Made by a program: the position numbers and the translations under genes. Shown in pieces: positions 1 to 32,000 of a DNA stretch of 32,000 nt. The first letter of the stretch is position 1. Each line of letters begins with the position of its first letter. This stretch comes from Melioribacteraceae bacterium (GTDB taxonomy: Bacteria; Bacteroidota; Ignavibacteria; Ignavibacteriales; Melioribacteraceae): assembly GCA_963667875.2 (NCBI GenBank), contig CAXXGC010000008.1, positions 188,191 to 220,190 of the forward strand, read 5' to 3'. The notes below the pieces were generated by a model. The model was not told where the DNA came from, did no database searches, and saw nothing but the letters and a program-made list of their open reading frames with translations.

Positions 1-291
1 TTTCTTGAACATAGAGAAAAAAACGGTCTCTTTAATATTGGCACTGGAAATTCAAGAACCTGGAATGATTTAGTAACTGCTATTTTTAACGCCCTAAACT
101 TGCCGGTTAATATTGAATATATAGATATGCCGGAATATTTAAAAGGGAAATATCAGTATTTTACAAAAGCTGATAATACTAAAATAAAAAACATCGGTTA
201 CGATAAACCAACGAGCAGTTTGGAAGAAGGTGTTACAGATTACGTAAAAAACTTCCTTGTTAAAGATAAATATTTGGGACTTTGTAAATAA
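1..291 (+). CDS. hldD: ADP-L-glycero-D-manno-heptose 6-epimerase, C-terminal fragment (5' end outside window)
   Basis: Frame 1 is open from base 1. The translation FLEHREKNGLFNIGTGNSRTWNDLV...IEYIDMPEYLKGKYQYFTKADNTKIKNIGYDKP...EGVTDYV matches by eye the C-terminal part of E. coli HldD/RfaD ([42 protein letters not shown]). The stop codon is at 289-291. Confidence 0.8.
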   Translation, partial: FLEHREKNGLFNIGTGNSRTWNDLVTAIFNALNLPVNIEYIDMPEYLKGKYQYFTKADNTKIKNIGYDKPTSSLEEGVTDYVKNFLVKDKYLGLCK

Positions 292-749
292 TGAAGCTTG
301 CAACCCTGTGTTATGTTATGCACGACAATAAAACTTTGATGATTCACAGAATTAAAAAGCAAAACGATTTTCATGAAGGAAAATGGAACGGCCTTGGCGG
401 AAAACTTGAAATTGGTGAAACGCCCGAAGAATGTGTAATAAGGGAAATTGAAGAAGAATCGGGTTTATTGTTAAAAAATCCTAAGATGCACGGGTTTATT
501 ACTTTTCCGTTGTTTGACGGAAAGGATGATTGGTATGTTTTTTTATTTACTGCTAAAGAATTTACAGGCGAGTTAATCGACTCGCCTGAAGGCAGGCTTG
601 AATGGATAAATGACGATAAACTTTTTGACCTTAACTTATGGGAAGGTGATAGAATTTTTATTGAGTGGTTGTTCCAGGATAAATTTTTTAGTGCTAAATT
701 TAACTACAATAACGGCAAATTTGTAGATTATACTGTTAATTTTTATTGA
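291..749 (+). CDS. Nudix hydrolase (MutT-like pyrophosphohydrolase; substrate unknown)
   Basis: 152-aa ORF with a clear Nudix box, GGKLEIGETPEECVIREIEEESGL (GX5EX7REUXEEXGU pattern). Its ATG overlaps the hldD stop codon (TAATG at 289-293). Confidence 0.85.
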   Translation: MKLATLCYVMHDNKTLMIHRIKKQNDFHEGKWNGLGGKLEIGETPEECVIREIEEESGLLLKNPKMHGFITFPLFDGKDDWYVFLFTAKEFTGELIDSPEGRLEWINDDKLFDLNLWEGDRIFIEWLFQDKFFSAKFNYNNGKFVDYTVNFY

Positions 750-1644
750 TTTTTGCCTTATATTTCCCTTCCAGCTGCTGAAAAAGAATTCCCCCTATAA
801 TTAATACCAATCCAATAATTGAAGATAATAAAATTTTCTCTTTTAATATTAAACTGATAAATAACATAGAGATAAATGGCGATAAATAGGCCAAAGTTGA
901 GGTTTTAGCTTTATTTTTGCTTAATTGAAGCCCTTTCATCCACAAAAAGAATGTTATTCCCATTTCGAATAAACCTATATATAAGGCTCCAAAAAGATAA
1001 TTATAATTATTAAGATGAAATGAATCGAACAAAATAATATAAATTGCTGTTATAATTGTTCCAAAATAAAAACCGCCAAATAATTTAATTGAATTATCTC
1101 TTTGATCTAACATACTTAACGTCCAAAAAGCCGCCCAAATAACAGAACTGCCTACCGCCAATAAAACCCCAAAAGGATCTTTAAAGTGAATTGGGAAAAC
1201 TACTCCCCTGCAGGCAATTACATAAACTCCAATAAAAGCTACCAATAACCCTATAATAGTTTTTATTGATATTTTTTGTTTAAGAAAAATTACAGAAAAT
1301 ATTGAAATTGTTATTGGCCATGTATAATTTAATGGCTGCGCTTCCTGTGCGGGTAATATTGAATAAGCTTTAAATAAAACCAAATAATAAAAAAACGGGT
1401 TTAACAAACCTAATATTATATTTTTGGTAAAATAACCGGCCGAAAATTGTTTTTTAATTATGTTCTTTTTTGTACTCATTGCAATAATAAAAAGTACAAC
1501 AGTACTAAAAAAAGAAGAGTAAAATAACAACTGAATAAAATTCATCCCTTCGAGTGTTAATTTAAACGCGGTTGCAACAGTTGACCACAATAATACTGCC
1601 GAAAGAGAATATATAACCGATTTTGTTTGCGGGGATGTTGTCAT
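736..1644 (-). CDS. EamA/DMT-family permease
   Basis: 302-aa, very hydrophobic ORF with about ten helix-length hydrophobic segments arranged as two similar halves, as in drug/metabolite transporter (EamA) proteins. The family call rests on overall pattern only. Confidence 0.7.
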   Translation of the reverse strand: MTTSPQTKSVIYSLSAVLLWSTVATAFKLTLEGMNFIQLLFYSSFFSTVVLFIIAMSTKKNIIKKQFSAGYFTKNIILGLLNPFFYYLVLFKAYSILPAQEAQPLNYTWPITISIFSVIFLKQKISIKTIIGLLVAFIGVYVIACRGVVFPIHFKDPFGVLLAVGSSVIWAAFWTLSMLDQRDNSIKLFGGFYFGTIITAIYIILFDSFHLNNYNYLFGALYIGLFEMGITFFLWMKGLQLSKNKAKTSTLAYLSPFISMLFISLILKEKILLSSIIGLVLIIGGILFQQLEGKYKAKINKN

Positions 1645-1684
1645 AAGTTTATTATTTTACATTATTTGTTAATAATTTTACAAA

Positions 1685-2947
1685 TTAACAGTTATCAATA
1701 ATTTTGGCAAGATTTAAGGCAATACTTTTTCTATCATGAATAAATATTTCATTATTATTTGGTATAAACGAATCTGCTATTTCAAAAAAATCTTCCGCAT
1801 AACTGTCAAACGAATAATATTTTCCCAAATTTGCTTTAGTAATCAGTTCGTTTACTTCATTATTTTTTTCGCCAAAAATAATAATAGGTTTTTGTGCCCG
1901 CATATATTCAAATAATTTTCCCGGCACATGACGTTCTTCGTGTGTACAAGCCAATAAATAATCAGCCGAACATATTTCCTTTATTACATCACTGTACGAT
2001 AAAAAACCCAAAAATATACAATGGTTTTCTAAACCGTTATTTATAATATCCTTTTTAATATTTGGGGCAATTGACCCTATAAATTTAAGTTTAAGATTAA
2101 CACCGCTGTCTATTCGTTTTTTTATCGTTTTCCAAAAGTTAACAGGATTTTGATATTCGTACATATTACCGGCGTGCAGCAATATTTTTTCGTCCTTTGT
2201 TTTTTTATCAGTTTCCTGTAAAAATTCAAAATCCTCTTCGTTGTAACCCCAATAAAGCTGGTTTGCTTTTGATTTTACAAAATTATATTTATCAATAAAA
2301 TATTGCCGCATACTTTTTGTAACAAAAATTGCCTGTTTTGCCTGTTTTAATGTTTTCTTTTCTAAATAATTATCTAATAAAACAGCAAAATAATTACGTT
2401 TTTGGTTTTTGTACGATGCGATGTCAACCCACGGGTCTATTAAAATGGGTATTAATGGAATATTAAACATTTTGCTTAATTTAACACCTATTAAATGCAC
2501 ACTATGCGGAGGGCCGTTTGTAATTATTACATCAACTTTATTTTTTTTAATAAATTCCGCTCCGGCTTTTACTCCGTATTTGTACCAGCCAATACGCGCA
2601 TCTGGAATAAACAAGTTCATTCGTATCCATAACGATATCTTATGCTTTAAACCTCCTTCGGTAGTTGACATAACTTCCGAGGCAAATAAGGCGGTATCTT
2701 TTCCTTTGCCTAAAAATTTTTTATAAAAAACAAACGGATCAAAAAAATCTGTTTTTATAACCTGTAAACCATCAGGAATACATTTGTTAAATGTATCATC
2801 TTTTGCCGAAAAGGAATCTTCTTTTACCGTTAAAACTGTTGATTTATATCCCTTTAAATCAAGATATTGTATCATTTTAAGAGGAAAATGTAAGGATGCT
2901 TTTCCCGATGGAGGCCAATAAAAAGAGATAAATAGTATTTTTTTCAT
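1685..2947 (-). CDS. GT-B fold glycosyltransferase (family 4-like)
   Basis: 420-aa ORF. The N-terminus (MKKILFISFYWPPSG) and the C-terminal HVPGKLFEYMRAQKPII region resemble the acceptor and donor halves of GT4-type glycosyltransferases. Specificity is unknown. Confidence 0.7.
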   Translation of the reverse strand: MKKILFISFYWPPSGKASLHFPLKMIQYLDLKGYKSTVLTVKEDSFSAKDDTFNKCIPDGLQVIKTDFFDPFVFYKKFLGKGKDTALFASEVMSTTEGGLKHKISLWIRMNLFIPDARIGWYKYGVKAGAEFIKKNKVDVIITNGPPHSVHLIGVKLSKMFNIPLIPILIDPWVDIASYKNQKRNYFAVLLDNYLEKKTLKQAKQAIFVTKSMRQYFIDKYNFVKSKANQLYWGYNEEDFEFLQETDKKTKDEKILLHAGNMYEYQNPVNFWKTIKKRIDSGVNLKLKFIGSIAPNIKKDIINNGLENHCIFLGFLSYSDVIKEICSADYLLACTHEERHVPGKLFEYMRAQKPIIIFGEKNNEVNELITKANLGKYYSFDSYAEDFFEIADSFIPNNNEIFIHDRKSIALNLAKIIDNC

Positions 2948-3153
2948 TTTCTAAATATTTATTAATTACATCACAATTTAATAGTTTTTAAAATAATTAC
3001 CCAAAATTTAATAATAATATTTTAATAAACTTTATTTGGAACTGTTTTCCATAAAATATGTACTAATTATAAAAGATATAAAGATGTGCTTTGCATCACA
3101 TTTTATATTAAATAAATTACTTAAGTTGCATTAAAATTATAGGGGAGCTATGA

Positions 3154-3417
3154 ATGAATGAAGTACTAAAAACAGTTGATGTTAAGCCTAAATTTGATAA
3201 TAAATTCAAATTTAAGTTATTTGTGTTAGAACCAATTATCGCATCAATTATAGGTTTTTTATTATTTGTAACTGTTATTTTTCTGGTAAAACTTTTAAGT
3301 TATGGTTTGGGGTTTCAAAGCACCATTTATTTTGATAATTACGATTTATGTCTTTCCAGTCTGGGATTAGTTTTAGCTTTTTTTATTCGTTTGATTGATA
3401 ATTTTAAAAAAGTTTAA
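3154..3417 (+). CDS. Hypothetical small membrane protein
   Basis: 87-aa ORF with two hydrophobic helices and a GGGGAG motif a few nt upstream of the ATG. No recognisable family. Its 3' end overlaps the prfA 3' end by 4 nt. Confidence 0.3.
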   Translation: MNEVLKTVDVKPKFDNKFKFKLFVLEPIIASIIGFLLFVTVIFLVKLLSYGLGFQSTIYFDNYDLCLSSLGLVLAFFIRLIDNFKKV

Positions 3418-4502
3418 TTACTGAAATCATCTACTTCTGCATTAAGTTTTTCTGTTTTATCTGCTATTTTTAACTTTTCAACTAATTCGAAAAGTTCACC
3501 TTGAATTATGTTGGATAAATTGTACAACGTTAACCCAATTCTGTGGTCTGTTACACGGTTTTGCGGGAAATTATAAGTACGTATTTTATCACTTCTATCA
3601 CCGCTTTTAACCATTGTACGTCTTTGAGCACTTATGGTATCGGTTTGTTCTTGCTGTTTTAAATCGAACAAACGGGCTTTAAGTACTTTTAAAGCTTTTT
3701 GACGGTTTTTCAGCTGTGACCTTTCATCCTGGCATTGAACAACCAAACCGGTTGGAAGGTGTGTAATTCTAATTGCTGTTTCAACTTTATTTACGTTCTG
3801 TCCGCCTGCGCCGCCGCTTCGGTAAACGTCAATACGCAAATCACCCGGATCAATATCAACCTGTACATCTTCTACTTCAAGTAATATTGCAACAGAGGCT
3901 GCGGAAGTATGAACCCGTCCGTTTGCTTCGGTTGACGGAACACGCTGCACACGATGAACACCGCTTTCATATTTCATATCGGCATATACACCGGTACCGG
4001 AAAGGTTAAACACAACTTCTTTTAATCCGCCCATTCCCGATTCGCTTACATCTATAACTTCCTGTTTCCAGCCTTTAAGTTCGGCAAAACGACTGTACAT
4101 ACGGTATAAATCACCGGCAAAAATTCCGGCTTCATCACCGCCTGTTCCGGCGCGTATTTCTACAATTGCGTTTTTATCATCGTTGGGGTCTTTTGGAATT
4201 AAAAGAAGTTTAATTTCTTCTTCCATTTCTTTTTCCCTGACCTTTAATTCCTTTAATTCCTCATCTGCCATTGCAGTAAGTTCAGCATCTTCATTACTTT
4301 TTATAATGTCTTCATTATCTTGTATTTGTATAATCAATTTTTCATAAATATCCAAAGCGTTTACAACATCCACAAGTTCGGAACGTTGTTTGCTTAATTT
4401 TACATACTTAACCTGATCTTTTATTATATCTGAGTCGCTTAACTGTTCGTTTATCTTGGAGTACTTGTCTTTTATTTCACGTAATTTTTCTAAAATGTCC
4501 AT
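3414..4502 (-). CDS. prfA: Peptide chain release factor 1
   Basis: 362 aa. It has the universal GGQ motif (SGGAGGQNVNKVETAIRITHLPTG) and the RF1-type PxT tripeptide (RVPSTE) rather than the RF2 SPF. Length and N-terminal helical domain are typical. Confidence 0.95.
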   Translation of the reverse strand: MDILEKLREIKDKYSKINEQLSDSDIIKDQVKYVKLSKQRSELVDVVNALDIYEKLIIQIQDNEDIIKSNEDAELTAMADEELKELKVREKEMEEEIKLLLIPKDPNDDKNAIVEIRAGTGGDEAGIFAGDLYRMYSRFAELKGWKQEVIDVSESGMGGLKEVVFNLSGTGVYADMKYESGVHRVQRVPSTEANGRVHTSAASVAILLEVEDVQVDIDPGDLRIDVYRSGGAGGQNVNKVETAIRITHLPTGLVVQCQDERSQLKNRQKALKVLKARLFDLKQQEQTDTISAQRRTMVKSGDRSDKIRTYNFPQNRVTDHRIGLTLYNLSNIIQGELFELVEKLKIADKTEKLNAEVDDFSN

Positions 4503-4975
4503 TAACCGTTTCCGCTATTTTTTTAATGTGCAAATATACGGAATTTTTATATTTTTTGTAATACTAAAATATGGCGCAACAAATCGGCTTCTGTTTTATC
4601 TGCCGCAAAACAATTTTATGTATGTATACCGGATTAATTTATTTAACAAAACTGTCACAAATTTTTTATTTAATACACCCCGTTTAAATATAATCTTTGT
4701 TATTTATTAAAATTACTTTATTTTAAAATGGGGTTAAACTTATAATTTAGTTTTGCCTTTATTGTACTTTAAATATTTTGGGAATCTATTTAATAGTATT
4801 GAGGATATATGTGTGTTGCGGCAAGGCGGGAGAATAAAAAAAATTTTAACTATTTTAACCTTACACAATTTGTTTGGCAAAATCCAAACATCTATTTACT
4901 TTATATTTTTGCCTTTTCGCCTTTTTTTACAACCCTGACCTTTTATAAAAAACCAATTAATAATGGAGTTTTTTA

Positions 4976-5395
4976 ATGCCCTACGATATATTTATTAGTT
5001 ATGCGCGTGCAGATAATAAGAACGGCAGAGTTACCGAATTAAAAGAACAAATTGAAGCCGAATACCAAGCTTTGACCGGTGAAAAGTTAAATTGTTTTTT
5101 TGATACCGAAGATATAAAGGGTATGGATTATTGGGAACATAATATATTAAAAGCTCTTAAAGATTCTCATTTATTTTTGGTATTACTTACACCAAATTAT
5201 TTTAAAAGCGATTATTGTAATTTGGAGATAAACGATTATTTACGCCATGAATACTCTAAGGGTGTTTTGGGTGATGGCATAACACCGATATGTTTTGTTG
5301 AAATACCTGATTTAGACAAACCTGATTTTTTAGAAAACAACCCCAATTGGTTAAAAAAAATTAATAAACGCCAAAGGTTTGATTTGTCACTTTGG
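4976..5395 (+). other. TIR domain of paralog 1 (putative catalytic Glu84 at 5225-5227)
   Basis: The DIFISYARAD beta-A motif and the SDYCNLE motif, with the Glu in the position of the NADase catalytic glutamate of characterised TIR enzymes. Domain boundaries are approximate. Confidence 0.75.
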
Positions 5396-7885
5396 TTTAA
5401 AGATGGTGTTAGTTCTTTACAGGATAATAACATTAAAACAAGTTTAAATGAATTAGTTAAATCTATTTTTTTACGAATTACCCGAATGAAAAACACTAAA
5501 ATTACCGATGGTAATTTACGTCCGCCTACTGCAAATTTTGTAGGCCGTAATGACGAACTGCATAATATACATAATTCAATAGACGCCGGTAAATTTGGGA
5601 TTATTACGGCAGTGCATGGTGTTGGCGGGTTAGGTAAAACTGAAACAGCCATTAAATACGCTTATGCTTATGCCGATTATTTTAGCGGCGGCAGATGGCA
5701 GATAAACTGTACCAACGAAACAGATATAAACACAGCATTAAAAAAGCTTGAATTGGACCTTAAGTTATCTTTTACCGAAGAAGAAAAAAAGGATGAACTG
5801 CAAGGAGCTAAAAGGATATTAAACGGATTAGAGGAACGGGCAAATAAAGGTATAAATAATAATAACGGGAAAAAACCGGCTGCCCTTTTAATACTTGATG
5901 ACGTTAATTTTCCGGAACTAATACAGTCGCCCGGAATAGAATTATTTACAGGTAAAGAATGGTTAAAGGTTTTAGCCACAACCCGCAAAGGTGAAAAAGA
6001 ATTTGGATTACCTGAACATAAACATAATTTTATACCAATTGATATTTTACCTGATGATGATGCCCTTGAGTTAATAGAAAGTTATTTGCCAACTAAAAAA
6101 TTTAGAAACAAAGAAGAAAAAGAAACCGCTAAAAAAATTGTAAAAGCATTGGCTGGTTTTACACTTGCCGTTGAAATTGCGGCTGTTTTTTTAGGTGAAA
6201 ACTACAGATTAAATTCTTTTAATGAATTTTATGATAAGTTAATACAAAACGGGACTGCAATTGGTATTGACCTTGCGGGAGAACAGACAACTACCACAAC
6301 AAACCATATTAAACGTGTTTCCGCCACTTTAGCTTTAACTTTGGATACACTTACAAAAGAGGAAATATTAATACTTAATTATGCTTCATTGCTTCCGTAT
6401 AATTTAATACCTGTCCCGTGGTTAAAAGAACTTGTAACAAAAAAATACCCCGAATTAAAAAACCAAACAAAAACCGAGTTTTTAGATCCTTGGCTAATAA
6501 AAATTAACCGGTTAATAAGTTTACGTTTATTGCAAGTGGTTGAATTAGAGGACGATACCCCGCGTATTGTACGTATGCACCAGTTAATACAGGGAGTGAT
6601 ACAAAACCGATGTAATAATACAGAAGATTTATTAAACGATTTATTTAATCATGGCCTTGTTCGTTCCGAATACCTTGAAACCAATTGGTACAAAAAAAGC
6701 GAACAATGGGAGATAAACCCGCTTGTAAATTTTACGGAATTGCTTTTGGATAAATCGTATATAGATGCACCCCAATTAGTACTTTCTTATGGTCCATGGT
6801 TGGATAATATTTATTCAAATTATGCATATAAAACAATTCTTTTAAAAGCAATTAAACTATTACAAAATAAAGATAGTTATAAACAAACCGACCTTGCAAC
6901 TTTATTCTCCAACCTTGCAATAATCGAAAGCTATTTGGGGAATCTTAAAGAAGCTAAAGAGTATTTGCTTAAAGCTGTTAAAATAAAAGAACAGAATTAT
7001 GAGCCTAACCATCATTCATTTGCAATAAGTTATTCCAACCTTGCAATAATCGAAAGATATTTGGGGAATCTTAAAGAAGCTAAAGAGTATTTGCTTAAAG
7101 CTATTAAAATTGATGAATCTAATTTTGAGCCTAACCATCCAAATCTGGCTATTCTTTATTCCAACTTTGCTACTGTTGAATGGGCTTTGGGGCATTTAAT
7201 TGGTGCTAAAGAGTATTTGCTTAAAGCTATTAAAATATATAAATCAAATTATGATCCTAACCATCCACAATTGGCTGTTCTTTATTCCAACATTGCAATG
7301 GTTGAAATGGATTTAGGGAACTTAAAAGATGCTAAAAATTATTTGTTTAAAGCTGTTAAAATTGATGAACTTAATTTTGAGCCTAACCATCCAAAGCTGG
7401 CATGTGATTATTCCAACCTGGCACTTGTTGAACGGGCTTTGTGGAATTTAACCGATGCAAAAAATTATTTACTTAACGCTGTTAAAATAGATGAACTTAA
7501 TTTTGAACCTAACCATCCAAATCTGGCAAGTGATTATTCCAACCTGGCACTTGTTGAACAGAATTTGGGGAATTTAATAGATGCTAAAAATTATTTGCTT
7601 AAAGCTGTTAAAATAGATGAACTTAATTTTGAACCTAACCATCCTAATTTGGCTACTCTGTATTCCAACCTTGCACTTGTTGAAAAGGATTTAGGGAATA
7701 TAAAAGAGGCCGAAAAATTATTCCGAGAAGCACTAAAGATAAGAGAAATATCACTCCCCAAGGGGCATCCAGAAACCAAATACAGTTACTTGTTTCTTAT
7801 ATATTTATTAAACCAAACAGGTAGGGAAAAAGAAGCAGACGAATTACGGTTAAAAGCGAAAGAACATGGATTTGACAATTTATAA
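4976..7885 (+). CDS. TIR domain / NB-ARC-type STAND NTPase / TPR-repeat protein (Avs- or TIR-NLR-like), paralog 1
   Basis: 969-aa ORF with GGAG 8 nt upstream of the ATG. The N-terminus MPYDIFISYARADN...SDYCNLE is a bacterial TIR signature. The NB-ARC motif set is present: FVGR, P-loop GVGGLGKT, Walker B LLILDDV, KVLATTR, GFTLAVEIAA (the GLPLA position) and RMHQL (the MHD position). The C-terminus carries 7-8 tandem 42-aa TPR units. Confidence 0.9.
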   Translation: MPYDIFISYARADNKNGRVTELKEQIEAEYQALTGEKLNCFFDTEDIKGMDYWEHNILKALKDSHLFLVLLTPNYFKSDYCNLEINDYLRHEYSKGVLGDGITPICFVEIPDLDKPDFLENNPNWLKKINKRQRFDLSLWFKDGVSSLQDNNIKTSLNELVKSIFLRITRMKNTKITDGNLRPPTANFVGRNDELHNIHNSIDAGKFGIITAVHGVGGLGKTETAIKYAYAYADYFSGGRWQINCTNETDINTALKKLELDLKLSFTEEEKKDELQGAKRILNGLEERANKGINNNNGKKPAALLILDDVNFPELIQSPGIELFTGKEWLKVLATTRKGEKEFGLPEHKHNFIPIDILPDDDALELIESYLPTKKFRNKEEKETAKKIVKALAGFTLAVEIAAVFLGENYRLNSFNEFYDKLIQNGTAIGIDLAGEQTTTTTNHIKRVSATLALTLDTLTKEEILILNYASLLPYNLIPVPWLKELVTKKYPELKNQTKTEFLDPWLIKINRLISLRLLQVVELEDDTPRIVRMHQLIQGVIQNRCNNTEDLLNDLFNHGLVRSEYLETNWYKKSEQWEINPLVNFTELLLDKSYIDAPQLVLSYGPWLDNIYSNYAYKTILLKAIKLLQNKDSYKQTDLATLFSNLAIIESYLGNLKEAKEYLLKAVKIKEQNYEPNHHSFAISYSNLAIIERYLGNLKEAKEYLLKAIKIDESNFEPNHPNLAILYSNFATVEWALGHLIGAKEYLLKAIKIYKSNYDPNHPQLAVLYSNIAMVEMDLGNLKDAKNYLFKAVKIDELNFEPNHPKLACDYSNLALVERALWNLTDAKNYLLNAVKIDELNFEPNHPNLASDYSNLALVEQNLGNLIDAKNYLLKAVKIDELNFEPNHPNLATLYSNLALVEKDLGNIKEAEKLFREALKIREISLPKGHPETKYSYLFLIYLLNQTGREKEADELRLKAKEHGFDNL
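5537..6600 (+). other. NB-ARC-like STAND NTPase module of paralog 1
   Basis: Walker A GVGGLGKT at 5618-5641, Walker B Asp-Asp at 5897-5902, a TTR motif, GFTLAV, and MHQ at 6575-6583. Boundaries are approximate. Confidence 0.75.
6881..7762 (+). repeat. Coding tandem array, 7 full units of 126 bp (42-aa TPR units), then a degenerate eighth unit
   Basis: The consensus unit is NHPxLAxxYSNLAxVExxLGNLxxAKxYLLKAxKIDExNFEP. Units 1 and 2 share 75 of 77 nt (6908-6984 versus 7034-7110). Confidence 0.9.
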
Positions 7886-7923
7886 ATTTGTTTTAGAAAC
7901 AAAAGAATATTAAAGGGAAATTT

Positions 7924-8343
7924 ATGCCATACGATATATTTATAAGTTATGCACGTGCAGACAATGCCGATGGTAGAGTTACCGAACTAAAAAAACAAAT
8001 TGAAACCGATTATTTTGCTTTTGCAAAAGAAGAGTTAAAATGTTTTTTTGATACTAAAGATATAAAATGCATGGATGATTGGGAACATAATATATTAAAA
8101 GCTCTTAAACAATCTCATTTGTTATTGGTTATTCTTTCACCCGGTTATTTAAAAAGTGAATATTGCAATTGGGAAATAACTGAATACTTAAAATATGAAT
8201 ATTCCCGTGCCGTACAAGGTGATGGTGTTGCCCAAATATATTTTGTTGAAATACCGGACTTAGATAAACCCGGATTTTTTGAAAAAAAAGTTGAATGGAT
8301 TAATAAAGTAAAATTCCGCCAAAGGATTGATTTAAGACCATGG
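7924..8343 (+). other. TIR domain of paralog 2 (putative catalytic Glu84 at 8173-8175)
   Basis: DIFISYARAD and SEYCNWE motifs. By eye, well over half of the residues are identical to the paralog 1 TIR. Boundaries are approximate. Confidence 0.75.
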
Positions 8344-11235
8344 TATGATGATGGAATAAATTCTCTTAAACAACATGATGTAAAAAAACGTTTGGACGAA
8401 TTAAAAGAAGCACTTCACAAAAGAATAAAAAGAATGAGGCGGATAAACGATGCGCCCGGTAATTTACCCGCACCAAACGCCCGTTTTGTAGGCCGTGAAA
8501 ACGAAATACAAAAACTTCACTCATCTGTTGGTTTGTGTAAGTTTGGTATAATAACCGCAGTACATGGTTTGGGCGGAATGGGTAAAACCGCTTTAGCTTT
8601 TCAGTATGCTTATGCTTATGCCGATTTTTACCCCGGCGGAAGGTGGTATATAAACTGCACTAACGAAACCGGTTTAGCTGCCGCATTAAAAAAACTGGAT
8701 TTAGATCTTAATATAGAATTTACGGAAGATGAAAAAAAAGACGATATCAGGGGTGCAAAACGTATATTAGACAAGCTGGGAAAACTTGCAACTGAAGGTT
8801 CAAAAAAACGTGAAGGAGAAAAAGACCCGCCCCAATCCGCAGCACTTATATTGCTTGACAATGTAGACAATCCCGAAATTATTAAACCCGAAGAAACAAA
8901 TATCATTTCAGGAAAAGACTGGTTAAAAGTTTTAATTACCACCAGAAAAGGAATCGAAGATTTTGGTTCGGATGAAACAAAACAATCTTTTATTCCGGTT
9001 GACAAACTCCCTTTTGATGATGCACTTAGTTTAATAAAAAGTTACCAGCCTTATGGAATATTTAAAGATAAAAACGAAATAGAAAGTGCCGGTAAAATTG
9101 TAATTTTGCTTGACGGTTTTACATTAGCCGTTGAAATAGCTGCTGTATATTTACACGATCAAAATGGCTATATTTCTTGTGCCGATTATCTTAATATGCT
9201 TCAAAGAGATGGTTTAGTTGCAAGTGTTGAATATGCAGGCGATAAATCCAAAACCGCAATAAACCATACAAAACTTATTACGGCAACATTAAAACCAACT
9301 TTAGAACTTCTTTCAAACGAAGAAAAATTAATATTAAATTATGCATCCTTATTACCTCCCGAATCTATTCCAGTTGTATGGTTAAAAGCTCTGGTTACCG
9401 CACAATATCCTGAACTTGGAGAAGATGTTTTACCCGGAATTATTGACCCTTGGTTAATAAAAATAAACCACCTTTTTAGTTTACGTTTATTGCAGATAGT
9501 TGACTTAGGCACTGATGGACTTACTCCGCAAATAGTGCGTATTCATCGTCTTGTTCAGGAGGTTATTTTAGTAGATTTGGAGGGGAAAGACACTTTTACT
9601 GCTAACTTATTTGAACATTGTTTAAGTCGTTCCGCATATCTTGAAACCAACTGGTATAATAAAAGCGACCAATGGGAAATAAACCCGCTTGTAAATTTTA
9701 CGGAACTACTTTTGGATAAATCGAATGTCGATGCACCCCAATTAGTTATTTATCTTGGGCAATGTTTGCATGGACTTCATTTTAATAATAGGCACAAAAA
9801 AATTCTTTTACATGCTGTAAAACTATTACAAAACAAAGATAATTATAAACAAACCGACCTTGCAGTTTTATATTCTAATCTTGCGGCTGTCGAAAAGGCT
9901 TTGGGGAACTTTAAAAACGCTAAAGATTATTTGCTTAAAGCTGTTAATATTGATGAGCTTAATTTTGCGCCTGACCATCCCGCGCTGGCTACTTTATATT
10001 CCAACCTTGCAATGATTGAAAAGGATTTGGGGAATCTAAAAGATGCTAAAGATTATTTACTAAAGGCTATTAATATTGCTGAGCTTAATTTTGCGCCTAA
10101 CCATCCCACGCTGGCTACTTTATATTCCAACCTTGCACTTGTTGAAAGGCCTTTGGGGAATCTAAAAGATGCCAAAGATTATTTGCTAAAAGCAATAAAA
10201 ATCGGTGATGTAAGTTATGAGCCTAACCATCCTACTCTATCAACTTATTATTCCAACCTTGCAATGGTTGAAAGGGATTTGGGGAATTTGATAGATACTA
10301 AGGAGTATTCCCTTAAAGCAATAAAAATCGGGGAAGTAAATTATGAGCCTAACCATCCTCAATTGGCTATTTATAATTCCAACCTTGCATTAGTTGAACA
10401 GGATTTAGGGAATCTAAAAGAAGCTAAAGATTTTTTGCTTAAAGCAGTTACAATTGATGAACTTAATTATGAACCTAACCATCCAAATCTGGCAAGAGAT
10501 TATTCCAACCTTGCTACTGTTGAACAGGCTTTGGGGAACTTAAAAGATGCTAAAGACTATTTGCTTAAATCAATAAAAATCGGCGAGGTAAGTTATGAAC
10601 CCAACCATCCTCAATTGGCTATTTATTATTCCAACCTAGCAATGGTTGAACAGGATTTGGGGAATTTGATAGATGCTAAAGATTATTTGTTTAAAGCTGT
10701 TAAAATTGATGAACTAAATTTTGAGCTTAACCATCCTAATCTGGCCATAGATTATTCCAACCTTGCAACTGTTGAACAGGAGCTAGGGAACTTAACTTGT
10801 GCTAAAGATTATTTGCTTAAAGCGGTTAAAATTGATGAACTTAATTTTGCGCCTAACCATCCCACGCTGGCTTCTTTATATTCCAACCTAGCAATGGTTG
10901 AACAGGATTTGGGGAACTTAATGGAGGCACTGGTATTAATAAAAAATGCTGTTAGAATTGATGAATTTAATTTTGGAGAAAACCATATTAATTTAACCAC
11001 ATCACTTAATAACCTTGCAATGTTGCTGCAAAATAATAATCAATTAGATGAAGCTGAAAAAATAAGCCAAAAAGTGGTAAATATTTTTCTTAATTATGCA
11101 CGTACTACCGGACAAATACACCCACATTTAAAACGGGCAACAAATAATTATGTAATTTTGCTGCAAAAAATGGGCTGGAGTGAAGAGCAAATAATGGCAC
11201 AATTACATAAAATAGCACCGGAATTGTTTAAATAA
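7924..11235 (+). CDS. TIR domain / NB-ARC-type STAND NTPase / TPR-repeat protein, paralog 2
   Basis: 1103-aa ORF that starts 38 nt after paralog 1, with AGGGA upstream of the ATG. It has the same N-terminus (MPYDIFISYARADN...SEYCNWE), P-loop GLGGMGKT, Walker B LILLDNV, VLITTR, GFTLAVEIAA and RIHRL. About 10 tandem 42-aa TPR units follow, then a divergent C-terminal TPR-like cap. Confidence 0.9.
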   Translation: MPYDIFISYARADNADGRVTELKKQIETDYFAFAKEELKCFFDTKDIKCMDDWEHNILKALKQSHLLLVILSPGYLKSEYCNWEITEYLKYEYSRAVQGDGVAQIYFVEIPDLDKPGFFEKKVEWINKVKFRQRIDLRPWYDDGINSLKQHDVKKRLDELKEALHKRIKRMRRINDAPGNLPAPNARFVGRENEIQKLHSSVGLCKFGIITAVHGLGGMGKTALAFQYAYAYADFYPGGRWYINCTNETGLAAALKKLDLDLNIEFTEDEKKDDIRGAKRILDKLGKLATEGSKKREGEKDPPQSAALILLDNVDNPEIIKPEETNIISGKDWLKVLITTRKGIEDFGSDETKQSFIPVDKLPFDDALSLIKSYQPYGIFKDKNEIESAGKIVILLDGFTLAVEIAAVYLHDQNGYISCADYLNMLQRDGLVASVEYAGDKSKTAINHTKLITATLKPTLELLSNEEKLILNYASLLPPESIPVVWLKALVTAQYPELGEDVLPGIIDPWLIKINHLFSLRLLQIVDLGTDGLTPQIVRIHRLVQEVILVDLEGKDTFTANLFEHCLSRSAYLETNWYNKSDQWEINPLVNFTELLLDKSNVDAPQLVIYLGQCLHGLHFNNRHKKILLHAVKLLQNKDNYKQTDLAVLYSNLAAVEKALGNFKNAKDYLLKAVNIDELNFAPDHPALATLYSNLAMIEKDLGNLKDAKDYLLKAINIAELNFAPNHPTLATLYSNLALVERPLGNLKDAKDYLLKAIKIGDVSYEPNHPTLSTYYSNLAMVERDLGNLIDTKEYSLKAIKIGEVNYEPNHPQLAIYNSNLALVEQDLGNLKEAKDFLLKAVTIDELNYEPNHPNLARDYSNLATVEQALGNLKDAKDYLLKSIKIGEVSYEPNHPQLAIYYSNLAMVEQDLGNLIDAKDYLFKAVKIDELNFELNHPNLAIDYSNLATVEQELGNLTCAKDYLLKAVKIDELNFAPNHPTLASLYSNLAMVEQDLGNLMEALVLIKNAVRIDEFNFGENHINLTTSLNNLAMLLQNNNQLDEAEKISQKVVNIFLNYARTTGQIHPHLKRATNNYVILLQKMGWSEEQIMAQLHKIAPELFK
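8485..9565 (+). other. NB-ARC-like STAND NTPase module of paralog 2
   Basis: Walker A GLGGMGKT at 8566-8589, Walker B Asp at 8857-8859, TTR, GFTLAV, and an IHR (MHD-like) motif with its His at 9544-9546. Boundaries are approximate. Confidence 0.75.
9847..11106 (+). repeat. Coding tandem array, about 10 units of 126 bp (42-aa TPR units)
   Basis: The units follow the same consensus as paralog 1 (NHPxLAxxYSNLAxVExxLGNLxDAKDYLLKAxKIxExN[FY]xP). The last unit is degenerate. Confidence 0.9.
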
Positions 11236-11294
11236 CTTTACAATAAATACATTATTTTATAAAGGTTAATAAATGGATTTTTTTTGGAGAAAAG

Positions 11295-12200
11295 ATGAAA
11301 ACAATTTTAGTTACAGGGGATTTTATAATTTGCCATAACATTAAAAAAACCAAATCATTAAATTGGTCAGGTAATAACAGGGCGGACACCGTTATAAACA
11401 CACAACCCGGCGGAGGCTGGTTTATTAAAGAACTGTTAAACCTTATGTATAAAAAAGAGAATATTAATATTATAACTCCCCAATATACCGATTCTGCTGA
11501 TAAAGGTTATCAAATTTGGTCCAAGTTTAATAACATATGGCGGATTGAAGGTTTTTTAGGTAATGAACTAAATGAAAACAACGAACAAATTTATTCTGGT
11601 TTTTACCCTGAGCTGACAAAAAACGAATATCCCGATACGATATTTATAGACGACTTAGGCCTAAATTTTGCCGAAAACGAAAAGATTATTGTTTCCTTAT
11701 TAGATTACCTAAATAGCTGTACAGATATTATATTAAAAACAAAAACCCACAAATATAATTCCAGGTTATGGAACACTTTAAAACAGTATAATTTATTGGA
11801 TAAAACTACTGTGGTTACAACTTCCGATTCGTTAAGAAAAGGCGGGGCTAATATTTCGCGTAGTTTATCGTGGGATAAAACCATAGAGGATACAGCCGAA
11901 GAATTAAAAAACGGATATTTTAATGACGTTTTTAAAAATTGCAAAAGGATTATTATATTATACGATAAATTTGGTATAGGTTGTTTTACAACAAAATCGC
12001 AGACTAATAGATTTTCAGGAACGGATATTCACGAAGGCAAATTATCGTTTGAAAAATTTGTATATGACACAAAAAATTATGAGGGAGCTTGGGAAAATAA
12101 AAACGAGGGATTTTTATGCGGTTCGCTTTCATTGTTGGCTACAGCTTCAACATTAATTAACAACCAACAAAAACTTTCAATAAGTTATATTTTTAAAATG
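11295..12200 (+). other. Ribokinase (PfkB)-like domain, probably catalytically degenerate
   Basis: By-eye alignment of the GD..h..(gap)..PGG(G/A) N-terminal motifs, the TIFIDDLG and TTVVTTSDSLRKGG strands, and KRIIILYDKFGIGCF, to the PfkB fold. This is a remote call and needs HHpred or structure prediction. Confidence 0.4.
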
Positions 12201-13919
12201 GTATTAAGTTCAATACATAAATATCACGAGTATGGCGGCGGAACCGGTTTACAAATAGATTTTTCAGAAAGCAAAAAATTTATAAAAGAGCTGTTTAATT
12301 TTCATCAATTATCACCCGTAGAAGCTGAACTTAATAACAAGGAGATATTAAAAAATTTGAAACAGTTTTATTCCGCATACCCAAAATATTATAAACTTGC
12401 CGAATACGGGTTAAAGGAAATCCGTTCACGTTTTCAATCAAATATTTTAGTCGATTATTGCGGAAAAGGCGAGGAATTTTTATATGCAAAAGCTTTCGAA
12501 ATTATAATAACAGGTCATAAAAACGCGCTAAAACCGGTACCAATGGCAAGTTACGGTAAATATTTTACATTTGACCGCGATGAAATTGAAAGAATAAATT
12601 TTATACAAAACCTGATAAACACATATCAAGTTAATTTAACGGATAAACGCCCTTTATCTTTTGCGGTTTTTGGCGCGCCCGGTTCAGGTAAATCGTTTGC
12701 AATTAAAGAACTATTAAATACTATTTTTAGAACTGCAAAAGATCTGCTTGTTTTTAATCTTACTCAAATTCATGATATAAACGATTTATATCAAGCTTTT
12801 AATCTTGTACAAAACAGTGCGGTCAAAGGGGTTTTACCTTTGGTTTTTTGGGATGAGTTTGATAATATGGACAATATGTGGTTAAAAGACTTTTTAGCAC
12901 CAATGCAGGACGGAGAATATAATAATAACGGTATAAACCATACAATTGGAAGAGCAATATTTGTTTTTGCCGGCGGAACGTGTAATTCGTTTGAGGAATA
13001 CGAAAGTAAAGTGCATAAGACAGAAGGAATAAAAGGCCCCGATTTTATCAGCCGCTTGCGTGGTTATGTTAATATTAAAGGGCCAAACCCGGAAATACAG
13101 CCAAACAATATCAAAAGTTCCGACTATGCTTATTTAATCAGGCGGGCATTGTTAATTCGTTTTCATCTTGAAACACACCATCGGGGTATTTTTGACGCTG
13201 ATTTTATTCCGTCTATTAACCCCGGTGTAATTAACGCACTTCTTAAAACCAAAGAATATAAACATGGTTCCCGATCGGTTGAGTCGATAATCAGTTCAAG
13301 TTACACGGAAAGTAATAACCATTTTGGTTTTTCATCACTTCCTTCACCACAGTTATTAAATATTCACGCAGATGGCGATTTTATGACTTTAATTGACGAA
13401 GGAGAATTGGAGAACGATTTTATTGAATTAATTGCTGCATCCGCACATCAATATTGGATGGAGGAAAAGAAAAACCAAGGGTATAAATTCGGCCCCACAA
13501 GAAATGATAAAGGAGAAAATAAAACTCATCCCCAATTAATTCCCTATAATAAGTTAGATGAGGAATGGAAAGAACGGAACAGAAAAACCGCCCGTTTAAC
13601 AAAAGCAAAATTTGCAAAAATAGGATATTCGTTAATTCCAAAATTTAAACAGGAAGCTAACGATTTGGATATAACCTCAATTATTGAAAAAAACAAAACA
13701 AATTTGTTAAATATAGAACACGAAATTTGGCTTCGCGGACAACTTATAGAAGGTTACGAGTACAACGAAATTACTAATGACGACCTTTTACTTCACAAAG
13801 ATATTACAACAACTGGTAAATTGTTAAATTCCGCGGAAATAAAACTTGATGAAGCAATAATAGAAGCTACCCAAAAAGCGTTGGTGGAATCGGGATATAA
13901 ATTGCGTTTAATTAAATAA
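11295..13919 (+). CDS. Multidomain protein: ribokinase/PfkB-like N-terminal domain (degenerate) + classical AAA+ ATPase + tandem RyR (ryanodine-receptor repeat) domains
   Basis: 874-aa ORF starting 59 nt after paralog 2, with GGAGA upstream of the ATG. The N-terminus ILVTGDFIICHNI...(about 25 aa)...QPGGGWFIKELLNL parallels the ILVVGDxMLDRY...PGGAANVA layout of PfkB/HldE-type kinases. The GAGD anion-hole motif is replaced (NEGFLCGSLSLLA). The AAA core has FAVFGAPGSGKSFAIKELL (Walker A), LVFWDEFD (Walker B), IFVFAGGT and GPDFISRLRG. The C-terminus AASAHQYWMEEKKNQGYKFGPTRNDKGENKTHPQLIPYNKLDEEWKERNRKTAR matches the RyR repeat (PF02026-type) pattern. Confidence 0.8.
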   Translation: MKTILVTGDFIICHNIKKTKSLNWSGNNRADTVINTQPGGGWFIKELLNLMYKKENINIITPQYTDSADKGYQIWSKFNNIWRIEGFLGNELNENNEQIYSGFYPELTKNEYPDTIFIDDLGLNFAENEKIIVSLLDYLNSCTDIILKTKTHKYNSRLWNTLKQYNLLDKTTVVTTSDSLRKGGANISRSLSWDKTIEDTAEELKNGYFNDVFKNCKRIIILYDKFGIGCFTTKSQTNRFSGTDIHEGKLSFEKFVYDTKNYEGAWENKNEGFLCGSLSLLATASTLINNQQKLSISYIFKMVLSSIHKYHEYGGGTGLQIDFSESKKFIKELFNFHQLSPVEAELNNKEILKNLKQFYSAYPKYYKLAEYGLKEIRSRFQSNILVDYCGKGEEFLYAKAFEIIITGHKNALKPVPMASYGKYFTFDRDEIERINFIQNLINTYQVNLTDKRPLSFAVFGAPGSGKSFAIKELLNTIFRTAKDLLVFNLTQIHDINDLYQAFNLVQNSAVKGVLPLVFWDEFDNMDNMWLKDFLAPMQDGEYNNNGINHTIGRAIFVFAGGTCNSFEEYESKVHKTEGIKGPDFISRLRGYVNIKGPNPEIQPNNIKSSDYAYLIRRALLIRFHLETHHRGIFDADFIPSINPGVINALLKTKEYKHGSRSVESIISSSYTESNNHFGFSSLPSPQLLNIHADGDFMTLIDEGELENDFIELIAASAHQYWMEEKKNQGYKFGPTRNDKGENKTHPQLIPYNKLDEEWKERNRKTARLTKAKFAKIGYSLIPKFKQEANDLDITSIIEKNKTNLLNIEHEIWLRGQLIEGYEYNEITNDDLLLHKDITTTGKLLNSAEIKLDEAIIEATQKALVESGYKLRLIK
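12627..13155 (+). other. AAA+ ATPase module
   Basis: Walker A GAPGSGKS at 12672-12695 and Walker B DE at 12852-12857. A sensor-1-like GGT and an Arg-rich ISRLRG segment lie downstream. Confidence 0.75.
13419..13916 (+). other. Two RyR-type repeats (first canonical at 13419-13640, second degenerate at 13701-13916)
   Basis: Repeat 1 is FIELIAASAHQYWMEEKKNQGYKFGPTRNDKGENKTHPQLIPYNKLDEEWKERNRKTARLTKAKFAKIGYSL. Repeat 2 is NIEHEIWLRGQLIEGYEYNE...LLLHKDITTTGKLLNSAEIKLDEAIIEATQKALVESGYKL. Both follow the pattern A..H..W......G[WY].[FY]G.......HP.L.P...L....K..[DN]R. Confidence 0.65.
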
Positions 13920-14068
13920 AATAAACGGTTGTTGCAAACTGCAAAAGGCTAATAAAATGTAACACTTTCAGCGTTATTACGCAATATATTGATTTTCGCT
14001 AAATAAATTTCAATTTGGATTAGTGAATTATATAAAAGAGGTTATCTTAAAAGTCTAAATGTAATACA

Positions 14069-14245
14069 GGGTACTCACCCGTCTCAAAATCAGCCGGGCG
14101 TGGCCCCTGACTCTCCCGCTGTGCGGGACAAGCTCTATTCTTAAAAATAGTGGGGTGACTGTAAAAGCATATAAAACAATGATTTGTAAGGATTTGTGTC
14201 TCCTCTCTTTTTAAGAGAGGAGATTAAGAGGTGAGTTCGTTTTTT
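14069..14245 (+). other. GC-rich, hairpin-dense non-coding element (candidate small RNA, REP-like element or insertion scar)
   Basis: It sits in a 378-nt convergent spacer. A GC-rich core (CACCCGTCTC..AGCCGGGCGTGGCCCCTGACTCTCCCGCTGTGCGGGACAAGCTC) stands out from the AT-rich background. Hairpins are CCCGC-TGT-GCGGG (14115-14127) and TCTCCTCTC-N7-GAGAGGAGA (14199-14223). A possible long-range helix pairs ACTCACC (14073-14079) with GGTGAGT (14230-14236), followed by a T6 run. Strand and function are unknown. Confidence 0.25.
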
Positions 14246-14297
14246 AATTTTTACACAGACTGTTAAGCCTGCTCTTTTTTTCTAAACACAAAACCAT

Positions 14298-15434
14298 TTA
14301 TTTCTTTTTAATAATTACTTTACCCATATTTGAAGTAAGTTCAACCCTGACGGAGCCATTGCCTATTACTGCGTCGGCGTTAATTTCTTCCCAATCATCA
14401 TTATCAATATTTAATTTAAAATCACTTTTTATATAATCGTCCATATCTTCCGAACCGTTTCCTTTAACTTGAACTTTTATTTTCATCCCTAAATTTTCCG
14501 GAACAGTTAAATAAATATTGCCTGCCATTGTTGAAATATTAATTTCACCGTTTTCAGGACAGCCATTTAAGTTAACCGTAATATTGCCGCCCATAGTTTT
14601 TGCTTCAATTTCGCCATCCATTTCATCAACTTTAATATCACCGCCCATAGTTGTAACTTTCAGATCATCTTTTGCCGAATTAATTTCAATATTGCCCCCC
14701 ATGGTTGTAATTATTGATTCGGTTAAAACTTTATCAACTTTAATATCACCGCCCATAGTTTTTATTGTAATTTCATCAAGGCTCGATTTATTTTCTTTAA
14801 GTGTAACATTTTTTTGATGTATTTCGCCACCCATAGTTTCAACACTTAAATTTCCGGTAACATCTTCCATTCTAATTTCACCGCCCATGGTTTTTACTTT
14901 TCCGTCAAGCGTACATTTATATAAAGTTATTTCACCACCCATGGTTTGGCAATTTGCACTACCATTTAAATCCGAAAAATTTAATTCGCCCCCCATAGTT
15001 TTGCCTCTTAAATCGCCGGTAATATTCTTTAAAGTAACATCACCCCCCATTGTTATATATTCAACACTGTATTTAACGGGTACTTTAACAAACACTTTTG
15101 CATCATATTTTGCGTTTTTATGTTTGTTTGTTAACTTAGCATTTATTTCAACACCTTCGGATGTTTCGTTAATATCATAAGTAACTCTGTCGGCATTTTT
15201 ACCGGTGGTTTGGCAAACAACATTAACTACTTCTTTATCCCAGCCTGTAACTTCAATTTCAGCACCAATTTCCAAATTAATATTAACTTTTAAACCCGAT
15301 TTTGTGTTAAAACTTTTATCAATTTTTTCAGGTGTAACATTGTTGTCTTTGTAAAAAACATTATTAATACCGCTTAATGGATAAGCACCCATAAACAGAA
15401 CCATAACAATTGCAATTTTAATATAATTTTTCAT
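14298..15434 (-). CDS. DUF4097-like secreted beta-helical repeat protein (TMGG[DE]I repeats)
   Basis: 378 aa with an N-terminal signal-like hydrophobic segment. About ten 18-aa repeats are each anchored by TMGG[DEN]I, as seen in DUF4097 / LiaF-C-terminal-type domains. It is the last gene of the ECF sigma operon. Confidence 0.7.
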   Translation of the reverse strand: MKNYIKIAIVMVLFMGAYPLSGINNVFYKDNNVTPEKIDKSFNTKSGLKVNINLEIGAEIEVTGWDKEVVNVVCQTTGKNADRVTYDINETSEGVEINAKLTNKHKNAKYDAKVFVKVPVKYSVEYITMGGDVTLKNITGDLRGKTMGGELNFSDLNGSANCQTMGGEITLYKCTLDGKVKTMGGEIRMEDVTGNLSVETMGGEIHQKNVTLKENKSSLDEITIKTMGGDIKVDKVLTESIITTMGGNIEINSAKDDLKVTTMGGDIKVDEMDGEIEAKTMGGNITVNLNGCPENGEINISTMAGNIYLTVPENLGMKIKVQVKGNGSEDMDDYIKSDFKLNIDNDDWEEINADAVIGNGSVRVELTSNMGKVIIKKK

Positions 15435-15449
15435 TTTATCCCCGTTAGT

Positions 15450-16589
15450 TTATTTTTTATTCTTTTTTACTGATATTTTTGAATTTGTTGTTTCCAAATA
15501 TATTTTATCGCCGCCGCCGTTAATGGAATAACTTGCGGTTATGTTGCCGCTTTTATTGCTTTTTTTCAAAGAAGTCGGTTCAAAATCCGAATCAATTTGC
15601 GGTTCATCCTCATCATACCAACCCCAATCTCTTATTTTTGCATCAACGTAAGCTTTTGCATTTGACGGCAGATATAAATTAATATCACCCGAACTCGATT
15701 TTATTACCGAATTCCAGCCGCCGGTAGGGGTTAGTTCAACATTAACTTCACCGGCCATTGTATTTGCGTCTATACTTCCAACAATACCATACAGTTTAAG
15801 ATCACCGGCACCGCTTTCAACAGTTATTTTGCCTTTTGCGCCATTTAAAGTAATATCACCGCCCATAGTTTTTAACTTGCCGTTTCCGTTCATAAAACCT
15901 GTATTAATATCACCGCCATTTGTTGTCAACTCGGAATCATCTCCAATGTCACCAACTTTAATATCACCGCCATAAGTATGAAGATTAAGGCCTTTAATCG
16001 ATTTTTTTATTCTGATATCGCCGCCCATGGTTTCAATTCTAACAATTTCACCGGAAAGTGTGCCCAAATATATTTCGCCGCCCATGGTTTTAAGGTCAAG
16101 TTTCCCTGTAACATCCATACCTCTAATATCACCGCCGGCCGAAAAAGCATTCAAATCGCCTTTAATGTTTGCAAAATGTACTTCGCCGCCTGATGTTTTT
16201 AGATAAACATTTCCGGTTATTTCATCTCTTAATTTAATATCACCAAAATTAGCTTTAATACTTAAATTTATTTGTTTTGGAACAGTTACACGCAAATCAT
16301 AAGAGGCCCAGCCATCTTCATAATTAGGTGTTACGTACAACCAACTTCCGCTTTGTTTATATTTTAAAGGATTCCCATATTCTTCATCTTCACTTTCAAT
16401 TCTTATTAATACTTCGTCTTTATTCCAAGTATCAACCGTAATATTCCCCTGTATTAAATCAAATTCTACTTTTCCCCCTTTTTGCATTTGAAAAGACTTT
16501 GTAGATCCGTTATTTGTTATATTTTCTGCTTTAGCAGTATTTATAATTAACAGCAATAAAAGTAAATTTATATATTTAAAGTATCTCAT
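15450..16589 (-). CDS. DUF4097-like secreted beta-helical repeat protein, paralog
   Basis: 379 aa with a signal-like N-terminus (MRYFKYINLLLLLLIINTAKA) and repeated [ST]xGG[DE]I units (TSGGEV, SAGGDI, TMGGEI, TMGGDI, TYGGDI, TNGGDI ...). There is a 15-nt gap to the downstream paralog. Confidence 0.7.
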   Translation of the reverse strand: MRYFKYINLLLLLLIINTAKAENITNNGSTKSFQMQKGGKVEFDLIQGNITVDTWNKDEVLIRIESEDEEYGNPLKYKQSGSWLYVTPNYEDGWASYDLRVTVPKQINLSIKANFGDIKLRDEITGNVYLKTSGGEVHFANIKGDLNAFSAGGDIRGMDVTGKLDLKTMGGEIYLGTLSGEIVRIETMGGDIRIKKSIKGLNLHTYGGDIKVGDIGDDSELTTNGGDINTGFMNGNGKLKTMGGDITLNGAKGKITVESGAGDLKLYGIVGSIDANTMAGEVNVELTPTGGWNSVIKSSSGDINLYLPSNAKAYVDAKIRDWGWYDEDEPQIDSDFEPTSLKKSNKSGNITASYSINGGGDKIYLETTNSKISVKKNKK

Positions 16590-16590
16590 A

Positions 16591-17553
16591 TTATATAGCC
16601 TCCTTCAGCATTGAAGCGGCACGAACACGGATTAATTTATTTTCGTCATTTGCAGCTTGCTCGCTTAATACCGATTTTGTTTTTTCATCAATTTTATATC
16701 CTTCCGTATGAAGCTGATTTATTGCATTAATTGCTTCAATTCGTAATCCCGAATTTGTATCATTTGTAAGCACAAACAAAAATGCATCGCGTATTTTATC
16801 ATCAGCCGGAAATTTTGTTAAAGTTAATAATGCTTCTCTTCTAACACCCGGATTTTTATCCAATTTAATTGTATTAATTAATGCGTCTTTAATTTTATAA
16901 TCATTTACAAATTTACCGTTCTCCTGCGAGGAAATGGTGTTTATACTTTTCATTTTTACGCCGTCATTATTAGAATTGGTTAATGCCATAGCTAATAATT
17001 TTTTAGTTCTTTCATCGTTAAAATTACCTTTATAATAAACTTTTTTTACTGCTTCAAACCCAAGTTCTATTTCACCTGTCTGCGCATTGGTGGTAATAAA
17101 ACTTACATTTGTAATAGCAAAATCATCACTAATCGACTTATTGCTTATATCCACAATTTCAGTTGATGAATTGTTTATTTTCGAAACTCCCATATATAAA
17201 GCGGAATATCCTATTAATAAGCCAACTAATAACGACCCAAATGATCCAAATGCTAATTTATGCTCATAAATAAATGAATCTTCAAAATATTCTTTAATTT
17301 TTTGCCAAATTGTTTTTTTATTATTTAGTTCCTGCAAATGTTTTAATAATTCAACACGTGCCATTACAAGTTGTCTTTCGTTTATTTTAGGTTTATTGGC
17401 CGAATACAATTCAAACATTTTTTTCTGCTCTTCATATTCCTGTCTGCATTCATCACATTCAAAAAGATGATTTTCGACAATTTGTTTTTCCTCATTTCCC
17501 AACTCTTCCAATAACGATAAAGCGATTAATTCTTTTATATTTTCGTGTGTCAT
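16591..17553 (-). CDS. Anti-sigma factor (zf-HC2 N-terminus, one TM helix, C-terminal HEAT-like repeats)
   Basis: The H-x3-C-x2-C motif (HLFECDEC) is near the N-terminus. A single hydrophobic helix follows (FGSFGSLLVGLLIGYSALYMG). The C-terminus has repeated D.N.GVRREAL / DTNSGLRIEAI / DENKLIRVRAA HEAT-type motifs. It lies immediately downstream (12 nt) of the ECF sigma gene. Confidence 0.7.
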   Translation of the reverse strand: MTHENIKELIALSLLEELGNEEKQIVENHLFECDECRQEYEEQKKMFELYSANKPKINERQLVMARVELLKHLQELNNKKTIWQKIKEYFEDSFIYEHKLAFGSFGSLLVGLLIGYSALYMGVSKINNSSTEIVDISNKSISDDFAITNVSFITTNAQTGEIELGFEAVKKVYYKGNFNDERTKKLLAMALTNSNNDGVKMKSINTISSQENGKFVNDYKIKDALINTIKLDKNPGVRREALLTLTKFPADDKIRDAFLFVLTNDTNSGLRIEAINAINQLHTEGYKIDEKTKSVLSEQAANDENKLIRVRAASMLKEAI

Positions 17554-17565
17554 TTTTGTTAAATC

Positions 17566-18138
17566 CTAATTTTGTAAAACAGGTTGTAAAATAGATCTTA
17601 AACGGTGTGTTGCGTTAAATAAGTACCTTTTTACCGTACCTTCATTACAGTTCATTATTTTTGCTATCTCTTTTATTTTATATTCATTATAATGCTTTAG
17701 TGTAAAAGCCAACTTTTGCTGAACGGGCAAAGTTTCCAAAGCATCATTAATTAGTTTGTTAGTTTCATTGTTAAGCAGATTTTCATCTGTTTTCTCCAAA
17801 GAAGGGATTGAGTCCGAAAATTTTTCATCGCTGTCTTCAAATTCCACATCAAGCGAATCGTGAACATGTCTCTTTTTTTGTGTGTTCAGCGTAATGCAAA
17901 CATTTGTTGCAATTCTAAACAGCCAAGTCGAAAATTCACTTTTGAATTGAAAGCTTTTTAACCCCTTATATACTCTGATAAACACTTCCTGGTATATATC
18001 TTTTGCTTCATCTTCATCATTCTTAAAAGAATACGCAATGTTTAATACCTGCCTATCATACTTATAAATAAGTTGTTCAAAGGCTTTCATATCACCTTCT
18101 TGGGCTTTTTTAATTAATTTAATTTCATTTTCAGTCAT
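17566..18138 (-). CDS. ECF-type RNA polymerase sigma-70 family factor
   Basis: 190 aa. Region 2 is DIYQEVFIRVYKGLKSF...FSTWLFRIATNVCI. The region 4 helix-turn-helix is YKIKEIAKIMNCNEGTVKRYLFNATHRLR. Confidence 0.9.
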   Translation of the reverse strand: MTENEIKLIKKAQEGDMKAFEQLIYKYDRQVLNIAYSFKNDEDEAKDIYQEVFIRVYKGLKSFQFKSEFSTWLFRIATNVCITLNTQKKRHVHDSLDVEFEDSDEKFSDSIPSLEKTDENLLNNETNKLINDALETLPVQQKLAFTLKHYNEYKIKEIAKIMNCNEGTVKRYLFNATHRLRSILQPVLQN

Positions 18139-18163
18139 ATGTCATCAAAATGTTTCTATTAAT

Positions 18164-18189
18164 TTAGACTAATTATTTTGATTAAGGTT
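18164..18189 (-). promoter_or_regulatory. Candidate ECF (sigma-E-like) autoregulated promoter
   Basis: The minus strand reads AACCTT-N14-GTCTAA. The 18-nt AAC-to-TCTAA spacing equals that of the GGAACTT-N16-TCNAA type consensus. The -10-like element lies about 26 nt upstream of the sigma factor start codon. This is a motif match only. Confidence 0.3.
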
Positions 18190-18379
18190 GTAATTTTCTT
18201 AAAAAATTTTATTTTTTTCATTTTGTTTATCCGTTTTGTATAAATATCAGCTTCATTATTGCTATTTTTGTATAATGGAAAATTAGATTTAAATAAAATT
18301 AAAATTAACATTTTTTTATTGCGGAAAATATTAAAAAAAATAAAAATTTTAACTCTATAATTATTCTTGCAGAGGCATT

Positions 18380-19849
18380 ATGAAAATTGCTTACATATCC
18401 GGTGAGGTTGTCCCTTTTGCAAAAACAGGGGGATTGGCTGATGTAGCCGGTGCTTTGCCAATAGCATTACAAAATTTGGGCTGTGAAGTTAAAGTATTTA
18501 TGCCTAAATATTATTCTATTGAAGAAAAACGATTTAATTTAGAGTATTTAACTAATATTGGCGAAATTAAAATACGTGCCGGAGGTTTTTCTCATCCGGT
18601 TCATTTTTATAAAGGATTATTGCCTAATTCGGCAGTAGAAATTTATTTTATCGATTATCCTAATTTTTTTCATCGTCACAAATTATATACTAACGATTAC
18701 GATGAGGATTTACGTTTTATTCTGTTTTCAAAAGCAGTTATTGAATTAACCCAACATTTGAAGTGGGTACCCGATGTTTTCCACTGTAATGACTGGCAGA
18801 CCGCTTTAATTCCTTTACTTGTTAAAGATAATTACAGCTGGGATAGATTATTTGATAATTCCGCATTCCTTTTTACAATTCATAATATCGGTTATCAAGG
18901 CCGATTTTCGCATGGTGCATTGTTAAATGCCGAAATAAACGGCAAATACTATTACCCGGGCGGTCCTGTTGAGTTTGAAAACGGCGTAAATTTTATGAAA
19001 GCCGGTATTCATTTTAGTGATATTATAAATACTGTAAGTGAAACTTATGCCCGTGAATTGTTAACCGTTGAATATGGGCATGGTTTAAATAACGTGCTTT
19101 GGCAAAAAAAAGAAGATTTGTACGGTATTGTTAACGGTGTTGATTATTCCGTGTGGAATCCCGAAACTGATAAATTTATACCGGCAAACTATTCCAGTAT
19201 TGATTTCAGCGGGAAATATAGAGATAAAGAAGCTTTATTAAAGTATTTTAATTTGCCGTATAATCCCGATATACCTGTAATTGGAATAATTTCCCGCCTT
19301 GCTGTTCAAAAAGGATTTGATATTTTATCGGACGCAATGGGCGAACTTATAAAATTAAACGCTCAATGGATAATTTTGGGAAGCGGAGAATATAAATATG
19401 AAGACATGTTCCGCAGTTTGGCTTATTACCATCCGCATAAAGTTGGTGTTTATTTTGGTTATAATAACGAACTATCGCATTTGATTGAAGCAGGTTCCGA
19501 TATATTTTTAATGCCGTCTCATTACGAACCTTGCGGACTAAATCAAATTTATTCGTTAAAATATGGAACGGTTCCCGTGGTTAGAAAAACCGGAGGGTTA
19601 GCTGATACCGTACACGATTGGCATGAATACAGTTTTTACGGAATGGATAATGGAAATGGTTTTTCATTTAACGATTACACGGGTTATGCGTTATTAACTT
19701 CGGTAGAACGTGCGTTAAAGTTGTTTTATGATAAATCAACCTGGCGAAAAATTCAATCCAATGGTATGAATGAAGAATACAGCTGGGATCATGCCGCAAA
19801 ACAATATATAATTTTGTACGAAAAAGCATTAAAAAAACGACTCGGATAA
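18380..19849 (+). CDS. glgA: Glycogen (starch) synthase
   Basis: 489 aa. The N-terminal MKIAYISGEVVPFAKTGGLADVAGALP (KTGGL motif) and the C-terminal EPCGLNQIYSLKYGTVPVVRKTGGLADTV are hallmarks of GT5 GlgA. Confidence 0.9.
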   Translation: MKIAYISGEVVPFAKTGGLADVAGALPIALQNLGCEVKVFMPKYYSIEEKRFNLEYLTNIGEIKIRAGGFSHPVHFYKGLLPNSAVEIYFIDYPNFFHRHKLYTNDYDEDLRFILFSKAVIELTQHLKWVPDVFHCNDWQTALIPLLVKDNYSWDRLFDNSAFLFTIHNIGYQGRFSHGALLNAEINGKYYYPGGPVEFENGVNFMKAGIHFSDIINTVSETYARELLTVEYGHGLNNVLWQKKEDLYGIVNGVDYSVWNPETDKFIPANYSSIDFSGKYRDKEALLKYFNLPYNPDIPVIGIISRLAVQKGFDILSDAMGELIKLNAQWIILGSGEYKYEDMFRSLAYYHPHKVGVYFGYNNELSHLIEAGSDIFLMPSHYEPCGLNQIYSLKYGTVPVVRKTGGLADTVHDWHEYSFYGMDNGNGFSFNDYTGYALLTSVERALKLFYDKSTWRKIQSNGMNEEYSWDHAAKQYIILYEKALKKRLG

Positions 19850-19851
19850 AT

Positions 19852-20982
19852 TTAATATTCAAATAGTAGTAAAATCTCATCGCATAAAGGAAATCCTTTT
19901 GACGTAAGAGATATTTTATAACCTTCCATTTTTAAATATCCATCCTTTTCCATTATTCTTAATAATCTTTTGTTTTTATTAAGCCATTCGTTATTAATTA
20001 ACTCCAAACGCCTGATATTAATACCGGTACTGCGCAATCCCATCAAAACGAATTCTTCTGTTTTTTGTTTGTCCGTTAATTTTTCCGAAGACATTACGGC
20101 ATGTAGATTTTTATTAATTGCGGAAGTATAAAAATTTAAAGCCGTAAAATTATTCCATCTTATACCATCCATAAAAGAATGTGCTGACGGTCCTAATCCT
20201 AAATAATCGTTATATTCCCAATAATATTTATTATGCTCGCACTGGTACCCTTTTTTTGCAAAATTTGATACTTCGTATTGAATAAATTCCTTTTCTGTTA
20301 AAAACTCAATTGTTCTTTCGTATAAATCAGCATCATAATCTTCATCGTTTATTTTTATTTTGCCGTCCAATATCTGTTTGTTAAGTATTGTTCCGGGTTC
20401 AACTATTAAACTATAACACGAAATATGATTGATTGGCAAGCTTATGGCTTCCTTTAAATTATATTCCCACTTTTCTTTAGTCTGTTTAGGAAGATTAAAA
20501 ATCAAATCCAAATTAATATTATTAAAACCGACTTCTTTTGCCGCAAAAATCATTTCTTTTGCCTGTTCTGCTGTATGTATTCGTGTAAGATATCGCAAGT
20601 CATCGTTTTCAAACGATTGAACTCCAATACTGAGTCTGTTTACACCAATATTTTTTATTTCAGTCAGCTTATCTTTATTTAATGTACCCGGATTTGCTTC
20701 AATAGTAATTTCAGGTTCAAATGTTGAATGAAATTTTTTAAACAAATAATTAATAATATCACCCAATAATTTGGGCTCTAAAATTGAAGGAGTACCTCCG
20801 CCAAAAAATATTGTACCAATAGAATAATCTTTATTATACTTTTCGGCGTAAAAATCTATTTCTTTATATAACGAAACAAGGTAATCATTTATCCCGTCAT
20901 GTTTAATTATGGAATAAAAATCACAATATATACATTTGTGATAACAAAACGGTACATGTATGTAACAAGCAAATTTTTTCAA
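19852..20982 (-). CDS. hemW: Radical SAM heme chaperone HemW (oxygen-independent coproporphyrinogen-III oxidase-like)
   Basis: 376 aa. It has the CxxxCxxC radical SAM cluster motif in HVPFCYHKCIYCDF, GGGTPS, and a HemN-C-like tail. The short length fits HemW rather than HemN. Confidence 0.8.
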   Translation of the reverse strand: MKKFACYIHVPFCYHKCIYCDFYSIIKHDGINDYLVSLYKEIDFYAEKYNKDYSIGTIFFGGGTPSILEPKLLGDIINYLFKKFHSTFEPEITIEANPGTLNKDKLTEIKNIGVNRLSIGVQSFENDDLRYLTRIHTAEQAKEMIFAAKEVGFNNINLDLIFNLPKQTKEKWEYNLKEAISLPINHISCYSLIVEPGTILNKQILDGKIKINDEDYDADLYERTIEFLTEKEFIQYEVSNFAKKGYQCEHNKYYWEYNDYLGLGPSAHSFMDGIRWNNFTALNFYTSAINKNLHAVMSSEKLTDKQKTEEFVLMGLRSTGINIRRLELINNEWLNKNKRLLRIMEKDGYLKMEGYKISLTSKGFPLCDEILLLFEY

Positions 20983-21061
20983 TATTCATTTTTTATTAGT
21001 AATTGATGTTTTAATTTAATAATTTATTTAATAATATAGAACTTTTTTTTTGGAGGATAAA

Positions 21062-21490
21062 ATGAGTAATATTGATACAGCAATTGCAATTGCTGTAAAA
21101 GCCCATTCCGGGCATACTGATATTGGCGGAGCTCCCTACATACTTCACCCATTGCGTGTAATGCTTAAAATGAAAACTGAAGTAGAAATGATTGTTGCGG
21201 TTTTGCATGACGTTATTGAAGATTCCGAGCTTTCAATTGGCAGTCTTGAAAAAGCCGGATTTTCCAAAGAAATAATTGAAGCTATTAGAATAGTTACCCG
21301 TACGGAATTTTCTTCGTATGACGATTATATTTCAACAATTCAAACTAATCAAATTGCTACAAAAGTTAAACTTGCAGATATTGAAGATAATATGAATTTA
21401 TTACGACTTAATACTCTTGATGAAAAAGCTATTAAACGATTACACAAATATTTTACAAGCCACAAAAAACTATCCGGTTTAAAATTTTAG
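21062..21490 (+). CDS. HD-domain protein, small (p)ppGpp-hydrolase-like (SpoT/Mesh1-type HD_4)
   Basis: The H...HP...LHDVIEDS pattern (AHSGHTDIGGAPYILHPLRV...AVLHDVIEDS) and a later KLADIEDN motif. I prefer the ATG at 21062, 5 nt after GGAGG, to the TTG at 21050 used in the ORF track. Confidence 0.6.
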   Translation: MSNIDTAIAIAVKAHSGHTDIGGAPYILHPLRVMLKMKTEVEMIVAVLHDVIEDSELSIGSLEKAGFSKEIIEAIRIVTRTEFSSYDDYISTIQTNQIATKVKLADIEDNMNLLRLNTLDEKAIKRLHKYFTSHKKLSGLKF

Positions 21491-21499
21491 AGGTACTAG

Positions 21500-22603
21500 A
21501 TGGAAACAAAAATTCACCCAAAACTAAAATCCGAATTGCTTGCCATGAAATACTTAAAAATATTTTTCCCTGTTATAGGGATTATAATTTTTTGTGTTAT
21601 TTCATTTATATTTATCCAGCAGATAAACTCGCATAACCAGCCAATAAGTGAATCGTTGTTAATGCTGGGTGCGGGTTTTTTAGGAGCCGCCCTTTTTATT
21701 GGTCTATCTTTTGCGTTGCGCAAACAAGAAACAACATTACAAACGGCAAATAGAATTCTTGTTAATTCAAAACCCGAAAAGAAAATTTTAAACGCTACAA
21801 ATATTATAAGTTTTAAAGGTGGTGTTTATTACTTAACCGATACTATTGGTGAAAATCCCAAGGATGCAAAGTTTATTACAATAGCCACCTCAAAAAATAA
21901 GGTGCCTCAAAAACCTCCGGTTGAAATTAATTTTTATGCAGACTTAAATATTGATAAAAATATTATTATTATCGAGGATGCTAAAAATATTTTTGTCGGG
22001 GCTCTAAAATCAAAAAACGTTGCCAAAGAAGAATTAACCAAAACAATTAAATATACTCCTTATTTAGTTGGCATTGGAGCATTAATACCGGTTGTTCTTT
22101 TGTTTGTGTTTTGGCATCATATTTCGGAATCAAAAGATTTTGAAAAATATGTGCAGGCTTCATTTAAGTGGAAATCAGTTCCGGGAGAAATAATTAATTC
22201 GCACATTGAAACAATTAAAATAAAAAGGAATAAAAAATATGTTGACGGATTTAGGGCCAATGTTAAATATGCCTATTCCGTGGATAAAAGACCGTTTATT
22301 TCTGAAATGGTTAGTCTTGATTATGTAGCCACAACGGATATTAATGACGCAAAAATAATTTTACGCCAATTTCCTAAAAACCAAGCTGTAAACGTTTTTT
22401 ACGATCCTCATAATTATAATGTTTCGTATTTATTGCCTGCCAATCTTGCCGGTATAAAATCGCATAATAAAGTTTTATTTTACACAATGGTTGCGCTAAT
22501 TTTTGTTTTAATTATTGTTGCAGTTGTACTTGTTTTTGTATTAAAAAGAACAAATGAAAAACAATTAAAACTTCTTAATTCATTGGAGAGTAGTTATAAA
22601 TAA
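21500..22603 (+). CDS. Membrane protein with C-terminal DUF3592-like domain
   Basis: 367 aa with two N-terminal TM helices, a third TM, and then the WKSVPGEIINSHIE...VKYAYSVDKRPFIS...VNVFYDPHNYNVSYL pattern typical of DUF3592. A final TM helix follows. It starts 9 nt after the HD gene. Confidence 0.55.
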   Translation: METKIHPKLKSELLAMKYLKIFFPVIGIIIFCVISFIFIQQINSHNQPISESLLMLGAGFLGAALFIGLSFALRKQETTLQTANRILVNSKPEKKILNATNIISFKGGVYYLTDTIGENPKDAKFITIATSKNKVPQKPPVEINFYADLNIDKNIIIIEDAKNIFVGALKSKNVAKEELTKTIKYTPYLVGIGALIPVVLLFVFWHHISESKDFEKYVQASFKWKSVPGEIINSHIETIKIKRNKKYVDGFRANVKYAYSVDKRPFISEMVSLDYVATTDINDAKIILRQFPKNQAVNVFYDPHNYNVSYLLPANLAGIKSHNKVLFYTMVALIFVLIIVAVVLVFVLKRTNEKQLKLLNSLESSYK

Positions 22604-23504
22604 AATAATTGCTATTGCCGGCGCAACAGGATTTATTGGCAAACATTTAGTTGATGTTTTGCTTAAACGAGGTGATGAAGTAATTATCATCAGCCGTGAT
22701 ATTAATAAGGCCAAACAAATATTCCCTTATGCTAAAAATATTATTACTTATAATGATAATTCAAATCTGCTAAATAATTGCACCACGTTTATTAATCTTG
22801 CCGGTGCGGAGGTATTAAAACAACGATGGACAAAAAGTTATAAAAACTTAATTCTTTCAAGCCGTATTAACAGTACAAAACTATTAATAAAAATAATTTC
22901 CAAATTAGAACATAAACCGGAATGTTTTATTAATGCATCGGCTATTGGTTATTATGGATCTTCGCTCGAAAAAATATTTACCGAAGACGACCAGCCCGGA
23001 ACCGATTTTTTGGCTCAGGTCTGCACAAAATGGGAAAACGAAGCAGCAAAAGTTTCGGTTTTTAATATCCGTCAAGTATCTGTCCGTATTGGAATTGTAC
23101 TTGGTAAAGACGGAGGTGCATTACCTAAAATGCTTTTGCCATATAAATTATTTGTTGGCGGCCCCATTGCCGGCGGCAAACAATGGTTTTCGTGGATACA
23201 TATAAATGACTTAACCGGGATATTTTTACACGCCATAAATAACACAAATATTACCGGACCTATTAATGCATCCGCCCCAAATCCTGTTACAAACAAACAA
23301 TTTGCAAAAGTTTTAGGGAAAACAATAAATCGACCTTCCTTTTTTAGCGTCCCTAAATTTGCCTTACAACTGTGGTATGGTGAAGGAGCGGAAACATTAA
23401 CAGAGGGAAACCGTGTAATACCGCAAAAAGCTATTGATACCGGTTATAAATTTTTATTCCCCGAATTGGAGAAAGCGTTAAAAGATTGTCTGAACCGTGA
23501 TTAA
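22596..23504 (+). CDS. TIGR01777-type NAD-dependent epimerase/dehydratase family protein (DUF1731 C-terminus); start codon uncertain
   Basis: The Rossmann motif IIAIAGATGFIGKHL is encoded at 22605-22649, upstream of the first canonical in-frame start (TTG 22659). The frame is open from 22569 with no ATG/GTG/TTG. An in-frame ATA at 22596 lies 5 nt after GGAGAG. The C-terminus (GGKQWFSWIHINDL ... RVIPQKAIDTGYKFLFPELEKAL) is typical of the family. Confidence 0.7.
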   Translation: MNKIIAIAGATGFIGKHLVDVLLKRGDEVIIISRDINKAKQIFPYAKNIITYNDNSNLLNNCTTFINLAGAEVLKQRWTKSYKNLILSSRINSTKLLIKIISKLEHKPECFINASAIGYYGSSLEKIFTEDDQPGTDFLAQVCTKWENEAAKVSVFNIRQVSVRIGIVLGKDGGALPKMLLPYKLFVGGPIAGGKQWFSWIHINDLTGIFLHAINNTNITGPINASAPNPVTNKQFAKVLGKTINRPSFFSVPKFALQLWYGEGAETLTEGNRVIPQKAIDTGYKFLFPELEKALKDCLNRD

Positions 23505-23696
23505 TTGTCTGAACTGTGATTTTTATGATTAGAATGATTATTGTGATTTTGTAATACATTCCATTCATAAACTGCAAAGTTGTTTAATGCCTGTAACAAA
23601 ATAATTTCCCCAATACTCAAACCTTCAGAAAGATTAAATGTTTTATTTATTTCATTCAATCTTTACCCTTTAACCTTTAGCACTTAACCTTATTCC

Positions 23697-24800
23697 TTAA
23701 TACCCTTTTTTCATTACCGATCTAAAATCCGCATCACCCATAATTTTTACTAATTCATCCAATCCTACTTTTGGCGACCAGCCCAATACTGTTTTAGCTT
23801 TTGTATAATCACCAATTAACATTTCCACTTCGGTGGGGCGATAATAATTTGGAGATACTTCTACCAAACAATCCCCCTTTTTAAGTTTGGCCAAAATATT
23901 TTGGTTTCCGTTTAATATTTCAACATCATTGTAATTAACGTAATTTACAATTCCTTTTTCGTTTTCGTTTTGGCCAATCCAATCTAATTTTACACCTAAA
24001 TTTTCAAACGCTTTTTCAACAAAATAACGTACGGTATAAGTGGTATTTGTGGACAGCACAAAATCTTCGGCTTTATTGTGCTGTAATATTCTCCACATGC
24101 CTTCGCAATATTCGGGAGCATAACCCCAGTCGCGTTTAGCGTTTAAATTACCAAGCAATAATTTATCCTGCCTGCCTGTAACAATACGGGCAGCGGCGCG
24201 TGTAATTTTTTTTGTAACAAATGTTTCCCCACGTCTGGGCGATTCGTGATTAAACAATATACCATTGCTTGCAAATAAATTATAAGCTTCTCTATAATTT
24301 ACAATAATCCAATAAGCATATAATTTAGCAACTCCGTAAGGCGAGCGCGGATAAAAAGGAGTAGTTTCATTTTGGGGAACTGCCTGCACTTTACCAAAAA
24401 GTTCACTTGTTGATGCCTGATAAAATTTTGTATTTTTTAATCCCATTTCGCGCATGGCATCCAAAAAACGGAGTGTGCCAAGAGCGTCAACCTGTGCAGT
24501 ATAATCGGGAATTTCAAAAGACACTTTAACATGACTTTGAGCAGCCAGATTATAAATTTCATCGGGTTGAATTTTTTCCAGAAGCCGGTTTAAATTACTT
24601 GTATCAACTAAATCGCCGTAATGTAAAAATAATTTTTTATCTATAATTTCTTTATCATTATATAAATGGTCAATACGCCCCGTATTAAAAGAACTGCTTC
24701 TTCTAATTATACCGTGCACCTGGTAACCTTTATCAAGTAATAATTCGGTTAAATAACTTCCGTCTTGTCCGGTAATTCCGGTAATAAGTGCTTTTTTCAT
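23697..24800 (-). CDS. gmd: GDP-mannose 4,6-dehydratase
   Basis: 367 aa. [47 protein letters not shown] and the following blocks are near-canonical Gmd sequence. Confidence 0.95.
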
Positions 24801-24812
24801 TTCTAAAACCTT

Positions 24813-25766
24813 TTAATTGTTTATCCGGTTTTCTAAAAACCAGTTGTAACTTAATTTAATTCCTTCTTGTAAAGATATTTTATGTTTCCACCCCAAATTG
24901 TGCAGACGTGCAACATCCAACAATTTGCGTGGTGTTCCATCAGGTTTTTCCGGATTATATTTAATTTCACCCTCAAATCCAACAATTTTTTTAACTGTTT
25001 CGGCAAGTTCGGCAATAGTTAAATCTTCACCGGTGCCAATATTTAAGTGCGAAATATTATTATCATATAAATCGGTTGCGTTTATTTTATCCATTAAATA
25101 CACAACCGCATCGGCTAAATCTTCAACGTATAAAAACTCTCTTTTAGGCGTTCCTGTTCCCCAAATTTCCACCGTTGGTAAATTATTAATTTTTGCATTA
25201 TGAAATTTGCTTATAAATGCGGGCATTACGTGTGATGTGCTTAAATTGTAATTATCAAACGGACCGTATAAATTTGTAGGCATACCGGATATATAATTAC
25301 ATCCGTATTGTTTGTAATAACTTTCGCACAATTTTAACCCTGCTATTTTAGCTATTGCATAAGGTTCATTTGTGTTTTCAAGTTCACCGGTTAACAAATA
25401 TTCTTCTTTAATGGGCTGCGGAGCAAATTTTGGATAAATACACGAACTTCCTAAAAACAACAACTTTTCCACATTGTTTTTATATGCCGAATGAATAATA
25501 TTCGATTCAATCATTAAATTTTCGTACAAAAACTGACCGCGATATGTGTTATTTGCTAAAATTCCGCCAACTTTTGCGGCTGCTACAATTACGTAATCCG
25601 GTTTTTCCTTTTCAAAAAAATCCTCAACATCACTTTGGCGCATCAAATCCAATTCATCAATAGATTTTGTAACAATATTATTTGCGCCAAACTTTATTAA
25701 CCGCCTTTGAATAGCTGATCCAACCATTCCCAGATGTCCGGCCAAATAAATTTTTTTATCCAACAT
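24813..25766 (-). CDS. fcl: GDP-L-fucose synthase (GDP-4-keto-6-deoxymannose epimerase/reductase)
   Basis: The homology starts at [19 protein letters not shown], so I place the start at the internal ATG (25764-25766, Met30 of the track ORF). It has typical Fcl blocks ([29 protein letters not shown]). It lies directly upstream of gmd in the same operon. Confidence 0.9.
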
Positions 25767-25853
25767 TTGTTTAATTTTCCTAATAAATTTAAATTGTTTG
25801 TTAAATATAAATAAATTCTCCCATTTTTCTAAATAATTAGAACGAGGAAACAA

Positions 25854-28019
25854 ATGTTTAAAAAATTTTCCGGTTTTATTGTTTTTTATTCACTTTTATT
25901 TCTTTTTACTTTTCAAAACACCTCTTTTTCGGAAGAAGGAATGTTTCCGTTGAGTGAAATACGAAAACTTGATCTAAAATCCATGGGATTTAATATTAGT
26001 GTTGATGAATTATATAATCCGGCCGGCACAAGTTTAATTACAGCTTTGGTAAATTTAAGCGGATGTACCGGTTCATTTGTTTCCCAAAACGGCTTAATTT
26101 TAACAAATCATCATTGTTCCTATTCTGCAATAAGCGGTGCAAGTACTTTACTTAACAACTATTTGGATAATGGATTTACCGCCTGCACATTAAACGAAGA
26201 AATTGAAGCAAAAGGCATTTCAGCCAAAATAATTGAATCGTATGAGGATGTATCGGATTTAATTCTTCAATCAATTGACACAGTTAAAGATAATTATGAT
26301 AGAAAAAAAGCTATTCAATCCAAAATTAAAGAGCTTGAAGAAATAAATTCCGATGATAAAAATGATATTACAGCAGAAGTTGCGGAAATGTTAGCGGGTA
26401 AATCGTACATTTTATTTAAATATAAAAAAATTAAGGATGTTCGTATAGTATACGCTCCGCCTCAATCAATAGGCAATTTTGGAGGCGAGGATGATAATTG
26501 GATTTGGCCTCGTCACACTGGTGATTTTACATTTTTGCGTGCTTATGTTGCACCGGACGGCACTTCAAAAAGTTTTTCCAAAGATAATGTGCCTTACACA
26601 CCTAAAAAGTGGCTAAAAATAAATTCATCGGGTGTTAAAGAAAACGATTTTGCTTTTATTCTTGGTTACCCCGGCCGAACTTTTCGTCATCAGCCGTTAA
26701 AATTTATAGAATATCAGTATAATTACCTTCTTCCAACTGTTTCGTATATAAATAATTGGATTATTGAACAATACCAGGATATTTCAAAAGATAATGATTC
26801 ATTAAAATTAAAATACGCTTCACCCATAAAAAGCCTTGCCAATACGGCAAAAAATTATCAGGGCAAATTGTTTGGTTTACAAAGATTAAATTTTATTGAG
26901 AAAAAAATTAATGAAGAAAACGAAATTAAAAATTTCATCAATTCCGATTCTCTATTATCCTCAAAATACAAAAACTTGTTTAACCAAATTGAGGATGTTT
27001 ACAAAACAATAAATTCGTATGCAATGGCGGAAATTTTAATAATTCGATTATTAAGAAATTCGTACATTTATAATACTACCGACTTTTTGTTTACATATCC
27101 AACCGAGATGAATAAGCCTGATAATGAACGACAGACAATGTACAAAAAGGATAATTTACCTTTTACACTTCCTAACTTTAATTCTTCTTTACAAAATTTA
27201 AATCCTGAATTTGAAAAACGGTTATTCGTAAAAGCCATAACCATGTTTAAGGATTTGGATTCAACCGCTTTACTTACCCCAATTAAAAATATTTTTAATC
27301 CGTTAAAGACTAAAACAGACATTGAAAATTATGTTGTTAATACTTTGTTAAATAAAAACGGCCTGCTTTTTACCGCAAAAGACAGCCTGTTATCAAAAAC
27401 AACAGATGAAATAATTTCAAGCGGTGACGAATTACTTAATTTATGTTATCAGTTTAAACTTGTACGCGAATACATTAAAAAACAAAACGATGAACAAGAC
27501 GGATATTTAAGTAAACTACTCCCTCAGCTTGTTGAAATAAAAACACTTAAAGATAAAGGAAGTTTTATTCCGGACGGAAACGGAACATTACGTTTAACAT
27601 ACGGACATATTATTGGGTACACGCCGGCGGACGCAGTATATTATTCCCCCTTTACCACATTAAGCGGAATTATTGAAAAAAGTTATAAAGGCGGTTTATA
27701 TAAAATTCCTCAAAAGCTATACGAGCTGAACAAAATTAAGGATAAAGATAAATTTTTTAGTAAAGATTTAAACGATATTCCGGTTGCGTTTTTATATAAT
27801 ATGGATACAACAGGAGGAAATTCCGGCAGTCCTGTTTTAAATTCTTTTGGCCAATTAATTGGTTTAAACTACGATAGAGCTTTTGAAGCAACCATTAACG
27901 ATTTTACATATAGCAAGTTTTATAGCCGTTCAATAGGTGTAGATATTAGATATATATTGTATATTACCAAAAATTTAGGTAACGCCGAAAATATATTAAA
28001 AGAACTTAATGTTGATTAA
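25854..28019 (+). CDS. S46-family serine peptidase (dipeptidyl-peptidase 7/11-like)
   Basis: 721 aa with a signal-like N-terminus. The catalytic His block is [19 protein letters not shown] and the catalytic Ser block is [24 protein letters not shown] long helical insert lies between the two protease halves, as in DPP7/DPP11. Confidence 0.85.
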
Positions 28020-28781
28020 TTAGTTCAATATTTCCAATACTTGTTTATGAATTAACGGGGAGGCCGCAATAATACTTCCCCCTTTGATCGGGTTTCCGCC
28101 GTTATAATCGGTAATAACTCCTCCCGCCCCTCTAACAATTGGTATTAAAGCACATAAATCCCATAAATTCATAATAGGATCAACCATTATATCGGCATAA
28201 CCTGCGGCAAGTAATAAATAGCCGTAACAATCCCCCCACATTCTATACAGTTTTACATCATGTATCAATTTATTAAACTTTTCAATATTTTGATATTTTT
28301 CAACATTCAAATGATCGGTTGTTAATAACACCGCCTCGTTTAAGCTGCCGCATTTCCGCATAAAGGTCTTTTTTTCATTAAAAAATGTCTCTTTATTATC
28401 CCCAATCATAAACTCATTTAAAATCGGCTGATTAACAACTCCTAAAATCGGTTCTCCCTTAAACAATAAGCCGATCATTGTACCAAATGTATAAGCACCG
28501 CAAATAAAACTTTTTGTACCGTCAATGGGATCTAAAACCCATTTATAATCCGCATCGGGATTTACAATTCCAAACTCTTCTCCTACAATTCCATGTTCAG
28601 GGAACTCCTTAAATATCAGTTCACGCATTGTTTCTTCTGCTTTTTTATCAGCAATAGTTACGGGCGATAAATCACTTTTCACTTCTATATTTATACCTAC
28701 CCTAAAATAAGGTTTAATCACATTTGCACTGCGTTCAGCTAATAATTTACAAAAAACCTTTAATTCATTTAATTCCGTCAT
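28020..28781 (-). CDS. Inositol monophosphatase family protein (IMPase / possible histidinol-phosphatase HisN-type)
   Basis: 253 aa with the WVLDPIDGTKSF and WDLCALIPIVRGAGG signature motifs of the IMPase/FBPase superfamily. Confidence 0.85.
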   Translation of the reverse strand: MTELNELKVFCKLLAERSANVIKPYFRVGINIEVKSDLSPVTIADKKAEETMRELIFKEFPEHGIVGEEFGIVNPDADYKWVLDPIDGTKSFICGAYTFGTMIGLLFKGEPILGVVNQPILNEFMIGDNKETFFNEKKTFMRKCGSLNEAVLLTTDHLNVEKYQNIEKFNKLIHDVKLYRMWGDCYGYLLLAAGYADIMVDPIMNLWDLCALIPIVRGAGGVITDYNGGNPIKGGSIIAASPLIHKQVLEILN

Positions 28782-28863
28782 AATTACAATCCTTGTAGTA
28801 AAAAGTTTAGTACTCTAATTAACAAAAAGTTATTTATATTTGCATATTAATTTTTTAATAATT

Positions 28864-29832
28864 ATGCAAATATTACAGCCCGACATACATACTATTGAAC
28901 TAGCCTCCCTGATTATTAAAAACGGCGGATTAGTAGCATTCCCAACCGAAACTGTTTATGGATTAGGAGCAAATGGATTTAATCCCACTGCCGTAGCTAA
29001 AATTTTTGAGGCTAAAGGCCGTCCTAAATTTAATCCGTTAATTTTACATATTTGTGATGCCGCCCAAATAAAACAAATAAGCACAATTGATATAAATAGT
29101 ATTCAAAATCTAATTACCGCATTTTTTCCGGGACCACTGACATTAGTAATACCCAAATCGGATATAGTTCCCGATATTGTTACTGCCGGTAATTCCACCG
29201 TTGCGGTACGAATGCCAAACCATAAAATAGCCTTGGAATTAATAAAAACAGCAGGAGTTCCAATTGCCGCCCCAAGCGCAAACAAATTTGGCAAATTAAG
29301 CCCAACAACAGCAAATCATGTGGCTAAACAATTAAAAGATAAAGTTGATATAATTCTTGACGGCGGTAAATGTTCGGTTGGAGTTGAATCGACAATAATT
29401 GAAATTAGCGGTAACGACTATTATTTGTTACGTCCGGGCGGACTGGCGACTGAGGAAATTGAAAAAGTTATTAATAAAAAATTATTAAAAAAAGAGAATT
29501 CAAAAAATCCAAACGCACCCGGACAACTGTTATTCCATTACGCACCAGGTATTCCAATAAAATTTTTGAATGATATTTCAATAGAAGAAACTAAAGGGAA
29601 AAAAATTGGTGCTTTATTATTTTCTGAAAAATATTTAGATTACTCTTTTGCTGAAAAAAAATGTTTAACAACAACAAACAGCTACATTGAAGCTGCTTCA
29701 AATCTTTTTTATATGTTGCACGAACTGGAATTAAAAAATATTGATATTATTCTTGCTGAACCGGTGCCGGAAATTGGATTAGGAAAAGCAATAATGGATA
29801 GACTTAAAAAGGCAGTAAATACTTTTAAATAG
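28864..29832 (+). CDS. tsaC: L-threonylcarbamoyladenylate synthase (Sua5/YwlC type, with C-terminal Sua5 domain)
   Basis: VAFPTETVYGLGAN, RPKFNPLILHI and PSANKFG motifs, plus a C-terminal extension of about 120 aa. I prefer the ATG at 28864 (MQILQPD) to the TTG at 28840. Confidence 0.85.
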   Translation: MQILQPDIHTIELASLIIKNGGLVAFPTETVYGLGANGFNPTAVAKIFEAKGRPKFNPLILHICDAAQIKQISTIDINSIQNLITAFFPGPLTLVIPKSDIVPDIVTAGNSTVAVRMPNHKIALELIKTAGVPIAAPSANKFGKLSPTTANHVAKQLKDKVDIILDGGKCSVGVESTIIEISGNDYYLLRPGGLATEEIEKVINKKLLKKENSKNPNAPGQLLFHYAPGIPIKFLNDISIEETKGKKIGALLFSEKYLDYSFAEKKCLTTTNSYIEAASNLFYMLHELELKNIDIILAEPVPEIGLGKAIMDRLKKAVNTFK

Positions 29833-29851
29833 ATAATTAACGAGGTAATTT

Positions 29852-30955
29852 TTGAAATCGGACAAAGTTAAAAGAATCGGTATTTTAACAGGCGGCGGCG
29901 ACTGCCCCGGATTAAACGCAGTAATACGCGGCGTTGCTAAACCAGCACATGATAATGGTTTACAGGTAATTGGCATTTTGGACGGATTTGAAGGTCTTGT
30001 TGAAGGAAAAGCTCAGCAGCTTTATAACAAAGACGTTTCGGGAATTTTGGCAATGGGCGGTACTATACTTGGTTCATCCAATAAGGGCGACCCTTTTCAT
30101 TGGCCTGAAATGCAAAATGGTGTAATTAAAATTGTTGACAAATCCGAAGCAGCTTTGCGTAATTATGAAGCATGGAAATTAGATGCCTTAATTGCTATTG
30201 GCGGTGATGGAACAATGCATATTGCGGATAAATTATCTAAAATGGGAATGAATATTGTCGGAGTTCCTAAAACCATTGATAACGATTTGGAAGCAACCGA
30301 TCAAACTTTTGGTCATGATTCAGCTATATTTGTTGTAAGTGAAGCACTTGACCGATTACATACAACCGCTTCATCCCATCATAGAGTAATGGTTATTGAA
30401 GTTATGGGAAGATATGCCGGTTGGATTGCATTAAACGGCGGAATTGCCGGCGGTGCCGATATTATATTATTGCCCGAAATCCCATTCGAATGGGATGTTG
30501 TGTACGACAGAGTATTATCGCGTAATATGAATGGTAAAAGATTTAGTATTGTTTGTGTTTCGGAAGGTGCAAAACCAAAAGGCGGCGAGTTAGTTGTTAA
30601 AGCTACTGATATTAAAAGAACCGATCCGATACAACTCGGCGGTATTGGCGAACTGGTTGCTAAAAACATTATGGATCACACCGGTCTTGAGACCAGATAT
30701 ACTGTTTTAGGACATACACAGCGTGGTGGCAGCCCTACACCTTACGATAGGATATTATCTACCAAGTTTGGTACTTTTGCTATACAGTATGCCATTAAAA
30801 AGAAGTTTGGAATTATGGTTACACTAAAAGGAAGTGAAATAAAATATGCCAAAATTGCTGACTGTATCTCTAAACAAAAATTAGTCAGTCCCGATTGCCA
30901 AGGCGTACAAACTGCCGTTGCGGTTGGTGTAAGTTTTGGTACTCAAGATTTATAA
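29852..30955 (+). CDS. pfkA: ATP-dependent 6-phosphofructokinase
   Basis: 367 aa with RIGILTGGGDCPGLNAVIRGV, IGGDGT (the GGDG form fits ATP rather than PPi dependence), PKTIDNDL, MGRYAGWIAL and LGHTQRGG. It has a TTG start. Confidence 0.9.
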   Translation: MKSDKVKRIGILTGGGDCPGLNAVIRGVAKPAHDNGLQVIGILDGFEGLVEGKAQQLYNKDVSGILAMGGTILGSSNKGDPFHWPEMQNGVIKIVDKSEAALRNYEAWKLDALIAIGGDGTMHIADKLSKMGMNIVGVPKTIDNDLEATDQTFGHDSAIFVVSEALDRLHTTASSHHRVMVIEVMGRYAGWIALNGGIAGGADIILLPEIPFEWDVVYDRVLSRNMNGKRFSIVCVSEGAKPKGGELVVKATDIKRTDPIQLGGIGELVAKNIMDHTGLETRYTVLGHTQRGGSPTPYDRILSTKFGTFAIQYAIKKKFGIMVTLKGSEIKYAKIADCISKQKLVSPDCQGVQTAVAVGVSFGTQDL

Positions 30956-30980
30956 ATGAAATTTATTGTTTTAGCTTAAA

Positions 30981-31016
30981 GGCCGTCTTAATTTTTAAGC
31001 GGCCGTTTTTATTTTT
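30981..31016 (+). terminator. Rho-independent terminator of pfkA
   Basis: GGCCG(T)CTTAA-TTT-TTAAGCGGCC stem-loop (10 bp with one bulge) followed by GTTTTTATTTTT, 26 nt after the pfkA stop. Confidence 0.7.
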
Positions 31017-31020
31017 GCCT

Positions 31021-31076
31021 GCAAGCGGGTTTGATAAATTGTATTTTATGATTGTTGGAAATAACGGCATACAATT
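31021..31076. repeat. 56-nt direct repeat, copy 1
   Basis: GCAAGCGGGTTTGATAAATTGTATTTTATGATTGTTGGAAATAACGGCATACAATT is identical to 31275-31330. It contains an internal 8-bp inverted repeat (AATTGTAT / ATACAATT). Confidence 0.9.
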
Positions 31077-31274
31077 TTTTAATCCATTAAATATATCACA
31101 CCCGACAATTATTTATTTACGGTGCAGAATCCCGTTTACGGGAGAAAGATTTATAGAGAAGAAATCCTCCCCCCAAACAAGAGCGGCGTAGCTGCGAAAT
31201 CAAATTATGTGTTTTATGCCGCCGCGATGCGGCTTTGTATATTTGGGGTTTGTGCTATTATACGTCTTTCACCC

Positions 31275-31330
31275 GCAAGCGGGTTTGATAAATTGTATTT
31301 TATGATTGTTGGAAATAACGGCATACAATT
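31275..31330. repeat. 56-nt direct repeat, copy 2
   Basis: Perfect copy of 31021-31076, 254 nt downstream. Confidence 0.9.
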
Positions 31331-31431
31331 AAAAAAATCTTTATCATATAGCCCCACACAAATATCCGTTTTCTGTTCTTATAACACACGAGCATTTGTT
31401 ATGCAATATTATTATTTGAGCTGTTTAACCT

Positions 31432-31745
31432 AGCCATTTGAGACTGTGTGAAAATTGGGGAATAATAGGTTCAAAGGTTGCACGGCTCTACCGTGCTGGT
31501 AGTTGGTGGGGGTGCGCGTTATTACAAACATTGCACTTCTCCGAAGTGCTTTCATAGGAATAATAATGCTATAACATATTTTATTACAACAAGTTGAAAG
31601 GTATTTAAATAACCCCAGCTTTTAAGCTGGGGGTTTGGAAAACGAAAATATTGGGTTTTAACCCAAGCATAATAATAGTGGACGATAATGAAAAATTAAC
31701 AGAAAACGTGTCATTCACCAATTTTCACACAATCACTTTATGGCT
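31432..31745. repeat. Inverted-repeat-bounded ~314-nt non-coding element (MITE-like or structured RNA)
   Basis: The left arm is AGCCAT-N7-TGTGTGAAAATTGG (31432-31458). The right arm is CCAATTTTCACACA-N8-ATGGCT (31718-31745). The interior has four clean hairpins at 31480-31496, 31533-31549, 31613-31632 and 31651-31666, and no credible ORF. Confidence 0.4.
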
Positions 31746-31779
31746 GGGAATTAAAATGATATATCATTATTACAAATAT

Positions 31780-32000
31780 TTACGCCTTAAATAACTGTTT
31801 TATAAACTTAAACTCCTCATCAGTCAGCGGTTTATCTTGGGCGCTTAAATTAATAATAACCTGTTCAACATTTCTAAATCCGGGGATTACGGAACCAACA
31901 ACATCATAATGCAGCATATATTGCAATGCGGCACGAGCCAAATCTTTAATATCACTTCCAAATTTTTGTTTTAATGCGTCAAGTTTTGGTTCAATATTGG
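31780..32000 (-). CDS. Aldo/keto reductase, C-terminal fragment (5' end outside window)
   Basis: The reverse-strand translation is NIEPKLDALKQKFGSDIKDLARAALQYMLHYDVVGSVIPGFRNVEQVIINLSAQDKPLTDEEFKFIKQLFKA*. It fits the C-terminal LA..AL.W.L....V..VIPG.....Q...N......L..EE pattern of AKR proteins. It is absent from the ORF track because its start lies outside the window. Confidence 0.6.
   Translation of the reverse strand, partial: NIEPKLDALKQKFGSDIKDLARAALQYMLHYDVVGSVIPGFRNVEQVIINLSAQDKPLTDEEFKFIKQLFKA

Follow-up and report, generated by a model that had tools for sequence, protein, structure and literature searches.

A TIR-STAND gene pair beside a tandem RyR-domain ATPase: a putative Thoeris-like signalling cassette in a Melioribacteraceae bacterium

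Two TIR-STAND paralogs are followed in a Melioribacteraceae genome by a third, very different gene. Does the third gene work with the two before it, and if so, in what capacity? We analysed a 32,000-nucleotide stretch of DNA around the three genes (the window). All three open reading frames are on the + strand and start with ATG: gene 1 at 4976-7885 (969 aa), gene 2 at 7924-11235 (1103 aa) and gene 3 at 11295-13919 (874 aa), separated by 38 and 59 nt. The first-pass annotation of the window had given these sizes, gaps and coordinates exactly. It was also right about the long spacers bracketing the block (473 nt, 4503-4975, and 378 nt, 13920-14297) and, according to neighbour annotation, about its opposite-strand flanks. 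These are prfA upstream (PCRF and RF-1 domains; 3414-4502, - strand) and an operon for an ECF sigma factor, a zf-HC2 anti-sigma factor and a DUF4097 protein downstream (14298-18138, - strand).

The upstream spacer is AT-rich and presumably contains the cassette promoter, with a GGAG motif 7 nt ahead of the gene 1 ATG. A GGAG-type ribosome-binding site, initially proposed for every gene, was found for genes 1 and 3; ahead of gene 2 the motif is AGGGA. The two short gaps contain no terminator-like site, in line with the earlier observation that no hairpin with a T-run lies between the genes, and a scan of both gaps found no promoter-like sites. The sigma-70-type promoter scan scored below the shuffled expectation, that is, with no enrichment. 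The downstream spacer, shared with the convergent gene at 14298-15434, holds a perfect hairpin with an 8-bp stem (14200-14222) that has no T-run beside it, and the terminator scan found no canonical + strand terminator in this spacer. Rfam and tRNA scans of the window, both long spacers included, gave no matches. As first noted, no integrase or transposase is present across the whole 32 kb. Housekeeping genes surround the cassette, and its neighbourhood has no further defence genes.

The domain architectures of genes 1 and 2 could be read directly from Pfam matches and from alignment of the two proteins, and they bear out the initial assignment as TIR-NB-ARC-TPR STAND paralogs: the proteins are 58% identical over 967 aa, a stretch that includes the NB-ARC region of gene 1. 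Gene 1 (Pfam TIR_2, NB-ARC and TPR_12/TPR_10) is composed of a TIR domain (aa 1-140, 4976-5395, +; TIR_2 at aa 5-136), an NB-ARC STAND NTPase module (aa 194-425, 5555-6250, +; 46.5 bits) and a TPR sensor region (aa about 621-961, 6836-7858, +; TPR_12/TPR_10). Gene 2 has a TIR domain (aa 1-174, 7924-8445, +; TIR_2 and TIR), a STAND NTPase module (aa 187-432, 8482-9219, +) and a TPR sensor region (aa 635-1064, 9826-11115, +; TPR_12, 251 bits). Its STAND module is homologous to the gene 1 NB-ARC, with AAA_16 and NB-ARC matches that are sub-threshold (NB-ARC 18 bits). Both TPR regions are encoded by tandem arrays of a 126-bp unit, 6.5 copies with 81% matches in gene 1 (6908-7722) and 8.4 copies with 77% matches in gene 2 (9867-10921). 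Each TIR domain has a glutamate of the catalytic type, Glu84 in both paralogs, which lies in a CNLE motif in gene 1 and a CNWE motif in gene 2. Together with the TIR_2 matches, it gives both genes the Thoeris-type trait of a TIR protein with a catalytic glutamate. Against the Thoeris models of PADLOC and NCBIfam, however, they produced only weak ThsB and ThcB4 TIR matches far under the cutoffs.

An N-terminal effector-type domain, a STAND NTPase and a C-terminal TPR-like sensor with variable repeats are also the make-up of Avs proteins, which are single-gene NAD+-depleting effectors. The Avs/TIR-NLR-type label given to genes 1 and 2 at first pass therefore stands for the architecture, as seen by Pfam, but not for family membership: no Avs model of PADLOC-DB v2 matched either gene at E <= 0.01, and their best NCBIfam match, FxSxx_TPR, was under its cutoff. 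In contrast to Avs, the cassette has a tandem gene pair and a co-conserved third gene, and its TIR domains are proposed to signal. The conserved neighbour gene argues against a single-gene Avs function.

Gene 3 (11295-13919, +) had been called ribokinase-like/AAA+/RyR, and structure prediction (AlphaFold AF2 models, pLDDT 90) together with Foldseek agreed with this architecture. In Pfam only the RyR domain is clear (aa 708-780, 59.9 bits against a cutoff of 27.4); the remaining matches are weak P-loop ones. The N-terminal domain (aa 1-411, 11295-12527, +; pLDDT 91) has a predicted ribokinase (PfkB) fold: its best 50 Foldseek matches in the PDB were all PfkB-family kinases (TM 0.44-0.60, E 5e-9 to 1e-6). 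Pfam gave no PfkB match for this domain, and hhalign of its alignment against E. coli ribokinase (RbsK) found none either, so catalytic residues were assigned by motif spacing alone. By that spacing, G8..D13, G39-G40 and D257..E263 parallel G11..D16, G41-G42 and D249..D255 of RbsK. E263 is kept in 80/80 homologues. Position 13, which by spacing corresponds to the ribose-binding Asp of ribokinase, is Asp in 50 of 57 homologues but Cys in the protein of the window. The central AAA+ module with its helical lid (aa 428-690, 12576-13364, +) has the classical features of such ATPases, a Walker A Lys (K466 in G460-S467), a Walker B Asp-Glu (D520-E521) and the fold, with Foldseek matches to ClpB, Lon and Skd3. 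Direct comparison found K466 and D520-E521 invariant in both homologue sets (57 and 80 proteins), and PF00004 is annotated on many of the homologues.

The C terminus carries two RyR repeats. Repeat 1 (aa 696-782, 13380-13640, +) is the one recognised by Pfam (60 bits) and has the pocket residues H718, W721, H745 and N762; repeat 2 (aa 793-872, 13671-13910, +) has H809, W812, H834 and D852. The pair resembles Repeat12 (R12) of animal ryanodine receptors, with tandem RyR repeats and a nucleotide/drug pocket. Sequence matches to PDB ryanodine receptors ranged from E 1e-10 down to 7e-19, and Foldseek TM scores were 0.5-0.7 (179-200 columns; 6uhi, TM 0.71, and human RyR3 R12 with ADP, 9l9b). Unlike the animal receptor, a 5,000-aa Ca2+ channel, gene 3 would be a soluble bacterial ATPase.

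Our search of open-access papers and preprints for a host RyR-domain effector tied to TIR returned just two phage reports, on RyDEP (H75/W78/H100/D117; PMC13232231) and on RyR Tad (H129/W132/H154/D171; bioRxiv 10.64898/2026.06.04.730250). The ligands of these phage proteins are 2'/3'cADPR, which they either bind at nM affinity or hydrolyse (PMC13232231; bioRxiv 10.64898/2026.06.04.730250). Gene 3 shares with them PF02026, a His, Trp, His, Asp set at equal spacing and a two-fold pairing of RyR units. In repeat 2 the spacing (+3, +25, +42) is identical to that of RyDEP, whereas repeat 1 has a 2-residue insertion relative to it, and Asn (N762) at the position of the catalytic acid. The pocket residues are conserved, as counted directly: H809 and W812 in 57/57 homologues, and Asn at the repeat 1 acid position in 52/57. 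Gene 3 differs from the phage proteins in being host-encoded, in having both repeats in one chain where the phage proteins are homodimers, and in having RyR fused to ATPase and kinase-fold modules that together span about 700 aa.

Scans with PADLOC, NCBIfam and PHROGs gave neither a family-level name for gene 3 nor a system-level name for the cassette. The gene 3 family comprises about 1,800 clusters at 50% identity, spread mainly over environmental phyla rich in STAND/TPR/WD40 proteins; the closest relatives are in Bacteroidales and Rikenellaceae MAGs. We sampled the flanks, within 10 kb, of 80 gene 3 homologues from different GTDB species. A gene for TIR or for DUF4062, a TIR-like NADase domain that makes ADPR (Osinski et al. 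2026, bioRxiv 10.64898/2026.05.01.722283), was present in 44 of the 80 loci (43 by custom HMMs and L085 by Pfam), in 27 of the 45 whose flanks extend 5 kb or more in each direction, and in 5/5 distinct loci from the nearest relatives (47-54% identity). For the TIR-like nature of DUF4062 we rely on Osinski et al. 2026, because hhalign of our TIR alignment against the DUF4062 alignment matched the first strand alone. Thirty-six TIR/DUF4062 genes begin less than 1 kb from the gene 3 homologue. Their density drops from 2.37 per 10 kb within the first kb to 0.12-0.28 at 5-10 kb, an approximately 10- to 20-fold difference, and the same strand is preferred over the opposite one (56 versus 20). In 20 loci at least two TIR genes flank a single gene 3 homologue, as in the window. 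Seven of seven sampled TIR neighbours were confirmed as TIR_2 by Pfam, and the sensor modules attached to them are interchangeable (TPR, WD40, STAND, PPC and DctP); the conserved partner is thus a TIR or TIR-like NADase domain with varied sensor modules, rather than STAND itself. The first-pass annotation had named gene 3 homologues sitting mainly in unrelated neighbourhoods as evidence that would speak against its reading. When this was examined, linkage was favoured instead, by the 44/80 count, the distance decay and the strand bias.

Linkage is not universal. About 45% of the family (36/80 loci), mostly distant members, lack a TIR or DUF4062 gene in their 10-kb flanks, and a Clostridia clade is solitary among housekeeping genes. 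This counts against signalling from the TIRs to gene 3, and would be expected if genes 1 and 2 were self-contained Avs-like NADases and gene 3 either a separate one-gene system or an ATPase with a housekeeping role, the two sharing conflict regions by chance. TIR-STAND proteins do commonly occur alone. Such independence is, however, hard to reconcile with the steep decay and strand bias seen in many phyla, with a 59-nt gap free of terminator-like sites, and with the separate biochemical tie between RyR domains and TIR products provided by the phage proteins. In addition, D852 is present in 42/42 homologues from TIR-linked loci but in 19/32 from TIR-less ones (Fisher 3e-6, phylogeny ignored). 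We therefore regard a lack of coupling as improbable.

Given its genomic linkage to TIR genes, gene 3 probably works with TIRs and not, as the phage RyR proteins do, against them. The closest parallel is Thoeris, in which a ThsB TIR signal generator is paired with ThsA/ThsC-ThsL effectors (types I-XI; Yirmiya et al. 2025, bioRxiv 10.64898/2025.12.03.692087). In both cases one or several TIR genes adjoin a single conserved partner, sensor parts on the TIR side are variable, the partner joins a small-molecule-binding domain (putative in gene 3) to output modules, and SLATT and Macro genes occur, here in related loci. There are also clear differences. The putative receptor domain of the cassette is RyR (PF02026), which is absent from the text and supplements of the Yirmiya et al. 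survey; a PfkB-fold/AAA+/RyR x2 architecture is not among the described effectors, and gene 3 matched none of the PADLOC or NCBIfam models for them. Moreover, the TIR sits inside a STAND NTPase with a TPR array. TIR-STANDs are usually seen as self-contained NAD+ depleters, and the survey deliberately left them out of the signalling TIRs for this reason.

The explanation that we favour, at roughly even chances, is a cassette of Thoeris-like design: an ADPR-derived signal would be produced by the TIR-STAND sensors and picked up by the RyR domain of gene 3. In genes 1 and 2, the variable TPR arrays would recognise a trigger (presumably a protein of phage origin), upon which the NB-ARC STAND NTPase would oligomerise and bring the N-terminal TIR domains, with their Glu84, together. 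The assembled TIRs may then turn NAD+ into an ADP-ribose-derived nucleotide. Gene 3 would act as the matching receptor: the tandem RyR (Repeat12-type) at its C terminus would form one or two nucleotide pockets with the same His/Trp/His/Asp(Asn) residues as the phage proteins that bind 2'cADPR and 3'cADPR. Ligand binding would switch on the active-looking AAA+ ATPase and the N-terminal ribokinase-fold domain, leading to growth arrest or abortive infection. We infer four elements of this scheme: that the TIRs make a signal, that gene 3 binds it, what the output is and that the cassette acts in defence. The architectures, the gene linkage and the conserved pocket and ATPase residues, in contrast, are observed directly. 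Several points weigh against it besides the TIR-less homologues. The usual view of TIR-STANDs is that of self-contained NAD+-depleting effectors. The predicted PfkB-fold domain lacks a Pfam kinase match and has C13 in place of the usual Asp. The setting is a housekeeping one with no neighbouring defence genes, and neither PADLOC nor NCBIfam recognises a system.

The RyR pocket residues are also compatible with hydrolysis or sequestration of a signal. Gene 3 may be a regulator or off switch: the TIR-STANDs would kill by NAD+ depletion, as they are conventionally taken to do, stray products (cADPR-type or ADPR) would be soaked up or hydrolysed by the RyR domain, and the ribokinase-fold and ATPase modules would help to salvage them or to return the system to rest, preventing autoimmunity. 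Indeed, repeat 2 has full equivalents of the RyDEP catalytic dyad (H809 and D852) at equal spacing, RyDEP works alongside NAD+ salvage enzymes (PMC13232231), and gene 3 joins a sugar/nucleoside-kinase fold to RyR. Small stand-alone RyR proteins, sponge-like in appearance, occur in several loci, and ADPR-processing NUDIX and Macro genes co-occur in loci of the family. The dyad, however, is no proof of catalysis, since the sponge-type RyR Tad has the His/Asp pair and does not hydrolyse its signal (bioRxiv 10.64898/2026.06.04.730250), and Asn takes the acid position of repeat 1 in nearly all homologues. An 874-aa protein with an invariant AAA+ ATPase would also be a heavy cost for a buffer. Furthermore, many gene 3 loci contain RelA_SpoT-RyR and TrkA_N-RyR genes in addition to stand-alone RyR genes; NUDIX, Macro and SLATT genes are found in such loci as well. 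RyR on several toxic or output modules in the same loci is the pattern expected for a shared signal-sensing domain, and fits a sensor better. On balance, we consider an off-switch role unlikely, though it is the main rival to the explanation that we favour.

A TIR-to-RyR nucleotide module may also be real but serve stress, dormancy or kin/multicellularity-type conflict signalling rather than anti-phage defence, a role already suggested for STAND-rich systems in environmental bacteria. The position between core genes, with no mobile element or neighbouring defence gene, would suit such a role, as would the alarmone-type RelA_SpoT partners in related loci and the concentration of the family in STAND/TPR/WD40-rich environmental phyla; conflict systems of this sort are described in Kaur et al. 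2020 (PMC7159879). The cassette and its relatives resemble the NTP-dependent conflict systems of Kaur, Burroughs, Iyer and Aravind (eLife 2020, PMC7159879; eLife 2021, PMC8195603) in being multi-gene loci with STAND NTPases, TPR/WD40 arrays, TIR and NUDIX/Macro, in having a small domain common to neighbouring genes, and in occurring mostly in environmental bacteria and those of multicellular habit. Here, however, the domain in common is a predicted nucleotide pocket rather than an EAD/Death-like adaptor. PMC7159879 makes no mention of RyR, PfkB or ribokinase, and the term 'RyR domain' is in neither paper. A role outside defence nevertheless appears very improbable to us: all bacterial TIR signalling systems characterised to date are anti-phage, phages carry RyR sponges and hydrolases against these very signals, and fast-varying tandem TPR arrays are typical of pathogen sensors.

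From its sequence, the cassette looks like a type of signal-based immunity in bacteria that is both new and widespread. A broader proposal, which we put forward tentatively and rate somewhat short of even, is that host RyR (Repeat12) domains are true receptors for ADPR-derived messengers made by TIR or DUF4062. They would define a large unrecognised Thoeris-like branch of ~1,800 clusters in many bacterial phyla and some archaea, with STAND-type TIRs as signal generators and not terminal NADases, and with PfkB-fold/AAA+, RelA/SpoT and TrkA_N outputs. On this view, phages would have acquired their RyR sponges and hydrolases by capturing receptor domains of their hosts, and the animal R12 would derive from an immune nucleotide sensor. 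If so, TIR nucleotide signalling acquires both an additional type of receptor domain (RyR/R12) and a previously unseen effector architecture, and the origin of the phage RyR-domain anti-Thoeris proteins is explained. NLR-like TIR-STANDs could feed a downstream effector and not merely burn NAD+, which would place them nearer to plant TIR-NLRs. Whether cADPR-type nucleotides act directly on RyR Repeat12, a long-standing question, could also be approached in a tractable bacterial setting with the cassette.

Two minor observations concern the window itself. A NUDIX gene at 291-749 was considered as a member of the cassette and rejected: three opposite-strand housekeeping genes intervene, and its identity to the NUDIX genes found alongside RelA-RyR genes in other loci is only 28%. 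A related contig (L001) differs little from the window: identity is 99.9%, and there are 13 indels in 19.4 kb. Its gene 1 call is shorter (901 aa) and its gene 2 is fragmented, differences that we read not as biology but as assembly indel errors or trivial frameshifts.

The cassette occupies 4976-13919 of the + strand and comprises gene 1 (4976-7885, 969 aa), gene 2 (7924-11235, 1103 aa) and gene 3 (11295-13919, 874 aa). The ORF list matches exactly the ORFs, sizes, gaps (38 nt between genes 1 and 2, and 59 nt between genes 2 and 3) and bracketing non-coding DNA (473 nt before and 378 nt after) described in the first-pass annotation. Neither gap contains a terminator-like or promoter-like site, in agreement with the earlier observation of no hairpin plus T-run between the genes. 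Of the GGAG-type RBS ascribed to each gene, those of genes 1 and 3 were found, but gene 2 carries AGGGA. The cassette is flanked by prfA (- strand) and by an ECF sigma/anti-sigma (zf-HC2 + HEAT)/DUF4097 operon (- strand), and the remaining 32-kb window is housekeeping (glycogen synthase, HemN-like radical SAM, GDP-mannose dehydratase, S46 peptidase, Sua5, PFK). The annotation of the 32-kb window has no integrase or transposase, as had been noted from the sequence, and GC content (~0.30-0.35 across the window) does not distinguish the cassette from its surroundings.

Pfam assigned to genes 1 and 2 an N-terminal TIR_2 domain, a central STAND NTPase and long TPR_12/TPR_10 arrays; the NB-ARC match reached 46.5 bits in gene 1 and was sub-threshold in gene 2. 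The two proteins are 58% identical across 967 aa and have in common the N-terminal MPYDIFISYARADN motif and Glu84. Their TPR arrays are tandem repeats of a 126-bp (42-aa) unit with 77-81% DNA identity, present in 6.5 copies in gene 1 (6908-7722) and 8.4 copies in gene 2 (9867-10921), a difference that accounts for much of the unequal gene length. Repeats are likely to be gained, lost or recombined in these arrays. PADLOC returned only weak TIR matches (PDC-S66, ThsB) and no match to an Avs model, and the top NCBIfam match, FxSxx_TPR, was under its cutoff.

For gene 3, Pfam detected one RyR repeat (aa 708-780) and weak P-loop matches only, and no useful match was found in NCBIfam (June 2026), PADLOC v2 or PHROGs. 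We built an AlphaFold2 model on an alignment of 56 homologues (pLDDT 90.4, pTM 0.91), which Foldseek against the PDB divides into three parts: an N-terminal ribokinase/PfkB fold, a central classical AAA+ module (matching ClpB, Lon and Skd3) and a C-terminal tandem RyR Repeat12. The last aligned over 179-200 columns (6uhi, TM 0.71), including to human RyR3 R12 with dantrolene and ADP bound (9l9b). The top 50 Foldseek matches of a separate model of aa 1-420 (pLDDT 91) were PfkB-family kinases only. The earlier description of gene 3 as ribokinase-like/AAA+/RyR is therefore right. The Walker A Lys and Walker B Asp-Glu of the AAA+ module and E263 of the PfkB-fold domain are present in 80/80 GTDB homologues. 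No profile-level PfkB match was obtained for the N-terminal domain with Pfam or with hhalign against E. coli RbsK. Motif spacing places in the family equivalents of ribokinase's sugar-binding Asp and GG dipeptide, and a Glu where the catalytic base lies. Position 13, which matches by spacing the ribose-binding Asp16 of ribokinase, is Asp in 50/57 homologues and Cys in the window protein. With this replacement, the PfkB-fold domain of the window protein may have lost or altered its substrate binding.

Two 2026 preprints describe RyR-domain proteins that bind TIR products. RyDEP, a phage RyR-domain glycosidase, opens 2'cADPR and 3'cADPR; H75 and D117 form its catalytic dyad, W78 stacks on the adenine and H100 touches the phosphates, while six of eight homologues tested bound the signals without cleavage, and two characterised ones had nM affinity (PMC13232231). 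RyR Tad has a Kd of 43 nM for 3'cADPR, which it contacts via H129/W132, K147/H154 and K170/D171 (bioRxiv 10.64898/2026.06.04.730250). The pocket residues are kept across PF02026, animal R12 domain included (PMC13232231; bioRxiv 10.64898/2026.06.04.730250). Repeat 2 of gene 3 (aa 793-872) has H809, W812, H834 and D852 at the RyDEP spacing (+3, +25, +42), counted after removal of a one-residue insertion specific to the window protein, and aligns in register with Bacteroides and RyR1 repeats. H809 and W812 are invariant (57/57 homologues). Repeat 1 (aa 696-782) has H718, W721 (always aromatic), H745 and N762, its Asp position being Asn in 52/57 homologues.

We infer, at about even chances, that the cassette consists of TIR-STAND sensors making an ADPR-derived signal that is received by gene 3. 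Genes 1 and 2 would sense a trigger through their TPR arrays, the NB-ARC module would oligomerise, and from NAD+ the clustered TIR domains would make an ADPR-derived nucleotide, of the cADPR type or another. Binding of this nucleotide by the tandem RyR domain would switch on the AAA+/PfkB-fold part of gene 3. Candidate outputs are ATPase/unfoldase activity gated by the ligand, consumption of ATP, or a reaction in which the PfkB fold phosphorylates a metabolite that contains ribose. The proposed cassette follows the same logic as Thoeris, where loci with several thsB genes offer a parallel to a single effector served by two or more TIR sensors. The main alternative is that gene 3 quenches or recycles the signal, as a RyDEP-like hydrolase or sponge on the host side whose kinase fold would be of the salvage type; killing would then come from NAD+ depletion by the TIR-STANDs. 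Repeat 2 does hold counterparts of both RyDEP dyad residues, and gene 3 also contains the invariant AAA+ motifs; we consider quenching somewhat unlikely.

Full-length homologues of gene 3 are present in many phyla, and an exhaustive HMMER scan yielded 1,782 50%-identity cluster representatives at E <= 1e-30, none with an informative name. The nearest relatives are Bacteroidales and Rikenellaceae MAGs. The closest (47-54% identity) directly adjoin TIR_2 or DUF4062-STAND-TPR/WD40 genes, DUF4062, the second common partner, being a TIR-like NADase yielding ADPR (2026, bioRxiv 10.64898/2026.05.01.722283); in these loci an 850-aa RelA_SpoT-RyR protein is usual, and NUDIX, Macro and small RyR-only proteins are frequent. 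A 35%-identity homologue has similar surroundings (DUF4062-STAND genes, Macro, a small RyR-only protein and a TrkA_N-RyR protein).

Neighbourhoods were compared for the 80 best of 334 relatives, on GTDB contigs at one genome per species. We called the ORFs ourselves and annotated them with small custom jackhmmer profiles, whose seeds came from the window and the first loci; Pfam served for spot checks. In raw counts on contigs, which ignore kinship and the whole-genome TIR background, a TIR/DUF4062 gene lies in the flanks of 43/80 loci (custom HMMs; Pfam adds at least one more, L085), within 500 bp of the gene-3 homologue in 23/80, and in 27 of the 45 loci whose contigs extend 5 kb or more to each side. 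Two or more such genes are found in 20 of the 80 loci, an extra RyR protein in 19/80 and a RelA-type gene in 7/80. As an internal control, TIR/DUF4062 density drops with distance: 2.37 genes per 10 kb within the nearest kb, against 0.12-0.28 at 5-10 kb. These genes lie on the same strand as the homologue in 56 cases and on the opposite strand in 20, and Pfam confirmed 7/7 of the jackhmmer TIR calls checked. The C-terminal modules of the TIR partners are interchangeable (TPR, WD40, PPC, STAND-TPR, NB-ARC-TPR-SLATT and DctP; Pfam, seven checked). The expected proximity of gene-3 homologues to TIR/STAND genes thus stands for TIR/DUF4062, denser nearby and decaying with distance, but not for STAND as such: the conserved pairing is of the gene-3 family with TIR-superfamily NAD+-cleaving domains.

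A TIR/DUF4062 gene is absent from the flanks of 36/80 loci, as might be seen if gene 3 and the TIR-STAND genes were co-located without functional coupling. SLATT/DUF4231 genes border two TIR-less homologues, and Clostridia homologues sit among unrelated housekeeping genes (Mfd, ABC transporters, MCPs, sulfite reductase). Homologues are likewise solitary among housekeeping genes in more distant lineages of Clostridia/Firmicutes (loci L075-L084, L089) and in Chlorobiaceae (L037, L039, L051, L058, L060). D852 is present in 42/42 homologues from TIR/DUF4062-linked loci versus 19/32 from TIR-less loci (independent GTDB set, Fisher 3e-6), an association that is supportive only, because the test ignores phylogeny. 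D852, H834 and G40 are missing more often in homologues from TIR-less loci, solitary lineages included, which suggests that solitary homologues are a functionally diverged sub-clade or use signal sources elsewhere in the genome. Given the distance decay, we regard the absence of coupling as improbable. A real signalling module with a role other than defence would also suit the housekeeping surroundings; we give this very little weight.

Further RyR fusions occur in the related loci. A conserved ~850-aa RelA_SpoT + RyR protein with a faint LSDAT/SLOG-like match is encoded alongside gene-3 homologues at seven loci of different organisms (L003 12790-15342, L006 7405-9963, L007 304-2862, L011 5376-7937, L019 7418-9952, L072 3448-6021 and L088 3120-5669), together with a small NUDIX gene in four of the seven (L003, L007, L072, L088); it is absent from the window. 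It resembles another effector gated by RyR, perhaps a toxSAS-like enzyme or an alarmone synthetase. About ten loci have a ~600-aa TrkA_N (Rossmann NAD-binding) + RyR protein (Pfam) next to TIR genes and gene-3 homologues (L009 18706-20499, L022 7672-9504, L052 12771-14528, L069 12582-14339 and others), and stand-alone RyR proteins of 82-136 aa are found in these loci (for example, L026 9941-10228). In a Gimesia MAG (L043 12949-17763), a 1,604-aa TIR/NB-ARC/TPR protein adjoining a gene-3 homologue ends in a SLATT_1 two-transmembrane effector domain, thus placing sensor, signal generator and membrane effector in one chain beside the RyR protein.

TIR nucleotide signalling is already known; new here would be the proposed receptor/effector family and the STAND-type signal generators. 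A systematic TIR survey lists 29 effector configurations, with Avs-type TIRs excluded, and its text and supplements name no RyR among them (Yirmiya et al., bioRxiv 10.64898/2025.12.03.692087). RyR is not mentioned in the Avs survey (Nature 2026), the term 'RyR domain' was not found in Aravind-group conflict-system papers (PMC7159879, PMC8195603), and the 2020 paper of that group mentions no RyR, ryanodine, PfkB or ribokinase (PMC7159879). Both RyR papers treat phage proteins only (PMC13232231; bioRxiv 10.64898/2026.06.04.730250). Within the open-access literature, no description was found of a RyR-domain protein that hosts encode as a partner of TIR genes. [quoted passage not shown]

Convergent with the cassette is a tight four-gene operon (14298-18138, - strand) encoding the ECF sigma, the zf-HC2/HEAT anti-sigma, the DUF4097 'toastrack' and a 378-aa protein without a Pfam match; no link between this operon and the cassette was seen in related loci. 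The downstream spacer contains a stretch (14085-14135) unusually GC-rich against 31% GC sequence and a perfect hairpin, CTCCTCTC-TTTTTAA-GAGAGGAG (14200-14222), without an adjacent T-run, neither with an Rfam match. This region could act as a terminator common to both convergent genes, or be an element of a kind not yet recognised. Another public assembly of the locus (L001, ENA ERZ21878447 ctg35649l) is 99.9% identical to window 1299-20683 with 13 indels, because of which gene callers give a 901-aa gene 1 and a split gene 2 (395 + 318 aa). The indels are most likely long-read errors, with real frameshift pseudogenisation in a sister strain the lesser possibility. In the upstream spacer lie an inverted repeat with a 7-bp stem (TGTTTGGCAAAATCCAAACA, 4871-4890) and, ~65-70 nt upstream of the gene-1 start (~4900-4912), a TAnnTTTG-like motif (TATTTTTG). 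The motif resembles the Bacteroidota -7 promoter element, a likeness that would agree with the closest homologues pointing to Bacteroidota.

Follow-up and report, generated by a model that had tools for sequence, protein, structure and literature searches.

In Thoeris, the gene of a TIR protein (ThsB) adjoins that of an effector such as ThsA (SIR2-SLOG), which carries a domain capable of binding derivatives of ADP-ribose (ADPR). Where a TIR domain is fused to a STAND NTPase, the protein is usually seen as a self-contained NAD+-depleting effector, and the systematic Thoeris survey left such fusions out accordingly. In the plant TNL to EDS1/helper pathway, TIR-NB-ARC-repeat sensors make NAD-derived molecules, and a second protein serves as the receptor for these. 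Moreover, RyR-domain proteins of phages bind or hydrolyse 2′cADPR, 3′cADPR and cADPR (PMC13232231; 10.64898/2026.06.04.730250). Among these, RyDEP demonstrates that the RyR fold can act as a cADPR glycosidase by means of a His/Asp dyad. Of eight phage homologues assayed in the RyDEP paper, six bound the signals, cleavage being seen with RyDEP only, and the RyR Tad sponge has both the His and the Asp of the dyad (PMC13232231; 10.64898/2026.06.04.730250). Thus, the dyad is no predictor of catalysis. RyR Repeat12 domains also bind ATP and ADP, with adenine nucleotides being bound by human RyR3 Repeat12 (cited via PMC13232231; 10.64898/2026.06.04.730250). A preliminary description of the present DNA held the function of bacterial RyR-domain proteins to be essentially unknown, a statement outdated by these two preprints of 2026.

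The window analysed here, i.e. the whole stretch of 32,000 nucleotides, encodes an 874-aa protein, denoted X, in which a pseudo-ribokinase domain, an AAA+ ATPase and tandem RyR repeats are joined (11295..13919, + strand). The coordinates correspond to an exact open reading frame with an ATG start codon and GGAG upstream, and the domain assignment draws on homologues and a structural model; AlphaFold2 returned three confident domains for the full-length protein (pLDDT 91.9, pTM 0.92). The motifs quoted in the preliminary description were all found in this frame, and its three-domain reading is upheld for the PfkB-like, AAA+ and RyR parts. Its concern that the frame might be a fusion artefact of assembly could be set aside: the majority of 88 homologues span at least 90% of the query, and at least 334 relatives of the same architecture occur in species-representative genomes from more than ten phyla. 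The N-terminal domain likewise sits N-terminally in nearly all of the 323 representative clusters matched. The phyletic distribution is patchy, as is typical for mobile defence genes. PADLOC has no model for the family and our literature search found no paper describing it; as far as the literature found goes, the X family is undescribed yet widespread in bacteria. In the following, residue conservation refers to an alignment of 62 homologues and, where indicated, to 75 sequences from distant phyla, whereas Pfam matching covered 54 members (families at E ≤ 0.1).

Two TIR-NB-ARC-TPR genes precede X on the same strand. Paralogue 1 (969 aa, 4976..7885, +), the first gene of a putative three-gene operon, matches Pfam TIR_2 (residues 5–136, E = 6.8e-14), NB-ARC (194–425, E = 3.7e-12) and TPR_12, and carries an S-x-Y-C-x-x-E motif that includes Glu84. 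Paralogue 2 (1103 aa, 7924..11235, +) matches TIR_2, TIR, NB-ARC and TPR_12, and in an alignment with the plant L6 TIR its Glu84 (“YCNWEI”) falls in the catalytic Glu region (“WCLMEL”). The paralogues are 58% identical, and the gaps from paralogue 1 to paralogue 2 and from there to X amount to 38 and 59 nt, in agreement with the earlier placement of X directly after two TIR enzymes. X is very probably co-transcribed with these two sensors, both of which keep the catalytic Glu.

This arrangement recurs elsewhere. A TIR open reading frame was found within three genes of X in 23 of 79 loci from at least ten phyla (raw count). In 13 loci, from many phyla and with varied TIR architectures, the TIR gene is adjacent on the same strand at a distance of 11–138 nt, and in one more at 325 nt. 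The Pfam family seen most often among 84 immediate same-strand neighbours of X is TIR_2 (13), with RyR (7), DUF4062 (5), RelA_SpoT (4) and SLATT (3) coming next; PADLOC TIR and PDC families are present among the neighbours as well. In the closest clade, with an identity to X of 47% or more, TIR or TIR-like (DUF4062) STAND genes were seen in 8/8 examined loci (raw count). One of these, L090, conserves the pair of TIR-STAND-TPR gene and X, with 45% identity for the TIR protein (the orthologue of paralogue 2, directly upstream) and 47% for X. Several TIR/DUF4062-STAND paralogues surround X in L089, L090 and the window, and in related loci such sensors, differing in their repeat domains, are grouped around one X and other RyR/SLOG proteins, which suggests many sensors with a shared set of receivers.

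We propose that, within a TIR-based immune module, X acts as an AAA+ receiver or effector gated by ADPR signals that the TIR enzymes make, a reading to which we assign a rough probability of 0.42. Upon sensing of infection, the TIR-STAND proteins would oligomerise and turn NAD+ into an ADPR-derived molecule, candidates being 2′cADPR, 3′cADPR, cADPR or a relative, and this molecule would be bound by the RyR tandem of X. The pseudo-ribokinase cleft, shaped for ribose beside ADP, may hold this molecule as well, or else another ligand of ADPR type, and the bound ligand would switch AAA+ assembly or ATP turnover and thereby produce an output. The recurrence of TIR genes near X, often in an operonic arrangement, lends weight to the earlier notion of a nucleotide-sensing ATPase tied to TIR enzymes, albeit the function is still inferred.

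Against this proposal, about 60% of X loci have neither a TIR nor a second RyR gene nearby, and in cultured Clostridia a solitary X is found amid housekeeping or signalling genes; the usual view of TIR-STAND fusions as self-contained effectors and the lack of a recognisable killing domain in X count against it too. The clustering of X and TIR genes could reflect co-location in defence islands instead of a single pathway, and X would then be an autonomous AAA+ sensor of ATP/ADP, NAD+ or ADPR, acting as a stand-alone defence or stress protein. As Repeat12 domains also bind ATP and ADP, the ligand of X need not be a TIR product. The solitary genes in many loci, the nucleotide binding of human RyR3 Repeat12 and the patchy spread of the family agree with such a role, as does locus L088, where X adjoins a giant SIR2 protein and transposase genes. 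Conversely, the 13 closely spaced same-strand arrangements across phyla and TIR architectures, the conservation of an orthologous gene pair at 45–47% protein identity, and a neighbourhood made up specifically of TIR, DUF4062, RyR and SLOG proteins rather than a broad defence mix make this reading rather unlikely.

Within the receiver model, the phage RyR preprints single out the RyR module of X, not the PfkB-like domain, as the sensor with experimental precedent. Residues 705–872 constitute a tandem, Repeat12-like module. Repeat 1 (aa 705–782, 13407..13640, +) is matched by Pfam RyR PF02026 with E = 3e-16 and 59.9 bits against a cut-off of 27.4, the best stretch being 708–780, and is 33% identical to the C-domain of gp68; the same profile matches 51 of the 54 family members. 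Repeat 2 (aa 798–872, 13686..13910, +) is assigned from a weak match to a Bt RyR chimera (E = 5.9e-4) and from superposition of the model on 6uhi, a tandem Bt/human RyR Repeat12 chimera (179 columns, TM 0.72). The two repeats share one secondary-structure pattern and form a pseudo-symmetric two-repeat module. The preliminary description had listed a canonical repeat followed by a degenerate one. The first part of this claim stands, and the second repeat is indeed weak against the Pfam profile, but across family members it is conserved better than the first: E808, H809, W812 and G820 are nearly invariant (H809 in 61/62, W812 in 62/62), position 834 is His in 43 and Asn in 17 of the 62 homologues, and D852 is Asp in 53/62 with a register uncertain by one residue. 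The experimentally mapped ligand residues of gp68 (RyR Tad), namely H129, W132, K147, H154, K170 and D171, have H718, W721, R736, H745, R761 and N762 as their aligned counterparts in repeat 1. In keeping with the receiver model, pocket residues have changed in a Firmicutes clade of X without TIR neighbours: the RyR repeat carries H834D and D852V/I, and the pseudo-kinase domain D13N and E203Q. Judged from the retention of the predicted cADPR-contact residues, the RyR module is the best-supported sensor in X.

The same residues bear on the possibility that X terminates or recycles the signal. Here, the RyR module would be a RyDEP-like glycosidase opening 2′cADPR or 3′cADPR to ADPR, thus limiting self-damage or resetting the TIR-STAND proteins, while the pseudo-ribokinase domain holds ADPR and nearby NUDIX enzymes finish its breakdown. 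RyDEP proves that the RyR fold is capable of this chemistry with a His/Asp dyad, and repeat 2 keeps both H809 and the nearby D852, although the alignment around the latter is uncertain; in L003 and L089, moreover, the related RelA_SpoT-SLOG-RyR genes are accompanied by NUDIX genes. However, in repeat 1, where the alignment is better, the position of the catalytic acid is occupied by Asn762 (Asn in 55/62), which favours sensing over hydrolysis. Binding without cleavage is moreover the rule among the phage homologues, including the dyad-bearing RyR Tad, and a simple hydrolase would have no need of 870 aa or of an AAA+ engine conserved throughout. Hydrolysis of the signal by X is accordingly regarded as improbable, and sensing by the RyR tandem is retained as the working model.

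The AAA+ module comprises residues ~431–690 (also given as ~430–690; 12585..13364, +) and was delimited by PF00004 matches and conserved residues. PF00004 matches 49 of the 54 members, with a best E-value of 2.7e-8, whereas X itself scores 15.7 bits against a cut-off of 21.2. The Walker A motif GAPGSGKS (aa 460–467, 12672..12695, +; G460, P462, G463, G465, K466 and S467 invariant) and the Walker B motif VFWDEFD (aa 517–523, 12843..12863, +; D520, E521 and D523 invariant), both named in the preliminary description, lie in stretches (G460-xPGxGKS-F468 and V517-FWDEFD-D523) that are invariant or nearly so in the 62 homologues; K466, D520 and E521 are invariant in the 75 sequences as well. R616/R617 are invariant and R587 is present in 61/62. 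The Walker A and B residues and the conserved arginines of the module are all intact. Together with T562 and H657-G-A-R660-S, which are also conserved, these arginines are candidates for sensor-1, arginine finger and ring-assembly functions. The structural neighbours of the module are mixed, comprising ClpC1/ClpB (Clp), FtsH, MoxR and RFC as well as generic AAA+ proteins.

No nuclease, protease, membrane or other recognisable killing domain was found in X, and our reading of the alignment showed no YVG-type pore-loop motif. As candidate outputs, this leaves an unchecked consumption of ATP, the remodelling of some target protein, or a boost to TIR-STAND activity. The last of these touches on another reading, in which X is no effector itself and an AAA+ engine gated by ADPR-type ligands serves as assembly factor or amplifier that promotes or dissolves TIR-STAND oligomers in positive or negative feedback. 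AAA+ proteins often remodel oligomers, and such a role would fit both the lack of any killing domain and the multiple TIR/DUF4062-STAND paralogues around X in L089, L090 and the window. Still, the fact that no YVG-type motif was seen and the occurrence of X with short TIR proteins, and also without a STAND partner, render a dedicated assembly factor quite improbable.

The N-terminal domain (aa 1–340, 11295..12314, +) has a ribokinase/PfkB fold with a β-lid, as assigned from Foldseek matches and conserved residues, and with its GAGD Asp and NxxE motifs absent is predicted to be a non-kinase. Modelled in isolation (pLDDT 90, pTM 0.91), its best 50 PDB matches were all PfkB-family kinases (E 7.7e-9 to 6.9e-7, TM 0.41–0.60, identity 8–13%), and the full-length model retrieved PfkB kinases too, so that the PfkB-like N-terminus claimed from sequence motifs is confirmed by structure search. 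In common with HldA, Pfk-2, pseudouridine kinase, ketohexokinase and ribokinase, X has the α/β fold with a β-sheet lid, and it keeps the PfkB order of an N-terminal GD…D, a GG (G39 in 60/62, G40 in 62/62), a strand-G-x-x-G-strand hairpin and a G-rich turn before the C-terminal helix. Position 13, which from motif order rather than structural alignment we take to correspond to the sugar-binding D16 of ribokinase, is Asp in 55/62 homologues and Cys in the query.

Unlike in PfkB kinases, the catalytic motifs are lost. In neither plausible register do the 62 homologues have a conserved GAGD Asp before helix 277–287, position 273 being variable (S/R/T/K/G and others) and position 277 being A/T/Y/S/G; the loss noted earlier for X is therefore family-wide. 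A conserved N-x-x-E (the Mg/phosphate motif) is likewise missing between strand 171–176 and helix 193–206, where the consensus reads RLTVVxxAxxLRxRGAxISxGLSWDxTIED and L180, R181, S192 and W193 are invariant or nearly so. Pfam PfkB (PF00294) gave no match to X at E ≤ 1 and is missing from the 25 families with the most matches among the 54 members. Instead, and in addition to the AAA+ fusion, the domain has family-specific invariants: D9, G40, R83, G89, S192 and G272 are invariant and R181, W193, E203 and E263 nearly invariant in the 62 homologues, and the cleft residues D9, R83, R181, S192, W193 and E263 are conserved to 100% over the 75 sequences. The domain has thus lost the kinase motifs with its cleft strictly conserved, and its pocket is a possible second ligand site. 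That it is an active kinase with non-canonical residues, phosphorylating a sugar, nucleoside or ADPR-type molecule as effector chemistry, would be in keeping with the PfkB kinase fold and with a fully conserved cleft, which fits catalysis as well as binding, but is highly improbable given the family-wide absence of GAGD Asp and NxxE and the missing Pfam signal.

Should X indeed receive TIR signals, bacterial immunity would have its first cellular, as opposed to phage-encoded, receiver with a RyR domain, and TIR signalling its first class of ligand-gated effector that combines AAA+ and pseudo-kinase parts. TIR-STAND/NLR-like sensors could then generate signals and not merely burn NAD+, following plant TNL logic. 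In a wider reading, which we regard as possible rather than probable, TIR-STAND sensors signal via shared RyR receivers (X, RelA_SpoT-SLOG-RyR, TrkA_N-RyR and small RyR proteins) in a network like plant TNL to EDS1/helper, and the cellular Repeat12 pocket is an ancient TIR-signal receptor inherited by animal ryanodine receptors. For the nucleotide pocket of the latter, where a role of cADPR has long been debated, a testable origin would follow. Irrespective of mechanism, the family is widespread, has a confident model and presents clear mutational targets, and no description of it was found in the literature.

In comparison with known systems, RyDEP (mycobacteriophage DyoEdafos) and RyR Tad (Pectobacterium phage CB1 gp68) share with X the RyR/Repeat12 fold (PF02026) and the ligand-contact pattern H-x-x-W … H … (K/R)(D/N). 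The phage proteins bind 2′cADPR, 3′cADPR and cADPR with nanomolar affinity or hydrolyse them, whereas for X binding is predicted from sequence. Furthermore, they are homodimers of ~140–180 aa directed against host immunity; X is a cellular protein of 874 aa that has two repeats fused in one chain in place of a homodimer, carries an AAA+ engine and a pseudo-kinase in addition, and is encoded beside TIR genes instead of in a phage.

As in Thoeris, a TIR gene at the X locus adjoins a gene for a domain putatively capable of binding ADPR derivatives. Neighbours of the X family match ThsB-type TIR models of Thoeris, and two same-strand upstream TIR genes with E84 accompany X in the window. Unlike in the surveyed systems, these TIRs are fused to NB-ARC/TPR STAND modules, the class excluded there, the sensor is RyR and not SLOG, Macro or others, and the effector has no known toxic domain. 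The main text of the survey (29 effector types) mentions neither RyR, AAA nor PfkB, and RyR and PfkB are also absent from the searched portions of its supplement. X shares no homology with EDS1 family proteins or helper NLRs, and the parallel with the plant pathway is proposed as a functional one: in both, TIR-NB-ARC-repeat sensors would make NAD-derived molecules for a separate receptor, and several sensors could share one receiver.

The 874-aa protein encoded at 11295–13919 on the + strand (here X) is read, with a probability of roughly 0.42, as the receiver of an ADP-ribose-derived signal from co-encoded TIR-STAND sensors. The observations behind this reading are the modelled folds of the domains, ATPase motifs that are intact, conserved ligand residues in RyR, the catalytic Glu of the TIRs (E84), an arrangement of genes resembling an operon, and TIR genes that recur beside X. 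The X gene starts with ATG, is preceded by GGAG and is the third of three same-strand genes with gaps of 38 and 59 nt. The first (4976–7885, +) and second (7924–11235, +) encode TIR-NB-ARC-TPR proteins and are tandem paralogues (58% identity over 967 aa). Both retain the S-x-Y-C-x-x-E84 TIR motif, and both TPR arrays repeat internally with 77–83% DNA self-similarity between units (blastn).

The block is flanked by a release-factor gene on one side and an ECF-sigma/anti-sigma/DUF4097 cluster on the other, the remainder of the window being housekeeping. In this cluster, two adjacent ~378-aa paralogues made of many ‘TMGG(D/E)I’ beta-repeat units of the DUF4097 type (14298–16589, −) lie downstream of an ECF sigma factor (17566–18138) and a zf-HC2 anti-sigma factor (16591–17553); the long + strand ORFs at 14518–14817 and 14887–15180 are shadows of the repeats. 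A NUDIX hydrolase gene (291–749, 152 aa) is found 4.2 kb upstream of the island, with three housekeeping genes intervening. As it shares only 28% identity, a generic similarity, with the NUDIX proteins inside related islands, it is probably unrelated and was left out of the system. Scanning 4400–14400 for promoters and terminators was uninformative, because shuffled sequence contained more promoter-like sites than the real one, and the number of terminator-like sites fell within ~1.5 sd of the shuffles. An Rfam search of the island gave no match, and no small ORFs were found in the 379-nt gap after X.

A second public assembly (L001, 1–19389) covers window positions 1299–20683 at 99.9% identity with 13 indels. 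The indels break the TIR ORFs in L001, where the first gene is cut to 901 aa and the second is split into pieces of 47, 82, 395 and 318 aa; they are probably long-read assembly errors rather than signs of pseudogenes. X is intact in both assemblies. This agreement, together with full-length homologues in the hundreds, rules out the fusion artefact that the preliminary description had named as a possible refutation.

The same description had proposed a tripartite protein with PfkB-like, AAA+ and RyR parts, which proved correct given profile and model matches for the three domains. The RyR profile PF02026 matches residues 708–780 with E = 3e-16 (59.9 bits, cut-off 27.4); the second repeat is detected only weakly by Pfam, and in isolation it matches a Bacteroides/human RyR chimera (E = 5.9e-4). 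With X alone as query, the P-loop and AAA matches of the centre were all sub-threshold in Pfam; across the family, 49 of 54 members match PF00004 AAA (best E 2.7e-8). Pfam, NCBIfam and PADLOC contain no profile that matches the N-terminus, and X as a whole gave only P-loop noise against PADLOC and NCBIfam, with no known defence or curated family. No toxic domain was found in X. An AlphaFold2 model built with 62 homologues reached pLDDT 91.9 and pTM 0.92. Foldseek against the PDB placed PfkB kinases at the top (HldA, Pfk-2, pseudouridine kinase, ketohexokinase, ribokinase) and returned the tandem RyR Repeat12 chimera 6uhi (TM 0.72 over 179 columns) as well as ClpC1/ClpB, the latter with poor superposition. 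For residues 1–350 modelled separately (pLDDT 90.0, pTM 0.91), all 50 of the 50 best PDB matches were PfkB-family kinases (E 7.7e-9 to 6.9e-7, TM 0.41–0.60, identity 8–13%).

A word-indexed search provided 88 homologues, mostly full length, and at least 334 relatives emerged from a scan in which each species was represented by a single genome. These are spread over Bacteroidota, Acidobacteriota, Planctomycetota, Chloroflexota, Bacillota, Actinomycetota, Pseudomonadota, Cloacimonadota, Gemmatimonadota and Chlorobiota; one further member belongs to a euryarchaeote. The architecture is not described in any paper found in our literature search. The phage search revealed isolated RyR domains only, and the plasmid search three copies of X. 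Of the two that were inspected, one lacks a defence context and the other lies beside a giant SIR2 protein. On this latter plasmid, NZ_CP107533.1 of Methylobacterium (L088, 1–8419), the X homologue is annotated ‘RyR domain-containing protein’ and adjoins transposase genes and a SIR2 family protein of >1400 aa, another NAD+-linked defence-type neighbour.

The gene neighbourhood was addressed by calling ORFs in 79 loci and clustering the flanking proteins; TIR ORFs were detected by an HMM iterated from the window TIR domains. Of the 79 loci, 23 have a TIR ORF at most three genes away from X; among the 68 loci with adequate flanks, the number is 21. The resulting frequency of 29% is probably far above background, since TIR signalling systems are reported in ~8% of genomes. 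Immediate adjacency was observed in 18 loci (20 TIR genes); 14 of these 20 genes share the strand of X, 13 with gaps of 11–138 nt and one with 325 nt. Among the 84 immediate same-strand neighbours, TIR_2 is the commonest Pfam family (13), followed by RyR and TIR (7 each), DUF4062 (5), ThsB_TIR and RelA_SpoT (4 each), and NACHT and SLATT_1 (3 each). DUF4062 is a TIR-like NADase (10.64898/2026.05.01.722283). PADLOC identified TIR models, PDC-S66 and PDC-S33 among the same-strand neighbours. In the clade nearest to the window protein (47–54% identity), TIR or DUF4062-STAND genes accompany X in 8/8 loci with readable context. At L090, an orthologue of the window TIR-STAND-TPR gene (45% identity, 930 aa) immediately precedes the X orthologue and shares its strand. 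The extreme case is L089 (1–18772), with one X and four TIR proteins around it: the locus holds RelA_SpoT-SLOG-RyR, NUDIX, DUF4062-STAND-TPR, TIR (524 aa), X, a 92-aa HPr-like ORF, TIR-TPR, TIR (199 aa), a 125-aa RyR-only protein, an AAA_14/DUF4143 protein and TIR-NB-ARC-WD40. This looks like many sensors around few RyR-domain receivers.

X also occurs alone, without partners, in many loci, especially in Clostridia. Such loci speak for X as a stand-alone nucleotide sensor that only shares its location with TIR genes, an explanation that we consider unlikely. The Bacillota subclade (L072–L083, L086) has no TIR neighbours and shows joint changes: D13N, E203Q and Lys at 273 affect the pseudo-kinase cleft, H834D and D852V/I/A the second RyR repeat. 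Because the pattern stems from a single lineage, the correlation gives no more than a hint that the pseudo-kinase and RyR pockets may vary together where TIR neighbours are lacking.

Three further families recur beside X. The ~850-aa RelA_SpoT-SLOG-RyR proteins consist of a RelA_SpoT nucleotide pyrophosphokinase domain, a SLOG domain of the prokaryotic LSDAT type and RyR at the C-terminus, and match the PADLOC candidate PDC-S33. Their genes adjoin X, often with a small NUDIX gene (L003:10790–13339, L005:5405–7960, L008:5376–7934, L089:1–1651), and a role as second RyR-gated effector is plausible. The ~600-aa TrkA_N-RyR proteins, with an NAD-binding Rossmann domain and RyR at the C-terminus, are encoded one or two genes from X (L019:7672–9501, L066:12582–14336, L038:12867–14612). 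Finally, the gene just after X encodes a conserved ~195-aa protein in at least 10 loci (L019:7061–7648, L024:4670–5254, L027:5589–6146, L028:11222–11800, L029:12139–12690, L033:4561–5151, L035:12682–13194, L049:12066–12665, L059:12641–13264, L065:1838–2419), and is followed by the TrkA_N-RyR gene in 4 of 10 (L019, L028, L049, L059). Its motifs GVTGHR, SPLAEGADR and GGTGxIV have a SLOG/LOG-type Rossmannoid look; its sole Pfam match is weak (YpsA, E = 0.003), and no PDB sequence match was obtained.

The view that RyR-domain function is essentially unknown has been overtaken by two 2026 preprints (PMC13232231; 10.64898/2026.06.04.730250). The mycobacteriophage RyR-fold glycosidase RyDEP opens 2′cADPR and 3′cADPR to ADPR via H75/D117, with W78 and H100 holding the ligand, and most of the phage homologues tested bind the signals tightly without cleavage (PMC13232231). 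RyR Tad gp68 of Pectobacterium phage CB1 binds 3′cADPR, 2′cADPR and cADPR via H129/W132, K147/H154 and K170/D171 (10.64898/2026.06.04.730250). The PDB match of X to RyDEP is weak (X 716–766 versus 74–120 of chain 35tm_A), and gp68 stood in for RyDEP in the direct residue alignment. Repeat 1 aligns to gp68 with 33% identity, so that gp68 H129, W132, K147, H154, K170 and D171 correspond to H718, W721, R736, H745, R761 and N762, respectively. Asn occupies the acid position in 55 of the 62 members of the family, which argues for a site that would bind rather than hydrolyze. As MAFFT mis-gapped repeat 2 against gp68, secondary-structure equivalence in the model was used instead. Here, H834 has the same place as H745 in repeat 1, at the end of the second short strand, and D852 is the putative equivalent of the catalytic/ligand Asp, uncertain by one residue. 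Conservation in repeat 2 is high for E808 (60/62), H809 (61/62), W812 (62/62) and G820 (60/62), followed by D852 (53/62) and H834 (43/62, with Asn in 17). The term ‘degenerate’ thus suits this repeat only by the Pfam measure; family members conserve it better than repeat 1. The identity of X as a RyDEP-like, signal-terminating enzyme is favoured by the Asp candidate of repeat 2, disfavoured by the Asn of repeat 1, and overall rather improbable.

In the AAA+ module, Walker A (GxPGSGKSF, 460–468), Walker B (VFWDEFD, 517–523), T562, R587, R616/R617 and the H657-G-A-R-S motif are invariant or nearly so. No AAA+ clade could be derived from the PDB and viral fold searches, which gave only generic, long and poor superpositions on Clp, FtsH, MoxR and RFC. 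X could use this ATPase as a remodelling factor for TIR-STAND oligomers; a YVG-type pore-loop motif was not seen in its sequence, and we regard such a role as very unlikely.

The N-terminal domain displays the PfkB landmarks in the usual order: V-T-G-D(9)-x-x-x-D(13), G39-G40, the strand-G-x-x-G(227)-strand hairpin and the G272/G276 turn before helix 277–287. Ribokinase equivalents of conserved residues were inferred from motif order and secondary structure. The GAGD aspartate is missing in both possible registers (position 273 is variable, 277 is A/T/Y/S/G), and the family alignment has no conserved N-x-x-E at the usual place; the loss of PfkB catalytic residues suspected from the window protein therefore extends throughout the family. 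No PfkB profile matches X, nor is PfkB one of the families that 54 members of the family commonly match. The domain has the PfkB fold, yet neither its sequence nor its catalytic motifs are those of a PfkB kinase. As D9, R83, R181, S192, W193 and E263 are identical in 75/75 sequences from >10 phyla, conservation of this degree suggests a functional site, for a ligand or for catalysis, whose chemistry has changed, and not a domain in decay. A non-canonical kinase, compatible with these invariant residues and lacking both catalytic motifs, is highly improbable. Nearly all of the 323 clusters (50% identity level) found with the N-domain are 850–1000 aa long and match at the N-terminus; hence, it occurs essentially only in the X architecture, and shorter matches may be fragments.

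In the receiver model, the STAND-fused TIRs would make a signal that the RyR tandem of X would bind. The pseudo-ribokinase cleft, whose geometry suits ribose beside ADP, may bind it as well, and ligand binding would gate the AAA+ module. Of the earlier reading as a sugar-nucleotide-sensing ATPase beside TIR enzymes, the TIR association has gained from its recurrence, the sensor is now sought in the RyR tandem, and the function is still one that we infer.

X resembles a Thoeris effector in that a ligand-sensing domain is coupled to an output domain, with a TIR gene adjacent. Conversely, its sensor fold is RyR, of which all descriptions so far concern counter-defence proteins of phages, its partner TIRs are fused to STAND, a class that the systematic Thoeris survey set aside, and its other two domains are without precedent as TIR-signal effectors in the literature searched. 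RyR and PfkB are not mentioned in the accessible parts of the survey supplements. On account of sensor, partners and remaining domains, X falls outside all Thoeris types described, and its family would be a case of TIR-based signalling built on proteins without earlier description in the literature searched.
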